DNA from: a bacterium
Lineage (GTDB): Bacteria; UBA8248
Assembly: GCA_965221165.1 (NCBI GenBank)
Contig: CBDCRP010000003.1
Coordinates: 1,536,064-1,600,063, forward strand
Length of the DNA stretch: 64,000 nt
Direction: 5' to 3'
Shown here: in pieces, positions 1 through 64,000 of the stretch
Position numbering within the stretch: the first letter of the stretch is position 1
Layout: each line of letters starts with the position of its first letter
The notes under the pieces: generated by a model
The model's database searches: none
What the model saw: only the letters and a program-made list of their open reading frames with translations
What the model was told of the DNA's origin: nothing
Translations under genes and position numbers: made by a program

Positions 1-821
1 CCGTCGCGGATCATCTTGTCGGTATGCCAGCGGCGGTAGGGGCTCGTGTTTCCGCCCGAGGCGACGATGATGTCGTAGACGAAATCGAAGCCCTCTTCAT
101 AGAGCAGGTTGTTGACCCAGGCGGTGAGGTCGCACTCGCGGATGCCGGGCTTGAGCCACTCGTTTCTGATCTTCCACATGCAGGTGTCGCCGATGGTGGA
201 ACTGATTTTGAGGCACTCGATTTCCTCGGGCGTCTTGATGACGCGCGCCTCGCTCATCACCGGCCATGCGTTCACCAGGTTCACGCCCTTCTCGGTGAAG
301 GCGCTGTAGGCCTGCATGTCCATGATGTCGATGCCGATTCTGCCGTTCAGGGGAACGTTGTTCTCCTTGAGAACGTCGATCACCGAATCCGCCATGCGGT
401 TCACCATCATCTGCTCGGCGGTCTCGGACCACTTCCAGGTGATGGCGGGGCGGATGTTGCCCTCGAGCCAGGGCGCGTCGATGCGCGCGCACTCATAGTC
501 CGATCCGGCCGTCTCGAAGAGCACCGGCGTGTCCGCTCCCCGGCAGAGCACGGCGTAGCGGATGAAGATGTTGTTCTTCCAGTTGCCCTGGAAGACCGAC
601 GCGGTGTAGCGGATGTTCTCGCCCTTGTACATGATGATGGCGTCCATGTCGTGTTTTTCCATCATCGCCTTGGCGCGGTCGAGCCTGTCGATTCGCATCT
701 GGTTGAAATCGACGCGGCGCTGCCAATCACTGCCCGTCTGGCTATAGACACGCCGGGGGGACTGGTAATGCTCTTTCTGCAGAAAATCCATCGGCATGCC
801 TTGCTTGCTCATTTCCACCAT
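1..821 (-). CDS. M24-family metallopeptidase (creatinase / Xaa-Pro aminopeptidase-like), 3' end cut by window edge
   Basis: Own minus-strand translation from the ATG at 821, with AGGAGG 7 nt upstream: MVEMSKQGMPMDFLQKEHYQ...ARVIKTPEEIECLKISSTIGD... This shows a creatinase/prolidase N-domain followed by the start of the pita-bread domain. It is absent from the ORF track because it runs off the window. The 24..863 + ORF is its antisense shadow. Confidence 0.8.
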   Translation of the reverse strand, partial: MVEMSKQGMPMDFLQKEHYQSPRRVYSQTGSDWQRRVDFNQMRIDRLDRAKAMMEKHDMDAIIMYKGENIRYTASVFQGNWKNNIFIRYAVLCRGADTPVLFETAGSDYECARIDAPWLEGNIRPAITWKWSETAEQMMVNRMADSVIDVLKENNVPLNGRIGIDIMDMQAYSAFTEKGVNLVNAWPVMSEARVIKTPEEIECLKISSTIGDTCMWKIRNEWLKPGIRECDLTAWVNNLLYEEGFDFVYDIIVASGGNTSPYRRWHTDKMIRD

Positions 822-958
822 GAAAATTCCTCCTATATGGAAACGGGGGTGAAGCGTTCATAAAACGACATCCAAAAAACGTCGAACAATCAGACCCTCA
901 ATAAAGCGCGCCCGCCTCGTCCGGCGGTTCACGCAAGATACCTATCGGCCCCGCCCGC

Positions 959-1693
959 TCAAACGCGGCTGGGCTCTCCGTTTCGGGATACGGCCAGCGC
1001 CTCCTGTAAGCGCGCGCCCTCGGCGGCCATGTGCTCGCGCATGGCGAGCGCGGCCAACTGCGGGTCGCCCGCTTCCACGGCCGCAAGCAGCTTCTCGTGC
1101 TGGCGGAGCGCCTCGTCCGGCTGACCGGGAGTGCCGATGATCCTGCGCTGGCTCTTCTCGATAAGCCCCGCAATGGCCTCCCACACCGTCCGCAAGACGG
1201 CGTTCTCCGCCGCCTCGCACAGCGCGCGGTGCCAGGCGACGCCCGCGCGCACGAAGTCTTCCGATTTGTCGATGCGCTTTCGCATCTCCTCGGTATGGCC
1301 CCTGAGCCGTTCGAGTTGCGCCTCCGTTCTGCGCTCGGCCGTCAGCCGCGCGATTTGTTCTTCGAGCCCCTGCCGCACCTCCCAGAGTTCGAGCAGGGTG
1401 TCTTCTTTCACGTCGAGCAGAAACGCCAGACTCTCGCGCACCGTGGCGAGATAGGGGTCGAGCGAGAGGTTGCGCAGAAAGGCGCCCTGGCCGCTCCGCA
1501 CCTCTATCAGGCCCGTGGTGTCGAGCGCGCGCAGGGCTTCCCGCACCGAGGGGCGGCCGATTCCGAGCGTCGCCGCGAGTTCGCGCTCAGACGGCAGCCT
1601 GTCGCCGGGCGCTAGTTTGCGCGTGCGGATGAGCTGTTGTATCTGCTTCACCACGTCTTCGTAGAGCCTCGTTGTTCGCACCGGCCTGAGCAA
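959..1693 (-). CDS. GntR/FadR-family transcriptional regulator (wHTH + FCD domain)
   Basis: LYEDVVKQIQQLIRTRKLAPGDRLPSERELAATLGIGRPSVREALRALDTTGLIEVRSGQGAFL, followed by a helical FCD-like C-terminus. The start is set at TTG 1693 (GGAGG 7 nt upstream). The track ORF extends to 1831. The gene is divergent from the 2025 operon. Confidence 0.8.
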   Translation of the reverse strand: MLRPVRTTRLYEDVVKQIQQLIRTRKLAPGDRLPSERELAATLGIGRPSVREALRALDTTGLIEVRSGQGAFLRNLSLDPYLATVRESLAFLLDVKEDTLLELWEVRQGLEEQIARLTAERRTEAQLERLRGHTEEMRKRIDKSEDFVRAGVAWHRALCEAAENAVLRTVWEAIAGLIEKSQRRIIGTPGQPDEALRQHEKLLAAVEAGDPQLAALAMREHMAAEGARLQEALAVSRNGEPSRV

Positions 1694-2024
1694 GGAACCG
1701 CCTCCTAAGGACGCAAGCCATCCCGAGCGATGCACGAAAACCACACGGGGATTTATCATTGTTTTCAAAACCCGAAAACTTTCTGGTCGGATGGTATGAC
1801 CAATACTAGTGTCGAGCCGCCCCCTTGTCAATATAAAGAAACTGATTTTTTATCCCGCATCCGCACGCGATATTCGGGAGTTTTCAGGACGTGCGCGCCA
1901 CCCGGCGCATTCGTGCTCAAAAGGCCCGTGAATCCGGCTCCGCGTTGCCGCTCCCGTCTTTAAAAGCGTATAATCACGGCTCATCAAGCGCGCCTCATTA
2001 TTCCCGCTCATCAAAGGAAAACTC

Positions 2025-2876
2025 TTGAGACTCGACTATGCCCTCTCGGCGCATCTATTCGCCTATGAACCGCTGCGGTTCGAGCATTTGAGTGAGGCGG
2101 CGGATACAGGTTTCGCAAAAATCGAGCTGTGGGCGATGACGCCGAATTTGGACGCGAGCGACGAAGCCAGGCTCGAAACACTCAAAAGCTGGCTGGATGA
2201 TCTCTCCCTGTCCACGCCTACGTTTCACGCTCCTTTTTATGCGGATTTGAGCGAGGCGAGAAAAGGGCGCTGGCTCTCGCTCGCCGCACCCGACCCGGAT
2301 GCGCGCGCGGCGGCCCTGGAAAAAACGATGATCTCCATGCGTGTCTTTCGCCCGCTGGGCGCGCGGGTGGCCATTATCCATCCGAGCGCGCCGGGAAGAG
2401 CGGGGGATAGGGACACCTACGAGGCGCTGGAAGCCAGCATCGCGCGGCTCCTGCCGATGGCCGAGGAGATGGACGCCGTCTTGTCGCTCGAGAACATCCC
2501 CTCCGCCCTGGGCCGTGCGGAGCCGCTCGCTGCCTTCGCCCGGCGCATCGACCATCCGAGGCTTAAAATCTGCATCGACACAGGCCACGCGCTCATCACC
2601 GAAGGGGAAAAGGCGCAAAGCGCGCTCGAGCGGCTGGCGCCTTTGTGCGTCGCGACGCACTTACACGATAACGACGGGCAAAACGATGCCCATCTTATTC
2701 CGGGAGAAGGCGGGTTCGACTGGGCACCTTTCTTCACTACGCTCGAAGCACAAGGCTACCGGGGGCCGCTTACTCTCGAACTCAGAAAAAAAGACGAGCC
2801 CTACGCCAAGACGCTGGCCGCCTCGGCGCGCGCGGTTCAAACGCTCGCTTCTCAGAACAAACCGAGCCCCGCATGA
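2025..2876 (+). CDS. Sugar phosphate isomerase/epimerase (xylose-isomerase-like TIM barrel)
   Basis: Motifs FAKIELW, LSLENIP, CIDTGHA and HLHDNDGQNDAHLIPGEGGFDW. Confidence 0.75.
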   Translation: MRLDYALSAHLFAYEPLRFEHLSEAADTGFAKIELWAMTPNLDASDEARLETLKSWLDDLSLSTPTFHAPFYADLSEARKGRWLSLAAPDPDARAAALEKTMISMRVFRPLGARVAIIHPSAPGRAGDRDTYEALEASIARLLPMAEEMDAVLSLENIPSALGRAEPLAAFARRIDHPRLKICIDTGHALITEGEKAQSALERLAPLCVATHLHDNDGQNDAHLIPGEGGFDWAPFFTTLEAQGYRGPLTLELRKKDEPYAKTLAASARAVQTLASQNKPSPA

Positions 2877-3901
2877 AGGCGAACTTGATGGAGAGCGAAC
2901 AAACACGCGCGCACGAGCGCCTGAAAACCCTGGCGGGCGAGCATTTCGGCGTCGGCGTCTCCTCCCTGGCGCCCCTGCCCGGTGACGCCTCGACGCGCGC
3001 ATACGTGCGGCTCACCCACACGGGCGGCGCGAGCCCAAGTTCGGTCGGCATGATTCTCCCTGAGCCTTTCAGCCGGGAGACGCTCCCCTTCATCGACGTG
3101 CAAGCGCATTTTAAGGAAATCGGCGTCAAAGTGCCCCAAATTTTCGCGGTGGACGAGGAGGCGGGCGTCATCCTTTTAGAGGACTGCGGCGATGAGTCGC
3201 TCGAAGACGTATGGCGTCATGGAGGATGGGAGAGGGCGCAACCATTCTACGCCGCCGCGCTCGACATGATGGCCGCCATGCAGGAGGCCCCCTGTACGCC
3301 CGCGAACGGCAGGCTCGCCCTCACGCGCCGTTTCGATCCAAAATTTTTCACGAACGAGCTTCACCACACGCGCAAATACGCCTTCGAGAACCTCCTGGGG
3401 GTGAATACTGACGCGGGGGAACTGGATACGTTATTCAGAAAATTGTGCGAGGAAATCTGCCGCACCCCCTTTTGTCTCACGCATCGCGACTACCACGGCA
3501 GGAACCTGATGGTCTCCGGTAACGAAGTGTTTACAATCGATTTTCAGGACGCGCGCATGGGTCCCGTCCTCTACGATCTGGCGTCTTTGGCGTTCGACAG
3601 CTATGTCGCACTCGACGACGGAACGCGGGATTACCTCGTCGCTCGCTACTGGGAGACTTGCGGCCACCGGCATTTCTCGGATAAAGAAGAATACGAACGC
3701 GCCCTGCGCGCGGCGGCCATACAGCGAAACTTGAAGGCCATCGGCACTTTCGCCTACCAAAAGGCGGTGCGCGGGGCGGAACGCTACCTGGCGAGCATTC
3801 CGCATACCGTGAGGATGGTTCAGGGGCATTTCGAAAAGAGGAGGGATCTGGCCCGTCTCGGTGCTTCGCTCGAACGTTTTCTCGATGCGCTTCTCCCTTA
3901 A
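2873..3901 (+). CDS. Aminoglycoside-phosphotransferase-fold kinase, AmgK-like (anomeric MurNAc/GlcNAc kinase family)
   Basis: GDASTRAYVRL, catalytic HRDYHGRNLMV and IDFQDARMGPVLYDLASL. An ATGA start/stop overlap with the upstream gene suggests an operon. Confidence 0.65.
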   Translation: MKANLMESEQTRAHERLKTLAGEHFGVGVSSLAPLPGDASTRAYVRLTHTGGASPSSVGMILPEPFSRETLPFIDVQAHFKEIGVKVPQIFAVDEEAGVILLEDCGDESLEDVWRHGGWERAQPFYAAALDMMAAMQEAPCTPANGRLALTRRFDPKFFTNELHHTRKYAFENLLGVNTDAGELDTLFRKLCEEICRTPFCLTHRDYHGRNLMVSGNEVFTIDFQDARMGPVLYDLASLAFDSYVALDDGTRDYLVARYWETCGHRHFSDKEEYERALRAAAIQRNLKAIGTFAYQKAVRGAERYLASIPHTVRMVQGHFEKRRDLARLGASLERFLDALLP

Positions 3902-3916
3902 AGGAGTCATCCCCTT

Positions 3917-4513
3917 TTGGATTTCTTGAAAACGACATTTCTCACGTCGGTGGAATTATGTCTCTATGATTTTCCGCATCCCGCCGAAATACCGCCGGGC
4001 GAGGCGAGAATCGAGGTGGAGCACGTCATCCTCGAAAACACCTCGCCCAACCGCCCGCTCATATCCGACGTTCAGGGCGAGAGATTGACGAAGACGCGCT
4101 TCGATCGGGGCGAGAAGTGCTTCGCCGCGCTCGAAAACGGCAAGGCGGTGAGCTACATCTGGGGAGCGCGCGGCGCGGTGGGCGTAGAGGAAATCGACAA
4201 GGCCGTGAAGCCCGAGGCGAAGGAAATTTATCTCTACGACGCCTTCACCCTGGAGCCCTGGCGGGGGAAGAACCTCTATCCCTCCGTGCTCAGGCGCGCG
4301 CTGGAATACGGCGAGAAGCTGGGCCTCACGCGCTCTCTCATTTTCGTGGAGGCGAAGAACACCCCATCGAGGCGCGGCGTGGACAAGGCGGGCTTCATCC
4401 AGTTTCAGACGCTTTATTACAACCGGTTTTTCGTCTTCAGCCGCTCGAACCTCTCGGACCCCCTGGAGGGCCACCCCACGGCCACGTTCGTCGGGTTGAA
4501 CGAGTTGACCTAA
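3917..4513 (+). CDS. GNAT-family N-acetyltransferase
   Basis: YLYDAFTLEPWRGKNLYPSVLRRALEYGEKLGLTRSLIFVEAKNTPSRRGVDKAGF matches the acetyl-CoA-binding R/Q-x-x-G-x-G/A-like region. The TTG start is uncertain. Confidence 0.6.
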   Translation: MDFLKTTFLTSVELCLYDFPHPAEIPPGEARIEVEHVILENTSPNRPLISDVQGERLTKTRFDRGEKCFAALENGKAVSYIWGARGAVGVEEIDKAVKPEAKEIYLYDAFTLEPWRGKNLYPSVLRRALEYGEKLGLTRSLIFVEAKNTPSRRGVDKAGFIQFQTLYYNRFFVFSRSNLSDPLEGHPTATFVGLNELT

Positions 4514-4566
4514 GCGGGCGAAACCAACGAGCGCCCTTAGGGTGCGATGGAAGCGAAGGAACACCG

Positions 4567-5586
4567 ATGTCGCGAAGTTCATGCTCCTCGTTGCAGACAG
4601 AAGTTTTCTCATCACCAGAGGCGTTCGTCGATCTGGAGGCCGAATGGCGCGCGCTGATGGCGCGCTCCGCCCACGCGCACCCTTTCTACGACCCCGCGTG
4701 GCACGCCGCGTGGTGGAGGAACTTCGGCGCAGGCGAGTTGCACATCTACGCCATGCGCGAAGAAGGCGGCGCGCTCGCCGCCGTGGCGCCTTTCGTGCTG
4801 AGCGAGGGCGGACGGTTGCGGCTAACGGGAGGGGATGACCTCTCCGATTATCTCGACATCGTGGCTGCCGACGGGGCGCACCTGGCAGCCTGGCGGGCGA
4901 TTCTCGCAGCTCTCGATGAGGCGGAAGCACCCGGTTGGCGCGAACTCTCCCTGCGGGGGATTCCCGCGACGTCCCCCACCATCGCGGCTATCCAAGAGTT
5001 GACCGGGGGAGCCGCTTTCGTTTCGGAAGAAGAGGTCTGCCCCGTCATCGCACTGCCGGGTTCGTGGGATGAATACACCGGGATGCTCCACCCCAAAGAT
5101 GAGCGCGATTTGAGGCGAAAGATACGAAAGGCCAACATGGAGGCGGGGCTTTTATATGAGCGAACGGATTCGGCAGACGCCCTAGCCGGTGATCTGGAAG
5201 ATTTCATCACCCTGCACGCGCTGAGCCAGCCGGAAAAGGCGGATTTCTGGAACGCCGACAGAAGAGCCTTTTTTGAGGACGTAACCGGCGCGATGCTCGA
5301 ACTGGGCTATCTGGATTTGAGCATCATGCGGGTGGACGATCATCCCGTCGCCGCCAATCTCTCCTTCGATTATGCGGACAGGATTTATCTCTACAACTCG
5401 GGCTTCGACCCGGTGGAACACGAACTGAGCGGCGGGCTGGTGCTCCTGGCCCACAACCTGGACGAGGCGATTCGGGCGGGGCGTTCTACTTTCGACCTCC
5501 TGAGGGGCGATGAGGCGTACAAATACCGCTTCGGCGCGCGCGATGAGCGCGTGATGCGCGTGCGGATTAAGAGGAGCGGCCGATGA
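4567..5586 (+). CDS. CelD/BioF2-like GNAT (FemAB-superfamily acyltransferase fold)
   Basis: Starts MSRSSCSSLQTEVF. The C-terminus ...LYNSGFDPVEHELSGGLVLLAHNLDEAIRAGRSTFDLLRGDEAYKYRFGA is typical of this family. The upstream part of the 489-aa track ORF overlaps the preceding GNAT and was rejected. Confidence 0.7.
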   Translation: MSRSSCSSLQTEVFSSPEAFVDLEAEWRALMARSAHAHPFYDPAWHAAWWRNFGAGELHIYAMREEGGALAAVAPFVLSEGGRLRLTGGDDLSDYLDIVAADGAHLAAWRAILAALDEAEAPGWRELSLRGIPATSPTIAAIQELTGGAAFVSEEEVCPVIALPGSWDEYTGMLHPKDERDLRRKIRKANMEAGLLYERTDSADALAGDLEDFITLHALSQPEKADFWNADRRAFFEDVTGAMLELGYLDLSIMRVDDHPVAANLSFDYADRIYLYNSGFDPVEHELSGGLVLLAHNLDEAIRAGRSTFDLLRGDEAYKYRFGARDERVMRVRIKRSGR

Positions 5587-6890
5587 AGGCCGAGACGACC
5601 CGTCTGGCTATAATCTCGATGCACACCGACCCGCTCGCCCCCCTGGGAGGCGACCTCACGGGCGGGATGAACGTCTACGTGCGCGAAATCGCCAAAGCGT
5701 TTGCGGCCCTGGGCGTCGAAACGGACGTCTTCACCCGCCTGGAATCGGACTTAAGCGACGCCCAGGTCCCCATTTCAGACGGCGCGCGCCTGATCCGTAT
5801 TGAAGCAGGCCCCAAGGAAAAACTAGACAAAGACGCGCAATACGAGCACGTGGATGCGTTCGCTCAAGGGATTCTCGCGTTCGCAGAGGAAAACGGGGCG
5901 TCTTATGATGGCGTTTCTGCGCACTACTGGCTCTCGGGCCTCGCGGGCGAGAAGTTGGCCGAAAAGTGGGGAGTCCCCCTCGCCCTTCGCTTTCACACCC
6001 TGGCCGCGCTCAAAAACGAAGTCTTACCTTCTGACAGCAGGCGTGAGTCGAACACAAGGCTTGACGTCGAACCCAGGCTCGCGGGGGCGGCGGATGCGCT
6101 TATCACATCATCCCCCGCCGAGGCGCGCGCGGTAAGCGAAAAACTGGGCGCGGGCGCCGCCGAAGTCGTTCCCTGCGGCGTGGATCTGGAGAGGTTCAGG
6201 CCCCATCCCAAGAGCGAGGCGCGCGCGCGTCCGGGGCTTGAAGAGGACCCCGCCTATATCTTGAGCGTGGGCCGCATCGAGCGCGTCAAGGGATTGGACC
6301 GCCTGATAGAGGCCTTCGCCCTCATGCGCCGTGAACGACCGGGGCTCGATGCGCGCCTCATGCACGTCGGGGGCGAGATAAGAGCGGGTGCCGAGAGAAC
6401 AGGGGAAACCCACCGCGCTCAGGATTTCGCCTCGCCCGCACAGGGAGCGGAAGTCACGCGTCTGGAAGATCTCGCACGGGGGCTCGGCGTGGAGGAGAGC
6501 CTATTCTTTTTAGGAGCGAAGCCACAGGAGGCGCTCCCTCTTTACTATTCCGCAGCCGATTTGTTCGCGCTCCCCTCTCGCTATGAGAGCTTCGGCATGA
6601 CCGCTATCGAGGCGGCCGCATGCGGATTGCCCACCCTCGCCTTCGACGTGGGCGGCGTCTCACAGGCGGTGAGGGAGGGAGTAAGCGGCCACCTCATCGC
6701 AGACGGAGAAATAACGGCCTACGCCCTAAAGATGCGCGAAATTCTGGAAACCCCTCGTGCGCGCCCACACCGCCGAGCCATCGCATGGGCGGATTCGTTC
6801 GCCTGGACGCGCATAGCGGAGGCGGAACTCGACATCTGGGCGCGCCTGCGCCATCAGGCGGCTGCGCTCTCATCTCACCACGCTTCATAA
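5583..6890 (+). CDS. GT4 glycosyltransferase, MshA-like (D-inositol-3-phosphate glycosyltransferase-like N-terminus)
   Basis: ISMHTDPLAPLGGDLTGGMNVYVREIA resembles the MshA HTSPL..PG.GD.GGMNVYV signature. The C-terminal PSRYESFGMTAIEAAACGLP is the GT4 E-x7-E region. There is an ATGA overlap with the upstream gene. Confidence 0.7.
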   Translation: MKAETTRLAIISMHTDPLAPLGGDLTGGMNVYVREIAKAFAALGVETDVFTRLESDLSDAQVPISDGARLIRIEAGPKEKLDKDAQYEHVDAFAQGILAFAEENGASYDGVSAHYWLSGLAGEKLAEKWGVPLALRFHTLAALKNEVLPSDSRRESNTRLDVEPRLAGAADALITSSPAEARAVSEKLGAGAAEVVPCGVDLERFRPHPKSEARARPGLEEDPAYILSVGRIERVKGLDRLIEAFALMRRERPGLDARLMHVGGEIRAGAERTGETHRAQDFASPAQGAEVTRLEDLARGLGVEESLFFLGAKPQEALPLYYSAADLFALPSRYESFGMTAIEAAACGLPTLAFDVGGVSQAVREGVSGHLIADGEITAYALKMREILETPRARPHRRAIAWADSFAWTRIAEAELDIWARLRHQAAALSSHHAS

Positions 6891-6909
6891 ACACGGAAGG
6901 AAAAAGGCA

Positions 6910-7602
6910 TTGGATCGCACGGAATTTCAGGAAATACTCGTCATCGTGGCCCACCCCGACGATGCGGAACTATCCGCGGGGGGGAGCATCGCCCGCTGGA
7001 CGTCCGAGGGCGCCACCGTGCGCACGGTCGTCTGCACGAACGGGGACAAGGGCACGAAAGAGGACATCAGCCCCTTCGACCTGGCCAAGATCCGCGAGGC
7101 GGAACAGTTAGAGGCCTCCCGCATACTGGGCGTCAAGGAAACGCTGTTTCTGCGCCACCGCGACGGGGAGCTCGAGGACACGCGGGCGCTCAGGAACCAG
7201 ATCGCCTTCCTGATCCGGCATTTCAAGCCCGACACCATCCTCACCCACGACCCCTGGCGCACCTACTACCAGCACCCCGACCACCAGGCCATCGGCCACG
7301 CCACGTTCAAGGCGGTGGTCTACGCGCGGGATCAACATTTTCTGCCCGAACTCACCCACGCGGGCATCGGCGCGCACCACACGAACAACCTCTTGTACCT
7401 AAACTCGCGCGAGCCGAATTTCTTCGTGGATATCTCAAAGACATTCGACACGAAAGTCCGCGCGGTGTGCGCGCACAAGTGCCAGATCAAAAACCCGGAA
7501 GCGTTCGAAAAACGCACGCGCCAGCGGCTCGAAGACGCGGGCCGCCAGGCGGGTCTTCCGGTGGCGGAGCCTTTCGTCATCGCGCGGATGCGGGAAGGCT
7601 AA
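6910..7602 (+). CDS. PIG-L/LmbE-family N-acetylglucosaminyl deacetylase
   Basis: ILVIVAHPDDAELSAGGSIARW (AHPDD motif) and a later HPDH. Starts at TTG. Confidence 0.8.
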   Translation: MDRTEFQEILVIVAHPDDAELSAGGSIARWTSEGATVRTVVCTNGDKGTKEDISPFDLAKIREAEQLEASRILGVKETLFLRHRDGELEDTRALRNQIAFLIRHFKPDTILTHDPWRTYYQHPDHQAIGHATFKAVVYARDQHFLPELTHAGIGAHHTNNLLYLNSREPNFFVDISKTFDTKVRAVCAHKCQIKNPEAFEKRTRQRLEDAGRQAGLPVAEPFVIARMREG

Positions 7603-7611
7603 GGCGCAAGC

Positions 7612-8703
7612 ATGGAAGAAGCGACACCCGATACCAGGGCCGGGCAGCACCTGATGGCCGGCTTCGAGGGTACGGAAGCCCCGGCCTCGCTCCTGGCGCG
7701 CGTTCGCGCGGGCAGAATCGGCGGCGTCATCCTGTTCAAGCGAAACATCGAATCAGCCGCGCAGACGGCGGTCCTCATCAACACCTTACAAGTTGCCGCC
7801 CTCGCCTCACCTCTCGAAGCTCCCCTTCTCGTGGGAATCGACCAGGAGGGCGGGCGCGTGAGCCGACTGTCCCCTGACTTCACTCTCTTCCCGGCGGCGC
7901 GGGGTTTCGGCGATTTGAACCAGCCCGCCCTCGCGCGCGAAGCCGCGCGAATCACCGGAGCGGAACTCGAGGCCGTGGGCGTGAACGTGAACTTCGCACC
8001 CACCGTGGACGTCTTGACGAACCCCGAATGCGCCGTCATCGGCGACCGCGCATACGGAACGACTCCAGAAGTCGTCACAAGCATGGGCGCGGCCGTAACA
8101 GCCGGTCTTCAGGAGGCGGGCGTCGCCGCGTGCGCCAAGCATTTCCCCGGCATCGGGGACATGGCCCCCGACCCCCACGAGGTGCTGCCGAGGTCTCCGC
8201 TCACGCTCGACGACTTAAGGGCGCGCGAACTTACGCCCTTTCAGCACCTCATCCGCCGCGCACCTCCCGCCTGCGTCATGGTCTCCCACGCGGTCTATGA
8301 GAAAATAGACGACGAGGCCCCGGCCAGCCTCTCCCCCGTCTTTCTTCAAGAGGTTCTGCGCGGGGAACTCGGGTTCCGGGGCGTCGCGATCACCGACGAT
8401 CTGGATATGGGCGCGATAGAAGACCCCGCAGACGCCGCCCTGCGCGCCATCCTCGCAGGGGCGGACGTCGCCCTTATCTGTCATTCAGAAGACGCGGGGG
8501 AACGCGCTGTGGATGCCATCGCGGGGGCTATCGGAGATGGCGACCTCCCCCCGGAGCAGGAGGAGGCCTCATCGGATCGGATACGCAGACTAAAAGAAAG
8601 CTACTGCCGCCCGAACTGGCGGAAGGAGATGCTCGAAGTTATAGGCTGCGCGGAACACCAGCGAGCGAGGGAGAGAATTCTCGCCGCGGTCGAAGGAGCC
8701 TGA
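7612..8703 (+). CDS. nagZ: Beta-N-acetylhexosaminidase (GH3)
   Basis: GQHLMAGFEGTE, GGVILFKRNIES, VGIDQEGGRVSRL and KHFPGIGD. Confidence 0.85.
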   Translation: MEEATPDTRAGQHLMAGFEGTEAPASLLARVRAGRIGGVILFKRNIESAAQTAVLINTLQVAALASPLEAPLLVGIDQEGGRVSRLSPDFTLFPAARGFGDLNQPALAREAARITGAELEAVGVNVNFAPTVDVLTNPECAVIGDRAYGTTPEVVTSMGAAVTAGLQEAGVAACAKHFPGIGDMAPDPHEVLPRSPLTLDDLRARELTPFQHLIRRAPPACVMVSHAVYEKIDDEAPASLSPVFLQEVLRGELGFRGVAITDDLDMGAIEDPADAALRAILAGADVALICHSEDAGERAVDAIAGAIGDGDLPPEQEEASSDRIRRLKESYCRPNWRKEMLEVIGCAEHQRARERILAAVEGA

Positions 8704-8715
8704 CACCTCTACCCG

Positions 8716-9771
8716 TTACACGTTAAAGCGCACGTGCATGATGTCGCCGTCCTTGACGACGTAGTCCTTGCCTTCCAGCCTTAAAATCCCCTTATCCCGC
8801 GCCGCCGAGAGCGAGCCCGCCGCCATGAAATCGGGAAACGAGACCACCTCCGCGCGAATGAAGCCGCGCTCCATATCGGAATGTATCGTGCCCGCCGCGT
8901 GAAGAGCGATAGTGCCCGCGCGAACCGGCCAGGAGCGCACCTCCTCTTCGCTCACGGTGAAGAAACAGCGCAGGTCGAGCAGCGAGAATGACGCCTGAAC
9001 CACCCTGTCGAGGGCTGAGGATTTCAGCGCGTAGTCGGCGAGAAATTCCGCTTGCTCCTGATGGGGCAACTGCGCGAGTTCTTCTTCCAACCTTGCGGCC
9101 AGGGCGACGGGCGTCTCCCCGTCCAGTTCACCGAAAGCGTCTCCCAACTGATCCTCGCCTACGTTCACCACCACGAGCAGCGGCTTGGCGGAGAGAAAGC
9201 CGAACCCCTTGACGGAGCGCGCTTCTTCCTCGTTCATCTCCATCGAGCGCACCGGACGGCCCTCTTCGAGCGTCTCCTGTATCTTCCCCAGAAGTGCAAA
9301 CTCCGCCGCCTCGGCGGGGTCTTTCTTGACGCGCACCAGTTTTTGCAGCCGCTCCATGCGGCGTTCGACCACCGAGAGGTCGCGCAGCATCAAATCGAAG
9401 CGCACGTCCGCCAGATCGCGCGCGGGGTCGACGCTCTCCCTGGGATGCGGAACGCCCGCGTCATGAAAAGCGCGCACCACCACCAGGAGCGCATCCGCAC
9501 CTTCCAAGGCCTGGGGGATGGCCTCGGCGTTCTTGGCCGCACTCCCATCACCCACGCCCGCATCCACGAAGTTGACGGCCGCGTAGGTCGTCTTCCTGGG
9601 CTTGAACACCTCGCTCAGCGCATCCACCCGCGCATCCGCCACGTGAGCCGCGCCCACGTTCACCCGCGCCGCCCCGTATCCACCGGTAGAAGCCGCGCCA
9701 CCCGTCAGCGCGTTGAACAGCGTCGTCTTGCCCGAGGCTGCGGGACCGATGATTCCTATCTTCACACGCAC
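8716..9771 (-). CDS. ychF: Redox-regulated ATPase YchF
   Basis: P-loop IGIIGPAASGKTTLFNALTG and a C-terminal TGS-like GKDYVVKDGDIMHVRFNV. Confidence 0.85.
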   Translation of the reverse strand: MRVKIGIIGPAASGKTTLFNALTGGAASTGGYGAARVNVGAAHVADARVDALSEVFKPRKTTYAAVNFVDAGVGDGSAAKNAEAIPQALEGADALLVVVRAFHDAGVPHPRESVDPARDLADVRFDLMLRDLSVVERRMERLQKLVRVKKDPAEAAEFALLGKIQETLEEGRPVRSMEMNEEEARSVKGFGFLSAKPLLVVVNVGEDQLGDAFGELDGETPVALAARLEEELAQLPHQEQAEFLADYALKSSALDRVVQASFSLLDLRCFFTVSEEEVRSWPVRAGTIALHAAGTIHSDMERGFIRAEVVSFPDFMAAGSLSAARDKGILRLEGKDYVVKDGDIMHVRFNV

Positions 9772-9900
9772 ACTCCTTTAGGAAACATGAACACGCAAAA
9801 CGCGCGCGAGTGTAAGAGAACGGGGGCAAGAGGTCAAAAGGGATTGTGGTCAATCGCGACTGGAGAGGGGGGAATTTTGAGGGACGGGTGCAAAAAGTTC

Positions 9901-10092
9901 GGGCGGACACATAGGTCCGCCCCTACGGTGGCATGAAGGCACCAGAATTATGTAGGGTCAGACATATATGTCTGACCTGTGTGTTCTCCCTGATGATCTG
10001 AGGACTCCGATAGCAATGGCTGTAGGGACAGGCCCCTGTGCCTGTCCTGATGGAGGATAACAGGGGGGACAACCACAGGGGGTTGTCCCTAC
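9901..10092. repeat. Cluster of four REP-like palindromes with a GTAGGG head, orientations -,+,+,-
   Basis: 9901-9926 gggcggacacataggtccgcccctac; 9952-9977 gtagggtcagacatatatgtctgacc; 10022-10047 gtagggacaggcccctgtgcctgtcc; 10066-10092 gggacaaccacagggggttgtccctac. Confidence 0.85.
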
Positions 10093-10094
10093 AA

Positions 10095-11267
10095 CTAACG
10101 GAGATAAGGGCGCTCCCAAGGAGCAAAAGGACTCCTCAAAAGACGTTCCCTTTCCCCAGGCTTCGGAACCCATCCAAAATACCTCGGTGGTCGTCGGGGG
10201 GTAAGACCCCGCAACGCCCGCTCCGCCGAGGAGACAAGGAGTTTATTGCCACTCTTGCCGCCCAACTTGATTGCTTCCTCGAAATCTTTCTTCGCTTCTT
10301 TTCTTAGACGCAACTTCTCCTTCCCTTTTCTATTTAGACTCAACGCCACTTTAGCTTTACCTCGATCATAGTACGCCGAGGCAAAATTGGTTTTCAGGTT
10401 AATTGCTTTGCCATAATCGTCGATGGCTCCTTGGTATTTCTTCAATGCGGCCTTCGCATTGCCACGATTTTTGTAAACTATCGAATCATTTTTCAGCTTG
10501 AGCGCCTCGGTGTAATCTGTAATGGCCTTATCATATTGGCGCAATGCGGCCTTCGCTCTGCCACGATTTCTGTAAGCTATCGCGGTCTTCACATGGCCCC
10601 AGTTTTTTTCGTATATTTCCGAAGACTTCGTTTTCAGGGAGTTTACCTTTTTGATTACCACGTCGTAATCTTTAATAGCGGCTTCGTATTGACGCGCCCA
10701 AAGTTTCACAAAACCCTTTCGGTTATATAGTTTCAAATCATTGAGAATTTTAGGTGTATCGTTCTTGTCTTTCTCTTCCAGCGTTTGCTTTTTAACCTCG
10801 CTGACTTCTGTGAAAATTTTGGCTATTTCCAAACGAAACTCTTTAGCTCTTCCTAGCTCACGCCTCACAACATCAAGGAGTTCACTGGACTCTTTAGCAT
10901 TTTCTTGTATAGTAACAATAATTTTCTGGGCTTCTGAAATACTTGCTCGCGCATCTACAACTATTTGCTTGGTCTGCTTCGCACTTTTTCCCACATCGTC
11001 AACGATTGTTTTGAGCTTCTTCACACTTTCTTGCGCATTATTAACACTTCTTCGCGCATCATTTTCGAGTTTCGGGAATACAGCGAAACCGATAAAACCA
11101 GAGATAGCAAGAAAAGTAGCGATGCCAGTCAACCAGCGATTTAGCCGTTCAGTTCGGATTACCAGCATTTCACGCCCGAGTTCGTTGATGATGCGTTGTT
11201 TCTCGACCTCAGAGGTGGAGTTCTGTGGCTCAGGAGTCTGAGCGGCCATATATTCCTTCACCTCCAT
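10095..11267 (-). CDS. Membrane-anchored coiled-coil / TPR-repeat protein in an AT-rich islet
   Basis: One predicted TM segment (WLTGIATFLAISGFIGFAVF), a long charged helical region, then TPR-like units (AIAYRNRGRAKAALRQYDKAITDYTEALKL..., YKNRGNAKAALKKYQGAIDDYGKAINL...). An alternative ATG lies at 11249. The 3' end reads into GC-rich REP DNA. Confidence 0.6.
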   Translation of the reverse strand: MEVKEYMAAQTPEPQNSTSEVEKQRIINELGREMLVIRTERLNRWLTGIATFLAISGFIGFAVFPKLENDARRSVNNAQESVKKLKTIVDDVGKSAKQTKQIVVDARASISEAQKIIVTIQENAKESSELLDVVRRELGRAKEFRLEIAKIFTEVSEVKKQTLEEKDKNDTPKILNDLKLYNRKGFVKLWARQYEAAIKDYDVVIKKVNSLKTKSSEIYEKNWGHVKTAIAYRNRGRAKAALRQYDKAITDYTEALKLKNDSIVYKNRGNAKAALKKYQGAIDDYGKAINLKTNFASAYYDRGKAKVALSLNRKGKEKLRLRKEAKKDFEEAIKLGGKSGNKLLVSSAERALRGLTPRRPPRYFGWVPKPGERERLLRSPFAPWERPYLR

Positions 11268-11380
11268 CGGATACGCTTCTGGAACGCGCCCAAGATGGAC
11301 CTTGCGATTCGCTATTGATTTTGTCGCTGGAAGGAATTACAGCATGGTGCCCGGCGGAGCGTCAAACCAAAAGCTCCCCC

Positions 11381-13609
11381 TCACCCCACCCTGTTCACAT
11401 ATATCGGACTCGACCAGGCCTGGCCGCCGTCGACTTGCAGGACGCGCACCCAGTAGGGGTTGACGGCGTCGGGGGAGGCGTCCTCATCCGTGAACTGAAA
11501 GCGCGCGCTCCAGTCCTTGAGGGTCGGGGCCATCTCGCAAACGAGCACCCGGATATTCACGCCGCCGGCTTCGATGATTGTCGGCTCCGTGGAAATCTCA
11601 CTGATGGGGAGTATGAAACTCTTGACGTTGCTGAAAAAAGAGAGCGTGGCGTCCTCAGGCGCATCCAGGTCGATGAGCACGCCGTCGGGGTCGCCCGAGG
11701 TGGCGGTGGCGAAGCGCAGCAGCTTGTTCGAGACGCGGGTGATGGCGTCGTCGTACTGATCGAGCGCGTAGGGGGTGTGTGCGAGCATGGCGCCCTTATC
11801 GAGCGCGACCCCGCCGCGCCATTCGACCTTCTTGTCGCGCCCGCTTTTTTGCGTCACCCCGCTCCACTGCACGCGGATGCGCCGCGCGCGGGCCTTGGCC
11901 TCCGGCACGGCATTCACCGGGTGGCGGTGTATGGTCTCCGAGCCGCGTTTCAGCTCCACGTCCAGCAAGGGCGCCGTGCCGTGGACCTCGACTCTAATCG
12001 TGGGCGGGCCTTCGACCTGGACCTCCTCGCCCATCAGGGCCTCCCCGCAGGAGGTCTTGAGATAGATGCGCTCCCCGTTGGTGGCGTAGGTCCTCCGCGC
12101 GCGCATCGCCTCCCAGACGGCCTCGCGCGTGAGTTCACGCGCATAAAGACCCATCAAGCCGCCTTTCACGTCGAAGGTGACGACGTTGTTCGAACGGCGG
12201 TTCGCGTAGACCAGCCCCTGGCGGCCCGTGTGGTCGTCGCTCCCGCCGATGAAGCCGACCCTGAAACCGCGCGCGAGCACTTCCTCCGCGAACCACTCGA
12301 AGGTGCCGTGGTGTGAGTGAATTTCCGCCAAGTGAACGAATTCGGGATCGAAGAAATCGAGGTTGCACGCCCGTCCGCCCACGTGGGCGACGCTCATCAC
12401 GTCCGCGCGTCCCCTAAAGGTCTCCCAGAGAGCCGAGATGGGGAACCTGTCGTCTTCTACATCCGATAAATCCTCGACGCCGGCGTGGGAGCTTCTGTGG
12501 ATGGTTCCCGCATCGCCTGAGTAATAGATGTTGTAATCGCCGCCTCCTGCGCGCGTGCCCGACCATTCATAGCCTAAAAGCGTGACGAAGCGGCCCGGCT
12601 CGTTGAACGCCTTACACTCCCTTACGACCTCCGCCCAGTCTTCCTTGCGGACCCTGAAATCGTTGCCCTGCCACGCGGCGACGTCCACCCCCGCCTTATC
12701 GCGCGCGAAGCGGAAATACTCCGCAACCGTGCCCGTGCCGACCGTGGAGCGCGTCTGGCCGTGGATGTCTCCCCAGAAGAGGGACCAGGGATCATCGGGG
12801 GTTTTGGGCAGAATCGGCGGACTTAGTGATATCAGCCCCGCCGGGTCTTCTAGGCGCAGGCGATAGGGACCCTCGCCCGCCAGGCGCGCGCCGCCCACGC
12901 GCTTGACGCCGGCGTCATCGCGTGAGAACTCCACCCGGCCCGGCGCGGCATCCTCCTCGCGCCACCTCAAAAGGCTTTTTCTGACCGACACCTCGCCGGT
13001 AAATTCCTCCGCCGGGTTCCCCCAGCTATCCACGCCGCGCACGATGGCGCTGAATTCCTCCCCGAGCTTTGGCGTTTGCGGACAGGCCAGATGCCACGTC
13101 TCGGGCGCGCCGCCCACGACGCGGATCGAAGGATCCTCTTCCAGTTCATAAAAATGCTTGCGGTTGAAGGTGTCCACCACGATCTTGAACGTGTGGCGGG
13201 ATTCCGGGAACGTCTGTGCGCGGATGCCCGGCCCGCCGCCGCTGGTGTCGCCCAGAACGAGCACGACCTCATCGCCTTCGCACAAAAAACCCTTCGCCAC
13301 GCGGATGGCGACGCCTGAGCGCCAATCGTCGAGATAGCCCTGTTCCTGATAACTGAGAGTCAAGCCCACTTCCTGATTCGAGCAGGAGACGCTCACATAG
13401 CCCGAGGCAGCGGGGTCTTCAAACTGGGGGATTTCCATGTCGCTCGAAAGCCGTTTGCACACCAGTATCTGCGCGCCCTCATCCACCCCGTAGGTTCCCG
13501 CGGTGAAGATGATTTTTAGGCTAAAGAACGCTCCCGCCACGATGGGGGTTACAGGCTCCACGCGGGCGCGGCCTACGTCGAAGCGGTAGGGGTCGAGTCG
13601 CTTGTCCAT
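11381..13609 (-). CDS. DUF3604-like (PHP-type metal-dependent hydrolase-like) protein
   Basis: FWGDIHGQTRSTVGTG, LLGYEWSG, EIHSHHGTFEWF and GGSDDHTGRQG. The start is set at ATG 13609 (MDKRLDPY). The track ORF extends to 13696 and would overlap the next gene. Confidence 0.55.
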   Translation of the reverse strand: MDKRLDPYRFDVGRARVEPVTPIVAGAFFSLKIIFTAGTYGVDEGAQILVCKRLSSDMEIPQFEDPAASGYVSVSCSNQEVGLTLSYQEQGYLDDWRSGVAIRVAKGFLCEGDEVVLVLGDTSGGGPGIRAQTFPESRHTFKIVVDTFNRKHFYELEEDPSIRVVGGAPETWHLACPQTPKLGEEFSAIVRGVDSWGNPAEEFTGEVSVRKSLLRWREEDAAPGRVEFSRDDAGVKRVGGARLAGEGPYRLRLEDPAGLISLSPPILPKTPDDPWSLFWGDIHGQTRSTVGTGTVAEYFRFARDKAGVDVAAWQGNDFRVRKEDWAEVVRECKAFNEPGRFVTLLGYEWSGTRAGGGDYNIYYSGDAGTIHRSSHAGVEDLSDVEDDRFPISALWETFRGRADVMSVAHVGGRACNLDFFDPEFVHLAEIHSHHGTFEWFAEEVLARGFRVGFIGGSDDHTGRQGLVYANRRSNNVVTFDVKGGLMGLYARELTREAVWEAMRARRTYATNGERIYLKTSCGEALMGEEVQVEGPPTIRVEVHGTAPLLDVELKRGSETIHRHPVNAVPEAKARARRIRVQWSGVTQKSGRDKKVEWRGGVALDKGAMLAHTPYALDQYDDAITRVSNKLLRFATATSGDPDGVLIDLDAPEDATLSFFSNVKSFILPISEISTEPTIIEAGGVNIRVLVCEMAPTLKDWSARFQFTDEDASPDAVNPYWVRVLQVDGGQAWSSPIYVNRVG

Positions 13610-13670
13610 CAGGAGGGTTCCTTCGGGTTTGTGTTGTTCAAACCAGAAAACGCCGCACACTCCGCGCTTC

Positions 13671-14426
13671 TTATTCCCCGTAGGCGCGGGCCTCATCCAC
13701 GAAGCGCGAGAAAAGCTGCGCCGCCCCGTCCATATCGGCGTAGCCGTAGGCCGACATGGATTCTGGATGCCACTGCACGCCCACGACGAACTGGTGCGAG
13801 GGAGACTCGATGGCCTCGATGACGCCGTCTTCGGTCCTGGCCGAAACCCGCACGCCCGGCCCCACCTCGCGCGCGCTCTGGTGGTGGTGGCTGTTCACCA
13901 CCGACGAGGTTCCGAGCACCTCGCCCAGGATGGACTCGCCGATCTCTATCTCGTGAAACGTGTAGGTGTTCTCATCCGTGTTCCCGGGCCGGTGCGTGAG
14001 CGCGCCCGCCACCTGGGAGGGGATGTCCTGATAGAGCGTGCCGCCCGCCGCGATGTTGATGACCTGCATGCCGCCGCAGATGCCGAGCACGGGCATGTCG
14101 CGCGACATCGCTCCCCGGCAGGCCGCCATCTCCGCCGTCTCGCGCTTGGGGTTCGTGGGGCTGCACTCTGGAAGGCGTTCCTCGCCGTAGAGCATGGGGT
14201 CGATGTCGTGCCCGCCGCCCGAGATGATCAGCCCGTCGATGCCGAGGATCAAAGAGACGCTCGCCTGCTCGTCCTCCACCGCGGGCAGAAGCAGCGGCGC
14301 GCCGCCCGCCTTGATGACGGACTCCACGTAGGCGTCCATGAGCACGTGTCGCGGGCGCACCTTGGGTTCTTCTGGATAATTTCTCTTGCCCACGTCACAG
14401 GTGATTCCGATTCTCGGCCGTTTCAT
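13671..14426 (-). CDS. Class I glutamine amidotransferase, gamma-glutamyl-GABA hydrolase (PuuD/peptidase C26) family
   Basis: GICGGMQVINIAAGGTLYQDI, HHQSAREVG and VGVQWHPE. Confidence 0.8.
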   Translation of the reverse strand: MKRPRIGITCDVGKRNYPEEPKVRPRHVLMDAYVESVIKAGGAPLLLPAVEDEQASVSLILGIDGLIISGGGHDIDPMLYGEERLPECSPTNPKRETAEMAACRGAMSRDMPVLGICGGMQVINIAAGGTLYQDIPSQVAGALTHRPGNTDENTYTFHEIEIGESILGEVLGTSSVVNSHHHQSAREVGPGVRVSARTEDGVIEAIESPSHQFVVGVQWHPESMSAYGYADMDGAAQLFSRFVDEARAYGE

Positions 14427-14717
14427 CCGTTGCCGCCTCCCTCGCCAGGATCATAAAAAACTGAGGAAAATACATCAGAATTGCGATCGCCCGCGCACCG
14501 CAGGCGGAATGTGAATATCACCACATTTCGGGCGAAACGGAAACCGCCCGAGCCCACAAGGCCCGAAACGCGCCACGCGGCCGTGCCCCGGCGGCGGAAG
14601 GGTGGATTCCCGCGACGGCACCCTTTATATTTCCAAACGAGAGATTTACCGGAATACTTCGGCGTGGTCGGTGGTTTCGCTAGGGCCTCGTAGAGAGATG
14701 TTCTCCGGCAGGGAGGT

Positions 14718-15041
14718 TTGTTCAACTTGTTTCGTCTTTATCTCACGCGCCTGATATTGCCCATCCTCTTCGTGGCGGGGATGGTGGCGATTCCCTTCGT
14801 CTGGCTGCCCGACGTCGCGCCGCCGGACTCATCCCCCACCCTCGGCGAAAAAACCTCCGGCGCGGCGGCGGTGGAGGAGAAAACCAGACGCGCCACGCCG
14901 TTTCAGAAGACGATGACGATAGGCTTCGCGCTCATCCTCGTTTCGGTGACGGGGGGGGGCTACATGCTCTACCGCATCACCCGATCGCAGACGGCGAGCT
15001 GGCGTCGCCGCTTCGCCCCCAAAAAGCGCCGGGGCCGCTGA
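14718..15041 (+). CDS. Hypothetical small membrane protein (two hydrophobic segments, basic tail)
   Basis: LILPILFVAGMVAIPFVWL and MTIGFALILVSVTGGGYMLY. The start is ambiguous (TTG 14718 or 14726). Confidence 0.35.
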   Translation: MFNLFRLYLTRLILPILFVAGMVAIPFVWLPDVAPPDSSPTLGEKTSGAAAVEEKTRRATPFQKTMTIGFALILVSVTGGGYMLYRITRSQTASWRRRFAPKKRRGR

Positions 15042-15170
15042 GGCGCGCACCCCTCCCTCATCGGTCACGATTGACTTCCCCGGTCGGAAGGATTTGACGA
15101 AACGCAGGCTCTTTTTTTATAGTCGTTAACGTCTCAAGTGCCAGAGGACCCATTCTCGGGGAGAAAGCAC

Positions 15171-15524
15171 ATGACGAAATTTGAATCCCTGAGCCTCACC
15201 GCAGCCTATATCAATCTCCTCGCCTCCTTCGGCGGCCTCGGGCTGCTCTACTACGGAATCCGCGTCATGGCGAAGGGCGCGGAAATGCGGGCGACCAACT
15301 CTGATCGCAAGCACACCGAAGTGATGACCGAATCCGAGCGCAAACACACCGAAACCATGACGGAATCCGATCGCAGGCACAACGACTTCCTGGCCGACTC
15401 CCGACGCAGGGAAGAGGAGGGGCTCCGCAGACACGAGGAGTCCATGGCGGCGTTGCACGCCCTCATCGACGGACAAACCGAAAGCCGCATGGCCCTTCGC
15501 GAACTCATCGAGCGAACCAGATAG
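15171..15524 (+). CDS. Hypothetical membrane-anchored protein with a tandem peptide repeat
   Basis: ATG at 15171 follows GGAGAAAG. It has one hydrophobic segment, then SDRKHTEVMTE / SERKHTETMTE / SDRRHNDF repeats and a charged helical tail. Confidence 0.45.
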   Translation: MTKFESLSLTAAYINLLASFGGLGLLYYGIRVMAKGAEMRATNSDRKHTEVMTESERKHTETMTESDRRHNDFLADSRRREEEGLRRHEESMAALHALIDGQTESRMALRELIERTR

Positions 15525-15552
15525 CAAAGCCGGGCGGACACACAGTCCGCCA

Positions 15553-16770
15553 CTATGAACGGCGCATCCTGAGCGACGCGCCGCTCAGCACCGACGATCC
15601 CGCCGCGTAGGCCAGGCACATGAGCGCGAGATTCTCCACGCTCACGCCGTAGTCGATCATCCAGCCCATGACGACGGGCGAGAGCGCCGTGGATATCACC
15701 AGGAACGAGGTGGCGAGCGAGCGGATGGCCCCCAGATTCTCCACCCCGTAGATTTCCGCCCAGATAGCCCCGCCGATGGTGATACGCACGCCGACGGTGA
15801 CCCCCGTCATGCACATGTAGACGAGCGCGACGAGCCAGTGGTCGGAACTCCCGAGCGCCACGAGCCCGGCGCACATGGGCACCAGGTGCCAGGGGAGAAT
15901 CCGGACCGCGCCTACGCGATCGATCAGGGGGCCGGTGAGCAGCGTCAGGCCGATGGACCCGACCGTGTAGAGCGTGTACGCGCCCGTGAAAAAGCCGAGG
16001 CTCCACCCCTTGGCCTCCACCAGATGCCCCATGTGAAAGAAAAAGCCTGTGGCAATGAATGCGGGCGCCAGAGAAACGGGCATGATGAGGTAGAAGCGCA
16101 GGTCCTTGAGCACCTCCCTTCTTCCCCACACCCCTTTGGGGCCGGAGCCGGAATCCGCTTCCGCGCGTCTTTCAGGGGTTAAATGCTCATCCTGATGCCC
16201 CCTGAGCAGCCAGGGGACGCATGGGAGCAGAACGAGGGCCGAACCCGCCGCCATCACCAGCCAGATGTGCCGCCAGGAGAGCCACGCGGTAAGCCCCACC
16301 GCCACGAGCGCCATCACCGCCTGCCCGGAGGGTCCGCCCATCGAGATGATGCTGACGGCGCGTCCGCGCTCGGCCGTGAAATGCCGGCCGATGCTCGTCA
16401 CCGAGGTGTGGATCATCAATCCCTGGCCCGTCAGGCGCAGGGCGAACAGGGCGAAGAGCAGGGCCGGAAAAACGGGCGCCGCCGCCATCAGGACGCAGGA
16501 TGCGACGAGCCCCAGGCAGACGCACAGGGCGAAAATTTTCAGCCTCGTCTTGTCGATCATCCGGCCTATCCATATCAGGCACATCGCGCTCGATACGGTG
16601 GCGACGGCGTAGGCGAGGCCGAAATCGCCGTGTGAGAGCGCGAAGGCGCTCCGGATGTCCTTGTTGAACACGGCGATGAAATACGACTGCCCGAAGCACG
16701 AAAAAAACGTGAGCAAAAGGCCGAATGCGAGAAACCTGCGGTTTTTCCACGCGAAGGAGAGATATTCCAA
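15553..16770 (-). CDS. MFS transporter
   Basis: 405 aa with about 12 hydrophobic segments and an MFS-like loop GRMIDKTRLK. Confidence 0.8.
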   Translation of the reverse strand: MEYLSFAWKNRRFLAFGLLLTFFSCFGQSYFIAVFNKDIRSAFALSHGDFGLAYAVATVSSAMCLIWIGRMIDKTRLKIFALCVCLGLVASCVLMAAAPVFPALLFALFALRLTGQGLMIHTSVTSIGRHFTAERGRAVSIISMGGPSGQAVMALVAVGLTAWLSWRHIWLVMAAGSALVLLPCVPWLLRGHQDEHLTPERRAEADSGSGPKGVWGRREVLKDLRFYLIMPVSLAPAFIATGFFFHMGHLVEAKGWSLGFFTGAYTLYTVGSIGLTLLTGPLIDRVGAVRILPWHLVPMCAGLVALGSSDHWLVALVYMCMTGVTVGVRITIGGAIWAEIYGVENLGAIRSLATSFLVISTALSPVVMGWMIDYGVSVENLALMCLAYAAGSSVLSGASLRMRRS

Positions 16771-17039
16771 TGGCGGCCTTCATGCAGGGGAGCGGGGGAT
16801 GTCGTTTCGAGGAGCAGTATAGCACGGGGGGTCAATTCCGAGCGAAGAGCGAGGAATTGCGAACCGGTGTGTTGCTCATCCGCATCAGCCCCTCCCTCCT
16901 CGGTCTGGCAGCCCCTCCCTCCTCGGGGCCGCCCCACGCATATATGCGGCCCATGAGGACGAGCGAAAACCACACGCGTCGACAATCCTTCCTTCCTCGG
17001 TATCGACCATCATGGCGAAAACGACGAAAATCAAACCAC

Positions 17040-17198
17040 GGGTCGCATATATGCGACCCCTACAAGCCAATCCTGACCGATACGGGAGGGGTTGTGATTT
17101 CGAATACCTCATCATCAGGGCGGAGGCGCAGGTTCACCCCTACCAAAGGCCCTCGCGAATCGAAATAAATGCGTAGGGGCGGACCTGCGTGTCCGCCC
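17040..17198. repeat. REP-like palindromes (two clear, one degenerate)
   Basis: 17040-17063 gggtcgcatatatgcgacccctac; 17115-17140 gggcggaggcgcaggttcacccctac (degenerate stem); 17173-17198 gtaggggcggacctgcgtgtccgccc. Confidence 0.75.
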
Positions 17199-17365
17199 GC
17201 ATTTCGCACGTCGTTCCGGAATGCTTCCATCCGGAATCCAGAGAATTTTTGGCCATGTGCAGGGGCGTTCAGACGAACGTAGGGCCGCCCGGACGCCCGG
17301 CTTGACACGGCTCCAGCCCGCCCATAACCTACCTGCAACTCCAATAGCGAGGGGCCCGAGTCACC

Positions 17366-18052
17366 ATGCGATTCCAAATTGGCCTTCTACTCTTCCCCAA
17401 TCTCACCCAACTCGATATGACCGGTCCGTACGAGGTCTTCACCAAGTTCCCCGACGCCGACGTCCATCTTCTCTGGAAGACGCTGGATCCGGTCAGGGCC
17501 GGCGGCGGCATGCAGATATTGCCGACCACGACCTTTGCCGAAAGCCCGCAGCTCGACCTCATCTGCGTGCCGGGCGGCGCGGGCATGAACCCGCTACTGA
17601 ACGATGAAGAGACGCTTGCCTTCGTGCGCAGACAGGCGGCGGGGGCGCGCTACGTCACCTCCGTATGCACGGGGTCGCTGGTGCTGGGCGCCGCGGGACT
17701 GCTGAATGGTAAGCGCGCGACGTCGCACTGGATGTCGCTGCCGATGCTGGCCGCCTTCGGTTGCGAGCCCGTGGCCGAGCGCGTGGTCGTCGACGGCAAC
17801 GTGATCACCGGCGGCGGAGTCACGGCAGGCATCGATTTCGCCTTGACGGTGGCGGGAGAGCATTTGGGGGCCGAAGCCGCCCGCAAGATACAACTCGGCA
17901 TGGAGTACGACCCGCGCCCTCCGTTCGATGCCGGCTCTCCGGAACGAGCGGACGCATCGATGGTGGCCGCCGTGCGGGAGGGCGCCGCGACGCGCCAGAA
18001 CGAGCGGGAAGCGGCGGTCAAGGAGGCGGCCGACTCGCTCGGAAACGATTGA
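17366..18052 (+). CDS. DJ-1/PfpI-family protein (isocyanide-hydratase-like)
   Basis: IGLLLFPNLTQLDMTGPYEVF and the nucleophile-elbow region VTSVCTGSLVLGAAGLLNGKRATSHW. Confidence 0.8.
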   Translation: MRFQIGLLLFPNLTQLDMTGPYEVFTKFPDADVHLLWKTLDPVRAGGGMQILPTTTFAESPQLDLICVPGGAGMNPLLNDEETLAFVRRQAAGARYVTSVCTGSLVLGAAGLLNGKRATSHWMSLPMLAAFGCEPVAERVVVDGNVITGGGVTAGIDFALTVAGEHLGAEAARKIQLGMEYDPRPPFDAGSPERADASMVAAVREGAATRQNEREAAVKEAADSLGND

Positions 18053-18103
18053 TCACGATTGGGGCTGTGGTAGTGAAATACCCCTACAAATCCGTTGCGC
18101 TTC

Positions 18104-18307
18104 AAAATTACTCCCCCCTTGAGGGTTGGGCTTCCTGAGGGGAAAGCCCAACGGTGAGGTAAAGGCGCAAGCCCGCAAGCGAACCGGTGGGGGAGCTTTT
18201 ATTTGATAATCGTCCCCCCACCGATTCAGCCATCGCACAAATCGCTCGGCTTCTGCGTCGGTCTTCCCGAAGAGGAAAGACCGACCCTCAAGGGGGGAGT
18301 GAATTTT
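18104..18307. repeat. About 204-bp highly structured inverted-repeat element (MITE-like or structured RNA)
   Basis: The outer inverted repeat is aaaattactccccccttgagggt (18104-18126) against accctcaaggggggagtgaatttt (18284-18307), with one indel. It encloses three hairpins: GTTGGGCTT-cctgagggga-AAGCCCAAC (18125-18152), cggtggggga...tccccccaccg (centre) and GTCGGTCTT-cccgaagagga-AAGACCGAC (18257-18285). Confidence 0.7.
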
Positions 18308-18387
18308 GCTATTACTCGTTATTCCGGCGAAAGATTTATGCGGGGCCGTTTATCACTGCATACGCTCGACCCCAATAATATTCCAAA

Positions 18388-19281
18388 TTACCTCCGCACG
18401 ATCTTTTCTCCGGACCACCCTTCTTGCGTTTCCCTGAATGACCACTCCTGCACTACGGGAAGTAAATCCCCAACCCAGGGGGTCGTAGACGACAAATTCG
18501 GGTAAAGAACATAGTCGCCGCCCAGAGACGACGGCAAATTGAAAGCGTTCGCCCAGGACGCCAGTGCGTAAGACACATGTTTCATACTCCCGTCGGCAAA
18601 CGGCTGAACTCCGATTTTCGCGCCCGATGCTTTCTGAATCGCTTGGATGTTCTCGCGCTCGGCATTTACGATCTTTCTTGAATCCCTATCAAACTTGAAA
18701 ACCATGTCACCAACACCATAGAGCGATCTCTCCATGCACTTAGCCACATCCGCAACCCAAAAGGGTATTTCACCGCCATTGATAGCGATTACCGTATAGT
18801 CATAGCGATGGACGATTCCATCTGCTATGTACTTCCTGAATTTATTCGCTTTCTCATTGAGCGAGTTTCGGATACGCATCACGTATTGCTCGATCGGAAC
18901 GTTCTGAACTGTTCCGAATTTCAGCTCCGGCACGGAGTTCGGTTTTCCAGCTTCACCTCCAGTTAAGCAAACCGCCTCTATCCAGATACGTCTGCCGTCG
19001 GCAGTTACCAAGATGTCCGGCCCAGGTTTTAGGCATTCCACCACCAATCCTGCCCTAATGAGAGATACGGTCAAATACATCTCAAACCAACGCTGATGGA
19101 AATTTTTTGCGAATTCTTGGCGAAAATGCCTGTCCGCATGTTCAGAGAAATCACACCAAAGGTCTTCGCACTGCGCTCTCACACTTTCGTAACGCTCGTG
19201 GCCGGCTTCCTGCACTTTCTGGTACGTCAAACAGGCTCCATTGCCCGAGTGTGAAAATAGCTTTTCTCTCTTTTTCATCAT
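18388..19281 (-). CDS. Hypothetical protein (orphan gene in an AT-rich islet)
   Basis: ATGATG start at 19281 follows AAGGA. The 297-aa product is MMKKREKLFSHSGNG...PDILVTADGRRIWIEAVCLTGGE...; I recognise no family. It is the lower part of the chimeric 615-aa track ORF. Confidence 0.55.
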   Translation of the reverse strand: MMKKREKLFSHSGNGACLTYQKVQEAGHERYESVRAQCEDLWCDFSEHADRHFRQEFAKNFHQRWFEMYLTVSLIRAGLVVECLKPGPDILVTADGRRIWIEAVCLTGGEAGKPNSVPELKFGTVQNVPIEQYVMRIRNSLNEKANKFRKYIADGIVHRYDYTVIAINGGEIPFWVADVAKCMERSLYGVGDMVFKFDRDSRKIVNAERENIQAIQKASGAKIGVQPFADGSMKHVSYALASWANAFNLPSSLGGDYVLYPNLSSTTPWVGDLLPVVQEWSFRETQEGWSGEKIVRR

Positions 19282-19338
19282 ATGGTCCTTATGACAAATC
19301 CTGCCCTCAAACCGAGTCAGATTTGGACCATAGCACAA

Positions 19339-19362
19339 GGGCCACTCACGAGCGGCCCCTAC
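19339..19362 (-). repeat. REP-like palindrome at an islet/backbone junction
   Basis: ggccactcacgagcggcccctac, with the GTAGGG head on the minus strand. Confidence 0.7.
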
Positions 19363-19439
19363 ATATATTCGGGCGCGCATAGCAACAGGGCCGCTCTCAC
19401 GGGCAATCTCAAACCCGCAAGAACGGCCCCTGGTTGGTG

Positions 19440-20262
19440 AGGCTTCTAGGCGTCGAAATACTCGCGCGTTGCGCGTTACCTTGAACACCATCGGCGCGAG
19501 CAGGAGAAGACCGATGAGGTTCGGCACCGCCATCAGCCCGTTCAGGGTGTCCGAGAGGTTCCAGACGAAGGCCACCTTCACGTTGGCGAAGCCGAGCGCC
19601 GCCAGCACCCAAAGGCCCCGGTAGACCATGAGGCTGTTCTCGCTCAAGAGATACTGCCAGCACCGCTCGCCGTAGTACGACCAGCCCAGGATGGTCGTGA
19701 AGGCGAAGACGGCGAGTGCGATGGTGACGATGTAGCTCCCGCCCGCGATGGTGCTCTGAAAGCCCGCCGAGGTGAGCAGGACGCCCGTCAAGCCCGCGCC
19801 GTCCGCGCCCTTCATCACCCACGCGCCCGAGGTCAGGATGACCAGCGCCGTCATCGTGCAGACCACGATGGTGTCGATGAAGGTGCCCAGCATGGCGATG
19901 ACGCCCTGGCGCACGGGGCTGTTCGTCTGCGCCGCCGCGTGCGCGATGGCCGCCGAGCCCAGGCCCGATTCGTTCGAGAACACGCGCGCGCGACGCCGAA
20001 GCGAACCGCCGCCGCCACCGCAGCGCCCGCGAAACCGCCCGCCGCAGGGGTGAAGGCGTGGGTGAAGATGAGGGCGATGGCCTGTGGCACCGAGGCGATG
20101 TTGATGAGGATGATGATGAGCGCAGCGCCCACGTAGAGGATAATCATCGCCGGCACGAGCTTGCCCACCACCTCGCCTATCCGCTGGATGCCGCCGCAGG
20201 CTCCCTCTCCCCCGATGGCTTGCGCGGCCTCCCACGAGGCGTTCATAATCAGGATGACCAAC
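19440..20262 (-). pseudogene. Alanine/glycine:cation symporter (AGCS family) remnant: 5'-truncated and frameshifted
   Basis: One frame reads GGIQRIGEVVGKLVPAMIILYVGAALIIILINIASVPQAIALIFTHAF...RFGVARA. The other continues VFSNESGLGSAAIAHAAAQTNSPVRQGVIAMLGTFIDTIVVCTMTALVIL...NLIGLLLLAPMVFKVTRN. The frame switch lies in the (CG)n run at ~19981-19992. The N-terminal ~200 codons are missing, and there is no stop codon before the islet gene. Confidence 0.7.
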
Positions 20263-20400
20263 AACGAAAAAAGGAGGCGCGCGATGAAGGCACTCCTAGC
20301 GGTCCTGGCCGTCGCGGCTATCGCCCCCACCGATGGGACGCTCTCGCGGCTCTCCCTCCGCTGGTTCGGCTTCGACCTGACGCCAAAGGAATGACTCAGG

Positions 20401-21282
20401 ATGACTGAAGAGATCAAACCCCGGACCGACCACGAGGAAGCGGAGCGCGCAGACGACAGCGCCGCCGCCTTCACCCGGGGGGGAGACGCCGCCAAAACGC
20501 CGCGCAAGAGACTCGCGAAGGGGTTGTATGAGGCGGAACTGGCGAGGCTCCAGATAGAACTCGTCAAGCTACAGGAATGGATACGGAATGCGGGCCTGAA
20601 AGTGGTCGTCATCTTCGAGGGGCGCGACGCGGCGGGCAAGGGCGGCGTCATCAAGCGCATCACGCAGAGTTTGAGCCCGCGCATCTGCCGCGTCGCAGCG
20701 CTGGCGGCGCCCACCGAGCGCGAGCAGACGCAGTGGTATTTCCAGCGCTACGCGCCTCACCTGCCCGCAGCGGGCGAGATGGTGCTCTTCGACCGCTCCT
20801 GGCACAACCGCGCGGGCGTCGAGCGGGTGATGGGCTTTTGCACGGAGGAGGAATACCGCGAGTTTCTGCACTCATGCCCCACCTTCGAGCGCATGCTCGT
20901 GAGATCGGGCATCATCCTCATCAAATACTGGTTCTCGGTGAGCGATGCGGAGCAGGAGCGCCGCTTTCAGAGGCGCATCGAAGACCCCACGCGGCGCTGG
21001 AAGCTCTCGCCGATGGACCTGGAATCGCGCACCCGCTGGGTCGAGTATTCCAAGGCGAAGGACGAGATGTTCGCGCACACCGACATCAAGCAGGCCCCCT
21101 GGTACGTGGTGGACGCGGATTCGAAGCGCCGCGCGCGGCTGAACTGCATCAGCCACCTGCTCTCCTTGATCCCGTATCAAGACTTGACGCCCGCGCCCAT
21201 CGAACTCCCCCCGCGCCGGCCCGAGCAGGCCTACGTGCGGCCCCCCATCGGCGAGCAGACCTTCGTGCCGGACAGGTATTGA
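20401..21282 (+). CDS. ppk2: Polyphosphate kinase 2
   Basis: LQIELVKLQEWIRNAGLKVVVIFEGRDAAGKGGVIKRI, FDRSWHNRAGVERV and WKLSPMDL. Confidence 0.85.
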   Translation: MTEEIKPRTDHEEAERADDSAAAFTRGGDAAKTPRKRLAKGLYEAELARLQIELVKLQEWIRNAGLKVVVIFEGRDAAGKGGVIKRITQSLSPRICRVAALAAPTEREQTQWYFQRYAPHLPAAGEMVLFDRSWHNRAGVERVMGFCTEEEYREFLHSCPTFERMLVRSGIILIKYWFSVSDAEQERRFQRRIEDPTRRWKLSPMDLESRTRWVEYSKAKDEMFAHTDIKQAPWYVVDADSKRRARLNCISHLLSLIPYQDLTPAPIELPPRRPEQAYVRPPIGEQTFVPDRY

Positions 21283-21328
21283 GGGGGGGACCGAACCCCC
21301 GGCGAGCGTTTTTTTACGAGAGATTTTC

Positions 21329-21383
21329 GTAGGGGCTGCTCGCGAGCAGCCCAGCCAGTGGGCCGTTCACGAACGGCCCCTAC
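21329..21383. repeat. Convergent pair of REP-like palindromes
   Basis: 21329-21352 gtaggggctgctcgcgagcagccc and 21360-21383 gggccgttcacgaacggcccctac. Confidence 0.8.
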
Positions 21384-21444
21384 ACTTATGAGCGAACCCT
21401 ACAAGTCACCCACTCGGCTCATCCCTGGTGATGCAAGAAAGGCC

Positions 21445-21864
21445 CTACCCCTCCTCCACCTTCTTCCGTTGCTTCTTCTTCTCGGCGCGTTCGTGTTTGT
21501 CGCGCAGGCGTTTTTCTCGTGCTGCCCGGGTGGGGCGCGTGGGGCGGCGGGGTTTGGGAGGCGTAGAGACTTCGGCGAGGGCGGCGCGCAGTTTTTCGAG
21601 GCAATCGGCCACGTTTCGGCCCTGATCGCGAAAGCGGCTGCTCGAGATTATCACCTCGCCCTCGCGCGAGACGCGGCGCGGGAATTTCCGGCGAAACCTG
21701 CGCTTCACCCCCTCCGGCGCGCTCGATGAAGCCCCCATGTTCCAGCGCAGCACCGCCTTGCTCGACACCTTGTTCACGTTCTGCCCGCCGGGGCCCGAAC
21801 TCCGCGCGAACTGAAAGTGGATTTCCCTGAGCGGAATCTTGAGCCTCTCGTTCACGATGAGCAT
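21445..21864 (-). CDS. arfB: Alternative ribosome-rescue factor ArfB (peptidyl-tRNA hydrolase, GGQ)
   Basis: MLIVNERLKIPLREIHFQFARSSGPGGQNVNKVSSKAVLRW..., with a basic C-terminal tail KRLRDKHERAEKKKQRKK. Confidence 0.9.
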   Translation of the reverse strand: MLIVNERLKIPLREIHFQFARSSGPGGQNVNKVSSKAVLRWNMGASSSAPEGVKRRFRRKFPRRVSREGEVIISSSRFRDQGRNVADCLEKLRAALAEVSTPPKPRRPTRPTRAAREKRLRDKHERAEKKKQRKKVEEG

Positions 21865-21979
21865 GGGTGAATACTCCCAGGGGTTGGGGGCGGCTCATGG
21901 CGTTGGTGGGGGATATCCTACCATGAGCGGGGGGATTTTCGTGGTGGGTGGGTGTTGAGGGGGGAGGGGCGGCTCACCC

Positions 21980-22006
21980 GTAGGGGCCGCTCACGAGCGG
22001 CCCTAC
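21980..22006. repeat. REP-like palindrome carrying a head on both arms
   Basis: gtaggggccgctcacgagcggccctac. Confidence 0.75.
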
Positions 22007-22019
22007 AGGTCAAACACGC

Positions 22020-22100
22020 GGCTCATCCTCTGCGATGCCCGAGGCGGACTACCTGACGGGCCAGACGTTGACGGTGAACGGCGGATGGCTGATGATGTGA
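22020..22100 (+). pseudogene. 3'-terminal remnant of a short-chain dehydrogenase/reductase gene
   Basis: In-frame ...SSSAMPEADYLTGQTLTVNGGWLMM* is the typical SDR C-terminus (xYITGQxLxVxGG). No upstream body is present. A REP lies immediately upstream. Confidence 0.5.
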
Positions 22101-22116
22101 GGGAGGGGCGGATGGA

Positions 22117-24261
22117 ATGGCGAAATTGGCCAGAGCGGCAAAAACGGGCGGGCGCAGCCAGGCGAAATCCCGCTTTGCCGTGGGCGTGGACGTGGGGGGT
22201 ACGTTCACCGATGCGGTGATCGTGGACACGGAGCGGGGCAGGATCTATCAGTCCAAGGCCCCGACCACTCCCCAAGACCTATCGCAGGGCGTTTTCGACG
22301 CGCTGAACCTCAGCGAGGGTTTCTCGGCCGAAACCCTCCTCCCCCGGACGAACAAATTCGCTCACGGAACCACCCAGTCCACCAACGCCCTCTTCACCCG
22401 GAACGGGGCCAAGGTGGGCCTTATCGCCACCCGTGGGTTCGGGGATCAGATTCTCATCATGCGCGGCGGGGGGCGCGTGGCGGGGATGAGCCTGCCCGAG
22501 CGGCGCCACTTCGCTCCGACGTACAAACCCGATCCCATCGTCCCCAAGCCCCTCATCGTCGAGGTGTCCGAGCGGGTGGACTACAAAGGGGCCGTCATCA
22601 CCCCCCTCGACCCCGAGGAGGCACGCCGGGCGGTCGAAGCGCTTCTGGAAAAGGGGGTGGAGGCCATCTCGATTGCCCTCCTCTGGTCCCTCCGCAATCC
22701 GGCGCACGAGCGCGCCTTGCGCGATATCGCCGCCGCGCTTTCTCCCGGCACCTACGTGAGCGTCTCCTCGGAACTGGCGCCCGTCATCGGGGAGTACGAG
22801 CGAACCGCCACCGCGGTCATCGACGCCTACGTGGGTCCCTCCACCGTGGATTACATCCGCCTCCTGGCGGAACGCCTCCGTGACGCCGGACTTCGAAGCG
22901 CCCTCCTCATCCTCCAGGCGGGAGGGGGCGTCAGCCGAGCCGAGCAGGTGGTGCCGGTTCAGACCATCGAGTCGGGCCCGGCGGCGGGTATTCTGGCGAG
23001 CCAGTTCCTCGCCGAAAAACTGGGCCACCGGAACGTGATCGCCACCGACGTGGGCGGGACCACCTTCAAGGTGGGTCTCATCGTGGAGGGCGAGTGGGCT
23101 TACGCCCGGGATACGGTGGTCGAGAAGTTCACCTACCGCGCTCCCATGGTGGACGTGACCTCCATCGGTGCGGGGGGCGGCTCCATCGCGTGGGTGGACG
23201 AGGGGAGGCTCCGAATCGGCCCCCAAAGCGCGGCGGCGGAGCCGGGGCCCGCCTGCTATGGCCGGGGGGGCGCGGAGCCCACCGTGACGGATGCGGATGT
23301 GGTGCTGGGCTACATCGATCCTGATTATTTCCTGGGTGGGCGGATGCCCCTCGAAGGCGCGCTGGCGGAAAAGTCCATCCGAGAGCGGATCGCGGAGCCG
23401 CTCTTCGGGGGCGACGTGGTGCGGGCGGCGCTGGGAATCCGCCAGGTGGTGAACGCGCAGATGGCGGACTTGCTGCGCAAGGTGACGGTCGAGCGGGGGC
23501 ACGACCCCCGCGACTTCGTCCTCATGGTGTACGGTGGGGCGGGGCCTACGCATTGCACCCTTTTCGGCCCGGAGGCGGGCGTCGGCCGGGCGGTCGTCCC
23601 TTTCACCGCGCCGGTGCACTCCGCCTTCGGCGCGGTGACCTCGGACATGCGCATCACCCTGGAGCGGTCGGACCCCCTGGCCGCGCCGCCCGAACCGGGC
23701 CGGGTACGGAGTCTGTATCGGGCTCTTGAGAATGAAGCCCTGGAGCGGCTCAAGGCCGAGGGCAAGCGTCGGGGGGAGATCGAGCTTAGCCGCTCGGCCT
23801 CGCTCCGCTACCGCCGGCAGATGCATGAAGTGAGCGTTCCCGTTCCCGCTGGAAGGCTCGACGGAAAGGCGCTCGCGGGGACGGTGGACGAGTTCGAGCG
23901 CCGCTACGAGGCGCGCTACGGTCGGGGGGCGGCCTACCGGGAGGCGGGGGTGGAGTTCATCGGCTTCAAGGTCGAGGCCGTCGGAAGGGAGGCGAAGCCC
24001 CGGCTCGAGCGTCGGCGCCCGAAGGGGAAGAGCCCAAGCGGCGCGCTCAAGGGCCGGCGCCCGGTTTGCTTTGACGCCGTCAAGGGCCACCGGCGCACGC
24101 CGATCTACGAGGGTGAGCGGCTGGCGTCCGGCAACCTCGTCCCGGGGCCCGCCATCATCGAGTACGCCTCCACCACGGTGGTGGTGGGGCCGCGCCAGCG
24201 GGCCGAGGTGGATCCATACCAAAACGTGACGCTCCACCTAGGGGGAGGACGGAGGCGATGA
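22117..24261 (+). CDS. Hydantoinase/oxoprolinase A-family protein (HyuA / acetone-carboxylase-beta-like)
   Basis: FAVGVDVGGTFTDAVIVD, ATDVGGTTFKVGLI and ADVVLGYIDPDYFLGG. 714 aa. Confidence 0.85.
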   Translation: MAKLARAAKTGGRSQAKSRFAVGVDVGGTFTDAVIVDTERGRIYQSKAPTTPQDLSQGVFDALNLSEGFSAETLLPRTNKFAHGTTQSTNALFTRNGAKVGLIATRGFGDQILIMRGGGRVAGMSLPERRHFAPTYKPDPIVPKPLIVEVSERVDYKGAVITPLDPEEARRAVEALLEKGVEAISIALLWSLRNPAHERALRDIAAALSPGTYVSVSSELAPVIGEYERTATAVIDAYVGPSTVDYIRLLAERLRDAGLRSALLILQAGGGVSRAEQVVPVQTIESGPAAGILASQFLAEKLGHRNVIATDVGGTTFKVGLIVEGEWAYARDTVVEKFTYRAPMVDVTSIGAGGGSIAWVDEGRLRIGPQSAAAEPGPACYGRGGAEPTVTDADVVLGYIDPDYFLGGRMPLEGALAEKSIRERIAEPLFGGDVVRAALGIRQVVNAQMADLLRKVTVERGHDPRDFVLMVYGGAGPTHCTLFGPEAGVGRAVVPFTAPVHSAFGAVTSDMRITLERSDPLAAPPEPGRVRSLYRALENEALERLKAEGKRRGEIELSRSASLRYRRQMHEVSVPVPAGRLDGKALAGTVDEFERRYEARYGRGAAYREAGVEFIGFKVEAVGREAKPRLERRRPKGKSPSGALKGRRPVCFDAVKGHRRTPIYEGERLASGNLVPGPAIIEYASTTVVVGPRQRAEVDPYQNVTLHLGGGRRR

Positions 24262-26465
24262 GCGGGAAGCGCCTGGACCCCGTAACCTTCGAGGTTATCC
24301 TGCACAAGCTGAACCAGATCGCCGAGGAGATGTGCATCAGCTACGTGAATTGTTCGGGTTCGGAGCCGCTTGTCCAGGCCAACGACGCCAACGCGGGGAT
24401 CACGCTGCCGGACGGCTCCATGGTGGTGGTGGGGCCCTACGTCATCATCCAGGCCAACGTCCTTCCCCTCACCGTCTCCCATATCATGAAGCGGTGCCGG
24501 GAGAATCCGGGGATCGGCGAGAAGGACATGTTCATCTGCAGCGACCCCTGGGTGGGCCCCATCCACCAGCCCGACATCACCACGGTGGCCCCGCTCTTCT
24601 ACGAGGGCGATATCTTCTGCTGGACGGGCGCCTCGGGGCACCAATCGGACATAGGGGGGAAGGACCCGGGCGGGTTCTCCATCGGGGTGGTGGACGTCCA
24701 CCAGGAGGGCCTCCGGATGCCCCCGGTCAAGCTGGTGGAAGAGGGAGAGCTCCGCCAGGACCTTTTCGACTGGATCGTGAACTCGGTGCGGGATCCTCTG
24801 GTGGGCCTCGACGTCAAGGGCCAGATCGCGGCCAACCACGTGGGCCAGGAGAGGCTGATCGAGCTCATCGGGCGCTTCGGGGCGAAGGCGGTCAAGGCTT
24901 CCATGGAGGAGTCCATCCGCTACACCGAGAGGCGTCTCCGCAGGCGCCTGCGCTCTTTGCCCGACGGCACCTGGCGCACCCGCCAGCACATCGATCACGA
25001 CGGCCACGCGCCCAACCTCTACAAGATGGAATGCACCATGACGAAGCGGGGCGACAGCCTCTCGTTCGACTACGAGGGAACCGACCCCCAGGTGCGCAGC
25101 CAAGTGAACTGCACCTACACCGGCCTCATCGCCGGGACCCTCACCCCCGTCTATATCATGCTCGCCCACGACATCCCCTGGAACCGCGGCATCCTGAACC
25201 GGGTGGACATCCGCGCCCCCGAAGGGGTGATCAACAACTGCACCTATCCGACGCCCTGCTCCATGGCCACGGTATCGGCCTGTTACCTGACGCTGGACCT
25301 CGCCGCGGCCGCCATCAACCAGATGTGCGCGGCCTCGCCGGACTACCACGAGGAGGCCATGGCGATCTGGACCGCCGCCTCGGTGGCCCCCATGGTGAGC
25401 GGCACCAGCCAGCACGGCCATCCGTTCAGCCTAGTCGAGATGAGCCACTTCGCCGCGGGGGGCGGTGCCCTGACCCACAAGGACGGACAGGACAGCGCCG
25501 GGATGTACTTCACCACCACCCCCCTCATCTCCAACATCGAGACCACCGAGCAGTTCTACCCCGTCCTCTACCTCTTCCGACGGAATCTCCCGGATACCGG
25601 GGGGGCGGGCATGTACCGGGGCGGGTGCGCGGGCGAGATCGCCTTCATCCCGCACGACATGCAGAAGGAGTTCCACGAAACCGTTCTCATCGGAACCGGT
25701 CACGAGATGCCCAACTCGATCGGGCTGTGGGGTGGATTTCCCGGCGGTACCGGACGCCACATTCTCATACGCGGCTCGGACGTTCTGGACCGAATCGCGA
25801 AGAAAGCGCCCCTTCCCGCCACCCTGGAGGAAATGGGGGGCGAGCAGGTGGTCTTTCCGCCCAAGGCGCCCCGGACGCCCTTCTACCCGGGCGAGATCTG
25901 GTACTCGAACTGGCAGGGGGCGGGCGGATACGGTGACCCCCTGGACCGCGACCCCGAGGCGGTGCATGCCGACCTGTCGGCGGGGCTCGTCACCCGCGCC
26001 TGCGCCGAAGAGATCTACGGCGTGGCCCTGGATCCAGACGGGCGGGCGGACCATCCGGCCACTTCCGCCCTTCGGGAGCGCCATCGGGAGGCGCGGCGCG
26101 CGCGGGCGGGAGGCGGCTCCGTCCGCCCGGGCGACCCCCCGGCCCTTGCGGGAAGAGGGCTTCGGGCGAACGAGTACGTTGTCTGGGACGATGCGAATGG
26201 TGAACTCGCCTGCCGCAAATGCGGCTTCGGCTTCGGCCCCATGGACGCGGATCCCAAAGAGCGCGCCCTCTGCGAGGACGCTCCCCTCGCGGTCGGAGGG
26301 CCGATCATGGGGCAGCTCTATGACCGGGGGCGGTTCGTCTTTCGGCTCTATTATTGTCCCGGCTGCGTTTCGCTCCTGGAGTGCGAGGTTCTCCGGAAGG
26401 GGGACCCACCCGTCTGGGGCAGGCTCTCGGCGACCCGGCCCTGGCCGGGGAGAAAGAAGGTCTGA
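24258..26465 (+). CDS. Hydantoinase B/oxoprolinase-family protein with a fused C-terminal Cys4 zinc ribbon (acetone-carboxylase-gamma-like)
   Basis: LDPVTFEVILHKLNQIAEEM at the N-terminus. The C-terminus has ACRKCGFGFGP...YYCPGCVSLLECEV. There is an ATGA overlap with hyuA-like. Confidence 0.8.
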   Translation: MSGKRLDPVTFEVILHKLNQIAEEMCISYVNCSGSEPLVQANDANAGITLPDGSMVVVGPYVIIQANVLPLTVSHIMKRCRENPGIGEKDMFICSDPWVGPIHQPDITTVAPLFYEGDIFCWTGASGHQSDIGGKDPGGFSIGVVDVHQEGLRMPPVKLVEEGELRQDLFDWIVNSVRDPLVGLDVKGQIAANHVGQERLIELIGRFGAKAVKASMEESIRYTERRLRRRLRSLPDGTWRTRQHIDHDGHAPNLYKMECTMTKRGDSLSFDYEGTDPQVRSQVNCTYTGLIAGTLTPVYIMLAHDIPWNRGILNRVDIRAPEGVINNCTYPTPCSMATVSACYLTLDLAAAAINQMCAASPDYHEEAMAIWTAASVAPMVSGTSQHGHPFSLVEMSHFAAGGGALTHKDGQDSAGMYFTTTPLISNIETTEQFYPVLYLFRRNLPDTGGAGMYRGGCAGEIAFIPHDMQKEFHETVLIGTGHEMPNSIGLWGGFPGGTGRHILIRGSDVLDRIAKKAPLPATLEEMGGEQVVFPPKAPRTPFYPGEIWYSNWQGAGGYGDPLDRDPEAVHADLSAGLVTRACAEEIYGVALDPDGRADHPATSALRERHREARRARAGGGSVRPGDPPALAGRGLRANEYVVWDDANGELACRKCGFGFGPMDADPKERALCEDAPLAVGGPIMGQLYDRGRFVFRLYYCPGCVSLLECEVLRKGDPPVWGRLSATRPWPGRKKV

Positions 26466-26833
26466 GGTCGAATGGGAAAAAGAAGCGACACTTCTTTTTT
26501 TTCGGTCCATCGAGAGACCCTTGTTGACGTTGATGAAGAAACGGTTCCTGACACCGTTTCTTGCTACCGGTCGAATTCGCCTCGTTCAGCGGCCTTTCAT
26601 TCTCTGCTCGGCTCGTATTCTTCGTTCCTTCCAGACTTCGTCCAAACCTCGTTCATCCAGTTTAATCCATTTTATATCAATTGGTTGAGCCGAATTATCC
26701 ACCTCCGGCAGGTAACCCGCGACAGGGCCGGGGACGGCGCCCGGCCGCAGTGTCAGGAACCAGACAACGGACTGTCAAGAGGGCTGCTCAGCTCAAAAAT
26801 GCTCCCGGATTCGGCAGCAATGTGAGAAAACAA
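25373..26833 (+). repeat. Direct repeat copy 1 (1,461 bp): hyuB-like codons ~373-735 plus 368 bp downstream
   Basis: Every six-frame ORF in this interval recurs identically at +3861 (for example 25431..26510 = 29292..30371 and 25732..26688 = 29593..30549). I placed the boundaries by reading both junctions. Confidence 0.9.
26476..26502 (+). terminator. Candidate intrinsic terminator downstream of hyuB-like
   Basis: gaaaaagaag-cgaca-cttcttttttttc: an A-run, a 9-bp stem and a T-run, 11 nt after the stop codon. Confidence 0.6.
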
Positions 26834-26854
26834 AACTATTTTTGTTCGCCTACA
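26821..26854. mobile_element. Minimal TGT...ACA inverted-repeat element at the end of repeat copy 1
   Basis: TGTGAGAAAACAAAA-cta-TTTTTGTTCGCCTACA. Confidence 0.55.
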
Positions 26855-26857
26855 CGC

Positions 26858-26995
26858 ATCGAAACCGCAGTCGATTGTGTCCTGGTCATCGACCACAACC
26901 CGGGGCTCGAAGACCTCACCGCCCAGATTTGCGGCGGCGGACCCGAGCCCATGCGCCAGCGTATGGACGAGAAATTCCCGACCGCCGCCCTGGCC
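26858..26995 (+). pseudogene. Fragment of a histidine-phosphatase (SixA-like) gene
   Basis: ...VLVIDHNPGLEDLTAQICGGG...EKFPTAALA resembles the SixA-family C-terminal half (GHNPGL ... FPTAA). It has no N-terminal RHG part and no start codon. Confidence 0.4.
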
Positions 26996-27226
26996 GCGTG
27001 GGTGGACGAGGAGAGGCTCCGAATCGGCCCCCAAAGCGCGCCGGCCGAAGCCGAGGAACGCCACTACGCTATGCTGGAGCAGTCAGCCATGGCGGCGTGA
27101 CTCAAACAAAATGGCCTCCGCCAAACCCGGCGCGGTTCAGCGTGACAGCGATGTTTTCTGTTACAAATCTATGGTATAAAGAATCCCGGAACTTCTACTA
27201 GTTTAAGATAAGAAAGAGAACAGCCA

Positions 27227-28378
27227 ATGCTGACTGTCATCAAGCCTGTGAATACCGTAAAGCTGGCCATTGCAGGGGTTGGAAATTGTGCGAGCTCGTT
27301 GGTTCAGGGCATTGCGCATTACAGGAAGGGCCGCGTCGAGGTCCTGCCCGGTCTGATGCACCCCTGTATCGGGGGCTGGGGCCCGGGTGATCTGGAGGTC
27401 GTGGCCGCCTTTGACGTCGACCGCCGAAAGGTCGGGCGACCCCTGGAGGAGGCGATCTTCGCCAAGCCCAATTGCACGATGGTCTTCGAGGATGAGCTTC
27501 CCTCATCGGGCGTCGTGGTCCAGATGGGACCCGTTCTCGACGGCGTTGCGCCACACATGGCGGATTATCCCGATGACGAGGCATTCCGTCCGGCCGATGC
27601 CGATCCGGTTGATATCGCAGATGTCTTTAAGCGAACCGGCGCGGAGGTGCTGGTCTGCTACCTGCCGGTCGGCTCGGAGCAGGCGGCGCTGCATTACGCC
27701 CAGGCCTGCCTCGACACGGGCGTTGCCATGGTGAACTGCATACCCGTGTTCATCGCCTCAAATCCCAGCTGGGCGGAGAAGTTCAAGATCGCTGGGGTGC
27801 CAATCGTGGGCGACGACATCAAGAGCCAAGTCGGCGCCACGATCGCACATCGGCTCTTGACACGTCTGTTCGGCGACCGCGGTTACACCCTGGACCGCAC
27901 CTATCAACTGAACACCGGCGGCAACACCGACTTCCTCAACATGAAGGCCCTGGACCGGCTGACATCGAAGAAGGTGTCCAAGACGGAATCCGTTCAATCG
28001 CAACTCGATGTGCGCCTCGGCGGGCGCGACATCCATATCGGCCCGTCAGACTACGTGCCCTGGCAAGGCGACAACAAAGTCGCCTTTATCCGCATGGAAG
28101 GACGCGGGTTCGGCAGCGCTCCCATCGAGATCGAGATGCGCCTCTCGGTCCAGGATTCGCCCAACAGCGCCGGCGTCGTCATCGACGCCGTCCGCTGCGC
28201 CAGGCTCGGCATGGTGCGGGGTATGGCGGGTCCGCTGGAAGCGCCGTCTTCCTATTACATGAAATCGCCGCCGGTCCAGATGCGCGATTCCGTCGCCCGC
28301 GACTTGTGTGACGCGTTCATCGAAGAAGGGCGCGCCGAAGCACCGGCGGCCCGAATCGTGAAGTCGGCGGCGGAGTAG
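27227..28378 (+). CDS. ino1: myo-Inositol-1-phosphate (inositol-3-phosphate) synthase, prokaryotic type
   Basis: VKLAIAGVGNCASSLVQGIAHY, LPVGSEQAALHYAQACLDTGVAMVNCIP, GDDIKSQVGATI and SKKVSKTESV. Confidence 0.8.
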   Translation: MLTVIKPVNTVKLAIAGVGNCASSLVQGIAHYRKGRVEVLPGLMHPCIGGWGPGDLEVVAAFDVDRRKVGRPLEEAIFAKPNCTMVFEDELPSSGVVVQMGPVLDGVAPHMADYPDDEAFRPADADPVDIADVFKRTGAEVLVCYLPVGSEQAALHYAQACLDTGVAMVNCIPVFIASNPSWAEKFKIAGVPIVGDDIKSQVGATIAHRLLTRLFGDRGYTLDRTYQLNTGGNTDFLNMKALDRLTSKKVSKTESVQSQLDVRLGGRDIHIGPSDYVPWQGDNKVAFIRMEGRGFGSAPIEIEMRLSVQDSPNSAGVVIDAVRCARLGMVRGMAGPLEAPSSYYMKSPPVQMRDSVARDLCDAFIEEGRAEAPAARIVKSAAE

Positions 28379-28414
28379 ACGCGTGTTCCAACCACGGTGG
28401 GGGAGCCTGGTGAC

Positions 28415-29209
28415 ATGACCGGAGAGGAGGCGAGCGCCGGCATGTCCGGGCATTTCGCCAGGGTGGCGGAGGTCTACGGCACGGTCCGGACCACCGATCG
28501 GGACCCGGTCCACTATATTCGCGATGCCCTGGCCGATCGGGCAAACGTGCGCGCGGCCGATATCGGATGCGGCGACGGGCGCTACGACAGGCTGCTGTTC
28601 GACCATATACCCAACCTGCACCTCGTCTGCGTGGATTCCAGCGCGCCGATGCTGGAACGCCTCTTCGATTGCCTCGCTGAGGCGCGCATCGACAATTTCG
28701 TGACCCGGTTGTCCGGCGTCAACGACTTGGCGCTCGAGGACGATTCCCTGGACGCCATCCTCACCTTCAATGCGGTGCACCATTTCAACGTTCCCGCCTT
28801 TCTGGCCAAAGCCCGGCGCGCGCTCAGAGACGACGGCCGCCTGTTCATCTATACACGCACGCCCGAACAGAACGCGGGCACCCTATGGGGGCGTTTCTTC
28901 CCGCGCTTCACCGAGAAGGAATCGCGGCTCCACACTATCAAAAGCATGGAAGCATGGATCGCCGGGACACCCGGCCTCGAAATGGTCGAGGCGAGAGTGT
29001 TTAGATATGCCCGGACGGCAAGCCTGGACCGCCTGTTCGAACAAATGCGGAGCCGGCACTACTCGACCTTTTCGCTCTATGACGAGCGGGAGTTCGAGGA
29101 AGCATGTCGTGGTTTCGACGAACGAATCCGCGACGCGTTCGATGATCTCGAGGCCATTCGATGGTACGACGAGAACATCATGCTGCACCTGGTTAGAATC
29201 GAGGTCTGA
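28415..29209 (+). CDS. Class I SAM-dependent methyltransferase
   Basis: Motif I is ADIGCGDGRYDRLL, and post-I/II is ILTFNAVHHF. An alternative GTG start lies at 28397. Confidence 0.75.
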   Translation: MTGEEASAGMSGHFARVAEVYGTVRTTDRDPVHYIRDALADRANVRAADIGCGDGRYDRLLFDHIPNLHLVCVDSSAPMLERLFDCLAEARIDNFVTRLSGVNDLALEDDSLDAILTFNAVHHFNVPAFLAKARRALRDDGRLFIYTRTPEQNAGTLWGRFFPRFTEKESRLHTIKSMEAWIAGTPGLEMVEARVFRYARTASLDRLFEQMRSRHYSTFSLYDEREFEEACRGFDERIRDAFDDLEAIRWYDENIMLHLVRIEV

Positions 29210-29233
29210 CCGGCCCCTGTCCGGGACACGGCT

Positions 29234-30326
29234 CGCCGCCTCGGTGGCCCCCATGGTGAGCGGCACCAGCCAGCACGGCCATCCGTTCAGCCTAGTCGAG
29301 ATGAGCCACTTCGCCGCGGGGGGCGGTGCCCTGACCCACAAGGACGGACAGGACAGCGCCGGGATGTACTTCACCACCACCCCCCTCATCTCCAACATCG
29401 AGACCACCGAGCAGTTCTACCCCGTCCTCTACCTCTTCCGACGGAATCTCCCGGATACCGGGGGGGCGGGCATGTACCGGGGCGGGTGCGCGGGCGAGAT
29501 CGCCTTCATCCCGCACGACATGCAGAAGGAGTTCCACGAAACCGTTCTCATCGGAACCGGTCACGAGATGCCCAACTCGATCGGGCTGTGGGGTGGATTT
29601 CCCGGCGGTACCGGACGCCACATTCTCATACGCGGCTCGGACGTTCTGGACCGAATCGCGAAGAAAGCGCCCCTTCCCGCCACCCTGGAGGAAATGGGGG
29701 GCGAGCAGGTGGTCTTTCCGCCCAAGGCGCCCCGGACGCCCTTCTACCCGGGCGAGATCTGGTACTCGAACTGGCAGGGGGCGGGCGGATACGGTGACCC
29801 CCTGGACCGCGACCCCGAGGCGGTGCATGCCGACCTGTCGGCGGGGCTCGTCACCCGCGCCTGCGCCGAAGAGATCTACGGCGTGGCCCTGGATCCAGAC
29901 GGGCGGGCGGACCATCCGGCCACTTCCGCCCTTCGGGAGCGCCATCGGGAGGCGCGGCGCGCGCGGGCGGGAGGCGGCTCCGTCCGCCCGGGCGACCCCC
30001 CGGCCCTTGCGGGAAGAGGGCTTCGGGCGAACGAGTACGTTGTCTGGGACGATGCGAATGGTGAACTCGCCTGCCGCAAATGCGGCTTCGGCTTCGGCCC
30101 CATGGACGCGGATCCCAAAGAGCGCGCCCTCTGCGAGGACGCTCCCCTCGCGGTCGGAGGGCCGATCATGGGGCAGCTCTATGACCGGGGGCGGTTCGTC
30201 TTTCGGCTCTATTATTGTCCCGGCTGCGTTTCGCTCCTGGAGTGCGAGGTTCTCCGGAAGGGGGACCCACCCGTCTGGGGCAGGCTCTCGGCGACCCGGC
30301 CCTGGCCGGGGAGAAAGAAGGTCTGA
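29234..30326 (+). pseudogene. Duplicated 3' portion of the hyuB-like gene (last ~363 codons), with no cognate 5' part
   Basis: From ...SVAPMVSGTSQHGHPFSLVEM to the stop it is identical to 25373..26465. The 518-aa track ORF 28770..30326 is an accidental upstream extension that overlaps the methyltransferase in another frame. Confidence 0.8.
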
Positions 30327-30336
30327 GGTCGAATGG

Positions 30337-30363
30337 GAAAAAGAAGCGACACTTCTTTTTTTT
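30337..30363 (+). terminator. Duplicate of the hyuB-like terminator hairpin
   Basis: Same sequence as 26476..26502, inside repeat copy 2. Confidence 0.5.
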
Positions 30364-30681
30364 CGGTCCATCGAGAGACCCTTGTTGACGTTGATGAAGA
30401 AACGGTTCCTGACACCGTTTCTTGCTACCGGTCGAATTCGCCTCGTTCAGCGGCCTTTCATTCTCTGCTCGGCTCGTATTCTTCGTTCCTTCCAGACTTC
30501 GTCCAAACCTCGTTCATCCAGTTTAATCCATTTTATATCAATTGGTTGAGCCGAATTATCCACCTCCGGCAGGTAACCCGCGACAGGGCCGGGGACGGCG
30601 CCCGGCCGCAGTGTCAGGAACCAGACAACGGACTGTCAAGAGGGCTGCTCAGCTCAAAAATGCTCCCGGATTCGGCAGCAA

Positions 30682-30728
30682 TGTGAGAAAACAATGTCTC
30701 GATTCGCAATTATTTTTGTTTCCCCACA
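30682..30728. mobile_element. TGT...ACA inverted-repeat mini-element at the end of repeat copy 2
   Basis: TGTGAGAAAACAA-tgtctc-GATTCGCAATTATTTTTGTTTCCCCACA. Confidence 0.55.
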
Positions 30729-30814
30729 CTGGCGCCGCCGGCGAGATCGCCTCACCGGCTCAAGGCGTCACTTGTTACGAGCGAGGCTGCCGCCCCGATA
30801 ACGCTCCGCCTTCG

Positions 30815-31759
30815 TCACTCCGTGAAGGACTGGTGGGTCTTCATCACGTTGTAGCTGTGAAGGTCCCGGAAAAAGCCGATCCGCGGGTGATCCTCGGGCG
30901 GGGAGTAGGGCCTGTCGAGAGCGAACGGGATCCGCTCCATCGCCTCGGCGAGCGTCCATCCGGCGCTGACGGCCCCGCGAACAGACTGGGTCACGTCGCT
31001 CAGGTATTGCATGTACCCGCCCAGGAGCTCCGGCCCCGAAATGGGGTTGTGGGCGGGTATGAGGGTTTCGACCTCGAGCGTCTGGGCGAGGCGCGCGATC
31101 GAGTTCATGTAGGTCGGCGCGTCGCTCTCCAGGGGGACGATGAGGTTTCCGCCCGTCATGTTGCCCGTCCAGGCGGCCTTCGCCTCGGGAACGTAGGTGA
31201 TGGTGTCGCCGGGGGTGTTCGCCGGGCCGAAATAGTGCAGCTCCACCACCTTTCCCCCCAGGTCGATCCGCAGGTAGTCGTCGAAGACGACGTCGGGGCG
31301 GCGCAACTCCACCTCCTCTAAAATCTTCGGGTCGTTCCCCACGCAGGGCAGCATGAAGCGCCTCTCCTCCTCGTGATAGGGAACGAGGTCCGCCGTCCGG
31401 CGGTGCTGGATGATCACCGTCTCGGCCGGAAACGCGCAGTTCCCGAAGGTATGGTCCCCGTGGTAGTTGGAGTTGACGAGGTAGCGGATGGGCTTATCGG
31501 TCACTTCGCGCACCCGTTCCTGAATCTGGCGCCCCATGGCCGGGTTGATGTGGGCGTCGACCACCAGCACGTCTCTATCACCCACGACGAAGCCGACGTT
31601 GTCCACGTTGGGGACGGAGGAAAGAAGCGCGTACACCCCCGGAGAGAGCTCCTTCGCGTCCAGCCGCGCCCCCGTCGGGTCGAGGAAGAAGGGAGTGAAT
31701 CCCTCCGGAAAATCCGCCCACTCCAGACATTTCCAACCATCCTTCGCAGAAGCGTTCAT
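30815..31759 (-). CDS. MBL-fold metallo-hydrolase
   Basis: VLVVDAHINPAMG and YLVNSNYHGDHTFGN (variant HxHxDH). 314 aa. Confidence 0.75.
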   Translation of the reverse strand: MNASAKDGWKCLEWADFPEGFTPFFLDPTGARLDAKELSPGVYALLSSVPNVDNVGFVVGDRDVLVVDAHINPAMGRQIQERVREVTDKPIRYLVNSNYHGDHTFGNCAFPAETVIIQHRRTADLVPYHEEERRFMLPCVGNDPKILEEVELRRPDVVFDDYLRIDLGGKVVELHYFGPANTPGDTITYVPEAKAAWTGNMTGGNLIVPLESDAPTYMNSIARLAQTLEVETLIPAHNPISGPELLGGYMQYLSDVTQSVRGAVSAGWTLAEAMERIPFALDRPYSPPEDHPRIGFFRDLHSYNVMKTHQSFTE

Positions 31760-31803
31760 CTCGGACTCCTTTCAGCTATCGGCTGGTATGCGCGCCTCAC
31801 CAC

Positions 31804-31883
31804 TGTAGCTGGACAAAATAATTGCAAAAGGCCTAAAAATCAACTTTTTACAGGCCATTCGCAATTATTTTTGTTTGACTACA
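31804..31883. mobile_element. 80-bp MITE-like element with ~31-bp TGT...ACA terminal inverted repeats
   Basis: The left arm is TGTAGCTGGACAAAATAATTGCAAAAGGCC. The right arm is GGCCATTCGCAATTATTTTTGTTTGACTACA. They are separated by a ~20-bp spacer. Confidence 0.65.
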
Positions 31884-31901
31884 AACAGGCGGTTTTTCCA
31901 A

Positions 31902-31931
31902 GCCATTCGCAATTATTTTTGTTCGGCTACA
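31902..31931 (+). repeat. Solo additional copy of the right-end motif
   Basis: GCCATTCGCAATTATTTTTGTTCGGCTACA, 18 bp after the 80-bp element and in the same orientation. Confidence 0.65.
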
Positions 31932-32153
31932 GCGGCGGGGAAATGCTCCACCGCGCCGCATTCCCACGTGTATACAACGCCACGGACGGTCTCAGCTCCT
32001 GAAGCATTCGATGAGGTCATGGTTCGGCGCTCTCGTTTCAATGTAAGGCCCATGCGATCCTGACAGATAGAACGGGCGCAACCGCCGGCCAAGTAAGATA
32101 ATAGACAGAGTGCCAGGAGATTTAACTCTGATTACAGCGGGCCATCGTTTGAA

Positions 32154-33845
32154 TCAGAAAACCGGCGTTTCCCGGTAGGTGCCCCAGACCGACTTCAGTT
32201 TCTCGACGATATCTCCCATTGTTGCGCCCTCGCGCACAAGTTCAACCGTGACGGGCATGATGTTCCGCGTCTCGTCCTTTGCGACGGAGACGAGCTCCTC
32301 CAGAAGCATATCGACCTTGGCGTTGTCGCGTTCGGCGCGCACCCTCCTCGTCCGCGCGATCTGCCGATCGGCGGTCGTGGAATCATAGGGATGGGTCTCG
32401 ACCTCCTGGTTTTCGTCCTCCTCGACCATGGTGTTGACCCCGATGACCGGCTTTTCACCGGATTGCTTGCGCAAGGCGGTCTCATAAGCGAAGTCGGCGA
32501 TCTGCTTCTGGAACCAGCCTTCCTCGATCAATTTGATCGTGCCGCCGTTTTCATCCACATAGTCGAGAATCTCGAAAATGCGCGTCTCGTACTCGTTGGT
32601 CAGGCTCTCGAGGTAGTAGGAGCCGCCCACCGGATCGATGACGTTGGTGACGTTTGTTTCCTCTGCAATTATCTGCTGCGTGCGCAAGGCTAGCCGCATG
32701 GCGTCCTCGGTCGGAATCGCGAACGCTTCGTCATAGCCGTTTGTGTGCAGCGACTGGCAACCGCCAAGGACTGCGGCGAGGGCCTGGAACGCGGTTCGCA
32801 CGATGTTGATCCGGTATTGCGGCTTGGTCAGGGTCGCGGCCGCGGTCTGGCAATGGAAACGAAGCCGCATCGATTCCGGGTTCTTTGCGCCAAAGCGCTC
32901 TTTCATGATCTTGGCGTAACAGCGGCGCAGCGCCCGGAACTTGGCGATCTCCTCGAACAGGTCCGCTTGCGAGACGTAGAAGAAAGCAAGCCTCGGCGCG
33001 AACTCGTCGACGTTCATGCCGATCTTCAGCACCTCCTCCACGTAGACGATCAGGTTGGCCATGGTGAAGGCGGCCTCCTGCAAAGGCGAGGAGCCGGCCT
33101 CCGAGATGTGATAACCCGAGATATTGATCGGGTTGTACCGCTTCATATTGCGGCCGCAGAAGGAGATGCAATCGCGCACGATGCGGACCGATGGCGCGAT
33201 CGGATAGATGTACTCCTTCTGCGCCATATACTCTTTCAGTATGTCCGCCTGGATGGTGCCTGAGAGCTTGTTCAGGTCGAGGCCGCGCTTCTCGGCCAGC
33301 GCCACATACATGGCGAGCAAGATCCAGGCACTGGGGTTGATGGTCATCGATACGGAGATGTTCTCGAGATCGATGCCGTCGAACAGCGCCTCCATGTCGG
33401 CGAGCGTATCCACGGCCACGCCTTCGCGGCCCACCTCGCCCTCGCTCATCGGATGGTCGGAGTCGTAGCCCATGAGCGTGGGCATATCGAAGTCGGTCGA
33501 TAGCCCTGTCTGCCCCTGCGAGATCAGATATTTGAAACGTTTGTTGGTGTCTTCGCCGGTACCGAAACCGGCGATCTGGCGCATGGTCCACACCCGACCG
33601 CGATACATCGTCGGGTAGGGCCCGCGCGTAAAGGGATAGCGCCCCGGCAGACCGATATCCTCGAGTGGCGTTTCAGCAATATCGGCAGCGGTATAGACAC
33701 GCTGCACCGGAAAATCGCCGATTGTGAAGAATTGCTCCTTGCGCTCGGCTTGTTTCTTCAGGAAGGCAGCGACCTCGTCGCTCTCCCAATGCTCGATCTC
33801 GCTCCGGAGTTTCTCAAGCGAATTTAGAGTGAACATCTCGTTCAT
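32154..33845 (-). CDS. hcmA: B12-dependent acyl-CoA mutase large (substrate-binding) subunit, HcmA-type
   Basis: GRYPFTRGPYPTMYRGRVWTMRQIAGFGTGEDTNKRFKYLISQGQTGLSTDFDMPT has Ile in RQ-I-AGF and Asp in LST-D-FD. The start is at ATG 33845 after GAGGGAG, giving 563 aa. Confidence 0.75.
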   Translation of the reverse strand: MNEMFTLNSLEKLRSEIEHWESDEVAAFLKKQAERKEQFFTIGDFPVQRVYTAADIAETPLEDIGLPGRYPFTRGPYPTMYRGRVWTMRQIAGFGTGEDTNKRFKYLISQGQTGLSTDFDMPTLMGYDSDHPMSEGEVGREGVAVDTLADMEALFDGIDLENISVSMTINPSAWILLAMYVALAEKRGLDLNKLSGTIQADILKEYMAQKEYIYPIAPSVRIVRDCISFCGRNMKRYNPINISGYHISEAGSSPLQEAAFTMANLIVYVEEVLKIGMNVDEFAPRLAFFYVSQADLFEEIAKFRALRRCYAKIMKERFGAKNPESMRLRFHCQTAAATLTKPQYRINIVRTAFQALAAVLGGCQSLHTNGYDEAFAIPTEDAMRLALRTQQIIAEETNVTNVIDPVGGSYYLESLTNEYETRIFEILDYVDENGGTIKLIEEGWFQKQIADFAYETALRKQSGEKPVIGVNTMVEEDENQEVETHPYDSTTADRQIARTRRVRAERDNAKVDMLLEELVSVAKDETRNIMPVTVELVREGATMGDIVEKLKSVWGTYRETPVF

Positions 33846-34818
33846 GGTCTCCCTCTCTTTCGAGCGTCGTCGAGAGCAATTCTTCTGCCAGAGAATAGGG
33901 ATCGCTCTCTCGGCGCATAAGCTGTTCGGCAAGTTTCGCGCTCGCCGCAGCCGTGGCAACGTTAAATCGATCATACAAAAGATTTTCGGCGGTCTTGCGC
34001 AGCCGGAATTCTGCGATGCTTTTGCGCCGCGCCCGGCCCGCATCGGTATCAGAGGTCACATCGCGATGCCGGGCAATCGCCTTCAGCAACTCGTCGAGCC
34101 CTTCTCCGGAAACAGAACTGGTACCGATCACGGGGACAGCCCAGTCGGATGGTTCGTGCCCGTGCATTCCGAGCGTCAGCATTTGCTTCAAATCGATCAG
34201 CGTCCGATTGGCGTCGCTGCGGTCGCATTTCGACACTACATGGATGTCGGCGATCTCCAGAATGCCCGCCTTGATCGCCTGGATCTCGTCGCCAAGGCCG
34301 GGCGGGGAAACCACTACCGTGGTGTGGGAAGCCCGCACGATCTCGACCTCGTCCTGGCCCACGCCAACGGTTTCCAGAATGATGACCCCAAAACCGGCGG
34401 CATCAAGAATATCGACCGCCTCGAGAGCCGCGCGCGCCATGCCGCCAGTCGCCCCGTGAGTCGCCATGCTGCGGATATAAATGCCGGGATCGGTCCCTAT
34501 GTCGCTCATGCGAATGCGGTCTCCCAGGATGGAGCCGCCCGAAAAGGGAGAGGATGGATCAATCGCAATGATGCCGACCTTCTCGCCGCTGGAACGCAGT
34601 CTTTGCGCCAGCCGGCTAACGAGTGTGGATTTTCCGCTGCCGGTTACCCCGGTTATGCCAACGACATGCGCTCGTCCGGCAAGTTTGTGAATCCGGGCGA
34701 GTGCGTCACGCGCTTCCGCCAGGCCCGACTCCGCGCGCGATATGAGGCGACCGATCGCGGCCGGCTCGCCTGTTTGAACGCGAGAAATGAGTTCCACGGA
34801 AGGGACATAGACTCTCAT
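33814..34818 (-). CDS. meaB: Mutase-associated G-protein chaperone (MeaB/ArgK family; MeaH-like in this context)
   Basis: GITGVTGSGKSTLV, AIDPSSPFSGGSILGDRIRM and VVSKCD. Confidence 0.85.
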   Translation of the reverse strand: MRVYVPSVELISRVQTGEPAAIGRLISRAESGLAEARDALARIHKLAGRAHVVGITGVTGSGKSTLVSRLAQRLRSSGEKVGIIAIDPSSPFSGGSILGDRIRMSDIGTDPGIYIRSMATHGATGGMARAALEAVDILDAAGFGVIILETVGVGQDEVEIVRASHTTVVVSPPGLGDEIQAIKAGILEIADIHVVSKCDRSDANRTLIDLKQMLTLGMHGHEPSDWAVPVIGTSSVSGEGLDELLKAIARHRDVTSDTDAGRARRKSIAEFRLRKTAENLLYDRFNVATAAASAKLAEQLMRRESDPYSLAEELLSTTLEREGDHERDVHSKFA

Positions 34819-36248
34819 CAGCGGTTTTCTTCATCCAGTTGTGTTTGCATCTCCTGGAAGACGGCCCTGTCGTCGATCACGCGGCGCGCCTTGAAATCCG
34901 TTCGGGGGATCGAGCCCGGCCCGACGATCTCCACGGCCGTCCGCAGCCCGAGCACCTTCTGCAACTGGTGCTCAACCTCGGTGCAGAACCGGGCGGCGCC
35001 GTCAGCATTGGCGAAGGTCTCGGTGTCGGTCTCGACGCGCAACTGTAACTCGTCCATTGCCGCCTCGCGGCTGATCACGATCCGGTGCTCTCCGCCATAG
35101 TGCGCAAGTTCGTTGAGCGCGGCGTCTATCTCGCTTGGATAAACATTCTCGCCGCGGATCGTGAACATGTCATCGATGCGCCCGAAAATACCGTGCGGCA
35201 GGCGCGGATAGGTCCGTCCACATGGGTTCAGTTCGTTGACCCATCGAGTCAGGTCCCCCGACGCCAGGCGGATCATTGGCTGAGAGGCGCGTTCGAGATG
35301 GGTGTACACAGGCGTTCCTCGTTCCCCGTAGGGGACCCGACGCATGGTTTCGGGATCGCACACTTCCGTGTAGACGACGTCCTGCCAGCAGAGCATTCCG
35401 TCCGTCTCGGCCGAACTTGCCACGTTCATCCACGGACTCATCTCGGCCATGGAACCGCTGTCGTAAACCTTGGCCCCGTAGAGCCCCTCGATGCGCTCGC
35501 GGATGGCCGGGATCGAGGCGCCAGGCTCACCGGAAAAGAACATGATTTTGAGCTGCATGTCGCGAGGGTTCAGGCCCTCGTCTTCCGCGACCCGGGCGAG
35601 GTGCAGGGCGTAGGTCGGCGTACCGTAGAAGGCGGTGGGCTTCAGCATGTCGAGCCATTGCACGCAGCGCGCCGACATGCCGGACGCGCCGGCGCCAAAC
35701 GGGAAAGATTTTGCACCGAGGCGTTCTGCGCCGGCGAGCGCCCCCCAACTCCCCATATAGAGAGAAAATACAGCGGCAATACAAATCGTATCCCCGGGGC
35801 GCAGACCCATGCTCCACATGATACGCGCATGCGCGTTGGCTATGGCGCGCCAGTCGCCCTGTGAGATGGCGAAGGCAGTGGGTCGCCCGGTCGTGCCACT
35901 GGTGCCATGGATGTGAAAGACATCGTCTTCGCCCACGCAGAGGTAACCACCAAAGGGCGGATTGCGTTCCTGGGCCTCGCGCAGGTCCTTCTTGGTAAGG
36001 ACCGGGACCTTCTCCTCGAAGTCCTCAAGCGACTTAAGCCGGCTCGGGTGAAAACCGGCCTCATCCCATTTGTGGCGATAGAGGGCCGCATGCTCGTAGG
36101 CATAGGCGCAGACTTGCCGAAGGCGCCCCAGGATGGCCTTCTCCCGGTCTCCCGCCGGCATCGTCTCCCGCCGGGGGAACCAGTAGCGGCTATCTGGAGC
36201 CGGCAGAAAGTTCTCGTCGTAAGCGGGTGGGAATGACCAGGACTCCAT
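34818..36248 (-). CDS. Phenylacetate-CoA-ligase-subfamily adenylate-forming acyl-CoA ligase (Hcl-like)
   Basis: FHIHGTSGTTGRPTAF, GEPGASIP and YGAKVYDSGSMAE. 476 aa. It sits between the two mutase subunits. Confidence 0.75.
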   Translation of the reverse strand: MESWSFPPAYDENFLPAPDSRYWFPRRETMPAGDREKAILGRLRQVCAYAYEHAALYRHKWDEAGFHPSRLKSLEDFEEKVPVLTKKDLREAQERNPPFGGYLCVGEDDVFHIHGTSGTTGRPTAFAISQGDWRAIANAHARIMWSMGLRPGDTICIAAVFSLYMGSWGALAGAERLGAKSFPFGAGASGMSARCVQWLDMLKPTAFYGTPTYALHLARVAEDEGLNPRDMQLKIMFFSGEPGASIPAIRERIEGLYGAKVYDSGSMAEMSPWMNVASSAETDGMLCWQDVVYTEVCDPETMRRVPYGERGTPVYTHLERASQPMIRLASGDLTRWVNELNPCGRTYPRLPHGIFGRIDDMFTIRGENVYPSEIDAALNELAHYGGEHRIVISREAAMDELQLRVETDTETFANADGAARFCTEVEHQLQKVLGLRTAVEIVGPGSIPRTDFKARRVIDDRAVFQEMQTQLDEENR

Positions 36249-36258
36249 GGATATCGGA

Positions 36259-36666
36259 TCAGCGCGCGCCGCGCTCCTCCACGAGACGGGTCAGCGTATC
36301 GATAATCGTTTGCGGTGGCGTATCCTGCAGCAACACCTCGCTTACCCCCATTTTCTTGAGTTGGACCACATCTTCGTCCGGCATAACACCGCCGGCCACG
36401 ACGATCATGTCATCGGCGCCGCCTTCCCGAAGCAGGTCGAATATCTTGGGGAACACCGTCATCTGCACACCGGACAAGAGACTTACGCCGAGCACGTCGA
36501 CGTCTTCCTGTACGGCAGCGGTCACCAACTCTTCCGGTGAGCGGTGAAGGCCGGTGTAGATCACGTCCATACCGGCGTCCCGCAGGGCGCGGGCGACGAT
36601 CTTGACGCCTCGGTCGTGACCGTCGAGACCCACCTTCGCCAGCAGGACGCGAATCGGCTGACCCAT
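36259..36666 (-). CDS. hcmB: Acyl-CoA mutase small B12-binding subunit, HcmB-type
   Basis: IRVLLAKVGLDGHDRGVKIVARALRDAGMDVIYTGL carries the DxHxxG cobalamin motif. 135 aa. Confidence 0.8.
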   Translation of the reverse strand: MGQPIRVLLAKVGLDGHDRGVKIVARALRDAGMDVIYTGLHRSPEELVTAAVQEDVDVLGVSLLSGVQMTVFPKIFDLLREGGADDMIVVAGGVMPDEDVVQLKKMGVSEVLLQDTPPQTIIDTLTRLVEERGAR

Positions 36667-36778
36667 GGGGCGTTCCTCATCGGGCTCTTATTTGTATACG
36701 AAAACGGTATTCAACCTGCACAAAAAGCACCATACTGTCAAGGGGAAACAGAATCGACCCGCAGGAAGGAATGATCTC

Positions 36779-36935
36779 GTGGACGCCCTTGCTCACCCGA
36801 AGACACTCGTCGAGCAAGCCTATGACGCCATGCTGGATGAAGTGGCAAAAAGGCTGAACGTCTCACGTCAGCCCATCACCAGCGCGCTGCCGATGCTCAA
36901 GTCCCAGGGCTTTGTTCGCGAAGCGGGGCGGCGGG
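36779..36935 (+). pseudogene. Remnant of a GntR-family regulator (HTH only, internally deleted, 3'-truncated)
   Basis: VDALAHPKTLVEQAYDAMLDE | VAKRLNVSRQPITSALPMLKSQGFVREAGRRG. About 15 residues normally found between the two parts are missing. The frame then runs into antisense arfB' sequence. Confidence 0.5.
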
Positions 36936-37242
36936 GTTTCGGGGGATTGGCGGCCTCGGCGAGGGCGGCTCTCAGTTTTTCCAGGCAATCGGCCACGTTT
37001 CTGCCCTGATCGCGAAAGCGGCTGCTCGCGATGACCACCTCGCGCGAGACGCGGCGCGGGAATTTCTCGCAAAACCTGCGCTTCACCTCTTCCGGCGCGC
37101 TCGCCGATGCGCCCATGTTCCAGCGGAGCACCGCCTTGCTCGACACCTTGTTCACGTTCTGCCCGCCGGGCCCCGAACTCCGCGCGAACTGAAAGTGGAT
37201 TTCCCTGAGCGGAATCTTGAGCCTCTCGTTCACGATGAGCAT
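36868..37242 (-). pseudogene. Diverged, 3'-truncated second copy of arfB (lacks the basic C-terminal tail)
   Basis: The first ~105 residues are about 90% identical to 21445..21864 (MLIVNERLKIPLREIHFQFARSSGPGGQNVNK...). After PPKPRRPA it reads into unrelated sequence. Its upstream ~95 bp is also shared with copy 1. Confidence 0.65.
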
Positions 37243-37421
37243 GGGTGATTACTCCCGGGGGGTGGGGGGCTCATGGCGTTGGTGGGGGATATCCTACCAT
37301 GAGCGAGGGGGACTTTCGTGGTGGGTGGGTTGGGGGGGGGTAGTAGCGGAAGAACTAGAAAAGTAAACTCCACCATTCCCGGTATACCGTGCCTGTTACA
37401 AATATCCGCAAAATAGAAGGG

Positions 37422-38048
37422 TCATTTTTTTTGTACAGGGTCGATTTTCGGCAAACTGCTACAAGTCGCCGCAACATCCTCCCCTATCATCTCAATAACC
37501 ATGCTTAATTGATGTTGTGGGACTCTCATGCGTGCATCGCGAAGGGCGTTCACTATTGCATCGATCTGACCTTGCTGTCCGAGCGCACTTCGTACTGTCT
37601 CATGGAGCAACAGATCTATTGTAGAAGCCACCACAAGATTCGGAAATCTATTTTTACAAATGTTCTGAGCTTTCCGCTCATCAATGAGCGCTACACCTCC
37701 TATTTCGTGAGCATATCCGATCGTCGTAGCCTCACCGTCGTCCAAGGTGTCCAGTGTAATCCCCACAACTAACGATTCGTAGATGCGGTTTCCGGCTTCA
37801 CCAAGTCGGGCTAGCTGGACGGCACCGCAGCCAATCAAAACCTTGAGTTTTTCAGCGTCCCTGTGTCCACGGGAGACACCTCTTTCTAATTCAGCGAATG
37901 TATGCTCGGTCACGGTAACCGATCCAGGTTGCGCCTTTATGATATCAATCGCTCGGCCCGTGGCGTTTAGATTGATAACGACACTTGCATCAGCAACGAG
38001 AACGGTACTCGAACTAATCTCAAAGCTTGAGGAGTTCATTCGCTTCAT
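37422..38048 (-). CDS. PIN-domain nuclease (gene 4 of the islet operon)
   Basis: VLVADASVVINL (first Asp), TEHTFAELE, and LDDGEATTIGYAHEIGGVALIDERKA (distal acidic residues). It overlaps the upstream gene by 29 nt. An alternative ATG lies at 38039. Confidence 0.65.
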   Translation of the reverse strand: MKRMNSSSFEISSSTVLVADASVVINLNATGRAIDIIKAQPGSVTVTEHTFAELERGVSRGHRDAEKLKVLIGCGAVQLARLGEAGNRIYESLVVGITLDTLDDGEATTIGYAHEIGGVALIDERKAQNICKNRFPNLVVASTIDLLLHETVRSALGQQGQIDAIVNALRDARMRVPQHQLSMVIEMIGEDVAATCSSLPKIDPVQKK

Positions 38049-39198
38049 TTTCCTCCGTTTCAGCCCCGTCGAGTACCTCCCTCATCTCATTTCGATCAAG
38101 GTTCAAAAGACGCGCAAGTTGGCCTTCACTATAAAAGTTTCGTTTCCAAACCTCTCTTGCCAATAGAGCCAGGCGCGGTGGAACAGGCCCTTGAGCATCT
38201 ATTGCGTGAATGCGTTTATCCGGCAAGTCACCCAATACCTGACGTGCCTGCTTATCAGTGATGCCCCCATTTGCGACAAACCAATCCCAAGTTCCCTTTC
38301 TAGCAAGAAAAAGCTCTTCGAGCCTACGTCCTATTGCTTCTCGCGAAATACCAAAAGCGTGAGCAAGAAGAATAATATGCCGCCGCGTCAGGTGAGACTG
38401 CCCGGCCGTATATTCTGCAAACCGCTGTTGGACAGCCCGTGCGGGCGTTAGGAAACAACGTGAGAAGCAATTTGCATAGCGTTCTTCGCGGGATGCAAAT
38501 TTCTCGTCTAGAGTGAAAACTTCGGGTTTTTGCCGGGTCCCCATAAAATGCGCGAGTTCATGAATAACGGATTGTCTGAGGCGTTCAATGGGATGGTTTG
38601 CATTCAAAAGTATGCAGGCTCCAGCAATTTCATCATATGCAAACAGCCCAGAAATTTTCCCATCCAGCCGTCTGAGATAGATCCGAATACCAAACCGAAG
38701 ATCAAGCATCTGAATGACATCGAGAATAGGCCCAGAACCAAGGCCAAGCCAGTCCCTGAGTTCCTGTGCGTCCTGTTCCGCCTGTATTCTCACATCGCCA
38801 GGAAGAATCGGCCTCTCGGGTGGGTAATTTCGTGTGCGTTCGATCCCGAGCATGTTCTCAAGTTCAACTTCCGCACGAACGAGATCGTTGAGTAGTTTTG
38901 CCGCATTCTCAATGGCATCGTTCGTACTTTGGTACAACCTACGAAAGCGTGGCACCATATCAAGATGAACAGCTTCCCGCCTCAAAATCGCATTGACGGA
39001 CGTGTCATATATAGCAGCTAACTTCTGTAATTCACTCATTCGGACTCGCCGCTGACCTTGCTCAAGGGCTACGATGGTAGTACGTGCAACATCAATTGCA
39101 TTAGCCGCTGATGCTTGGGTTTGTTTCGCTGATTCCCTTGCCATGCGAAGGCGTTGACCAATCTCTATGTCCGAAAATATGTCCGCAGGGAAAGTCAT
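38020..39198 (-). CDS. XRE-family HTH fused to an ImmA/IrrE (M78, COG2856) zinc metalloprotease (gene 3)
   Basis: The N-terminal IGQRLRMARESAKQTQASAANAIDVARTTIVALEQGQRRVRMSELQKLAAIY is an HTH_XRE. VIHELAHF is the HEXXH motif, followed by EERYANCFSRCFLTPA. The ATG at 39198 follows GAGGA and lies 2 nt after the upstream TAA. Confidence 0.75.
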   Translation of the reverse strand: MTFPADIFSDIEIGQRLRMARESAKQTQASAANAIDVARTTIVALEQGQRRVRMSELQKLAAIYDTSVNAILRREAVHLDMVPRFRRLYQSTNDAIENAAKLLNDLVRAEVELENMLGIERTRNYPPERPILPGDVRIQAEQDAQELRDWLGLGSGPILDVIQMLDLRFGIRIYLRRLDGKISGLFAYDEIAGACILLNANHPIERLRQSVIHELAHFMGTRQKPEVFTLDEKFASREERYANCFSRCFLTPARAVQQRFAEYTAGQSHLTRRHIILLAHAFGISREAIGRRLEELFLARKGTWDWFVANGGITDKQARQVLGDLPDKRIHAIDAQGPVPPRLALLAREVWKRNFYSEGQLARLLNLDRNEMREVLDGAETEENEANELLKL

Positions 39199-39200
39199 TT

Positions 39201-40568
39201 TTATCCTCGCGCCCATTGTTTTACAAAAGAATTAGGGCCAAGTGAGTCCAGGTAGTGTTGCCATTCATCCGCATGTTTTAGGAGGAGTGTTCTCAGGTAC
39301 TTAAAAATTTCTTCGCATGAATGGTCAAGCGCAGGCTCAAGAAGCATGGCGTGTCTCTCGACCAACAGCCTCATATTTTCTTTCTCCATAGTGGCCAGAT
39401 GCTCCATGTGCAGGACGCCTGCAATCGCGTAATTACGGTAGGCGCTATTTAACTTCGTGAAATCCGGATCGACGGCATCATCTAAGGTTGTCGCTGACAT
39501 GTTAATGCAGATGTAGGCATCGGGACGCTCTCTCAGGCCGGCGGCATGCACGGCGACTCGTCTCAACATGCAAGCAGCGCAGACTCCGCAGTGACGCCAT
39601 TTTCGATTTACGGAACTCCATTGGTTACTACGCCAGCAGGACCTCGTAGATTGCCAGTCGTTTTTTCCGGAAAGAGAACTGAACTTTTTAAGTGTCTCAC
39701 CTTTGGTGTTCCATATTCGCGGAAAAATGTAGCGAACTTGCTTACCTAGGAGCGCCTCAGTGAAACGCTGCATTCGCATCGTAAAAAGAGGATGATTCCG
39801 GTAATCCTTATAGGTGTGTCCTGAGTCTACCAACACTGGTCCGAACACGCCCTGTCCACTTTCGGGAACGATAATTTTCTCAGCATCGGTTATATAAGCG
39901 GCGATGGCGCTAATTAAAGTAAACTTGAAACCCCGACTACGAAAACTCGACTCTCTTTTGGGGGTATGACTTGAAACTTTATAGGGCACATTCGTGAAGG
40001 GTTGGAAGCCGTTGTGATGCGATGGTTTGTTACTACTCTTTGCTCCAATCCTTACACGAACGAGTTTTTCGCCGAACATTTCACCGAGGATGCCTGCTAC
40101 AGCAAACGAATCCATACCGTCACTAAATGCAATGATGGCTTCCGTTGGCACCTTCAAATTGAGATAATCCTGCGGTGGAGATGGTGCTTCACTCGAACGT
40201 CCAATGAAGTCTATTGACCAATAGTCTCCCGTTAGAAATCCAACCGCATCATGAAGTGCAGCGGATGTGTCCGGCGCATTCCACCGTGTAGGATCGTGTA
40301 CGGGTATTTTGAGTGATATTCGGCGCGCCCACTCTTGAGTCGGACGTTTGACGGTTCTATCGCCAAATTCGATGGCGGCAGCAACAACCATTGCATCATA
40401 AAGCACCGTTTCCCATCGGGCGAATGAATAGGTCCGTAGTGCTGCGGTCGAGAATCTTATGTCGCGCTCAAGTTCCAATGGAATGTAATCATTTCCGGGG
40501 TGCTGGCTCGGTTCTATCACATCAATTTTTTTCTCTGACATCCTTCCGAAAAAAGATTTGGTATTCAA
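39201..40568 (-). CDS. QueC-like PP-loop ATPase with an extra ~140-aa N-terminal domain (gene 2)
   Basis: AIIAFSDGMDSFAVAG is a variant SGGxDS PP-loop. It also has ESSFRSRGFKFTL, IVPESGQG, WNTKGETL and a C-terminal Cys cluster SCW...HCGVCAACMLRR, as in QueC CxxC..C. The TTG start overlaps the upstream TGA. Confidence 0.65.
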   Translation of the reverse strand: MNTKSFFGRMSEKKIDVIEPSQHPGNDYIPLELERDIRFSTAALRTYSFARWETVLYDAMVVAAAIEFGDRTVKRPTQEWARRISLKIPVHDPTRWNAPDTSAALHDAVGFLTGDYWSIDFIGRSSEAPSPPQDYLNLKVPTEAIIAFSDGMDSFAVAGILGEMFGEKLVRVRIGAKSSNKPSHHNGFQPFTNVPYKVSSHTPKRESSFRSRGFKFTLISAIAAYITDAEKIIVPESGQGVFGPVLVDSGHTYKDYRNHPLFTMRMQRFTEALLGKQVRYIFPRIWNTKGETLKKFSSLSGKNDWQSTRSCWRSNQWSSVNRKWRHCGVCAACMLRRVAVHAAGLRERPDAYICINMSATTLDDAVDPDFTKLNSAYRNYAIAGVLHMEHLATMEKENMRLLVERHAMLLEPALDHSCEEIFKYLRTLLLKHADEWQHYLDSLGPNSFVKQWARG

Positions 40569-41122
40569 AGCAACGGCCCCTCATCAAGACCAGTGCGTTT
40601 AGTTAAACGGAAATCGGTGTTTGAGAGGCTGCTAGACGTCAATTCCGATACAAGAGTTTCATATCCACATTGGGAGCGAGCAATACTTAAGCGGCTGCGT
40701 ATATATGACACACTGCCCGGTTTTTTTCTGAGATGATGCTCTTCGATTTGACGGCAAACGTCCAGTGCATAAGTTTCAAGAGCATTTTTAAATGCGTGCC
40801 TGAAAGCGGTATCACCGGTCATCCCGTTTTTGTTAACTTCAATTGCACAATCAAGGAGAATATTTCCCTCTGCAGAGCCTCGGCAAATCTGGCGGGCATC
40901 GTTAAGTTGTAAAGAGATTTCTTCCCTACACTGTGAAGCCTTTATTCCATTAACGAATATGTCACAAATTTCAGATAGTGGGACTTTTGAATAATCTTTC
41001 CTAAGGCCGAAAGAGAATGCTTCGTCCAACTCTACATGTGAAAATGCGGGACTTTGAGCTCTCTCTGCGAATTTTTTCCAGTGTCGCCTCATCGGCAAAC
41101 TTTTATGTGGCCCATCACTCAT
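40565..41122 (-). CDS. Hypothetical 185-aa protein (gene 1 of the islet operon)
   Basis: The ATG at 41122 has GGAGG 7 nt upstream. The product is MSDGPHKSLPMRRHWKKFAERAQ... and looks mostly helical. I recognise no family. Confidence 0.6.
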   Translation of the reverse strand: MSDGPHKSLPMRRHWKKFAERAQSPAFSHVELDEAFSFGLRKDYSKVPLSEICDIFVNGIKASQCREEISLQLNDARQICRGSAEGNILLDCAIEVNKNGMTGDTAFRHAFKNALETYALDVCRQIEEHHLRKKPGSVSYIRSRLSIARSQCGYETLVSELTSSSLSNTDFRLTKRTGLDEGPLL

Positions 41123-41142
41123 AAAGCACCTCCTATGTCATA

Positions 41143-41172
41143 ATTATATTTTAATATACCTGACATTGTCAA
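41143..41172 (-). promoter_or_regulatory. Near-consensus sigma70 promoter for the four-gene islet operon
   Basis: The minus strand reads TTGACA (41172-41167), an 18-nt spacer, then TATAAT (41148-41143). It sits ~20 nt upstream of the gene-1 ATG. Confidence 0.65.
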
Positions 41173-41278
41173 TAACAAAGGTGCTAAACTTCACCTTTCT
41201 TAAAAATCCAGCAACTGTCGGGGACAATGAAACAAATCGAGGTGATATTGCAGGCCACAGAAAGAAACACCCCCCCAC

Positions 41279-41440
41279 CCGCATTTCCCCGCATTTGCGC
41301 CTGGGCGCAAGTCTGAGCGGGGCATATCGCTTGAAAGTCCAGGCCTCATTCCGCTCCCCGGAACAAGTGAAAAAATGCTGAAAAATGGTGAAAAATAGGC
41401 GAAATTAAGTGAAAATATCTGAAAATTTATAATGTTGTTA
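41279..41440 (+). repeat. Inverted-repeat arm A: CCGCATTTCCCCGCATTT box plus a phased TGAAAA array
   Basis: ccgcatttccccgcattt at 41279-41296. gTGAAAAaatgcTGAAAAatggTGAAAAataggcGAAATtaagTGAAAAtatcTGAAAAtttataatgttgttatt at 41367-41440, with a period of about 10-11 bp. Confidence 0.75.
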
Positions 41441-41457
41441 TTATTAGGGTTACGCGG

Positions 41458-42624
41458 TTAAACGACCTTATCCGCGCGCATTCGGAAAATCTCCTCCTCA
41501 CCATAGCCGAGCTCGGCGAGAATGGCTTCGGTGTGCTCGCCCGCCCCCGGCGCAGGACGTGAGAAATCGGGCGTCTCGCCGCTGAACGCAAGCGGCGACC
41601 CAGGCAGCAAGCCCGGCCCGGCTACCGGGTGGTCGACCTGGACGAAGGCATCCGGGAAGCGTTCCTTCACCCGGGCGACGTCGTTGATGGCGCTCACCGT
41701 AACGCCTTTGGGGATAAGGGCCTCCTCCCACTCGGCGGTCGTCTTCTCGGTCAAGACGCTCTCCAGAATCCCGCGCAGGGCGGCATCGTTCGCCACGCGG
41801 TCTTTGTTCTCGGCGAAGCGCGGATCGTCGGCGAGCGCCGGCCGGCCTAGGGCCTCGACGAAGACGCGGTAGCGGTTCGTGTTCGAGATCGCCACGAAAA
41901 TGAGGCCGTCTTTCGTCTTATAGCCCGAAAAAGGAGAGACCACCGGATGGGAAAGCCCCTCGGGCCGAGGCACTTGGCCTGTGAACGTGTGGCGCGCCAC
42001 CGGGTTTTCCATGATGTTCACCGTCGCGCCCATCATCGAGGCGTCTACGCGCATGCCCTCTCCGGTGCGCTCCCTGCGGAACAGGGCGGTGAGAACGCCC
42101 GAGAGGAGATAGAGGCCGCTCGCCACGTCCACAATCGAGACGCCCACGCGCACGGGTTCTCCGTCCACAGGCCCCGTCACGCTGATGAGGCCGCCCGCGG
42201 CTTGCAAAAGGCTGTCGAAAGCGGGGCGCCCGGCGTTCTTCCCGGTCTGGCCGAAGCCTGAGACCGCTGCGTATATGAGCCCGGGGTTTTCTTTTTTAAG
42301 GACATCCCAGCCCACGCCCAGGCGATCCATGACGCCGGGGAGGAGGTTTTCCACCAGAACGTCCGCCCCGCGGCAGAGTTTCCTGAATACCTCCACGCCT
42401 TCCGGGTTTTTGAGATCAAGCGTGATGGAGCGCTTGCCGCGATTCAAGCTCATGAAGTAGCTGCTCTCGCCATTCCGGAAAGGACCGATGGCGCGGCTGT
42501 CCTCACCGCCGGGGCGCTCCACCTTCACGACTTCCGCGCCATAGCCCGCCAGATAGAGCGATACGATGGGGCCGGCATTAAACTGGCTGGCGTCAATGAC
42601 CTTCAAACCCTGGAGGAGTGACAT
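41458..42624 (-). CDS. Family III CoA-transferase (CaiB/BaiF)
   Basis: LQGLKVIDASQFNAGPIVSLYLAGYGAEVVKVERPGGEDSR. 388 aa. Confidence 0.85.
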   Translation of the reverse strand: MSLLQGLKVIDASQFNAGPIVSLYLAGYGAEVVKVERPGGEDSRAIGPFRNGESSYFMSLNRGKRSITLDLKNPEGVEVFRKLCRGADVLVENLLPGVMDRLGVGWDVLKKENPGLIYAAVSGFGQTGKNAGRPAFDSLLQAAGGLISVTGPVDGEPVRVGVSIVDVASGLYLLSGVLTALFRRERTGEGMRVDASMMGATVNIMENPVARHTFTGQVPRPEGLSHPVVSPFSGYKTKDGLIFVAISNTNRYRVFVEALGRPALADDPRFAENKDRVANDAALRGILESVLTEKTTAEWEEALIPKGVTVSAINDVARVKERFPDAFVQVDHPVAGPGLLPGSPLAFSGETPDFSRPAPGAGEHTEAILAELGYGEEEIFRMRADKVV

Positions 42625-42642
42625 CGGATGCGTGGGTGCTTT

Positions 42643-43590
42643 CTAGCGGCGTTTCCTGGCGCTTTTGGGGGCCGTTTTCTTCGCAGCAGTCTTTTTCGCG
42701 GGTTTTTTCGTCGTTTGGGCGGGTTTTTTCGCCACTTGTCGCTTGGCCGCCTTCTTCGCGGCGACTTTTGGGGCGGGGGCTTTCTTCGTTGCAGCTTTCG
42801 CGGCTTTGGGGGCGACCGTCTTCTTTTTGACCGCCGTTTTCCTCGTAGCCGCCGCTTTTTTCTGGGCGGTAGCCGTATTCGTCTTGGAGAGGGTCGTTTT
42901 TCTCTTCACCGTAGTGGTCTTCTTGGAAGCAGCGGCCGCTTTCTTTTTCAAAACGGAGGCTTTTTTCCTGGCCGCTGTTCGTTTTTTCTGCACTGCGGCT
43001 TTTCTAGAGGCTTCTTTCTTTTTTTGCGCCTGTTGTTTTTTCCTTTGCTTTTGTTCTTTGATACGCACTGCCTCAGCAGCCCGTATTTCTTCTTCCGTAG
43101 GCGGAAAAACAGGTTTCCTCCGACCCGTAATCAAGCGAAAGGCATACCCCACTTGGGTTTCGCGCCATTCATTCTCCCCGAGATCCTGCAACACAAGTTC
43201 GACCGGAGAGCCCGGAACAAGCATGTCCCGATAACCTTCCCAATCGATTAAATGGGAATTTATCTTTATGCCCTCATCGAGGAGTATTACCGCAGAAACG
43301 CGCTCTTCGTTCCCTTCCACAGATGAACGGGTAACCGTGGCCGAAAGAAGTTTACCCTTCCCGCTGAGAAGCACTTCACTCGTGCTACGCGGACAAACCG
43401 GGTTATCACAAGTGGTTTTCGAGCCGGTCTTCGGGAAAAAATACTCTTCGCATTCCTTACAAACAGACCCAATGAGTTTGGGCTTATGACGAGAATTCCT
43501 GGGAATCGTAAAAACATCGCGCATAAACGGAACAACAACTTTATTTTTCTCAGGTACGAAAATCGAAGGCTGATTCTGGGGGGAGTTCAT
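42643..43590 (-). CDS. Zn-ribbon/OB-fold (DUF35-like) protein fused to a ~140-aa lysine/alanine-rich histone-H1-like tail
   Basis: GSVCKECEEYFFP...CDNPVCP is the zinc ribbon. LLSGKGKLLSATV...AVILLDEGIKI...PVELVL is the OB fold. The tail follows: KKQQAQKKKEASRKAAVQKKRTAARKKASVLKKKAAAASKK...KKPAKKTAAKKTAPKSARKRR. Confidence 0.65.
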   Translation of the reverse strand: MNSPQNQPSIFVPEKNKVVVPFMRDVFTIPRNSRHKPKLIGSVCKECEEYFFPKTGSKTTCDNPVCPRSTSEVLLSGKGKLLSATVTRSSVEGNEERVSAVILLDEGIKINSHLIDWEGYRDMLVPGSPVELVLQDLGENEWRETQVGYAFRLITGRRKPVFPPTEEEIRAAEAVRIKEQKQRKKQQAQKKKEASRKAAVQKKRTAARKKASVLKKKAAAASKKTTTVKRKTTLSKTNTATAQKKAAATRKTAVKKKTVAPKAAKAATKKAPAPKVAAKKAAKRQVAKKPAQTTKKPAKKTAAKKTAPKSARKRR

Positions 43591-43897
43591 GTACTACCCT
43601 GCTTTTGAAGTTCCGATAAACCAAATCTAAGTAAACGAAATGTAAACAGCTAGTTAAAACTCATAGGCATGCATGGATTAGTGCGCGAACACTATCAAGG
43701 GGTTTCGCGAGTGTCAAGATGAGTTCAGACTGGGCAAATCCCTGCATACCAAATTTTTCGAATTCCCAGTCCGCTATTTGAAAATTACCTCCATTTATAG
43801 CCACGATAAGACTCAAGCCAACCTTGATTTTCGCGACTTGACCATCTAAAACCTGCAATCTTATAGTCATCAATCGTATTGATATAAAGGACGCGGT

Positions 43898-45340
43898 ATG
43901 ACTGACCCACACAATCCGAATAGCGAATCCACACTACTACGACTACTACCTTCCGTGGACGAAATTGTTACTCGCCTAAAAAATGAAGGCGTCAATGGTT
44001 CGTCGGATGCTGCATTGTCCGATGCGGCAAGAAAAGCAATCGGAGTGAAAAGACAGCTTCTGCTTGAACAAATGAACAAAAACTTCCCGAAAGCTACAGA
44101 AAACCCACCAATATCCGAACAAACCCTTCAAGATATTGTTGTAAATGACGCAAAGCGGATTCTCTCTTCGAATAAACTGCTTGGATTAAAAAAAGTCATC
44201 AACGCAACAGGAATCGTGCTACACACAAATCTGGGTCGAGCCCCATTAAGTGACGCCGCAAGGTCGGCATTAAATGATGTAGCGCAAGGATATTCAAATT
44301 TAGAATTCGACCTGAATCTCGGGCTGCGAGGAAAAAGAGGGGCCGATGTGGAATCTCTTCTTTGTCAGCTAACAGGAGCGGAAGCAGCATTGGTCGTCAA
44401 CAATAACGCCGCGGCCGTGATGTTCGCGATTCATACGATGGCCGATTCTGCTGAAGTGATCGTTTCACGAGGAGAGTTGGTTGAAATCGGCGGTTCCTTT
44501 CGAATTCCGGATATTATGCTCCAAAGTGGCGCTAAATTAGTAGAAGTAGGGACAACGAACAAAACGAGAATATCCGACTACCAGAACGCCATTACCCAAG
44601 ATACGACTTTGCTGCTGAAGGCGCATACAAGCAATTACAGGATTGTCGGCTTTACGGAAGAAGTATCCCGTGATGAACTCTCAGAGCTTGGGAGAGAAAA
44701 AAATATACCCACGCTAGAGGACCTTGGGAGCGGTTCACTTCTTCATATTGATGGTCTCCCGCATGAACCTACTGTGATGGGATCGATACGAGCGGGAATC
44801 GACGTCATTACATTTTCTGGAGACAAGCTACTGGGTGGCCCACAGGCTGGTATCGTTGTCGGCAAGACGATATGGATAGAGAGAATGAAAAAACATCCAC
44901 TCATGCGCGTTCTCAGGCTGGACAAACTCACCCTCGCCGCTTTGGAGGCGACACTCAGGGGATATCTTGATCCTGATGCCGCCCACACCCAGATCCCGAT
45001 TCTTCAAATGTTGTCCACCAACCGGGAAAAACTGAAAAAACAGGCGGAATCTTTGATGAATCTGATGGGGGAACATACTTGTTCCGTGCTCGGCGCCAAG
45101 GTGGAAGAAACTTCGGGGATGGTAGGCGGCGGGGCCATGCCCCTGGCGAAACTCGATAGTTTCGCAGTGACATTATTTCCCAACAATTTTTCCGCCAAAT
45201 CGTTGGAAACCAAGCTGCGCAATGCTACTCCACCTGTTGTGGCACGCATTCATGAGGATAAAGTAATACTTGACCTGCGATGCATTAGAGTAGGGGAAAT
45301 AAATCAACTTGGCGTGATTCTCAACGAATTCGCAAAGTAA
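43898..45340 (+). CDS. selA: L-seryl-tRNA(Sec) selenium transferase
   Basis: INATGIVLHTNLGRAPL, GGSFRIPDIM and FSGDKLLGGPQAGIVVGK (PLP lysine). Confidence 0.9.
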   Translation: MTDPHNPNSESTLLRLLPSVDEIVTRLKNEGVNGSSDAALSDAARKAIGVKRQLLLEQMNKNFPKATENPPISEQTLQDIVVNDAKRILSSNKLLGLKKVINATGIVLHTNLGRAPLSDAARSALNDVAQGYSNLEFDLNLGLRGKRGADVESLLCQLTGAEAALVVNNNAAAVMFAIHTMADSAEVIVSRGELVEIGGSFRIPDIMLQSGAKLVEVGTTNKTRISDYQNAITQDTTLLLKAHTSNYRIVGFTEEVSRDELSELGREKNIPTLEDLGSGSLLHIDGLPHEPTVMGSIRAGIDVITFSGDKLLGGPQAGIVVGKTIWIERMKKHPLMRVLRLDKLTLAALEATLRGYLDPDAAHTQIPILQMLSTNREKLKKQAESLMNLMGEHTCSVLGAKVEETSGMVGGGAMPLAKLDSFAVTLFPNNFSAKSLETKLRNATPPVVARIHEDKVILDLRCIRVGEINQLGVILNEFAK

Positions 45341-45400
45341 TCTTCAATCTTCTGCGCATATAATTTTCTCGTCATCACGAAAACAGGGGACAATATTCCG

Positions 45401-46204
45401 ATGCCAACCGTTAATTCCGAAGGTGTTGCAATAGATTATGAAGTCATCAATTCCCAGAATACCAATACGCCTGTATTCCTGATTAGCGGGTTGGGAGGCA
45501 TTCGCGCATCATGGACGAAGCAAATCGACGCTTTTTCTGCGACCAGGCCACTCATCCTTCATGACCATAGGGGAACAGGAAATAGCGCAAAACCGAGCGG
45601 GGTATATAGCGTTCCCAACATGGCGAAAGATATCACCGCTATCATGGATGACCTGGGAATAGAAAAAGCGCATCTCGTCGGCAGTTCAACCGGCGGAGCC
45701 ATCATCCAAGTAATGTGCATTGACTATCCCGGCCGTGTCAAAAGCGGCTCCATAGTAAGTTCCTGGCCCAAGAGCGACGCATATTTCATCCGTCAGTTTA
45801 GCGTGCGCAAAAAAGTTTTACTCGGGATGGGATGGGAAACTTACACGAGATTTTCCACATTCACCTTGCATAGCCCAAAGTTTTTCACCGACAACTTTGA
45901 GGAAATTCAAATGCAAGAAAACCAATCGATAGCCAACGCGCCTCCGGCTGAGATTATGGCCGAGAGAATCGAGTGCATTATTGCGCATGATCAGTTGGAC
46001 CGCTTGGGTCAAATCACAAGTCCGGTGCTAGTGGCCGTTGCAAGGGACGATGTCGTCACTCCCCTCTACTATTCTTATCAATTGAGCGATGCCATCCCTG
46101 GAGCTGAATTGAAAATTTTTGATGAAGGCGGCCATTTCGTATATCTTGAAAAACCGGTTGAATTCAATGAATCGATCCTTGAATTCATCCATCGCCATGA
46201 CTAA
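45401..46204 (+). CDS. Alpha/beta-fold hydrolase
   Basis: PVFLISGLGG, nucleophile elbow LVGSSTGGAI and C-terminal GGHFVYLEKP. Confidence 0.75.
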   Translation: MPTVNSEGVAIDYEVINSQNTNTPVFLISGLGGIRASWTKQIDAFSATRPLILHDHRGTGNSAKPSGVYSVPNMAKDITAIMDDLGIEKAHLVGSSTGGAIIQVMCIDYPGRVKSGSIVSSWPKSDAYFIRQFSVRKKVLLGMGWETYTRFSTFTLHSPKFFTDNFEEIQMQENQSIANAPPAEIMAERIECIIAHDQLDRLGQITSPVLVAVARDDVVTPLYYSYQLSDAIPGAELKIFDEGGHFVYLEKPVEFNESILEFIHRHD

Positions 46205-46252
46205 TCGATATTTTTATATCTCGCCTATCAACCACGAAGGCGAAACCACCTT

Positions 46253-48163
46253 ATGAAACATGTCGTCATTGGAACCGCTGGCCACATCGATCATGGCAAA
46301 ACCTTTCTCGTCAAAGCGTTAACCGGCACAGACACTGATCGCCTAAAAGAAGAAAAAGAACGCGGCATCACCATCGAACTCGGGTTTGCGGAGTTGATTC
46401 TCGGTCACATCCACGCAGGTATCGTGGATGTTCCGGGACATGAACGATTCGTAAAAAACATGTTGGCAGGAGTCGGAGGGATCGATTTGGTGATACTGAT
46501 CATCGCTGCCGATGAAGGCGTCATGCCGCAAACGAGGGAGCATTTGTCGATTTGCCGACTTCTCGGGGTAAAAACCGGCCTCATCGTGCTCACCAAAACA
46601 GATCTGGTCGAACCAGAATGGGTTGAACTTGTGACGGACGATATACAAGACTTCGTCAAAGATACCTTTTTGGAAGAAAAACCCATCGTGCCGGTTTCGG
46701 CTCACACTGGAGATGGTCTGGAAAATCTCAAAAAAGCTTTGGTCGAAATCGCAAATCAGACGCCTGCAAAAAGCGAAACGGGTATCTTTCGAATACCGAT
46801 TGACCGTGTATTCACGATGCGGGGCTTCGGTGTCGTGATAACGGGAACCTTGTTCAGTGGAAGTGTGGCTGTAGGTGAACAAATTGAAGTTTACCCTAAG
46901 ACTCTTCAGGCGCGCGTTCGTGGCTTACAAGTACATGGGAAGTCCGTGGAAAAATCGACTGCCGGCCTCAGAACCGCCGTGAATCTTCAGGGCCTCGAGC
47001 GAGCGGAGGTGTTCAGGGGAGATATCATCGGTCATAGTGGTGAACTGAAAACAACGTATATGCTCGACGTTTATCTTGAGCATCTAGGCGATGCGCCTCG
47101 TCCTTTGAAAACCCGGAATCGTATTCGCTTCCATGCAGGCACCGCTGAAATCATGGGCAGGATATCTCTCATCGGACGAGATGTGCTCGAACCGGGAGAT
47201 AATTTATTTGCCCAAATACGGCTGGAGGAACCTATCGTCGTACTGCCCAGAGATCGATTTGTCATCAGAAGTTATTCGCCAATCATCACGATAGGTGGCG
47301 GGGAAATCTTAGATATTATGCCTCGCAAGCATAGACGATTGCGGAGTTCGTCTATAGATCACTTGAAATCACTTTATCAAGGTGATGAGACGGAAAGATT
47401 GCTCATATTACTCCAGGACTCACGGTTGAATGGGGTTGAGCTCACTGACCTCACAGGCCGTCTCACACTAAAGCCAAGTGACATCGAAAAAACCATTCAA
47501 GAATTAGCTGCTCAAGGAGAAGTGGAAATTATCGACCAAGTCAATTTTTTCTCGATGACTACAGCGCACTTCAACACAGCCCAAAAAAATATTCTCACTT
47601 TTTTGAAGAAATATCATACTGAGAACCCTCTTCGCACAGGAGCACCTAAGGAAGAAGTTCGCGGTAAGGCAGGCGACATCAATGAAAAAATCTTTACCGC
47701 CGCACTTAAACACTTAAGCGAATCAAACGAAATTGTTGAAAATGGGGCCATCCTAAGGCTCGCTTCCCATTCAGTAGAAATTGATGAAACACTCGGAGAA
47801 GTGAAAACAAAACTAGAGAAGATTTTCGAGATTGCCCACTTTCAACCGCCATCCGTCGAAGACGCATTCTCACACAGCGGCGGCAAAGACAACTCAAATC
47901 GAAATGCCTTGCAAATCCTCATCGACGAAGGCGCCTTACTGCGACTGAAAGATAACATTATCTATCATAAAAATGCTTTAAACGAAGCAGAAAACCTCCT
48001 TAAAGAGCATCTATCATTCAACAACGAAATTTCGGCGGCGGAATTTCGGGACCTGTTGGGCATCACAAGAAAACACGCCATACCTTTGCTTGAATATTTC
48101 GATACCGCACGCGTTACGCTACGGGTGGGAGACAAAAGAGTGCTTCGGCCAGACGCGAGATAA
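46253..48163 (+). CDS. selB: Selenocysteine-specific translation elongation factor
   Basis: [50 protein letters not shown] and LTKTD. The long winged-helix C-terminus ends ...[23 protein letters not shown]. Confidence 0.9.
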
Positions 48164-48190
48164 AATCCCTGTATGTATAAGGAATAAAAA

Positions 48191-49378
48191 ATGCCTCTCG
48201 ACAATAATAAAATCCAACGGCTGCGTTCAGATGTCCCGGCACTGGCAAATCAGATTTATGTAAATTGGGGGGGAGGGGGACCATCCTCAAAATCGATTCT
48301 TCGTGAAATGGATAAGTTCACAAAACGTGATTTAGAACTCGGCTCATTCCACCCAAAAATCAGGAATGAAACCACCGCAGCTCAGAAACGGACTAGAGAG
48401 AGCTGCGCAAAACTCATCGGCGTAGAAACTTCAGAAATCGCCCTAACGAATAATACAACGGTCGGGATCAACATTGCGGCGGCCGGATTGGCATGGAATG
48501 CAGGAGATGAAGTGCTCGTCTCGGATTTGGAACATCCAAGCGGCTACCTGCCCTGGTTGGTATGGCGCAAGAGAAATTCCATCAAGGTGAAACTATTCAA
48601 AACCGGTAAAAATGATCAGGAACTTCTCCGAAATTTAGAAAACGCCATCACCCTGAAAACAAAAGTGGTTTGTGTGAGCCACATCTCATGGCTAAATGGC
48701 AGGAGACTCCCTTTGGAGGCAATCGGTCGCATCTGCGTCTCAGCAGGCGCGCTTCTCATCGTAGACGGCGCCCAATCCGTCGGGCATATACCAGTCAAAG
48801 TCAAAGACACCGGCGTAGACGTCTACACCATATCAGGCCAAAAGTGGCTGATGGGTCCGGATGGTACGGGGGCCGTATATATAAGGCATGAAGCAGGCAG
48901 AAAGATTCATCTTTCATCTGCAAGTTTTCGGACAGCTCAAAAAAAGAGATTAAAAACCCTGTCTTTTACGCCGGAGCCGAGCGCCATGCGCCACGAAGTC
49001 GGCACTCTCAATACACCCGGTTTCTTGGGATTCCGTGCTGCGGTTGAGCATTTCAGAAGAACAGGGCCCATATCCATCGAAAAAAGGATTCTGGCGCTGG
49101 CGAATCGCCTGCTGTCCCAAATACGTGCAATCAAGAATGTTGATGTCATTACACCCGAAGGAGAGGCTCAGTCTGGTCTGATTTCTTTTCGAATTGAGAA
49201 CGTGGAATCTCAAAATGTGGTAGACAGGCTCTACAAGAGACACCTAATCATCCTTAGGGCAGTGGTAACAGAGCCTCCCGCCGTGAGAGTTTCCATTCAT
49301 TATTTGAACACGGAAGAAGAAATGGACTCGATTGCAAATGCGATAGCCACTATAGCGGCCGGCAGAAGAAAACGATAA
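48191..49378 (+). CDS. Class V aminotransferase (cysteine desulfurase / selenocysteine-lyase-like)
   Basis: IVDGAQSVGHIPV and ISGQKWLMGPDGTGAVYIR (PLP Lys region). Confidence 0.75.
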   Translation: MPLDNNKIQRLRSDVPALANQIYVNWGGGGPSSKSILREMDKFTKRDLELGSFHPKIRNETTAAQKRTRESCAKLIGVETSEIALTNNTTVGINIAAAGLAWNAGDEVLVSDLEHPSGYLPWLVWRKRNSIKVKLFKTGKNDQELLRNLENAITLKTKVVCVSHISWLNGRRLPLEAIGRICVSAGALLIVDGAQSVGHIPVKVKDTGVDVYTISGQKWLMGPDGTGAVYIRHEAGRKIHLSSASFRTAQKKRLKTLSFTPEPSAMRHEVGTLNTPGFLGFRAAVEHFRRTGPISIEKRILALANRLLSQIRAIKNVDVITPEGEAQSGLISFRIENVESQNVVDRLYKRHLIILRAVVTEPPAVRVSIHYLNTEEEMDSIANAIATIAAGRRKR

Positions 49379-49400
49379 AAGAAAAACCCAAAACCACACA

Positions 49401-49437
49401 AAAAAAGGCGACGGTTATTTCACCACCGCCTTTTTTT
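49401..49437. terminator. Candidate bidirectional intrinsic terminator between convergent genes
   Basis: aaaaaaaGGCGACGGTtatttcACCACCGCCttttttt: an A-run, an imperfect stem and a T-run. Confidence 0.55.
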
Positions 49438-49453
49438 GTTGTTTGGCTCAGGG

Positions 49454-50194
49454 TTATTTTTTCAGCGTTTCGTTCACCGCCGTAGCAGCGCCACCCTTCA
49501 CCGACACCTTCATGGATTTCTTACCCAAAACCTCATGCCAAATTTCGAGGGTATAGGAGCCTGCAGGAACATCTTTTATCTCGAATTTGCCCCCGGCACC
49601 CGTGACGCCGACATAGGGATTATCCGCCACAACGATATACCCTCTCATCCAGTCATGTACGTCACACTTCACTGCAATAATACCGGGCTTCTTGAAATAG
49701 CGGGTCGACATTCTCAGTTTTTTCTTGAACTTCGGCTGCGCGATATTGGCTATCGAGTTCCCGGTTTTACCAGGGTAGGTGTGGACATTGTGGAGGATTT
49801 TGTCACTGTTTTTCATCAACATTTTCGTCTTTTGCTTCATCACGGCGACTCGAGGCAGGTACACACATCCTTTTTGGTCAACGACCGCTTTTTTCTGGCT
49901 CTTCGACCACTTCTTGCCGGATTTCACGCCTTTCAAAGACACGACGGCCCATACCACGCCGCCGTCTTTGACAACCAGACTATCATCGGTAATCGGTTTT
50001 TTTCCGCAAACTTTTTTATCTTTGTTCACTGATAATGTTTTGCGTTTTGGGGCGGCGCCTTCGAACTTGATTGCTCCGCTAATCGATCCCCCACCGCTTA
50101 CTTTTCCTTCCTTATAAGCATACGCGGAGCCGGCAAAGGCGACACTCAGGCACATCGCAAACATCAAGCACAATTGAAAGCGTTTGGGAATCAT
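49454..50194 (-). CDS. Exported cupredoxin-like (type-1 Cu) protein with a C-terminal carboxypeptidase-regulatory-like beta domain
   Basis: The signal peptide is MIPKRFQLCLMFAMCLSVAFAGSAYA, from ATG 50194 after GGAG. ILHNVH ... KCDVHDWM gives a His / Cys-x2-His-x2-Met spacing as in amicyanin. GKFEIKDVPAGSYTLEIWHEVLG follows. Confidence 0.5.
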   Translation of the reverse strand: MIPKRFQLCLMFAMCLSVAFAGSAYAYKEGKVSGGGSISGAIKFEGAAPKRKTLSVNKDKKVCGKKPITDDSLVVKDGGVVWAVVSLKGVKSGKKWSKSQKKAVVDQKGCVYLPRVAVMKQKTKMLMKNSDKILHNVHTYPGKTGNSIANIAQPKFKKKLRMSTRYFKKPGIIAVKCDVHDWMRGYIVVADNPYVGVTGAGGKFEIKDVPAGSYTLEIWHEVLGKKSMKVSVKGGAATAVNETLKK

Positions 50195-50526
50195 ACCTAC
50201 TCCTCTCAAAGAATTTTTCAGATTGGCAGCTACTGTTTTCAAAAATGTGCAACGCAGTCATTCGCACACGAAATATCGGTGATTTCAGGCACAGGACCTA
50301 TAAAATTAACTTCTAATCAAATCGGAATCGCCAGGAACTCACACCTTCTCCATTCAAGTAATGCACCTTTCACTTTAAGTCAACCCTCTTCGTAGTTGGC
50401 CTTGAAATTCACCTTGATTCATTGCCTCATTGGGCCGAATGCTGTTATGAAAGAGCGCATGAATTCCGCCGCGAAAATAGGCCGATCAGTGCAGATTTCA
50501 AGAATATTTTCAGTGAGATAAGGGCT

Positions 50527-51408
50527 ATGAGAAATTTCCACTACTTGGCAATCAGTCTCTTCCTCTTGTTTTTATTCTGCATGGCTTTCTTCCCTCGTAA
50601 CAGCCCTGCGCACCACACCAGTTCCATAGCCTATGTCCTTCAAGAAGTCGGCAAGAAGAAAATAGGAAATATCGAGATAGAGCTGAACGCCATGCCTCCG
50701 AGGTTGATAAAACACAGAAACGCTCCCAAATCTCTTGAACACACACACAAGCTTTTATCTCGATTCACACATCGTTTTGAAATGAGAATTCTCAATGATA
50801 AAAGTGGTGGTTCCACATCGAAAAAACTGGATCTGAAACTGAAATTCGCCCAAAACGAATGGGAAAAGACCTTCACGCTCAAAAGATTCCAGAAAGGCAA
50901 ACAAATAATTTATGGCGCAAACGTCAAGCTAGGCGAAAAAGGTCCATATGCCGTCACGGCTGTCATATTCGGTCTGGCGCCTCATCCCATACGAGCGCAA
51001 TTTTCTTTCGATTTCGACCCCGAATCGGTCAAGGACGTGATGAAAGACCTGGAAAAAACCATGGCGAATCTGGGTCGTGAAACGCTCACCCTGGGGCTGG
51101 ACGGCGAGTTCGTCCCAAGGGAAAAAGAGCGCCACATCCAGCGATTGGCCGAAAAATTCAGATATTTCGTTCCCTGGATATCGAATCTCAGGGAGGGAGA
51201 AGCGCAAGAGTTATATGATGACCTGACCCGGAAACTACTCGACCTTGCCGAAATAATGACGAAAAACGCCCAAAAACCGGACTTCGACCGACTCGCCGAG
51301 AACCTCGCCGCCGCAAGAGCGCTTTGCTCAAAATGCCACCAAATCTTCCAGGAAGCGGACTCCACCGGTAAACCCATCCAGTTGCCCACCTCATCATCTA
51401 CCCGGTAG
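50527..51408 (+). CDS. Exported protein with one C-terminal CXXCH heme-c motif (class II cytochrome-c-like helical C-domain)
   Basis: The start is at MRNFHYLAISLFLLFLFCMAFF (signal/anchor). ...AARALCSKCHQIFQ lies near the C-terminus. Confidence 0.5.
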   Translation: MRNFHYLAISLFLLFLFCMAFFPRNSPAHHTSSIAYVLQEVGKKKIGNIEIELNAMPPRLIKHRNAPKSLEHTHKLLSRFTHRFEMRILNDKSGGSTSKKLDLKLKFAQNEWEKTFTLKRFQKGKQIIYGANVKLGEKGPYAVTAVIFGLAPHPIRAQFSFDFDPESVKDVMKDLEKTMANLGRETLTLGLDGEFVPREKERHIQRLAEKFRYFVPWISNLREGEAQELYDDLTRKLLDLAEIMTKNAQKPDFDRLAENLAAARALCSKCHQIFQEADSTGKPIQLPTSSSTR

Positions 51409-51513
51409 CCGGAAGGGCTCTAAAGCCGTGATGTTTGCAACATGACGGACTCTGGGGTATCTCTTTTCAAAGGCGGCTAATCGCCGTTACGCTCGATTTT
51501 CCGGGAGTAGAAA

Positions 51514-52362
51514 GTGAATCCGAGTCTCAAAGACGCGAAAATGCCCGAAACGCTCGATGGATGGGCGATTCTGCACCACATATTCAAGGTGAATTGGCCC
51601 ACCTGGAACCACTTGGAGAGCGCTCGGAAACACAGCATCCTGGATGAAGCGACTGAATACTTCGCATCCATCGCCCGGCCCGAATCAGGAGAAAGCGCCC
51701 TTTTCAGCCTATTGGGCCACAAAGGAGATTTACTGTTTCTTCATTTCAGACCCACGCTCGATGCGCTCAATGAAGTCGAACTCGGTCTACGGCGGCTGGC
51801 GCTGGCCGAATATATGGATGAAACGACATCCTACCTCTCGTTCCTGGAACTCGGCCTCTACGAAATGACCGTGAAACTCCACGCCCAGTTCGTGGATGAG
51901 GGTCATGAGCCGGGAAGCGAGGACTGGAAGTCGAAGTGGTCCGAAGAAATGGACAACCAGCGCGAGCGTATGAAAGAGCGCCTCTACATGGATATCCCCA
52001 AAACGAGATATTTGTGTTTTTACCCGATGAACAAGCGCAGGGGCGAGGAGAAGAACTGGTACGGCCTGCCCATAGAAGAGCGCCAGCAAATGATGCGCGA
52101 ACACGGTTTCGTCGGCAGGCGATACGCCGGCCGTGTGCAGCAAATCATCACGGGCAGCATCGGCTTCGACGACTGGGAGTGGGGAGTATATCTGTTCTCG
52201 CAAGACCCGCTCGTCTTCAAGCGCCTCGTATATGAAATGCGCTTCGATGAGACCAGCGTCTGGTATGGGGAGTTCGGGCCCTTCTACGCCGGTTTGCGCG
52301 TCATGCCGCACCATCTAAAAAACATATTTCACGGCAAAGTCCCCCCACTCGAAGCGCCGTAG
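51514..52362 (+). CDS. Chlorite-dismutase-family protein (HemQ/coproheme-decarboxylase-like)
   Basis: GWAILHHIFKVNW and YLCFYPMNKRRGEEKNWYGLPIEERQQMMREHGFVGRRYAGRVQQIITGSIGFDDWEWGV. The GTG start follows GGGAG. Confidence 0.75.
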   Translation: MNPSLKDAKMPETLDGWAILHHIFKVNWPTWNHLESARKHSILDEATEYFASIARPESGESALFSLLGHKGDLLFLHFRPTLDALNEVELGLRRLALAEYMDETTSYLSFLELGLYEMTVKLHAQFVDEGHEPGSEDWKSKWSEEMDNQRERMKERLYMDIPKTRYLCFYPMNKRRGEEKNWYGLPIEERQQMMREHGFVGRRYAGRVQQIITGSIGFDDWEWGVYLFSQDPLVFKRLVYEMRFDETSVWYGEFGPFYAGLRVMPHHLKNIFHGKVPPLEAP

Positions 52363-52380
52363 AACAGCAATCGACCTCTC

Positions 52381-53241
52381 ATGGCGAACATTCTCATCCT
52401 GGGATGCGGTTATGTCGGCGTGGCGCTCGGCGCAGCGCTCGGCGAGGATGGACATCTCGTCTGGGGCATGCGCAGAAATCCGGAAAATCTGCCCGAAGCT
52501 ATCAAACCGCTCGCAGCCGACGTCCACGATAAAGACCTGAGCGATTTCCTCCCTGAGGGGCTCGATTTCATCTTCTACACCCTCTCCTCGGGCGGCGGTG
52601 GCGAGGCCGGCTACCAGGCGGCATACGCGGATGGCCCCCAAAACCTCATCAAAGCGCTCGATATGAAAGGAGAAAAGCCTAAACGAATTTTCTTCACTTC
52701 GAGCACGGCCGTCTACCCGCAAACCGACGGCGGCTGGGTGGACGAGGAATCGCCCACACAACCCACATATTACTCGGGCCGCATTCTGCTGGAGGGTGAA
52801 CGTGCCTTCTTGAGCAGCGACCATCCTGCCACTATCCTGCGGCTTGCCGGTATTTACGGCCCGAATCGCACGCGCTTGATAGACTCCGTCCGGGCGGGCC
52901 GGGCCGAGCACCACACAGGCCCCCCGCGCTTCACGAACCGAATCCACCGGGATGACTGCGCGGGAACCCTCATCCATCTCATGAAGATGGCCACACCGGA
53001 TGAGATATACATCGGCGTCGATGATGAGCCTGCGGACCGCCGTGCCGTGCTGAATTGGCTGGCGGAGCAGCTAGGCGTTCCGCATCCTCGTGAGACCAAA
53101 ACCTCTGAAGCCGAGTCCGCGCGCGCAATGACAAACAAGAGATGCTCGAACGCCAGACTCAAAGCAACCGGATATCGGTTTGTCTACCCATCGTATCGAG
53201 AGGGCTACGCCGAAATGATTGCAGACGGAAAAACCGCGTAA
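52381..53241 (+). CDS. NAD(P)-dependent epimerase/dehydratase-type SDR
   Basis: The Rossmann motif is ILILGCGYVGVALG. There is also LRLAGIYGP. Confidence 0.7.
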   Translation: MANILILGCGYVGVALGAALGEDGHLVWGMRRNPENLPEAIKPLAADVHDKDLSDFLPEGLDFIFYTLSSGGGGEAGYQAAYADGPQNLIKALDMKGEKPKRIFFTSSTAVYPQTDGGWVDEESPTQPTYYSGRILLEGERAFLSSDHPATILRLAGIYGPNRTRLIDSVRAGRAEHHTGPPRFTNRIHRDDCAGTLIHLMKMATPDEIYIGVDDEPADRRAVLNWLAEQLGVPHPRETKTSEAESARAMTNKRCSNARLKATGYRFVYPSYREGYAEMIADGKTA

Positions 53242-53253
53242 ATAACCAGAAAA

Positions 53254-53949
53254 TCAACCATCCAGAAGCATCCGCAACTCTTTTCTCAACTTTTTCACGG
53301 AATCGGCGTCGTCGCTGTGGTAATAGCCCCGGATGTTGAAGTTCCTGTCGATGAGCACGAAACGCGAACTATGCGAAATCAGGACTTCCTGCGTGCGCCC
53401 CTCCCCCTGATGTCCAGGATGATGGGCGTGCGCGCCGGGGAGCAGAAACCGAAAAACCCGCTCATAAATGGAACCCACAGGACGCATGGCTTGTTTGGTC
53501 GCATAGCTCAGGCGAAAGCCCTTGAGCGCTAGGTTTTTAATTTCATTCGCCTCGCCTGTGAGGAAAAACCAACGCTCTGTGTCCGCCCCGAATTTGCGCG
53601 CATAGGCCGCCAGGAGGGACGCCTTATCATTCTCGGGGTCCGTGGTGATGGAGAGTTGGCGGAAATCCTCGTGCGCGGAAAACGCCTGCTGAAGCCGCCG
53701 CATCTCGGTCGTCTGGAGGGGGCAGGTATCCTCACACCGCGTGTAGATGAAGTCCGCCACCCAGACTTTCCCGCGCAGGCGCTCTCTCGTGAAGCTGCGG
53801 CCCGATGCATCAACCAATTCAAAATAGGGTAGTTGCGAATAGATGGGCAGGCTTTGAAAAAAATGCCGCTCGACCCAGCGCCAGCCGGGCGCACCGGCCA
53901 GCAAGGCCAGAACGCCCAGGGTTGCCACCAGAATCACGCGCCGCGCCAT
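53254..53949 (-). CDS. SCO1/SenC-family copper chaperone (thioredoxin fold)
   Basis: VADFIYTRCEDTCPL (CxxxCP) and a downstream conserved His in LISHSSRFVLID. The start is set at MARRVILVATLGVLALL (ATG 53949). Confidence 0.8.
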   Translation of the reverse strand: MARRVILVATLGVLALLAGAPGWRWVERHFFQSLPIYSQLPYFELVDASGRSFTRERLRGKVWVADFIYTRCEDTCPLQTTEMRRLQQAFSAHEDFRQLSITTDPENDKASLLAAYARKFGADTERWFFLTGEANEIKNLALKGFRLSYATKQAMRPVGSIYERVFRFLLPGAHAHHPGHQGEGRTQEVLISHSSRFVLIDRNFNIRGYYHSDDADSVKKLRKELRMLLDG

Positions 53950-54180
53950 TCCCTCTTCCTCACGAAAACCAGAGAAATCCAACCGCGCGCATTCTGGCAA
54001 AACACGCGCGCCCATGCAAAGCCCGCCGGGGCGGATTTCCGCCTTTTACACCGCCAAAAGCCTTCATTTATTTTTCGAAAAAAGTCGTGAATTTATCGGA
54101 TTTCATCGCCATCCCCCGCGCCCTGAAACCCCGCATGGGGGGATCGCCTCCAATTCGCCCCGAATCGACATAACACTTTT

Positions 54181-54344
54181 AATATCAACAGGATAAATTT
54201 TCACTTATTTTCAGATATTTTCCCTATTTTTCACCTTATTTCACTTATTTTCAGAAATCCCCGAAGCTCCCGAAAAGCCCGAGCCGCTCCGCCGCCATAC
54301 CCGAATCCCCCGTGCGCGAGAGCGGAAAATGCGGGGAAATGCGG
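54181..54344 (-). repeat. Inverted-repeat arm B (partner of 41279..41440)
   Basis: The reverse complement reads ccgcatttccccgcatttt ... ctgaaaataagtgaaataaggtgaaaaatagggaaaatatctgaaaataagtgaaaatttatcctgttgatatt. Confidence 0.75.
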
Positions 54345-54608
54345 TCGCATTGTCGGTATGAACTTCCCGGCCCGACACAAATACTGAAAATGGTTGCAAG
54401 TCGCAGACAGGCATCGAGCGGTTGTATTACAGAACCATAAAATCGACAGTCCTTTATGCAGGTCGATTCGAGTGGCGGGTCCGCTAAAATCGGAGGCGGA
54501 ATACGGGGTCTCCCGTGCCGGGGATTGCGATTTCCTCTCGATTCACCACACTCAGGGAGCACCCGGCGCGCCGAATCCACGAATCCTCGAAAACCAGGAG
54601 CAGGAACG

Positions 54609-55208
54609 TTGACCAACGCCGATTCGAAAGCGGGGCCGCTCCTTCGCGCCGCCCGCGAAGTTGACCTGCCCGCTATCCGGAAGATATACGCCCACCATTT
54701 GCTGCATGGGCCGGCCTCGTTCGAGGAGATCAAATCCGACTGATGAAGGAGGATTTGCCGACTGATGAAGGAGGGGCTGCAACTGAGGAAGGAGTGATGG
54801 GAGATTCGCCGCCGCTTCCGCGCCGTCAGAGCGAAAGAACTCCCCTATCTCGTGGCGGAGATCGAAGGCGCCGTCCGGGCCTACGCCTATGCGGCGCCCT
54901 ACCACCACCGGCCGGCATACCGCCACGCCGTCGAAAATTCGGTCTACGTCGACCGGAGCGCCGCGCGCCGGGGCCTCGGCGGCGCGCTCCTCGCCTCGCT
55001 AATCGATTCATGCGCCGAAAAGGGCTTGCGCCAGATGGTCGCGGTCATCGGCGACGGCGCGAATGCGGCCTCGATCAAGCTGCACGAGCGCGCCGGATTT
55101 CGATTCGTCGGCGCTCTTGAGTCCATCGGCTTCAAGCACGGCCAGTGGCTCGACTGCGTGATCATGCAGCGCGCCTTGAGCGAGGGCGGCGGTACGCCGC
55201 CTTCCTGA
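54609..55208 (+). pseudogene. Phosphinothricin-acetyltransferase-like GNAT interrupted by three in-frame TGA codons
   Basis: TTG 54609 begins ...LRAAREVDLPAIRKIYAHHLLHGPASFEEIKSD**...*WEIRRRFRAVRAKELPYLVAEIEGAVRAYAYAAPYHHRPAYRHAVENSVYV...AASIKLHERAGFRFVGALESIGFKHGQWLDCVIMQRAL. It is a single frame throughout. The stops are at 54741, 54744 and 54795. Confidence 0.7.
54736..54800 (+). repeat. Tandem ~22-nt repeat (two good units plus one degenerate) inside the PAT-like gene
   Basis: ccgacTGATGAAGGAGGatttg / ccgacTGATGAAGGAGGggctg / caacTGAGGAAGGAGTGATGG. Confidence 0.8.
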
Positions 55209-55333
55209 ATCGCGGGTCGCGGGGCATCAAGCGGCTACGATAAAGCCTGTCTCGCCACGCTGCCATACGGAGTGAAGCCTCTGCGCCTATGAGAGGGGGC
55301 GCTGAGAAAGCCGCCTCTTCATTCACATACGCA

Positions 55334-56362
55334 TCAACGGCGTCTTGCCCGAGCGATCATTTGCTTCACATGCTCGGTTGCTCCGACGTCAATGATTTCT
55401 ACTCGGGGATGCGCGTTTTTGTAGACCCTGAAAATTTCATCCGCGAAAGCCTGTCCGATTCTTCTGATCCCCTTGAAATCGAGGAGGACTTCCCTGAAGC
55501 CATCGAGGCGCATCAACAATCTCTTCGCCTGGGAGCGGGAAATAAGCTCTTCTCCTTCATACAATAGAAGCTGAAGAGGAACATGGGTCCTGGAAAAATC
55601 GAGGCCCTCCTCTCCGGCGGCGAATTTCTCGAAAATTTCCAGCGACGTTCTTCGGGTCTTTGATTTTATTTCCAACCTGATTATGGTTCCTTGAAGGCTC
55701 TCTCCCTCCGATGTTTCAATCAGCCAGTCATCTTCATCGTTTTCACGGATAAAACAAAGGGTTCCCGAGACGATGGAAAACTTGTCGAACATTCGCGAAG
55801 TATAAAATATGCCTTCTCCGGTATGCCTCTCCTCGTCCGTCGTGAGTTTCCCCTTCGATAGCTCCAAAAGAGCGTGGCGGGGATCATGCAAGCCGAACTC
55901 CGCCTGAATCTTCTTGAAAATTCCAACGCCTGCGTCTATCACGTCAATCATGATGTTCGTTGCGGTTCGAGACAGGTGAACCAGGACTTTCTCCGATTCT
56001 GAATGGTCAATCACATTGTTGAGCATTTCCGTAAAACCGTAATAACAAATGTCATAAATGTTTTCAGAAAGATCTTTCAGATGGGGCGCCGCATTTTCAC
56101 GCCAAACGCGGTCTTCCTCAATTTCATCGACCTTGAACCTCCAACTCTCATCAAGGATTTTTCGCAAAGAATACCTGCGCGCGCTCGTTGAACCGCTCGC
56201 TTCCAGAAAACCACCATCAACGAGCGATCTCAAGTGTTTGCTGACGGCGGATCTGGAAACCTGAAATTTCTCGAACGTAACCCTGGCAATGTCCTGTGGG
56301 TGCTCTTCGACACTGTCGAGGATATATTCTCTTATTTCCTTGGTTTGCCTAACTTTTAGCAT
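55334..56362 (-). CDS. wHTH + GHKL (HATPase_c) ATPase + STAS-like (DUF4325-type) C-terminal domain protein, in an AT-rich islet
   Basis: FQVSRSAVSKHLRSLVDGGFLEA is the wHTH. The N-box is EMLNNVIDHS, G1 is DAGVGI and G2 is GEGIF. The C-terminus is LLDFKGIRRIGQAFADEIFRVY. An alternative GTG start lies at 56401. Confidence 0.6.
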   Translation of the reverse strand: MLKVRQTKEIREYILDSVEEHPQDIARVTFEKFQVSRSAVSKHLRSLVDGGFLEASGSTSARRYSLRKILDESWRFKVDEIEEDRVWRENAAPHLKDLSENIYDICYYGFTEMLNNVIDHSESEKVLVHLSRTATNIMIDVIDAGVGIFKKIQAEFGLHDPRHALLELSKGKLTTDEERHTGEGIFYTSRMFDKFSIVSGTLCFIRENDEDDWLIETSEGESLQGTIIRLEIKSKTRRTSLEIFEKFAAGEEGLDFSRTHVPLQLLLYEGEELISRSQAKRLLMRLDGFREVLLDFKGIRRIGQAFADEIFRVYKNAHPRVEIIDVGATEHVKQMIARARRR

Positions 56363-56511
56363 GCATAACAACCTTTCTGCAACTTTTTTGCTATATTTCA
56401 CAACTTAACTTAGATAACTATATACTTTCTCCTTTCTATTTTACAACTTTTTCTTCATTTTTACAACTTTTTTGTTTGACAAAACCGGGACTACATACTA
56501 AGGGAGACTGA

Positions 56512-56580
56512 CAATTCACGTTCGAGTGGAGCGAAGACGACGACGCGGCTCTCCGCGTCGACCTGGAGGATTATCACTGA
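56512..56580 (+). pseudogene. higB: 3'-terminal remnant of a HigB-type (RelE/ParE superfamily) toxin gene
   Basis: QFTFEWSEDDDAALRVDLEDYH* matches the characteristic HigB C-terminus (...F.W..G.A..V.L.DYH). An in-frame TGA lies immediately upstream. Its stop overlaps the higA ATG. Confidence 0.55.
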
Positions 56581-56933
56581 TGAGCAAGAAAGAACTCCCC
56601 GCCGGCGTGCGCGGAATGCGGGCCTCCCACCCGGGTGAAGCCTGGAGCATCATACTCAAGGAGGGGCTCCGGCTGAGCGTCACCGAAACGGCAAAACGCA
56701 TGGGGGTCTCCCGGCAGCGGCTACACGCCGTCATCCGTGAGAAGGGCCCTGAGCGTGTCACGCCGAACCTGGCGCTTCGTTTCACCCGGCTGTGCGGCAA
56801 GGACGACGAGACGGCGGAGTTATGGCTGCGCATGCAAATGGCCTATGACCTGGAAGCGGCCAAGCGTGAACTCGCCGACACCCTGCCGAAAATCAAACCG
56901 GCGAGTCCGCCGAAAGACGCCGTCTCCGCCTGA
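56580..56933 (+). CDS. higA: HigA-family antitoxin (XRE HTH)
   Basis: HPGEAWSIILKEGLRLSVTETAKRMGVSRQRLHAVIREKGPERVTPNLALRFTRLCGKDDETAELWLRMQMAYDL. Confidence 0.75.
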   Translation: MSKKELPAGVRGMRASHPGEAWSIILKEGLRLSVTETAKRMGVSRQRLHAVIREKGPERVTPNLALRFTRLCGKDDETAELWLRMQMAYDLEAAKRELADTLPKIKPASPPKDAVSA

Positions 56934-56966
56934 AAAATCCAGGAGCGCACTCCGCGCTCTCCCCCC

Positions 56967-58589
56967 TCAATCGCCGAGAAGAGGCTTCGCGACCTCTCGC
57001 GCTTGGTCCAGGTTTTCGACGATTCGCTCCGGCGGCACCTCCCGCAGAACGTCGAGGGCATCCAGGGTCTCCGCGACATCGCCCGAAAGCCCTATCACGA
57101 TGGACTCGGTCTCCTCCTCGGTGGCGACGTCGATGAGTTGCTTGATGACCATGGCGGCGCTGTCGTCGATGTAGGTGGCGCCCGAGAAATCGAAGATGAC
57201 GACCTCGTGATCCTTGATGTCCAGGCTTATCGTCCGGACCAGTTTCTTGGACGACGCGACGGTGAAGCTGCCCCGGAGCGCCACCATGCCGACCCGCGCC
57301 GCAAACGGATCCGCCCCCTCGACTTCCTCCCCTTCGAAGAGGAACATCTGGTCCAGCAGCGGCACGGAGACCACGCTGTCGAGTTCCAGGTTTTCGAGCT
57401 GTCCCGCGTGGGCCAGACCCGCGACGATGAGGCCTATCGCCACGGCGCTTATCAAGTCGACGAACACCGTGAGGCACAGCGTCGTCAGCAGGACGAAAAG
57501 ATGTTCGCGCCGGATGCGGTGGAGGCGGGTGAGAAGACGCCAGTCGATAATGTCCCAGCCGACCTTTATCAAAACGCCCGCGAGAGCGGCGAGAGGAATC
57601 GACTCGACGTATGGCCCGAGACCCAGCAGGAGCGCCAGCAAGAGCAGCGCGAATATCGCGCCCGCCGCCCGGGTCCGCCCGCCGGAGCGTATGTTCGGCA
57701 CCGTGTACACCGGTGTCCCGGCGCCGGGCAGTCCGCCGATGAGGCCCGCCGCCGCGTTGCCCACGCCCTGGCCGATGAGTTCGCGATCCGGGTCGTGGCT
57801 CGTGCGGGTCATCGAGTCGGCCACGAGGCAGGTGAGCAAACTCACCACCGATCCGATGAGCGCGAGAATGAGCGCGGGCTCCACGGCGCGCGCCAGGAAA
57901 ACCGGCGAGGGCAGCCCGAGTTGCAGCCCCGGCAGGCCGGTCGGCACCTCCCCGATGACGGGCGCTTCGTTCAGCCACAAGACGCCGATGAGCGTGCCGG
58001 CGATCAGCCCTACGAGGGGAGTCGGCAGGATTTTCCGGAACCGGTGAGGCCAGAAGACCGCGACGCCGAGCGTGACGACGCCGACCCCTAAGGCGCTCGG
58101 GTTGACGTTGCCCAGCGTCTTCGGCAGCGCAAAAATCATGCCCACGGCGCCGCCGGGCACGGGCGCCGAACCGAAAAAGGGCAGGACCTGAATCGCCATC
58201 ACGAGGACGCCGATGCCGGACATGAAGCCCGAGACGACCATATATGGCGTGTAGGCCACGAAGCGGCCGAGCTTCAACACGCCCAGAAGCGCCTGGAAGA
58301 GTCCGCCGAGGACGACCACCGTCAGGGCTTCGGTGAGATTCTCCGCGTAGTTGGTGATGATGACCGCCATGACGATGGCCATCGGCGCGGTGGGGCCGGA
58401 AATCTGGGTCGCCGTGCCACCGAAGACGGCCGAGAAAAAGCCCACCGCTATCGCGCCGTACAGACCCGCCGCCGCGCCCATTCCAGACGCCACGCCGTAG
58501 GCCAGCGAGAGCGGCAAGGCCACCACCATGGCGGTGACGCCGCCGAAAACATCCCCGCGAAGCGTATTGAAATCGTATTTCAATTTCAC
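56967..58589 (-). CDS. SulP-family anion transporter with a C-terminal STAS domain
   Basis: LRGDVFGGVTAMVVALPLSLAYGVASG. It is multi-TM. The C-terminus has VVIFDFSGATYIDDSAAMVIKQL. Confidence 0.85.
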   Translation of the reverse strand: MKLKYDFNTLRGDVFGGVTAMVVALPLSLAYGVASGMGAAAGLYGAIAVGFFSAVFGGTATQISGPTAPMAIVMAVIITNYAENLTEALTVVVLGGLFQALLGVLKLGRFVAYTPYMVVSGFMSGIGVLVMAIQVLPFFGSAPVPGGAVGMIFALPKTLGNVNPSALGVGVVTLGVAVFWPHRFRKILPTPLVGLIAGTLIGVLWLNEAPVIGEVPTGLPGLQLGLPSPVFLARAVEPALILALIGSVVSLLTCLVADSMTRTSHDPDRELIGQGVGNAAAGLIGGLPGAGTPVYTVPNIRSGGRTRAAGAIFALLLLALLLGLGPYVESIPLAALAGVLIKVGWDIIDWRLLTRLHRIRREHLFVLLTTLCLTVFVDLISAVAIGLIVAGLAHAGQLENLELDSVVSVPLLDQMFLFEGEEVEGADPFAARVGMVALRGSFTVASSKKLVRTISLDIKDHEVVIFDFSGATYIDDSAAMVIKQLIDVATEEETESIVIGLSGDVAETLDALDVLREVPPERIVENLDQAREVAKPLLGD

Positions 58590-58858
58590 GCGACAATGCC
58601 CCTTCGCGCCCTCTTGCAGGCACTATCATGGTGAGCGCATGGTCGTTCACTCACACCATATCAAATCCCCGTACATCGCGCATGGGAGACGAAGGCGTCA
58701 CCATCGGGTCTCTTCCTCAAACGCTCCCGTTCAGCCGAAAGGGATTTTCCCTGCTTTTCAGCCCAACTCGCCTTCCCTTCCCCGAATTCGCCATTTGATG
58801 GTATGAATGGCGGCGGCTTCATTATCAAACTATTCTCCCACCCGGGAATTCGCATGGC

Positions 58859-60046
58859 ATGAACATCAACGCCAACATCCTCATCATCGCGTCGAGCCAT
58901 TCGGTGAACTCGGTCTACAACCGGATGCTGACGCCCATCCTCCCGCTCATCATGGCGGATTTCGGCCTGAACTACGCGCAGACGGGTCTCATCGCCTCCG
59001 TCTACGCCCTCTCGAGCAGCCTGTTTCAGTTGCCCATCTCCTTTCTGGGCGATTTCACGGGAAGAAAGCGCCTCATTCTGGGCCTCTCTCTCCTGTTCAA
59101 CGCCCTGCCCGCCTGGTTCTACGGCTATTCGACCACTTACGCGGCCCTGCTCACCTTCGTCTTCCTGAGCGGGCTGGGCTGTTCGGCCTATCACCCCGCC
59201 GCGGTCTCGATGATCGCCCGCGAAAGCCCCCGAAACCGCGGCCTCGCCATGGGGCTTTTCAAGGCGGGCGGTGATTTCGGCAGCATTCTGACTCCGGTGG
59301 CCATGGGCTGGCTCACGGTTCACCTCGCGAGTTGGCAGGCCGCATCACAGTATTTCGTGCTGCCGGGCGTCGCGTGCGCGCTCCTCATCTGGCTGAGATT
59401 CCAGGATACGCCCAGTGAGCGAACCTCGATGGCGAAAGAGGCGAAATCCACGTTCGGCGAGTTGTTCGGCGATAAGTTCATGATTCTCATGACCCTGCTT
59501 TCCTCCAGCCGGGTGATGGGCCTGCGCGGCATCATGACGTTCCTCCCCCTTCTGCTGGCCGAAGGACTGGGCCTCGGCACCATCGAGGTGGGCTGGGCGA
59601 TCACGGGCTATTTTCTGGTCGGCACGGTCTTCGCCGTCTTGTGGGGGAAATACACCGACGGGAAGAACGAGACGCGCATCATCCTCCTGATGATGGCGAC
59701 GAGCGCGCTCGCCCTCGCGTTTTTGTCACGCGCCGAATCGATGATTATCTCCCTGGGCCTGCTCGCGCTTCTGGGCGCGTGCCTCAATCCCTCCCAGAGC
59801 CTCATGCTCACCCTCACCACCGGCGTGGTTCGCGAGAAGAACCGCACGAGCGCCATCGGCCTCATGTATACCGCGAACGAGGCGGCCTCGGTCGCGTCGC
59901 CCTTCCTGGGGGGACTCATCGCCCAGGCGGTGGGCTTGAGGGAATCGTTTCTCTTCTACTCCCTGCTCTGCCTCATCGCCACGAGCATCGCCTGGCTCAT
60001 TCACATGGAGCAGAAAAGGCGCGCTCGGGCGAGCGCCGCCGCCTAG
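58859..60046 (+). CDS. MFS transporter
   Basis: 395 aa with about 12 hydrophobic segments and an MFS loop GDFTGRKRL. Confidence 0.8.
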   Translation: MNINANILIIASSHSVNSVYNRMLTPILPLIMADFGLNYAQTGLIASVYALSSSLFQLPISFLGDFTGRKRLILGLSLLFNALPAWFYGYSTTYAALLTFVFLSGLGCSAYHPAAVSMIARESPRNRGLAMGLFKAGGDFGSILTPVAMGWLTVHLASWQAASQYFVLPGVACALLIWLRFQDTPSERTSMAKEAKSTFGELFGDKFMILMTLLSSSRVMGLRGIMTFLPLLLAEGLGLGTIEVGWAITGYFLVGTVFAVLWGKYTDGKNETRIILLMMATSALALAFLSRAESMIISLGLLALLGACLNPSQSLMLTLTTGVVREKNRTSAIGLMYTANEAASVASPFLGGLIAQAVGLRESFLFYSLLCLIATSIAWLIHMEQKRRARASAAA

Positions 60047-60233
60047 GGTCTCTTGCGCGCGGACGCCGCCTTCACGGACAAGGGGAGTCGGTGCCGTTTT
60101 CCACCATCAAAGGGCTGGAATTATTTACATGATGGCGCTGTTTTTATAGACTGGGGGAAAATCAGCCGACCAGTTCAACCGGGCCGACAGGCCTGTGATA
60201 CGAAAACGAGCGGAAAAGGAGGAGTTCATCACG

Positions 60234-61142
60234 ATGAGCACGAAAAATGCACTCGATAGTCTGGAGGTAGTGCCGACGGGAGGCGCTTTGGGCGCGGAGA
60301 TCAGAGGGGTCGACCTGTCCCAACCCATGCCCGAGGAGGTGGCCGACGCCCTCAGGGACGCATGGACGGAGCATCTCGTTCTGCTTTTTCGGGATCAGGA
60401 GATGAGCGAGGAGCAGCACCTGGACGCCACGCGCATCTTCGGCGAGGCCGTGGCGCCCGCCGCCAAGGCCTTCTACGACAAGGCGGGAAAAGAACAGACC
60501 TGGGCGGCCAAGTATGCCGAAATCACCGTCGTCCACAATCTCGATGAAAACGGAAATCCCGTGCAGCAGAACGAAAGCCTCGGGAGCGGCGAGGTCGTCT
60601 GGCACAACGATAACTCCTACGCCGAAAAACCGCCTGCGGGCAGCATGCTCTACGGGCGGAGGCTGCCTCCATCGGGCGGGAACACGTGTTTCAGCAACCA
60701 GTACACGGCTTATGAGACCCTGCCCGAGGATGTGAAACGGAAAATCGAGGGCAAAACCGCCGTGCACGATGCGAGCAGAAACTCCGCGGGCACGCTGAGG
60801 CCGGGCGTCAAGCTGCCGACGAAGCCATCCGAGGTGCCGGGGCCGCATCATCCCCTCGTGTGCACGCACCCCGAATCGGGAAGACGCGCGCTCTATCTCG
60901 GCCGCAGGCGGGATTATCCCTCCCAGTACATCGACGACATGGAAGAGCAGGAGAGCGAGGCGCTTCTCGATTTCCTCTGGGAACACGCCTGTAGGGATGA
61001 ACTCGTCTGGGCGCACGTCTGGCGGCTCGGCGACGTGCTGTTGTGGGATAACCGCTGCACCATGCACTACCGCGAGCCCCATGCGGGCACGCATCCGCGC
61101 CTGATGCACCGCACCCAGATCCAGGGCGCGCAGCCAGTGTAG
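60234..61142 (+). CDS. TauD/TfdA-family Fe(II)/2-oxoglutarate dioxygenase
   Basis: LEVVPTGGALGAEIRGVDLSQP, VWHNDNSY (HxD) and WDNRCTMH. An alternative GTG start lies at 60195. Confidence 0.8.
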   Translation: MSTKNALDSLEVVPTGGALGAEIRGVDLSQPMPEEVADALRDAWTEHLVLLFRDQEMSEEQHLDATRIFGEAVAPAAKAFYDKAGKEQTWAAKYAEITVVHNLDENGNPVQQNESLGSGEVVWHNDNSYAEKPPAGSMLYGRRLPPSGGNTCFSNQYTAYETLPEDVKRKIEGKTAVHDASRNSAGTLRPGVKLPTKPSEVPGPHHPLVCTHPESGRRALYLGRRRDYPSQYIDDMEEQESEALLDFLWEHACRDELVWAHVWRLGDVLLWDNRCTMHYREPHAGTHPRLMHRTQIQGAQPV

Positions 61143-61211
61143 GTTTCGGGGCGGAACGCGGCGCAATTCAAACAGGCCTCAGGGTTTAAGTTAGGAAGAA
61201 GAGGAATACAG

Positions 61212-62075
61212 ATGCGTTTATCTATTAAACCGCTCGTAGCGGGACTTTCTTTTTGGCTCGCTCTGTGGATGAGTGCAATCCCATCGTTAGCAGCGGTATC
61301 TTGTACGAAGTGGAACACAAACACCTTCTTCAGAATTGCTGATAAGGAAGATGTTTCACGTTGCCTAAAGGGTGGGGCCAACGTAAACGCACGCGATAAA
61401 TACGGAAGAACACCTCTGCATCAGGCTGCACAACACAGTAAAACACCTGCAGTAATCATAGCTTTAATAAAGGCCGGAGCAAGGATCAATGTGCGAGATA
61501 CACGCGGACACACACCACTTCACCTTGCAGCGAGAGACACGGCGATTGTGATAATTATTAAAACCTTGCTGAAAGCAGGGGCTAACGTGAATGCAAGGGA
61601 TGAGGATGGATGGACGTCCTTACACAACGCGGCGCAAGGCCCTAGAGCCAATGCATTCGCTACAGCCCTAATCGATTCCGTAATCATTGGCTTAAAGGCC
61701 GAGACAGCGGCCATCAGAAAAGGCTACTCGGCCACAGCAGTCAAACGGGTGGGTAAATTAGCCGAGACAGCCTCTTTGAAAGCCGCCCGCAAGAGGATAT
61801 TTGAGGAGATAGACGGAGGCTCTCCGGCTGTCGTGACTGCTCTGTTGGATGCCGGAGCAAATCCCAATGCGCGCAATAAATACGGACGAACGCCTCTGCA
61901 CTGGGCGGCAGATTACAGCACTCCTGCGGTCGTAGCGGCGTTGTTGAAAGCGGGGGCCGATCCGGCGGCGAAAGACGAAAAAGGCAAAACGGCGTGGGAT
62001 TTAGCGAAAGAAAACCCCTCACTCAAAGGGACTGATGTTTACTGGCAGTTGAACGAAGCGCGGTTCGAGAAATAA
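61212..62075 (+). CDS. Exported ankyrin-repeat protein
   Basis: It has a signal-like N-terminus. The ANK units include GRTPLHQAAQHSKTPAVIIALIKAGARINVRD, GHTPLHLAA, GWTSLHNAA and GRTPLHWAADYSTPAVVAALLKAGADP. Confidence 0.8.
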   Translation: MRLSIKPLVAGLSFWLALWMSAIPSLAAVSCTKWNTNTFFRIADKEDVSRCLKGGANVNARDKYGRTPLHQAAQHSKTPAVIIALIKAGARINVRDTRGHTPLHLAARDTAIVIIIKTLLKAGANVNARDEDGWTSLHNAAQGPRANAFATALIDSVIIGLKAETAAIRKGYSATAVKRVGKLAETASLKAARKRIFEEIDGGSPAVVTALLDAGANPNARNKYGRTPLHWAADYSTPAVVAALLKAGADPAAKDEKGKTAWDLAKENPSLKGTDVYWQLNEARFEK

Positions 62076-62185
62076 GGACAGGTCGCGACCTGTCCCTACG
62101 AGGGCGAACACGCAGGTTCGCCCCTACCAAAACCCCGCCCTCGTGAATCAAAACGAAGCGTAGGGGCGGACCCGTGTGTCCGCCC
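62076..62185. repeat. Three REP-like palindromes (-,-,+)
   Basis: 62076-62099 ggacaggtcgcgacctgtccctac; 62102-62127 gggcgaacacgcaggttcgcccctac; 62160-62185 gtaggggcggacccgtgtgtccgccc. Confidence 0.85.
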
Positions 62186-62426
62186 GCTGCAGAGGTGGCG
62201 CATTCCCGTCATTCCTCCCCCATTTCCCGGCTATTCTCGCGAAAAATTTACACTTCGTCCCGATATGTGGAACGAATTGCCGCCATTCAGGCCTCGCTTC
62301 TCTTTTCAGCCTTCATCTGATTTGATAATCTGTCCGCACTTAACATAATGCGGATCGTTTGGAAGGCCGGAACCCGAACAGGGCGTTTCGGCATCTCCCG
62401 TATCCCCCTGGTTCGAGGAACACGTC

Positions 62427-63662
62427 ATGTATCTGAACACCGAGCGCGCGCGCGGGCTGATGGCCGATTTCGGCTTCGACGCCATCATCGCCTCCACGCC
62501 CGAGAACGTCACCTATCTTGCGGGCACCGTGGGCTGGTCGAACAAGGTGTATGCCTATTCCGTCCACATGTTCGCCGTCTTCGCGCGCGACGAAGGCACG
62601 GCCCCCGCCATCATCGTGCCGGGCCAGGAGGTCACCTACGTCTCGGCCCAGCAGTCCTGGATCAAGGACCTCTATACCTTCGGCGGCAAGAGCGCGCTCA
62701 TCCAGCCGGCGGGAGCGCAAGCCCAAACGCCGGAAGAAGAAACCTACCTCGGCATGTACAACGACGACGCCAAACGGGGCAAGAACCCCGGCGCGGCCCT
62801 TGCTCTCGCCCTCAAGGAACGCGGCCTCGCGAAGGCGCGCTTGGCGCTCGATCAGGAGCGCGTGATGCCGAACGTGCGCGCCCAGATAGAAGCGGCCCTG
62901 CCCGATGCTGAAATCGTCGACGCGGCGGATTTCTTCCGCCTCATCCGGATGGTCAAGACGCCCGATGAGATAGCCGCGCTCGCCGCCGCCGCCCAAGTGA
63001 ACGAGAAGGCGGGAATCGCCGCATCGAACGCTGTGGCCGAAGGGGCGACCGAACGCGAGGTGGCGTCGGTCTTCGCGGCGGAGGTGGGGCGCATGGGCGG
63101 CAAATGGCAGTGGTTCCACTTCTGCTCGGGCCGCCGGGCGACGGGCATCTTCCCGCCGACGGACAAGAAGATCGCCAAGGGTGAGATGTGGAAGTTCGAC
63201 GCAGGCCTCGTTCTGGGCAACTACCAGGGGGACACCGGCTGGGGCGGAGTGCTGGGCGAGCCGAACCAGGCGCAACTCGACCTGTGGAAAGCGACGGAAG
63301 AGGGCTTCGAGGCCGCGATGGCGAAAGTAAAGGCCGGCGTACTCGGCTCCACCATTTTCAGGACCATGCTCGATGCCACGCGCGCGGCGGGGTTCCCCGA
63401 GCACAACGGCAACTTCGCCGGCCACGCCATAGGGCTGGAGCAGCGCGAAGTGCCCTACGTTCTCGCGGACCCAGCACCTCAGGGCAGCCCCTTCCTGCCG
63501 GATTCGAGCGATTTCCCGCTCGAGGCGGGCACGACGATATGCGTGGAAAACCCCTGCCAGATCTTCGGCATGGGGGGAACCCAGATAGAAAAAACCGTCG
63601 TGGTCACCGAAACGGGGTATGAGTTCATCTACCCGCAGGAGAGAAAACTCTGGGTCGTCTAG
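62427..63662 (+). CDS. M24-family metallopeptidase (creatinase/Xaa-Pro aminopeptidase-like)
   Basis: DAIIASTPENVTYLAG, VKTPDEIAALAAAAQVNEKA and later HAIGLEQREVP. The architecture is that of a paralogue of the gene at 1..821. Confidence 0.8.
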   Translation: MYLNTERARGLMADFGFDAIIASTPENVTYLAGTVGWSNKVYAYSVHMFAVFARDEGTAPAIIVPGQEVTYVSAQQSWIKDLYTFGGKSALIQPAGAQAQTPEEETYLGMYNDDAKRGKNPGAALALALKERGLAKARLALDQERVMPNVRAQIEAALPDAEIVDAADFFRLIRMVKTPDEIAALAAAAQVNEKAGIAASNAVAEGATEREVASVFAAEVGRMGGKWQWFHFCSGRRATGIFPPTDKKIAKGEMWKFDAGLVLGNYQGDTGWGGVLGEPNQAQLDLWKATEEGFEAAMAKVKAGVLGSTIFRTMLDATRAAGFPEHNGNFAGHAIGLEQREVPYVLADPAPQGSPFLPDSSDFPLEAGTTICVENPCQIFGMGGTQIEKTVVVTETGYEFIYPQERKLWVV

Positions 63663-63704
63663 GCGATCCGGGCCTATAGATTACCAACCAGTGAAGGACA
63701 GCCC

Positions 63705-64000
63705 ATGTGCGCGACGCGATTCATCGACCTGAGCACCCCCATCATGAACGGCTCGAACGAGCCGCGCCCGCCCGAGGTCACCTATCTCGACCATGAAGAG
63801 TTCGGCGCGCGCTCGGCCAAGACCTGGGACATCCCGATAGAGGAGCTGCACGACGGCGTGGGCGGGGCGGCGGAGTTCGTCACCGTATCCACCCATTCGG
63901 CCACCCACATGGACGCCCCCTGGCACTACGGCCCCACCGTGGCGGGCGAACCTTCGCGGAAAATCGACAAGGTGCCGCTCGAGTGGTGCTACGGCGACGG
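63705..64000 (+). CDS. Cyclase-family protein (kynurenine-formamidase-like), 3' end cut by window edge
   Basis: Own translation from ATG 63705 (GAAGGA upstream): MCATRFIDLSTPIMNGS...VSTHSATHMDAPWHY, which contains the HxxTHxDAPxH motif. Confidence 0.7.
   Translation, partial: MCATRFIDLSTPIMNGSNEPRPPEVTYLDHEEFGARSAKTWDIPIEELHDGVGGAAEFVTVSTHSATHMDAPWHYGPTVAGEPSRKIDKVPLEWCYGD

Follow-up and report, generated by a model that had tools for sequence, protein, structure and literature searches.

Short inverted repeats bounded by TGT and ACA lie among the genes of a hyu/mutase cluster, and the question is what they are: ends of a mobile element, recombination sites, host repeats or operators. The window, by which we mean the whole stretch of 64,000 nucleotides analysed in this work, contains four of these sites, all of them present as described in a first-pass annotation made from the sequence.

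Results

The four sites and the 1,461-bp repeat

The coordinates of the sites (E1, E2, E3 and an extra right arm) and of the surrounding features are collected in Table 1. E1 runs from a left tip starting TGTGAGAAAACAA to a right tip ending TTCGCCTACA, its orthologue in a related genome, G005, measures 38 bp, and an ORF fragment without a start codon abuts its right tip. Pfam gave no match for this fragment, leaving a SixA-like reading of it unsupported. The right end of the type seen in E2 is ~150 nt long in G005 and G007, with two sites spaced 22 bp; arms in the window have one site each. The arms of E3 are 25 nt long with 84% complementarity according to a repeat-finding tool, the element folds as single-stranded DNA with z scores of -5.2 and -7.6, a sequence match to the IHF consensus occupies its centre (31838-31850), and a metallo-beta-lactamase-fold gene starts 45 nt downstream. 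The 19-mer ATTCGCAATTATTTTTGTT occurs exactly three times in the window and not once in 100 shuffles, and a looser tip pattern gives 8 matches where 0.45 are expected. Two more arm loci lie outside the window in the same genome (G000, a MAG with an estimated contamination of 8.5%), at C3:1745612/1747928 and C2:633907/644276.

The two copies of the 1,461-bp repeat are identical, and on the right they stop 13 nt into the left tip TGTGAGAAAACAA common to E1 and E2. The earlier claim that elements lie precisely where the repeat loses identity is therefore correct for this end. It does not hold for the left end (25373/29234), where there is no element but a plain microhomology of ~15-18 nt.

Table 1. 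Positions of the elements, repeat copies, gene blocks and remnants in the window
Feature	Position	Strand	Remarks
Block A (hyuA, hyuB)	22021..26924	+	98.3-98.8% identity to G005, G007, G022
Repeat copy 1 (hyuB 3' part, intergenic region, E1 left tip)	25373..26833	+	perfect match to copy 2
E1, minimal two-tip element	26821..26854		34-bp palindrome; same flanks in G005
ORF fragment without start codon, from E1 right tip	26855..27100	+	chimera, with a hyuA-like 68-nt patch at 26995-27062
Block B (inositol-1-phosphate synthase-like gene, methyltransferase)	27039..29251	+	99.3-99.4% identity to G005, G007
Repeat copy 2	29234..30694	+	left junction at microhomology; right junction within E2
E2	30682..30728		illegitimate fusion between a left tip of the E1 type (13 nt) and the terminal site from a long right end
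Block C (metallo-beta-lactamase-fold gene between arms)	30697..31921		95.4-95.6% identity to G005, G007
E3, 80-bp inverted-repeat element	31804..31883		orthologues in G005, G007, G010, G003
Block D (methylmalonyl-CoA mutase, AMP-binding enzyme, B12-binding protein)	31889..36810		97.5-97.6% identity to G005, G007
Extra right arm, hybrid	31893..31931	+	first listed as 31902-31931, 18 bp past E3
GntR-type remnant	36779..37006	+	PF00392, E = 9e-6, below the gathering score

A patchy family with sharp termini

The family occurs in 8 of the 22 species of the genus, and in G029 and G044, which represent another genus within the same taxonomic family and a single species from a second one; copy number goes from 0 to more than 40 per genome, the latter in G008. 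Its members are non-coding, bounded by inverted repeats and 34-290 bp in size. The conserved stretch covers ~40 nt, up to ~120 nt in long copies, and ends exactly at TGT/ACA: across 76 arm-like matches from nine genomes, the information content shows conservation that starts ~15 nt inside the core, lasts up to the ACA and falls to zero directly beyond it, and the ACA sits at the same offset in 50 of the 76, which bears out the reading of the arms as element termini.

Full copies in the relatives are 190-290 bp long and have an 8-bp tip starting with TGT; behind it come 22-bp sites of the form GACAAAAATAATTGCGAATCCG, one to three in number and directly adjoining one another, and the interiors are rich in CCTGGAAAA/TTTCCAGG hairpin units. 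A 289-bp copy in G007 (tip TGTGGAGA) carries three contiguous sites on one side and a single site on the opposite side; at the same locus the counts in G005 are two and one, and in G022 the interior differs. Ends with two sites at 22-bp spacing are found in G008, G044 and on contig C2 of G000. The 290-bp element recurs with ~85% identity and unrelated flanks at three unrelated loci (L014 in G007, L019 in G022 and contig C2 in G000). One arm is orthologous and decayed across species with ~90% identical DNA, so some copies must be old and not recently mobile.

No inverted partner arm was found within 1.5 kb of the G008 copies, whose comparison with empty sites is precluded by closest relatives that are only ~80% identical and hence unalignable in intergenic regions. 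Just one of 18 copies there adjoins a tRNA gene, giving no sign of tRNA targeting. No Rfam family matches the elements. A 17-mer scan of GTDB genome contigs gave, beyond the records of G007, G008 and G022, only chance-like matches in unrelated, mostly AT-rich taxa, and a search of JGI metagenomes for the two-site pattern with 22-bp spacing returned only unrelated AT-rich repeats.

Resemblance to the ends of Tn7

Tn7 ends taken from plasmid R721 have the same layout of tip and 22-bp sites as the family. Aligned from the tip, the arms in the window share 19-21 of 30 positions with Tn7-L1, a score reached by 0 of 2000 shuffles. When the whole Tn7 end was aligned locally, 244 of 2000 shuffles did as well, which is not significant. 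The similarity rests on tip anchoring; the resemblance to the Tn7 terminus, as earlier suggested, stands for the tip-anchored identity and for the layout of the ends.

Search for a transposase and for target duplications

As first stated, there is no transposase in the window among the 20 ORFs scanned, from 18388 to 46204. Eight genomes of the genus that bear the motif were tested for TnsB-like or rve-type transposases (PF00665), and none was detected in G005, G007, G008, G010, G013 or G003; G022 has one broken gene, and the sole rve/IS candidate of G000 is an unrelated IS-type gene of 309 aa. A Tn7 TnsB query gave no match in 51 genomes of the class. The TnsA N-terminal domain (PF08722) gave one stray match, in G008, rejected as a partner for its position outside the nearest arm. 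In this copy-rich genome, with a completeness of 99%, transposases of the rve, IS4 and Tn3 types are all missing, and there are just two tyrosine recombinases. A properly oriented pair of arms 13 kb apart in G008 was considered as an autonomous element and dropped, as it encloses ordinary genes and a restriction-modification pair and no transposase; repeated units of 2.5 kb and 1.3 kb beyond the arm tips in G044 and G008 are likewise free of transposase domains. Neither the tested genomes of the genus and class nor one metagenome scan yielded an autonomous partner element.

No target duplication, of 5 bp or any other length, was detected at eight two-ended copies, one of which shows agreement at 4 of 5 positions; the Tn7 control shows GTGCG on both sides. 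The first-pass annotation had looked to 5-bp duplications and to copies linked to a transposase, and had held that a genome free of the latter would speak against its reading: neither was found. Its wording of 'relic or non-autonomous' ends fits these results.

Gene blocks and their exchange

The blocks of Table 1 are 95.4-99.4% identical to those of three other species, the core DNA of which is only 84-91% identical. Block B lies at a different place in G005 and G007, and Block D is inverted relative to E3 in G003 and G010. The right end of Block D (36810) is the exact position of an arm tip in G005, G007 and G022, and the GntR reading frame of G000 runs uninterrupted over 36810/36811, where those three genomes have the tip junction; the GntR remnant of G000 is the unoccupied counterpart of this junction. 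The other half of the interrupted gene was not found in G005, G007, G022, G003 or G010.

The hybrid arm combines two arms of G005 and is identical to each over its own part: the inner part corresponds to the arm coming after E3, the tip and outer flank to the arm preceding the mutase block. In G005 these parental arms lie in direct repeat at a distance of 3,332 bp and enclose the ino1-methyltransferase block. Orthologues also differ in how many 22-bp units they contain. The comparisons show that the elements in the window separate the gene blocks of an island of ~15 kb exchanged between species and, because hybrid arms exist, that recombination between arms deleted, translocated and inverted blocks, leaving hybrid and shortened elements behind. 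The present effect of the elements is that of portable homology, mainly as crossover points.

Discussion

The nature of the elements

The reading towards which we lean, if only slightly, takes the four sites for decayed termini of inverted-repeat elements that are specific to this lineage, small, modular and non-autonomous, with ends of the Tn7 type (TnsB/TniA class). Each end would consist of an 8-bp tip starting with TGT, one to three contiguous 22-bp sites and a stretch rich in hairpin units, and would formerly have been bound and moved by a DDE transposase of the TnsB/TniA class. This enzyme would no longer be present in these genomes, making the copies orphans, and recombination between arms, by way of their portable homology, is what reshuffles the exchanged gene island now. 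Past mobility is supported by the patchy distribution, by copy numbers from 0 to more than 40, by the occurrence of the same element at unrelated loci and by the GntR junction.

The strongest competitor, itself unlikely, is that the elements are att-type or cassette-junction sites of a site-specific recombinase and the gene blocks its mobile units; the 22-bp units would then be arm-type binding sites, and the full element between blocks a P-O-P' junction of tandemly integrated modules. Tips that always point towards gene blocks would agree with this, as would the lack of both target duplication and transposase and the make-up of the hybrid arms, in which the tip octamer goes with the outer flank and the core with the inner one. 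On contig C2 of G000, one 290-bp element is split into a right and a left half that overlap by ~7-8 nt and flank 10.3 kb, mostly a conserved module of 10.15 kb; however, the arm of the right half is 260 bp off the module boundary common to the 96%-identical copies, and a second G000 copy of the module is without this arm. Integrase fragments, none of them intact, are found at or near arms at three loci, and 4 kb away from the G005 island there is an integrase that has an arm-DNA-binding domain, but the integrase homology in G007 ends ~130 nt short of the tip, and the more than 40 copies of G008 are set against two tyrosine recombinases that are presumably XerC and XerD. The IHF-consensus match in E3 is in favor, and so are the boxes GCCRAAC/GTTYGGC, one mismatch off the integron R''/R' consensus; against it, a dyad core with a spacer of the 6-8-bp type is missing from the arm, the central module is found in either orientation, and the blocks, unlike integron cassettes, are multi-gene and of mixed orientation. 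An att-core model, raised from one split copy, found no support in the distribution of inner breakpoints, which elsewhere follow module borders and cluster at the end of a ~120-nt terminal module, not at a central core.

It is also improbable that the arms are working junctions of an undescribed module-exchange system, in which multi-gene metabolic blocks with one element each move between elements through an unrecognised recombinase, possibly the Xer proteins or a visiting integrase. If true, this would explain the block-facing tips, the absent target duplication and transposase, and the presence of identical blocks at different places despite core DNA that differs by 10-15%.

We are similarly doubtful that the elements are an intergenic repeat of the REP/BIME, BOX or Correia kind, maintained by the host and spread by recombination or gene conversion rather than transposition, which would be bound by a chromosomal protein (IHF-like or another nucleoid protein) or act on transcript ends. 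In G008 the 3′ end of a gene faces the tip in 13 of 18 copies, and most copies lie between convergent genes; interiors consist of phased A/T-tract units in modular arrays, which differ among orthologues, one arm is kept at an orthologous site across the genus, the C2 arm adjoins a unit like the second repeat family of that genome, and the mobilising enzyme was not found. A host function is, however, hard to square with 14 of the 22 species of the genus being without the family at the thresholds used, and the sharp TGT/ACA boundary, the inverted pairing and the interruption of genes (GntR, and the integrase fragments abutting arms) are transposon-like.

A role of the motif as operator or promoter, serving some local regulator of the hyu/mutase cluster, the alternative by which the first-pass annotation would have been refuted, is hardly credible and was rejected: three arms do lie upstream of the metallo-beta-lactamase-fold gene, one of them 45 nt away from its start and pointing the same way, and the GntR remnant is close by, but by inspection only ~3 of 7 arms face a gene start, 26400-32200 has no sigma-70-like sites, distribution is patchy, and dispersed copies in G008, G044 and on contig C2 of G000 sit at unrelated loci beside unrelated genes.

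The elements concretely mark where metabolic blocks that were exchanged horizontally begin and end in a lineage that has been little studied, and they show how portable homology of only some tens of bases can cause gene blocks to be deleted, inverted and translocated. Should a partner enzyme come to light, the range of Tn7-like systems would extend into a phylum without any described, and natural miniature Tn7-type elements would become available; if none exists, this is one more orphan intergenic repeat.

Comparison with known systems

The arms of lambda-type attP and integron attC sites share with the family reiterated protein-binding sites (putative here) flanking an element between gene modules, an IHF-like site, and imperfect palindromes of variable length. 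In contrast to them, the family seems to have no fixed core, there is no IntI and no dedicated integrase in the copy-richest genome, and 1-5 genes of mixed orientation make up each block, where integrons have co-oriented cassettes of a single ORF that each end in an attC.

Correia/NEMIS elements of Neisseria and the modular BOX elements are, like the family, small intergenic inverted repeats with a central IHF site, modular and variable interiors and no resident transposase. The Correia terminal repeat (TATAGCGGATTAACAAAAATCAGGAC) probably carries an AACAAAAAT core as well. Insertions of the Correia type have a TA duplication, and each strain of a species contains hundreds of them, whereas the family is patchy and has reiterated 22-bp sites.

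TIMEs differ from the family in that their ends are of the Tn3 type, they duplicate 5 bp and their partner transposase is known, whilst the family shows neither target duplication nor partner. Many dispersed copies with unrelated flanks, as expected of MITEs, are nevertheless found (more than 40 in G008, four loci in G000), and bacterial MITEs such as the Tn3-derived TIMEs resemble the family in being short, non-coding, bounded by terminal inverted repeats and present in several copies per genome (PMC4133298). Paired TIME copies can bracket genes, as indicated by the title of that paper, which names mosaic non-autonomous transposons (PMC4133298).

The family differs from Tn7 in its size (34-290 bp instead of kilobases), in tips that face gene blocks, and in having neither a 5-bp duplication nor a tnsA/tnsB gene between or near the ends. 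The likeness lies in the ends themselves: arrays of sites are a hallmark of Tn7-like elements (PMC8649781), both the R721 ends and those of the family start with a TGT tip of 8 bp, to which 22-bp sites are joined without gaps, and in both the arrays are inverted at the two ends, contiguous at one and with fewer sites at the other. The core of the family site, GACAAAA(A)TA(R)TTG.GAA, also resembles GACAAAATAGTTGGGAA of Tn7 (PMC8649781). The family is best read as orphan, non-autonomous elements whose ends are of the Tn7 type.

Results

All four TGT...ACA sites claimed by the first-pass annotation were found in the window, and a 19-mer common to three of them occurs three times there, as against none in 100 shuffles. 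A scan of 20 ORFs between 18388 and 46204 turned up no gene for a transposase or recombinase. A 68-nt patch at 26995-27062, within the ORF fragment that separates E1 from the inositol-phosphate-synthase-like gene, is about 90% identical to 23187-23253 inside hyuA; its source could be a hyuA paralogue or gene conversion. The centre of E3 (31838-31850) reads AATCAACTTTTTA, which matches the IHF consensus, WATCAANNNNTTR, and its orthologues in two relatives of the same genus (G005, G010) match that consensus less well.

Elements, genes and exchanged blocks of the window, with identities to relatives
Feature	Position	Strand	Remark
E1	26821-26854		34-bp palindrome
E2	30682-30728
E3	31804-31883		80-bp inverted repeat
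Further right arm	31902-31931		begins 18 bp past E3
hyuA	22117-24261
hyuB	24258-26465
ORF fragment	26855-27100		without start
Inositol-1-phosphate-synthase-like gene	27227-28378
Methyltransferase	28397-29209
Duplicated hyuB 3' part and intergenic region	29234-30694
Metallo-beta-lactamase-fold gene	30815-31759	minus
Methylmalonyl-CoA mutase and neighbours	from 32154 on	minus
Block A	22021-26924		98.3-98.8% identity
Block B	27039-29251		99.3-99.4% identity
Block C	30697-31921		95.4-95.6% identity
Block D	31889-36810		97.5-97.6% identity
Core flanks			84-91% identity

The four blocks (22021-36810), an island of hyu, beta-lactamase-fold and mutase genes, are much closer to three congeneric genomes (G005, G007, G022) than is the surrounding core DNA, and such identity, 95-99% against 84-91%, points to what would be a recent horizontal exchange among species of the genus. 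Block positions vary by genome (G007, for example, has A and C at 2.92 Mb but B and D at 1.72 Mb); the island therefore moved between species and its parts were reshuffled. Of the seven block boundaries, four carry elements, with the tips (the outermost 8 bp) facing genes every time. Four findings connect the elements with this reshuffling. The extra arm (31893-31931) is a recombinant: its inner part is identical to the arm following E3 in G005, and its tip and outer flank to the G005 arm preceding block D. In G005 the two parental arms are direct repeats separated by 3,332 bp, block B lying in between, so that a crossover between them accounts for the C-D junction of the genome holding the window (G000). 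In E2, an illegitimate join, the left tip of E1 is fused to the terminal site from a long right end that G005 and G007 have intact. G003 and G010 have the other end of block D joined to E3, an arrangement that indicates inversion. The right end of block D, 36810, is to the base the position at which G005, G007 and G022 have an arm tip; a GntR-type reading frame continues unbroken through it in G000, and 36810 is therefore an unoccupied site there. What the elements demonstrably do is serve as substrates for recombination within a horizontally exchanged island.

A perfect direct repeat of 1,461 bp (25373-26833 and 29234-30694) has its right end 13 nt inside the left tip common to E1 and E2, and at its left junction, where no element lies, it shares just a microhomology of about 15-18 nt with the sequence that follows the methyltransferase gene. 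It is best explained by recombination with a circle or sister copy, which would have borne block B and the 3' part of hyuB, sealed at the microhomology junction, and would then have entered hyuB by homologous recombination; the divergence of the two repeat copies within E1/E2 would be due solely to an E1-E2 deletion that one partner already had. Alternatively, two strain variants may have been joined during assembly.

G000 has the exact 19-mer nowhere outside the window, and a looser scan adds two loci, C3:1745612/1747928 and C2:633907/644276. The motif is patchy among relatives: within the genus 8 of 22 species have it, and beyond the genus one species from another genus and one from another family, with 1 to 24 matches to a 24-mer per genome and, in G008, 49 matches to a version of about 226 nt. 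A decayed orthologous arm downstream of the C2 10-kb module, in two species otherwise lacking the motif, shows that at least some copies are old. From 76 arm-like matches, an alignment-free profile yields the arm consensus TTTTTCCAGGCC, then ATTCGCAATTATTTTTGT, six variable bases and ACA. Since information content is zero right after ACA, which holds that offset in 50 of the 76, the arms are element termini with the tip facing flanking genes.

The anatomy of full copies is modular. A 289-bp copy in G007 (locus L014, 5447-5735) has at one end an 8-bp tip, TGTGGAGA, and three contiguous 22-bp sites, then hairpin-forming CCTGGAAAA/TTTCCAGG units and a central module, and at the other end one site and a tip. 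The G005 element is the same but for having two sites; at the same locus G022 has a different interior of three units of about 37 nt. An element about 85% identical sits at an unrelated G022 locus, and its two halves sit on contig C2 of G000. The terminal module reaches about 120 nt in many copies, and the central module is found in both orientations. G008 copies (110-226 nt) have only the right end in common, with no inverted partner arm found within 1.5 kb; the tip is faced by a gene 3' end in 13 of 18, and the majority lie between convergent genes.

Three separate loci have fragments of tyrosine integrase genes on or close to arms: L189 4428-4560 (the C3:1747928 region of G000) and, in G007, L015 ~11017 and L014 13560-14229. 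One fragment has fused with an arm on the inner side, one abuts a tip and one ends about 130 nt before a tip. A 10.15-kb module with an IclR-type regulator and six or seven genes occurs twice in G000, inverted and some 136 kb apart (C2:634200-644400 and C2:780816-790905, 96% identity), and at 96% in G005, G007 and G022; the flanks of the first copy are not adjacent in relatives, so recombination between copies may have inverted the intervening segment. The inner side of the C2 arm (C2:644330-644450, C2:780600-780800) leads into a unit ...TTGATATTATTAGG..., ...CGCATTTCC.CGCATTTG..., similar to another intergenic family of G000, phased TGAAAA arrays (window 41279-41450, 54170-54344); the two may belong, as modules, to a single larger repeat system. 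At two loci of G008 a repeat of some 1.3 kb (L020 17699-19001; G008 C3:19829-21830 and C10:1605356-1608053), with internal repeats and no recognisable domain, stands just beyond an arm tip, its orientation at one locus opposite to that at the other. In G044, from another family, an arm and 2.4 kb past its tip, bearing an NMT1/THI5-like binding-protein gene, are duplicated at 97.5% identity (L178 4828-7326, L179 4345-6866).

The rve (DDE transposase) family was not found in G003, G005, G007, G008, G010 or G013; G022 has one broken copy, and G000 one unrelated copy of 309 aa, distant from every arm. A Tn7 TnsB query found no match in 51 genomes of the class. In G008, which has most copies, IS4-type and Tn3-type transposases are likewise missing, and tyrosine recombinases number only two. 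G007 carries 7 copies and G022 25 copies of an IS4-type transposase gene (484-497 aa) that is broken in G000 and G005, absent in G008, and shows no positional tie to arms.

Discussion

The sites are best read as decayed, orphaned ends of non-autonomous repeats, a family whose end architecture is of the Tn7 type. If they were instead att-type or cassette-junction sites, the tip orientation, the want of duplications and of a transposase, and the tip octamers travelling with their outer flanks would all be accounted for, as would the split copy on C2 with its 7-8-nt overlap and the integrase fragments at three loci. Inner breakpoints, however, track module borders and not a core, the G007 integrase homology stops about 130 nt short of the tip, the C2 right-half arm is 260 bp off the module boundary common to the 96%-identical copies, and G008 has no recombinase candidates other than two Xer-like genes. 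A repeat with a host function agrees with the location between convergent genes and with the modular interiors, but not with the patchy distribution. An operator or promoter is contradicted by dispersed copies adjoining unrelated genes and by the failure to find promoter-like sites.

As for Tn7 itself, the terminus given in the first-pass annotation is exact, matching 225 plasmid records. That annotation took the sites for relic or non-autonomous Tn7-like ends, which end layout and tip-anchored similarity bear out and duplication and transposase do not. In plasmid R721, Tn7 is bounded by a GTGCG duplication at both sides; target duplication is absent at all eight two-ended copies inspected. 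Membership of the Tn7-like elements proper is not established, because duplication and transposase, both defining, were sought and not found. Unanchored local alignment of the arms to the Tn7 end is not significant (244 of 2000 shuffles); anchored at the tip, the window arms equal the left-end site Tn7-L1 at 19-21 of 30 positions, which none of 2000 shuffles reaches. Both Tn7 ends, read from R721, carry the 8-bp tip TGTGGGCG followed by contiguous 22-bp sites, the same layout as the arms described here, and arrays of such sites have been described as the feature that unites Tn7-like elements (PMC8649781).

Follow-up and report, generated by a model that had tools for sequence, protein, structure and literature searches.

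Within the window, the 64-kb stretch of DNA analyzed here, ORF analysis identified four co-directional minus-strand ORFs (g1 to g4) that together span 37422-41122 and follow a single promoter. The features are as follows.

41161-41171, no strand assigned: candidate operator, the palindrome TGACA-A-TGTCA, embedded in the -35 hexamer
41143-41172, minus strand: sigma-70 promoter TTGACA-18-TATAAT
41135-41140, minus strand: candidate third operator half-site, TGACAT, at about +1, abutting the GGAGG at 41129-41133
40565-41122, minus strand: g1, 185 aa; orphan all-alpha protein, candidate substrate or partner of g2
39201-40568, minus strand: g2, 455 aa, TTG start; predicted PP-loop ATP pyrophosphatase (QueC-like) of the QatC clade
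38020-39216 (alternative ATG at 39198), minus strand: g3, 398 aa; XRE-HTH, M78 (ImmA/IrrE) peptidase and C-terminal domain; RmrA-like candidate autorepressor/antitoxin
37422-38048, minus strand: g4, 208 aa; predicted PIN-fold nuclease of the COG2405/DUF3368 type with a C-terminal helical extension; candidate toxin/effector
37450-41213, minus strand: horizontally transferred unit (promoter and four genes), from identity to metagenome contig L165 and GC content

The packing and the coupled junctions are exactly as the initial annotation had described them: stop and start overlap in TTGA between g1 and g2, g2 and g3 are joined by TAA-aa-ATG (or, with g3 starting at its upstream ATG, by an overlap of 16 nt), and g3 and g4 overlap by 29 nt. 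The AT-rich islet that it reported is equally evident, with a GC content of 0.41-0.50 over 37250-41500 versus 0.58-0.66 on either side, as is the left border at an arfB repeat, since the arfB-bearing repeat at 36925-37349, which copies 21508-21972, terminates ~70 nt away from the stop codon of g4. The one observation that failed was the inverted-repeat arm proposed as the right border; inverted repeats looked for there did not rise above chance level, and the region contains phased A-tracts. Positions 37450-41213 align with contig L165 over 3769 nt at 93.2% nucleotide identity, the remaining flanks being unrelated, and it is this interval that truly travels. The cassette is horizontally acquired and forms a GC-deviant insert in the window. 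Its flanks here consist of housekeeping genes.

The promoter, previously called near-consensus, matches the consensus at 12/12 positions and is the sole perfect match in the window, with 0/100 shuffles yielding one; the expected GGAGG Shine-Dalgarno is also found, at a spacing of 6 nt from the g1 ATG. In other loci the TTGACA hexamer is conserved at an equal distance from g1. The palindrome TGACAnTGTCA occurs once in the window versus 0.01 times expected by chance. Over the -35 hexamer, ~50 nt ahead of the g1 gene, GACAnTGTC is present in 79/80 genome loci (53-fold over the locus background), and it appears again in 36 of 40 independent metagenome and plasmid loci. Alignment of 109 anchored upstream regions shows the conserved consensus CTGACAT.GgAG, and the distance from palindrome to start codon is fixed at 47-48 nt. 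The candidate operator travels together with the cassette, as one promoter/operator upstream of g1, with none ahead of g3.

For g2, the earlier QueC-like PP-loop call was correct in that the protein matches QueC/QatC, the Pfam QueC model covering its C-terminal part only. It matches QatC both in PADLOC (4e-31) and in the PDB (9zee_B, 4e-17); the NCBIfam QatC model gives 119 bits, below its cutoff of 280, and hhalign to QatC reaches 99.2% for residues 50-355, a stretch that takes in the QatC-specific N-terminal extension. Over this stretch g2 shares with QatC the PP-loop, the RxRxxxF adenine site, the ExG, HP and P(x)4TK motifs and the CGxCxxC Zn site. Invariant residues are S149/G151/D153/S154, C311/C327/C330/C333, D58 and D255/R257/H259/P260, so that the PP-loop, the Zn cysteines and the equivalent of catalytic D63 (D58) are all intact (motif definitions from PMC13329287). 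The question of whether this is an ordinary QueC can be answered in the negative: it scores 22 bits against TIGR00364 (cutoff, 150) and lacks the QueC catalytic motifs, and a role as the queuosine-pathway enzyme was rejected. By sequence, g2 belongs to the QatC clade; residues that recognize CDG are absent as well, and the ligand may be other than a deazapurine. The C-terminal ~100 residues, which in QatC form the partner-binding region, do not align with QatC, and the substrate-pocket residues T278/T280 of QatC are replaced by D255/R257. Because of these two differences, the chemistry of g2 may differ from that of QatC.

The g1 protein belongs to no family in Pfam, NCBIfam, PADLOC or PHROGs, and its AF2 model (pLDDT, 85; nine helices, with residues 1-12 and 169-185 disordered) has no structural neighbor in PDB or BFVD. 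The g1 family comprises 886 clusters at the 50%-identity level. While the body is merely 24-53% identical, the very N-terminal residues, M-[S/T]-D-G-P-aromatic-[R/K]-[S/T]-L, scarcely vary (MSDGPHKSLPM in this window), with D3-G4-P5 present in 129/129 representatives. This invariance is strong, if indirect, support for g1 as the predicted substrate of g2, and we regard it as a candidate substrate or partner. In a covariation test of the g1 tail, g2 was not separated from g3. The arrangement resembles the QatB-QatC core of qatABCD (Gao et al. 2020; PMC13279940, PMC13376578, PMC13639016), where a small all-alpha protein with a disordered and highly conserved extreme N-terminus is likewise encoded directly upstream of the enzyme gene, with a 4-nt overlap. 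The g1 tail likewise recalls the conserved tails MGTS and MGGS, which reach into the active sites of QatC and Cap9 (PMC13279940, PMC13376578). Gly2 is essential in QatB and the CD-NTase. However, homology of g1 to QatB was rejected (hhalign probability, 0.1-1.4%). The g1 tail also reads MSDGP, not MGTS, is ~12 rather than 30-90 residues long, and lacks Gly2, the glycine being residue 4 (in one distant member, position 2 is Arg).

The XRE-ImmA/IrrE assignment of g3 agrees with its Pfam domains, HTH_3 and Peptidase_M78. The protein has the architecture of RmrA, with full-length matches to RmrA antitoxin models in PADLOC (1e-20, residues 21-304), a conserved HExxH (H219, E220, H223) and the highest conservation among the four proteins (53-89% identity). 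For g4, the PIN call is borne out by predicted structure despite a weak Pfam match (E=0.047): the AF2 model (pLDDT, 90) matches VapC toxins and Nob1 with a Foldseek probability of 1.0 and TM scores of 0.6-0.7, confirming a true PIN fold. Homologs of g4 carry PF11848, and four acidic positions are invariant (D20, E53, D104/E106, D123/E124). The whole PADLOC PDC-S70 model is covered by g4 (5.6e-9), and none of the PADLOC RmrT toxin models matches it.

The four genes form an obligate unit. They occur in the same order in 115/115 informative loci from at least 8 phyla and plasmids, without exception in either direction. The predicted co-localization of the four families was recovered from both ends: wherever the contig of a genome locus was long enough (76/76), all four genes lie on one strand in this order, and searches anchored on the PIN gene found the other three in 56/56, 41/41 and 39/39 loci. 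The layout is kept at 33-37% g2 identity, including the most distant plasmid members, the stop/start overlaps are retained in other loci, and no fifth conserved gene appears across the genome loci. The identity matrices of the four proteins are correlated (Mantel r=0.85, reached by 0/999 permutations) and dN/dS is 0.21-0.25 for each gene; the cassette genes co-evolve under purifying selection. The distribution is patchy, with ~370 loci among 185,579 species genomes from at least 8 phyla, and the cassette is kept intact in hundreds of bacterial species. It is carried on conjugative and mobilizable plasmids, and its neighbors often include known defense systems: type I R-M, Eco57I R-M with PLD, DUF262 and RelE, or Shedu at some loci, and SoFic, Gabija, AbiE and GmrSD. 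Recognizable defense islands are not found at all loci, many flanks being housekeeping genes. The cassette was not found in phage genomes or viral contigs, which counts neither for nor against the leading explanation given below.

Is this gene set already known? PADLOC returns only isolated matches on the cassette, to QatC, RmrA and PDC-S70, and NCBIfam has nothing for g1 or g4. PGAP labels g1 to g4 as hypothetical, '7-cyano-7-deazaguanine synthase' (a name that JGI also gives to g2), HTH and hypothetical. In a 2026 survey of the QueC family, the neighbors given for QatC are KAP NTPase and TatD only. The initial annotation knew of no named system with this gene set, and neither literature searches nor PADLOC and NCBIfam models cover it; QatA/QatD, CD-NTase and TGT partners are absent, as it had also stated. 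All of the computational refutation tests that it named beforehand were run and passed. The cassette very probably represents an anti-phage or toxin-type system that has not been described before.

Its parts nevertheless have relatives. In contrast to qatABCD, the cassette has neither QatA (KAP NTPase) nor QatD (TatD) and always includes the protease-HTH and PIN genes. Taken alone, g3-g4 would by sequence be a RosmerTA-like member of a long-predicted toxin-antitoxin (TA) class, the 'three-component TA' class of Xre-COG2856 plus toxin (Makarova 2009, PMC2701414; Matelska 2017, PMC5499597), and earlier work explicitly describes PIN proteins of the COG2405/DUF3368 type encoded downstream of HTH-DUF955 fusions. 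RosmerTA (Millman et al. 2022) is a two-gene system in which, as here, a toxin-type gene with an overlapping start follows the RmrA gene, whereas g3-g4 never occur without g1 and g2 and are preceded by no promoter/operator of their own. Type IV CBASS (bioRxiv 10.1101/2025.04.06.647259) also combines a QueC-family enzyme with a conserved-tail protein as its likely substrate, but it has a CD-NTase and Cap10/TGT, its target residue is Gly2, and its Cap9 is a minimal ~185-aa QueC with a CDG-binding Y/D motif that the 455-aa g2 lacks. CapH/CapP, ImmR/ImmA and DdrO/IrrE likewise pair an M78/COG2856 peptidase with an XRE repressor and an operator (here a candidate) at the controlled promoter; in g3 both functions are fused in one protein encoded within the operon. 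The VapC-like fold and conserved acidic residues of g4 recall VapC-type PIN toxins, and g4 also matches the PADLOC candidate PDC-S70, which is defined as a single gene; g4 adds the helical extension and has no VapB-type antitoxin. PDC-S70 lowered EOP 100-1000-fold in one test, with a representative distant from g4 (bioRxiv 10.1101/2024.09.26.614923).

We give about an even chance to the cassette being a self-contained mobile four-gene conflict system, most likely an abortive-infection anti-phage system, in which a QatBC-like module is hard-wired to a RosmerTA-like module. The first module (g1 and g2) would work like QatB-QatC: g2, predicted to be active, would spend ATP on activating a carboxylate substrate, which it would then attach to the invariant, disordered g1 tail (S/T-D-G-P-aromatic-K/R-S/T-L once Met is removed), turning g1 into a covalently switchable signaling protein. 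The second (g3 and g4) would work like RosmerTA. The XRE-HTH of g3 would repress the operon from the palindrome over the -35 hexamer and the half-site at +1, and g3 would restrain the g4 PIN nuclease; upon infection, the M78 peptidase domain of g3 would inactivate this repressor/antitoxin, so that operon expression rises, the PIN RNase is freed and the infected cell stops growing. As a pure inference, the two modules may be functionally coupled, with the state of g1, modified or unmodified, as the signal linking sensing to the protease/PIN switch.

Alternatively, the cassette could hold two independent co-travelling systems without a signal between them: a QatBC-like defense pair (g1 and g2) and a RosmerTA-type TA pair (g3 and g4) serving addiction, stabilization or separate defense. 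Both halves look like systems that function by themselves: QatB-QatC suffices for defense (PMC13279940), pairs of Xre-COG2856 and PIN genes form TA modules of their own (PMC2701414, PMC5499597) and RosmerTA has only two genes; moreover, defense systems cluster in general. We still consider this unlikely, if a serious contender, given the perfect co-occurrence without partner swapping or separate occurrence down to 33% identity, the single promoter/operator before g1, the coupled junctions throughout the operon and the congruent divergence of the four proteins. Independent modules in defense islands are usually reshuffled. A further alternative makes g3 a transcriptional switch only and not an antitoxin, a fused CapH/CapP or ImmR/ImmA type that senses DNA damage or ssDNA and induces the operon, with g1 directly controlling the PIN nuclease, for example by activating or releasing it once modified by g2. 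In PADLOC, g3 matches CapP with its peptidase domain (7e-12) and CapH with its HTH (3e-5), a repressor role would fit the conserved candidate operator over the -35 hexamer, and g3 is the slowest evolving of the four proteins, as expected if it binds DNA at an operator that is itself fixed. Precedent exists in that CapH+CapP regulate many immune operons, with ssDNA stimulating repressor cleavage (PMC13228613). Yet g3 matches RmrA antitoxins over their full length, its 22-29 nt overlap with g4 in most loci is the usual antitoxin-toxin coupling, and it lies inside the operon, unlike CapH and CapP, usually two genes located upstream of or divergent from the operon that they control; a purely regulatory g3 is improbable in our view.

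A role outside immunity, as a regulated stress-response or metabolic module (e.g., 7-deazaguanine/queuosine-related salvage) or as a purely selfish addiction cassette that brings no benefit against phages, would fit the PGAP and JGI name of g2, the housekeeping genes that flank many copies (including the one in this window) and the ability of TA-like modules to persist selfishly. This seems very improbable: g2 has no QueC catalytic motifs and falls far under the QueC model cutoffs, QatC itself cannot replace QueC (PMC13329287), and no queD/queE, other metabolic neighbor or riboswitch occurs at the loci. The patchy horizontal distribution, the plasmid-borne copies and the known defense systems adjoining the cassette likewise argue against it.

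The cassette occupies about 37422-41122 of the window and consists of four minus-strand genes, g1 to g4.

Genes of the cassette in the window
40565-41122, minus strand, g1: ORF of 185 aa, orphan protein
39201-40568, minus strand, g2: ORF of 455 aa with a TTG start, PP-loop enzyme
38020-39216, minus strand, g3: ORF of 398 aa (392 aa from the ATG at 39198), XRE helix-turn-helix (HTH) and M78 peptidase protein
37422-38048, minus strand, g4: ORF of 208 aa, PIN-fold nuclease

The ORF calls and junction sequences bear out the co-directional, coupled arrangement described in the initial annotation: the stop of g1 overlaps the start of g2 in TTGA, the g2-g3 junction reads TAA-aa-ATG (or becomes a 16-nt overlap when the upstream ATG of g3 serves as the start), and the g3-g4 overlap is 29 nt long. 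The near-consensus promoter claimed ahead of the first gene (TTGACA-18-TATAAT, 41172..41143) matches at 12/12 positions, is the sole such match in the 64-kb window and was yielded by 0/100 shuffles; GGAGG lies 6 nt upstream of the g1 ATG. The AT-richness noted for this islet is equally real, with a GC fraction of 0.41 to 0.50 versus 0.58 to 0.66 in both flanks. Elsewhere, however, cassettes have a mean GC of 0.59 against 0.595 in their flanks, which rules out AT-richness as a general trait and argues that the GC dip in the window reflects recent acquisition.

As had been proposed, the left border of the cassette is abutted by an arfB-bearing repeat of ~430 nt (36925-37349), a copy of 21508-21972; the inverted repeat claimed for the right border was looked for there in the window sequence and could not be reproduced. 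The two arfB segments (RF-1 domain, GGQ) are 87 to 94% identical, and the second has a diverged C terminus. In the metagenome contig that carries the closest relative of the window cassette (L165), an 80-aa arfB fragment (9066-9308) lies immediately upstream of the cassette. Since arfB sequence thus borders the cassette in both places, arfB may be an insertion hot spot or target. Phased A-tracts (TGAAAAA-like units with a period of ~10) at 41365-41427, in the right-border region just upstream of the promoter and outside the stretch common to the window and its closest relative, may represent intrinsically curved DNA or an UP-like element.

A search with an alignment of g2 homologues in a collection of one genome per species (185,579 species) retrieved 369 related stretches, and 80 of these loci were fetched for neighborhood analysis. 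All four genes were there, with order and strand unchanged, in 76/76 loci with sufficient contig (median cassette length, 3.71 kb), and the hosts include Nitrospinota, Alpha-, Beta-, and Gammaproteobacteria, Gemmatimonadota, Acidobacteriota, Chloroflexota, Verrucomicrobiota, and Desulfobacterota. When g4 served as the anchor instead, in metagenome contigs at 42 to 64% identity, g3 was found in 56/56, g2 in 41/41, and g1 in 39/39 cases where there was room, so that the co-localization on which the initial annotation depended holds with either anchor. Plasmid sequences split cleanly: full-length hits at 33 to 58% identity all have the four-gene layout, whereas those at ≤31% are canonical qatABCD. 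Within ±7 kb of the 76 loci there is no conserved fifth gene or mobile-element gene, the most frequent flank family occurring at only 9/76 loci. Divergence is also correlated between the genes, with a Mantel r of 0.85 between the pairwise-identity matrices of g2 and g4 as well as of g1 and g3 (a value reached by 0/999 permutations), and dN/dS between the window and its closest relative is 0.21 to 0.25 per gene. Together, linkage, correlated divergence, and dN/dS argue from sequence that the four genes are one unit of inheritance and of selection. One Longimicrobiales metagenome-assembled genome holds two diverged complete cassettes on two contigs (L020 and L021), whose g2 proteins are 52% and 51% identical to that of the window.

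The promoter region contains a palindrome, TGACA-A-TGTCA (41171-41161), that includes the -35 hexamer and occurs once in the window versus 0.01 times expected by chance. Its core, GACAnTGTC, recurs ~50 nt 5' of the g1 start in 79/80 genome loci, a 53-fold enrichment over the locus background, and again in 36/40 independent metagenome and plasmid loci. The upstream consensus reads TTGACATTGTCAG, a 17- to 18-nt AT-rich spacer with the -10 element, CTGACAT, GGAG, and the start codon, with a fixed distance of 47 to 48 nt from palindrome to start codon. The HTH of g3 is the only DNA-binding domain of the cassette, and g3 is also its slowest-evolving protein (53 to 89% identity). The simplest reading is that g3 would autorepress the whole operon through this candidate operator.

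Although PGAP labels g2 a 7-cyano-7-deazaguanine synthase, this is a mislabel. The protein scores 22 bits against TIGR00364 (QueC; cutoff, 150), matches Pfam QueC only over profile positions 126-207, the C-terminal third of the model, and gives a marginal match (0.04) to the generic QueC model of PADLOC. At 455 aa rather than ~220 aa, it lacks the YxQxHxxE, VPxRN, and YPDC motifs of canonical QueC, and no que genes (canonically queD/queE) are among its neighbors. An ordinary queuosine-pathway QueC, which the initial annotation had named as the reading to be excluded, is therefore ruled out. On sequence grounds g2 instead clearly falls in the QatC clade: it matches PADLOC QatC (4e-31) and the solved QatC structures in the PDB (4e-17), and hhalign aligns it to QatC with a probability of 99.2% over residues 50-355, including the QatC-specific N-terminal extension. 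The PP-loop residues S149, G151, D153, and S154, the zinc cysteines C311, C327, C330, and C333, and D58 (equivalent to catalytic D63) are invariant across 24 diverse g2 homologues, and most motifs that Libby et al. (PMC13329287) give for the QatC cluster are found in g2 too. The protein nevertheless differs from QatC, scoring 119 bits against the NCBIfam QatC equivalog (cutoff, 280) and sharing 24 to 31% identity over 63% of the protein with PGAP-named qatC products. Its last ~100 residues do not align to QatC, in which the last ~100 residues form the QatB-binding base (PMC13279940), and the positions of QatC T278/T280, which are invariant in QatC and needed for defence, are occupied by an equally invariant D255/R257.

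The orphan g1 has no match in Pfam, NCBIfam, PADLOC, or PHROGs. Its AlphaFold2 model, built with 93 homologues, is a confident nine-helix bundle (pLDDT 85, pTM 0.80) with disordered residues 1-12 and 169-185, and Foldseek found no significant structural neighbor in BFVD or in a PDB library cut in April 2026, a date that QatB entries may postdate. At the sequence-profile level a diverged QatB is ruled out, since hhalign gave a probability of 1.4% when g1 was compared with Pseudomonas aeruginosa QatB alone and 0.1% with a profile of three QatB sequences; the PADLOC QatB models likewise do not match. A mimic of a phage protein is ruled out by the absence of BFVD and PHROG matches. An exhaustive profile search defined 886 clusters at 50% identity, nearly all of 183 to 192 aa and matching from residue 1. 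While the body of the protein is only 24 to 53% identical between loci, its N terminus is essentially fixed as M-[S/T]-D-G-P-[H/Y/W/F]-[R/K]-[S/T]-L, with D3, G4, and P5 present in 129/129 representatives of 50%-identity clusters. The two most distant plasmid members begin MTDGPFR and (V)RDGIWKGLP; because both retain Asp3-Gly4, this pair is the most persistent core of the tail. A conserved G-L-D-E-G-P at residues 178-183 of the disordered C terminus (window ~40571-40591; G178, D180, and G182 at ≥90%) echoes the invariant N-terminal S-D-G-P and might serve as another site of recognition or cleavage.

The remaining two genes resemble a toxin-antitoxin pair in their parts. g3 combines Pfam HTH_3 and Peptidase_M78 (XRE HTH plus ImmA/IrrE, COG2856) with a conserved HExxH; it gives full-length matches to fourteen PADLOC RmrA models, best at 1e-20 over residues 21-304, and at the domain level by CapP (7e-12) and CapH (3e-5). 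PDB entry 9vzy_A, a 393-aa "HTH cro/C1-type domain-containing protein," matches g3 weakly over HTH and peptidase (E = 1.5e-4) and may be the first structure of the fused architecture. For g4 the Pfam PIN match is only marginal, but the AlphaFold2 model (pLDDT 90) has a clear PIN fold with an extra C-terminal helical extension and aligns to VapC toxins and Nob1 with a Foldseek probability of 1.0 and TM scores of 0.6 to 0.7. Its homologues carry PF11848 (DUF3368/COG2405), the PADLOC single-gene candidate PDC-S70 matches it at 5.6e-9, and the acidic residues D20, E53, D104/E106, and D123/E124 are invariant, as fits a VapC-like PIN toxin.

How does the cassette relate to described systems? Its enzyme invites comparison with QatC, which forms a 1:1 complex with QatB that is sufficient for defence and whose first substrate has yet to be found; QatB reaches into the active site of QatC with its disordered N-terminal tail (MGTS), in which Gly2 is indispensable (PMC13279940, PMC13376578). 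The QatB tail is long and carries a glycine motif, whereas that of g1 has ~12 residues and begins MSDGP. Canonical qatABCD loci also show QatA (a KAP-family NTPase) and QatD (a TatD nuclease), unlike cassette loci. In a 2026 survey of the PF06508 family, KAP NTPase and TatD are the only QatC-cluster neighbors listed, and only ~34% of the cluster adjoins them (PMC13329287). Type IV CBASS combines Cap9, a CD-NTase (N terminus MGGS), and the TGT-like Cap10; there, Cap9 joins 7-carboxy-7-deazaguanine to the CD-NTase, whose N-terminal Gly is the point of attachment (bioRxiv 10.1101/2025.04.06.647259). The initial annotation had reported no QatA/QatD, CD-NTase, or TGT-like partner, and indeed none is conserved around the 76 loci. 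On the side of the output genes, g3 has the architecture of RmrA, the XRE HTH plus zinc-peptidase antitoxin of RosmerTA, for which an rmrA-deleted strain was unobtainable. RosmerTA, however, is a two-gene operon with the toxin RmrT, while the cassette always has four genes and g4 is matched by none of the PADLOC RmrT models. Xre-COG2856 fusions followed by COG2405 PIN genes have been predicted to form three-component toxin-antitoxin systems (PMC2701414, PMC5499597).

By this comparison, the cassette would work like QatBC joined to RosmerTA and is a member of neither, because QatA, QatB, QatD, and T278/T280 are missing on the one side and RmrT and the two-gene layout on the other. PADLOC v2 would yield no more than isolated QatC, RmrA, and PDC-S70 matches, models for g1 and g4 are absent from NCBIfam (June 2026), and full-text literature searches found no description of this four-gene set, in agreement with the earlier view that no named system covers it. 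The interpretation as a candidate undescribed defence or abortive-infection operon has survived every computational test proposed with it, and we rate the cassette as a putative defence system based on QueC-family protein modification, in which both the substrate family and the output module are new.

The surroundings of the cassette vary widely. Positions 37450-41213 share 93% nucleotide identity with a metagenome contig that has otherwise unrelated flanks and in which the cassette adjoins a complete type I restriction-modification (R-M) system. Another copy lies beside an Eco57I-type R-M system, a PLD nuclease, a DUF262 protein, and a RelE/XRE pair, and a further one beside a Shedu nuclease; SoFic, Gabija GajA+GajB, AbiE pairs, GmrSD, relaxases, and resolvases are among the other neighbors (the flank-ORF comparison covered a 46-ORF subset of 76 long flank ORFs). 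Some copies are located on conjugative or mobilizable plasmids, and others, including that of the window, are flanked by housekeeping genes. Carriage by phages was rejected, as neither the 50,697 phage records nor the 2.9 M viral contigs searched gave a match. The cassette was not found in Escherichia coli, no riboswitch or other Rfam family was detected in it at E ≤ 1, and no tRNA was found near it. On Sinorhizobium chiapasense plasmid pB (L164, 8228-11329), genes for an HD-domain protein, an AAA ATPase, a 3'-5' exonuclease, and a radical SAM protein adjoin the cassette and may constitute another, uncharacterized defence system.

The analysis shows identities, motifs, linkage, operator, and context, whereas the functional steps are inferred. 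In a composite model, g2 would use ATP to modify the invariant g1 tail, and g3 would both repress the operon via the palindrome and neutralize g4; infection would activate the g3 peptidase, removing the repressor and antitoxin and freeing the PIN RNase, and the state of g1 would be the coupling signal between the two modules. We give this combination of g1 modification, g3 repression and antitoxin activity, PIN release, and coupling through g1 roughly an even chance, and are much more confident in the broader view of the cassette as some sort of mobile conflict system. The modules might instead be two independent systems that travel together; linkage without an exception, one promoter for all four genes, and coupled junctions weaken this reading, which we consider unlikely. 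Somewhat less probable still is that g3 acts only as a transcriptional switch like CapH/CapP, with g1 controlling the PIN nuclease. In those systems, the M78 peptidase CapP is activated by ssDNA and cuts the repressor CapH (PMC13228613); g3 resembles them at the domain level and an operator is present, but in the cassette the two domains are fused and encoded inside the operon, whereas CapH and CapP are separate and upstream of theirs. A non-immune metabolic or purely selfish module is very improbable, as the QueC motifs are lost, metabolic neighbors are lacking, and the context is that of defence islands.

Alternatively, the invariant Asp3-Gly4 might point to new QueC-family chemistry that does not start from a Gly exposed by Met removal, a long shot for which two routes can be imagined. 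The infection-activated M78 peptidase of g3 could trim M-S-D, expose Gly4, and thereby "license" g1 for conjugation by g2, or g2 could directly adenylate the Asp3 side chain of Asp-Gly, a route that would involve no small molecule as first substrate; g1, once modified, would set the PIN RNase free. If true, this would amount to a covalent protein switch, gated by a protease, that connects phage sensing with a toxin, and would provide a natural handle on the QatC reaction. A covariation test of variable g1-tail positions against g2 columns did not separate these readings from one another: g3 columns covary equally strongly, probably through clade effects.

Protein-modifying QueC-family enzymes are a very recent discovery (2025-2026), and the QatC reaction is unsolved despite three crystal-structure papers. 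The cassette offers a widespread natural variant of a QatC-clade enzyme that contrasts with qatABCD in three respects: the tail is much shorter, invariant, and substrate-like (SDGP, not G), the substrate pocket carries D/R instead of T/T, and there is a recognizable output module, a protease-repressor plus a PIN nuclease, that qatABCD is missing. Two problems become testable as a result, namely, which moiety these enzymes add to proteins and how the mark becomes an immune or toxic response. The cassette is strictly conserved and self-contained and provides a readable effector for comparison with the QatC reaction, and its own consensus promoter and operator should make it easy to move into a test host. 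Defence-finding tools and annotation overlook this conserved system, which occurs in hundreds of species and on plasmids, the key enzyme being called a queuosine biosynthesis gene.

Elsewhere in the window, a perfect 300-nt direct repeat (25373-25672 and 29234-29533) and a 94% identical 54-nt repeat (23187-23240 and 26995-27048) share a spacing of ~3.8 kb, which suggests a recent tandem duplication of that size. The minus-strand ORF at 42643-43590 has a long Lys/Ala-rich, histone-H1-like C-terminal tail and lies in a region of extreme AT skew (about -0.5).

Follow-up and report, generated by a model that had tools for sequence, protein, structure and literature searches.

A 64-kb stretch of bacterial DNA (the window, 64,000 nt) carries two inverted repeats of about 170 bp, arm A and arm B, on either side of a gene block, and the question is what these repeats are and what they have done to the DNA between them. 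The initial annotation had considered them long terminal inverted repeats (TIRs) of a non-autonomous element, the borders of an invertible segment, or two copies of one element end, with arm A closing a defence-like islet. We found that the arms belong to an undescribed intergenic repeat, present in many copies in sponge-associated Nitrospinota, and are not transposon ends. The full explanation that we favour, and hold to be fairly probable, is that they are two inverted copies of this lineage-specific modular repeat, that the pair recombines and that the block is inherited vertically.

The initial annotation had placed the outer borders of the arms at 41279 and 54344 and had described a common architecture, and both hold. 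Each module runs in the order box, spacer, array, tail, with an identical 18-nt box, a diverged 68-nt spacer and a common tail, and strand reading of arms A (+) and B (-) confirmed that both arrays point inward. The arrays are indeed phased, but six units per arm at 10-11 bp were found rather than the five or six at 9-12 bp first described. The parts of the modules are as follows.

41279..41452, + strand: arm A, entire module (box, degenerate -10, spacer, array, tail), aimed at the CoA-transferase 3' end
54171..54344, - strand: arm B, entire module copy, aimed at SCO1
41279..41296, + strand: box A, CCGCATTTCCCCGCATTT, two decamer-phased CCGCATTT repeats (exact match)
54327..54344, - strand: box B, CCGCATTTCCCCGCATTT, identical to box A at 18 of 18 positions (exact match)
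41325..41330, + strand: -10-like hexamer TATCGC of arm A, at +29 after the box
54294..54299, - strand: -10-like hexamer TATGGC of arm B, at +28 after the box
41365..41427, + strand: array A, six (T)GAAAA(T) units 10-11 bp apart (period spectrum, TRF)
54197..54258, - strand: array B, six (T)GAAAA(T) units exactly 10 bp apart (TRF period 10, 5.7 copies)
41421..41442, + strand: tail A, GAAAATTTATAATGTTGTTATT, common to arm B
54181..54202, - strand: tail B, GAAAATTTATCCTGTTGATATT, common to arm A
54056..54108, - strand: array remnant of canonical type (CGATGAAATCCGATAAATTCACGACTTTTTTCGAAAAATAAATG) in the gap from arm B to the SCO1 promoter (profile E = 7.9e-5)

Allowing up to two mismatches, CCGCATTTCCCCGCATTT occurs in the 64-kb window only as boxes A and B, against 0.1 occurrences expected by chance. 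The spacer that follows the box is GC-rich in both arms and can hardly be aligned between them. TATGGC of arm B aligns with the TATGAT hexamer of relatives, and both window hexamers are degenerate since C replaces T at position 6. The GAAA starts of arm A lie at 41369, 41380, 41390, 41401, 41411 and 41421 (spacings 11, 10, 11, 10 and 10) and those of arm B at 54252, 54242, 54232, 54222, 54212 and 54202, with every spacing 10. The AA-dinucleotide spectrum of the arrays peaks at 10.0 bp with a power equalled in none of 2000 shuffles, and TRF gave a period of 10. The tail common to both arms, GAAAATTTATnnTGTTGnTATT, spans 41421-41442 and 54202-54181, where no chance match is expected. A repeat search recovered a 61-nt inverted pair between the arms with 75% complementarity, and the two arrays are 75-85% identical. 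The outermost letters of the arms are CCGC, and there is no target-site duplication outside them, as had been noted (CCCCCCAC at 41271-41278 versus TCGCATTG at 54345-54352). A profile built from 13 relatives' modules matched the window at arm A (41275-41428, E = 2.3e-7), at arm B (54346-54238, E = 8.6e-14) and at the one array remnant, and nowhere else. At this remnant the homology of the window to locus L199 extends to 54098. The canonical array core of the relatives is absent from both window arms, and arrays of the TGAAAAT type occur in the window arms only, with none in 1.73 Mb of related loci.

The DNA between and beside the arms is organized as follows.

36868..37242, - strand: arfB-like (RF-1 domain) gene, left anchor for scoring block orientation
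37340..41275, no strand: defence-like islet, specific to the window, with arfB to its left and arm A to its right (comparison with relatives)
41455..54043, no strand: conserved 12.6-kb block (Pfam, collinearity in ten relatives)
53991..54019, - strand: proximal sigma-70-type promoter of SCO1 (TTGCAT, 17 nt, CAGAAT; sequence reading)
55217..56537, no strand: window-specific right-flank insertion with a DUF4325/HATPase gene, between segments common to L204
56967..58589, - strand: SulP/STAS transporter gene, right anchor, common to L204

According to Pfam, the block encodes, in order, a CoA-transferase, an OB-fold protein, SelA (43898-45340), a hydrolase, SelB (46253-48163), a class-V aminotransferase, a beta-sandwich protein, an unknown gene product, a HemQ-like protein, an epimerase and SCO1. 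The 'Sec machinery' read from it in the initial annotation thus consists of the selenocysteine genes SelA and SelB and not of the Sec translocon. The reported AT-richness is real at 43-51 kb, with 44-49% GC versus 60-65% in the backbone, but the borders of this stretch do not match the arms. SCO1 likely starts at 53949 (MARRV), and its CAGAAT promoter and MARR start recur in L071, L119, L199 and L204. The left islet encodes PIN-like, RmrA-like HTH+M78 and QatC-like proteins plus one unknown gene, and it is missing between arfB and the module in L119 and L201-L205. Between arm B and the right islet lie 270 bp and an acetyltransferase gene that is also present in L204. By Pfam, the 11 genes of the block and 9 flanking ORFs contain no recombinase domain, and tblastn found no tyrosine-integrase homologue anywhere in the 64-kb window. 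Among these 20 ORFs there is thus no dedicated recombinase in or beside the segment, as inversion systems of the Hin/Gin type or shufflons would have.

We compared the block with ten relatives (L092 together with L071, L097, L119 and L199-L205). It is present and collinear in all ten (CoA-transferase, SelA, SelB, HemQ, SCO1) at 80-95% identity, and wherever a block end could be read, a module aimed inward occupies the same intergenic site. A profile scan of seven SelB-anchored loci detected the right (-) array in 7/7 and the left (+) array in 6/7. The left array of L199 is only a remnant that was found by eye, the inward arrays at both ends of L092/L071 were likewise found by eye, and for L097 and L205 the module layout was read at the left end only. 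L204 lacks the islets of the window. Its left module is orthologous to arm A from 41343 onward, with GAAAATTTATCTTTTTGTTTTT as the orthologue of tail A, and its right module, of the TATGGT type, to the head of arm B. Since inward arrays stand at both ends in relatives, the arms are old residents of two intergenic sites. The arfB gene lies next to the block in 8/11 genomes. In the window, L119 and L201-L205 it occupies the left side, in the window and L204 SulP occupies the right side, and variable islets lie in between. The arrangement of the window (arfB, block, SulP) is that of the majority. No empty site (arfB/SulP without the block) exists in the genomes compared, and the DNA directly outside the arms varies between lineages. 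One module per bounding intergenic region, with its array inward, would predate the divergence of these lineages, and the block would be inherited vertically and not as cargo of a mobile element.

Further copies of the module, for which the initial annotation had proposed a search, were found at many unrelated loci in related genomes. Among the matches listed, more than 115 public genome stretches contain the exact CCGCATTTCCCCGCATTT 18-mer, most of them from Nitrospinota-type MAGs, and about 70 listed box stretches belong to at least 16 related assemblies, with at least 10 box copies per genome and at least 11 in the richest one. Most copies were collected by exact match to the box, which makes their boxes invariant by construction. 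At the SelB-anchored loci, boxes are variants (e.g. CCGCATTTGCCCGCAGTTGC) or have decayed, an example being the left module of L204. Whole modules of about 360 bp are dispersed within one genome with unrelated flanks; L012 and L026 have only a 359-bp module in common, at 87% identity. Many copies per genome, unrelated flanks, restriction to one lineage and an intergenic position (from ORF context) together mark a dispersed intergenic repeat family of the REP/ERIC/Correia/BOX kind. A palindromic form, with inverted terminal boxes around an AT-rich centre, occurs in L092, L071, L110 and L113. By description, not sequence, the family resembles the Correia/NEMIS elements of Neisseria and the BOX elements of Streptococcus pneumoniae, which are likewise short (about 150-400 bp), multi-copy, intergenic and modular, contain promoter-like sequences and coincide with rearrangement breakpoints. 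In contrast to these, the modules described here show neither target-site duplication nor filled/empty polymorphism, and copies are found at orthologous positions in genomes 10-20% apart.

The head of the module is promoter-like. A -10-like hexamer, defined by A at position 2 and T at position 6, begins at +29/+30 after the box in 29 of 41 non-redundant copies versus 2.5% at other offsets; the window arms, with TATCGC and TATGGC, have no hexamer so defined. No conserved -35 was found in the family heads. A conserved AT-rich array with consensus GAATTTCCGAAAAATTCGATAAATATCGATAAATTCACGGGGTTTTTCGATAAAT often comes after the hexamer, and the nucleotide sequence of its canonical core is nearly invariant in the 44 collected copies that contain it. 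The fixed -10 distance and the near-invariant core point to selection on function rather than to recent transposition. The box, with two to three decamer-phased CCGCATTT repeats, would lie at about -59 to -42, the place expected for an activator or UP-like site, and the hexamer 29-30 nt further on would complete a promoter-like unit without a -35 element. Activator-dependent sigma-70 promoters with PhoB/OmpR-type boxes are alike in their decamer-phased upstream element, fixed -10 distance and missing conserved -35, but a pho box lies closer to the -10 than the present box, which ends 29-30 nt upstream. UP elements are A/T-rich, whereas the box, with its two ATTT patches, is rich in GC. In the tail part of the module, which is AT-rich, direct GA(T/A)AAAT units recur every 10-11 bp and lie on one helix face, and the array is therefore probably a platform of bent DNA with multiple protein-binding sites. 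Judged from sequence, the module may have promoter activity, bind protein and bend DNA.

The modules are recombination hot spots. The blocks of L205 and L199 are 95.5% identical and, with the Fic-arfB flank as reference, run in opposite directions: L205 1831-4363 (Fic, arfB, box, leader, array) equals L199 20297-17810 reversed, and L205 4402-12824 equals L199 5210-13629 forward. The switch points fall within the last array units, and a three-way junction alignment shows a segment of about 25 bp, TCGATAAATAAAYGAACATTTATG, common to both L199 junctions. The dyad-symmetric core that the short inverted crossover sites (about 20-35 bp) of programmed inversion have was not defined in it, and the window arms lack this unit. 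The repeat pair has thus flipped the 12.6-kb block between them in close relatives. That the block is an invertible segment, one of the readings in the initial annotation, finds support, but on an evolutionary scale: the two orientations exist between L205 and L199, no inversion is documented in the window, and neither an invertase gene (in the searches given above) nor a sign of ongoing switching was found there. Inversions between rrn operons or IS copies likewise affect segments bounded by inverted repeats, occur in both orientations and switch inside the repeats, but the present repeats measure no more than about 170-330 bp and are about 75-80% identical. Insertions also use the modules. 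Joined to the array remnant TTTCGATAAAT of L199 lies an element with TrwC and two tandem tyrosine integrases, both with Arm-DNA-bind_3 domains. That element end also occurs at L090, against a TTTCGATAAAT unit, and a related element breaks into the array in L034. These are one junction each, at a TTCGATAAAT-type unit, and a single element end was recovered. L092 matches both L110 (left flank and element) and L200 (element and block), and L110 and L200 belong to one genome. In the window, variable islets adjoin both arms. The annotation had named, as evidence against its reading, a promoter architecture common to many unrelated genes with no breakpoint at the repeats; the promoter-like architecture does recur at many unrelated loci, but the repeats do mark breakpoints.

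These junctions could mean that the arrays are att-like sites of a resident tyrosine-integrase family and that the block is site-specifically invertible, flipped by an integrase supplied by the element and not by RecA. The element joined to the left remnant in the inverted genome itself, its recurrence at L090 and L034, and the common segment of about 25 bp, which is short for homologous recombination, speak for this, and in view of that segment and the element at one junction a site-specific route may have operated. The arrays also resemble the arm-type sites of lambda-type att or iterons, as AT-rich sets of four to six helically spaced direct repeats, and in relatives an Arm-DNA-bind integrase element is joined to an array unit. 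On the other hand, the modules number dozens of copies per genome, couple the array to a promoter-like head and have neither rep nor int as a neighbour in the window, and a core-type inverted repeat did not come to light. By tblastn the 64-kb window has no integrase, the TTCGATAAAT unit is missing from its arms, the loci recovered include no empty-versus-occupied pair of one site that would define a core, the other end of the element was never seen, and hundreds of bp shared by the modules at about 80% identity could support homologous exchange. We consider this route unlikely, though not negligible. About as improbable is the view that the arms are plain regulatory DNA, promoter plus operator arrays, of neighbouring genes, with the coincidence with rearrangements incidental. 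The fixed spacing of box and -10, the conserved positions among relatives, several loci with the array 80-160 nt upstream of a co-oriented gene start, and arm B with the array remnant upstream of SCO1 (though SCO1 has its own promoter) fit it, but roughly every second array is directed at the 3' end of a convergent gene, as is the left module in all relatives, entire modules are dispersed with unrelated flanks, and in several independent cases a rearrangement or insertion junction lies exactly within a module. Arm A is no ordinary gene promoter, since it is aimed into the 3' end of a convergent gene.

The TIR reading is largely refuted, and that a MITE-like or composite non-autonomous transposon moved the 12.8-kb block is extremely unlikely. 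The inverted arms, the identical outer box, the subterminal repeats and the varying immediate flanks would suit it. However, the flanks are conserved on a larger scale (arfB left, SulP right, islets in between), there is neither a target-site duplication nor a transposase in the block, the modules stand at the same sites around a collinear block whose 80-95% identity tracks the relatives, and the low-GC part at 43-51 kb does not end at the arms. Tn7/Mu-like ends were rejected as well, since the arms begin with CCGC and not with terminal TG/CA and no TnsB/MuA-type genes are among the 20 Pfam-scanned ORFs of block and flanks. Iterons or a replication origin fail on the copy number of at least 10 modules per genome and on the neighbours, which are CoA-transferase, SCO1 and islets rather than rep or dnaA. 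It is very improbable, too, that the arms are att-type termini of the islets next to them, two copies of one island end that face each other by chance. The islets directly outside both arms and the restriction of TGAAAAT-type arrays to the window favour this, against which stand the orthology of arm A and the arm B head to modules of L204, the 270 bp and shared acetyltransferase gene before the right islet, and the absence both of a matching direct repeat at the far ends of the islets and of an integrase. Of the claim that arm A ends the defence-like islet, what stands is that modules host insertions of islets and of the integrase element. Equally doubtful is that the module yields a product of its own, whether a small RNA started at the box promoter or a small protein ending in the array. 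Many copies have an RBS and ATG after the box, the array is read through in one constant frame, and this frame (EFPKNSINIDKFTGFFDKFLK) is stop-free in the consensus. Yet variability lacks 3-nt periodicity, dN/dS is 0.67 versus 0.73 and 0.83 in the other frames, frameshifting indels are tolerated and several copies have stops or lack any start. No Rfam match and no conserved RNA structure were found for the module (-7.9 kcal/mol, one covarying pair; fold z-scores +2.3, +0.4, -0.5 and -0.2). The module is most probably neither RNA nor coding.

We therefore return to a pair of recombining intergenic repeats. Because they are inverted repeats of each other, the modules would recombine, with crossovers in the last array units producing the block inversions in relatives, and module variants would be swapped between the two sites. 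Array units also serve as insertion points for the integrase-bearing element, and islets lie beside modules. The window arms are probably a derived variant in which canonical CGATAAAT/CACGGGGTTTTTCG units were replaced by TGAAAAT units and both -10 hexamers would have lost the T at position 6. Since the hexamers lack this critical T and the arrays lack the canonical core, the arms may be decaying relics rather than functional copies. Their likeness in array and tail suggests that sequence was exchanged between the sites, by gene conversion or an earlier flip, as judged from the pattern of similarity. With arrays that are 75-85% identical, any such exchange was not recent.

The two arms of the window agree with the architecture described for them in the initial annotation, and there is indeed no target-site duplication at the outer flanks of either. 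Their 18-nt box (CCGCATTTCCCCGCATTT) is 100% identical and, at two mismatches or fewer, is found in the window only in the two arms (chance expectation 0.1). In each arm it is followed by a GC-rich spacer of 68 nt, barely alignable between A and B, an array with a periodicity peak at 10.0 bp that was reached by 0 of 2000 shuffles, and a common terminal sequence (GAAAATTTATnnTGTTGnTATT; chance matches expected 0).

41279-41452, +, arm A
41369, 41380, 41390, 41401, 41411 and 41421 (starts), +, the six GAAA units of arm A
54344-54171, -, arm B
54252 to 54202 in steps of 10 (starts), -, the six GAAA units of arm B

The enclosed genes encode, in order, CoA-transferase, an OB-fold protein with a Lys/Ala-rich tail, SelA, a hydrolase, SelB, a class-V aminotransferase, a beta-sandwich protein, an unknown gene product, a HemQ-like protein, an epimerase and SCO1. 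Since SelA and SelB are among them, the 'Sec machinery' initially assigned to the block stands in the sense of selenocysteine. An exact-protein look-up of the window CoA-transferase and SelB returned no identical record for either. The block is AT-richer, as described, at 43-51 kb (44-49% GC vs 60-65% in the backbone), but the arms are not where this low-GC part ends. Conservation of the low-GC SelA-SelB region with its neighbours (43000-51400) in all relatives points to its old horizontal acquisition, before the lineages split. The OB-fold protein (42643-43590, -) is ChsH2_C-like with a long, histone H1-like Lys/Ala-rich tail, and the strand opposite its gene holds long spurious ORFs. An unknown 328-aa ORF (50422-51408) without a Pfam or PADLOC match occurs in the window and in L199 and L201, but not in L071, L119, L200 and L202-L204 (L-numbers denote loci from related public genomes).

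The position of the block was compared in ten relatives (L092 together with L071, L097, L119 and L199-L205), comprising SelB-anchored loci, chosen independently of the box, and box-selected syntenic loci. The block is collinear in 10 of 10 at 80-95% identity; no absence was seen, and L199 is inverted relative to L205. A profile scan detected a (-) array in the right intergenic region of all seven SelB-anchored loci and a (+) array on the left in six of them, the left side of L199 being a remnant read by eye. The inward layout was also recognized by eye in L092/L071, and on the left side only in L097 and L205. In the window (about 36868-37242), L119 and L201-L205, the CoA-transferase end is flanked on its left by an arfB-like gene. 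On the right, window and L204 are collinear through an acetyltransferase gene (54615-55216), a small HTH gene (56538-56941) and SulP (from 56972). Differences near the arms are insertions. On the left of the window a 3.9-kb defence-like islet sits between arfB and arm A, and on the right an insertion (55217-56537) absent from L204 holds a DUF4325/HATPase gene. The islet (37422-41122) encodes a PIN-like protein (PDC-S70), an RmrA-like HTH+M78 peptidase, a QatC-like PP-loop protein and an unknown 185-aa protein; the DUF4325/HATPase gene (55334-56401, -) has upstream an AT-rich stretch with repeated TTTTACAACTTTTTT motifs (56364-56498).

Arm A from 41343 on is a unit-by-unit orthologue of the L204 left module, with GATAAAT-type units in L204 corresponding to TGAAAAT units in the window and tails that match to the CoA-transferase stop codon. 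The head of arm B (GTATGGCGGCGGAGCG...GGGGATTTCTGAAAAT) is orthologous to the L204 right module. The block and its two modules are thus ancestral, and this orthology and the conserved positions speak firmly against two earlier readings. That the arms are long terminal inverted repeats of a mobile block fits their inverted arrangement, but given the collinear block in all ten relatives, the conserved outer anchors and the lack of a target-site duplication it is hardly credible. That the arms are island ends, with arm A belonging to the adjacent islet, is very improbable in view of the L204 left module, and no att-like direct repeats were found at the far end of either islet. A 'floating' block was first suggested by tblastx of the immediate flanks between lineages, which was mostly noise; the idea was dropped because of the outer anchors conserved in L204 and across L201-L205. 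The arfB gene itself may be an island insertion site. The window has a pair of arfB-like (RF-1 domain) genes, both on the minus strand (21443-21912 and about 36868-37288), bounding about 15 kb, and L119 has a similar full and partial arfB pair around a small AAA-ATPase islet.

The module belongs to a family, and further copies, which the initial annotation suggested looking for, exist many times per genome. An exact box scan of one genome per species gave more than 115 stretches; among the matches listed, about 70 lie in 16 related assemblies, with up to 11 boxes per genome, and the remaining ones, in other phyla, fall in CCCCGCATTT-type simple repeats or in coding sequence. Some of the 16 assemblies are labelled Nitrospinota (with sponge MAG names, for example COS4_bin_23, RHO1_bin_79, SB0662_bin_51 and CO36386bin_35), and others among the 16 are MAGs 85-95% identical to these. 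Since copies were gathered by exact box match, box identity holds by construction; hexamer spacing and downstream sequence were unselected. In copies of the lineage GCNGT comes next after the box and then, at constant distance, a -10-like hexamer (A at position 2, T at position 6, and no fewer than 4 of 6 positions as in TATAAT). Of 41 non-redundant copies, 29 have its start at +29 or +30 (other offsets mean 2.5%). No conserved -35 was found between box and hexamer across the lineage copies, and in a promoter-like unit the box would therefore span about -59 to -42. A sigma-54 site, or a -35 within the box, was rejected because the spacings read from the sequences are incompatible. A sigma-70 consensus scan gave no promoter within arm A or arm B; its sole match was the perfect TTGACA-18-TATAAT of an islet gene (41172-41143, -). 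Our literature search found no paper with the box or core sequences, and we know of no cis-elements described before in these uncultured sponge symbionts. A box with a -10 at fixed distance, many times per genome, offers a handle on their promoter architecture and on a putative DNA-binding factor. In two loci (L055 from 1315, L086 from 6320) the start of an acidic, collagen-like protein (GXY repeat) lies 54-65 nt downstream of the box, too short a distance for the box to -10 geometry of other copies. An Rfam cspA thermoregulator match in a relative (L100 2486-2844, 85.6 bits) has no relation to the modules.

Downstream of the box by 90-350 nt, many copies carry a canonical array (GAATTTCCGAAAAATTCGATAAATATCGATAAATTCACGGGGTTTTTCGATAAATTnCTGAAAAT) of direct GA(T/A)AAAT-type units every 10-11 bp, the core of which is almost invariant in 44 copies in the fetched loci. 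The phased A-tracts of the initial annotation are right as to helical phasing (10.0 bp in the arms); the canonical tail is conserved in sequence beyond A-tract phasing. Modules of about 360 bp (box to further boxes) are dispersed within one genome with unrelated flanks, as in L012 and L026, which have a 359-bp module in common at 87% identity; each dispersed copy has orthologues in other genomes. Palindromic copies (box, TATGAT, array, inverted CAGAAT, inverted box) occur in L092, L071, L097, L110 and L113. A profile built from the TATGAT-type modules of 13 relatives, with the window left out, matched the 64-kb window only at arm B (E = 8.6e-14), arm A (E = 2.3e-7) and an array remnant:

54108-54056, canonical array remnant (profile E = 7.9e-5), between arm B and the SCO1 promoter
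54019-53991, SCO1 promoter (TTGCAT, 17 nt, CAGAAT)

That the module is an RNA or peptide gene is very unlikely. One frame through the array (EFPKNSINIDKFTGFFDKFLK) is stop-free and often continuous with an upstream RBS and ATG, but a protein-coding array was rejected: array variability has no codon periodicity, dN/dS of this frame (0.67) is like that of the other frames (0.73 and 0.83), and frameshifting indels are tolerated. A structured sRNA was rejected as well, since no Rfam family matched at gathering or E-value thresholds, RNAalifold gave no conserved structure (-7.9 kcal/mol, one covarying pair) and single-sequence folding was not better than shuffles (arm A worse, z = +2.3). With neither codon signal nor RNA structure, conservation was treated as acting on DNA. 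A viral origin was also rejected; three viral contigs with the tail pattern are chance matches in 31-37% GC phage DNA and contain no box or array.

Several comparisons place breakpoints at the modules. The L205 block (4402-12824) matches L199 5210-13629 forward at 95.5% identity. In L205 (1831-4363) the Fic-arfB-box-leader-array segment adjoins the CoA-transferase end, whereas in L199 (20297-17810) it lies in reverse orientation next to the SCO1 end. In a three-way alignment the switch of orientation falls inside the last array units, and TCGATAAATAAAYGAACATTTATG is common to both L199 junctions. On this evidence the block is inverted between these close relatives, and the breakpoints lie in the arrays. 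The proposed invertible segment is in this respect borne out, with both orientations documented between relatives. The arfB and Fic genes give a double anchor from the L205 comparison; no homologue of the second anchor SulP was identified on the 64,078-bp contig of L199. L092 has its left flank and palindromic element in common with L110, and element and block with L200, two distant loci of one genome, which points to exchange between distant loci at modules. In L199 the left array remnant is bordered, at ...GTCTTTCGATAAAT, by an element that encodes TrwC and a tandem pair of tyrosine integrases (Arm-DNA-bind_3). In L090 this same end of the element meets this same unit, and in L034 a related element interrupts an array. 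This TrwC relaxase and tandem-integrase element adjoins modules in four genomes (L199 1-4929, L090 1-4667, L034 4-1511, L002 6857-7999). The left-site module differs among relatives (L205/L199, L119/L202/L203, palindromic and L204/window types), so that variants have been swapped over time.

The window arms are a derived pair. TGAAAAT-type arrays occur nowhere besides the window in 1.73 Mb of fetched loci; even L205 and L199 (91% and 89% block identity) have none, but have arrays of the canonical kind or remnants of them, and these two are homologous to the window only as far as 41455/41447 and 54098. In both arms position 6 of the -10-like hexamer is C, not T, and the TTCGATAAAT unit is missing. 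The array and tail of arm B are closer to the left-site tail (arm A, L204 left) than to the L204 right array, and a canonical array remnant persists on its SCO1-proximal side. The simplest reading would be that the two inverted sites exchanged sequence, through gene conversion or through an earlier flip with staggered crossovers, and this would be the same process as produced a shared junction segment in L199. As the arrays are 75-85% identical, any such exchange is not recent.

We consider it likely that the arms are two copies of a modular cis-element, kept as a pair at the block borders as a recombination substrate. The head would be promoter-like, its box binding an unnamed factor or the alpha subunit of RNA polymerase, and the tail would be a one-face direct-repeat array for cooperative protein binding and DNA bending. 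The pair would be retained at both borders of a vertically inherited block and act there as inverted repeats for recombination. It seems unlikely that the modules are regulatory DNA only, with incidental recombination; the promoter-like head would fit, but block inversion and distant-locus exchange both fall at modules. A site-specific switch operated by an integrase is similarly doubtful: tandem-integrase elements do adjoin arrays, but tblastn found no tyrosine integrase in the window, and the 20 block and flanking ORFs scanned gave no recombinase domain. Quite improbable is the wider proposal that modules are genome-wide attachment and recombination sites of resident tandem-integrase conjugative elements, the inward pair around the selenocysteine/heme-copper block being an integrase-operated inversion switch and the TGAAAAT arms of the window its locked state, neither flipped nor invaded.

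Among known systems, likened here by behaviour and not by sequence comparison, Correia and BOX elements are closest, being modular, promoter-bearing and breakpoint-associated; classical inversions between inverted repeats are also close. The head resembles activator- or UP-dependent promoters and the tail arm-type site arrays or iterons, but the modules lack the defining properties of iterons, as the arms lack those of Tn7/Mu ends. They differ from MITEs in having neither target duplication nor presence/absence polymorphism, and from invertase systems in that these searches found no recombinase in the window. We file the family as a dispersed intergenic repeat that mediates rearrangement, with a putative molecular function. 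Modules as genome break sites, with block inversion, distant-locus exchange, integrase-element junctions and defence islets alongside, help to account for the mosaic synteny of these MAGs. They also call for caution in binning and assembly, since contigs may be mis-joined or broken there. A striking inverted-repeat pair can thus be an old shared regulatory-type repeat and yet mark a real invertible segment.

Window 22021-25367 is 97.5% identical to L082 4654-8000 (Nitrospinota MAG COS4_bin_23); left of 22021 the two differ, with a box/array module about 900 bp away in COS4_bin_23, which makes this a further local rearrangement. A 17-nt unit (CCGACTGATGAAGGAGG) stands three times in tandem at 54736-54795, each with an RBS-like AGGAGG, at an acetyltransferase-like ORF start. 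A different short dispersed repeat at 18104-18307 occurs also in L012, L103, L119 and L201.
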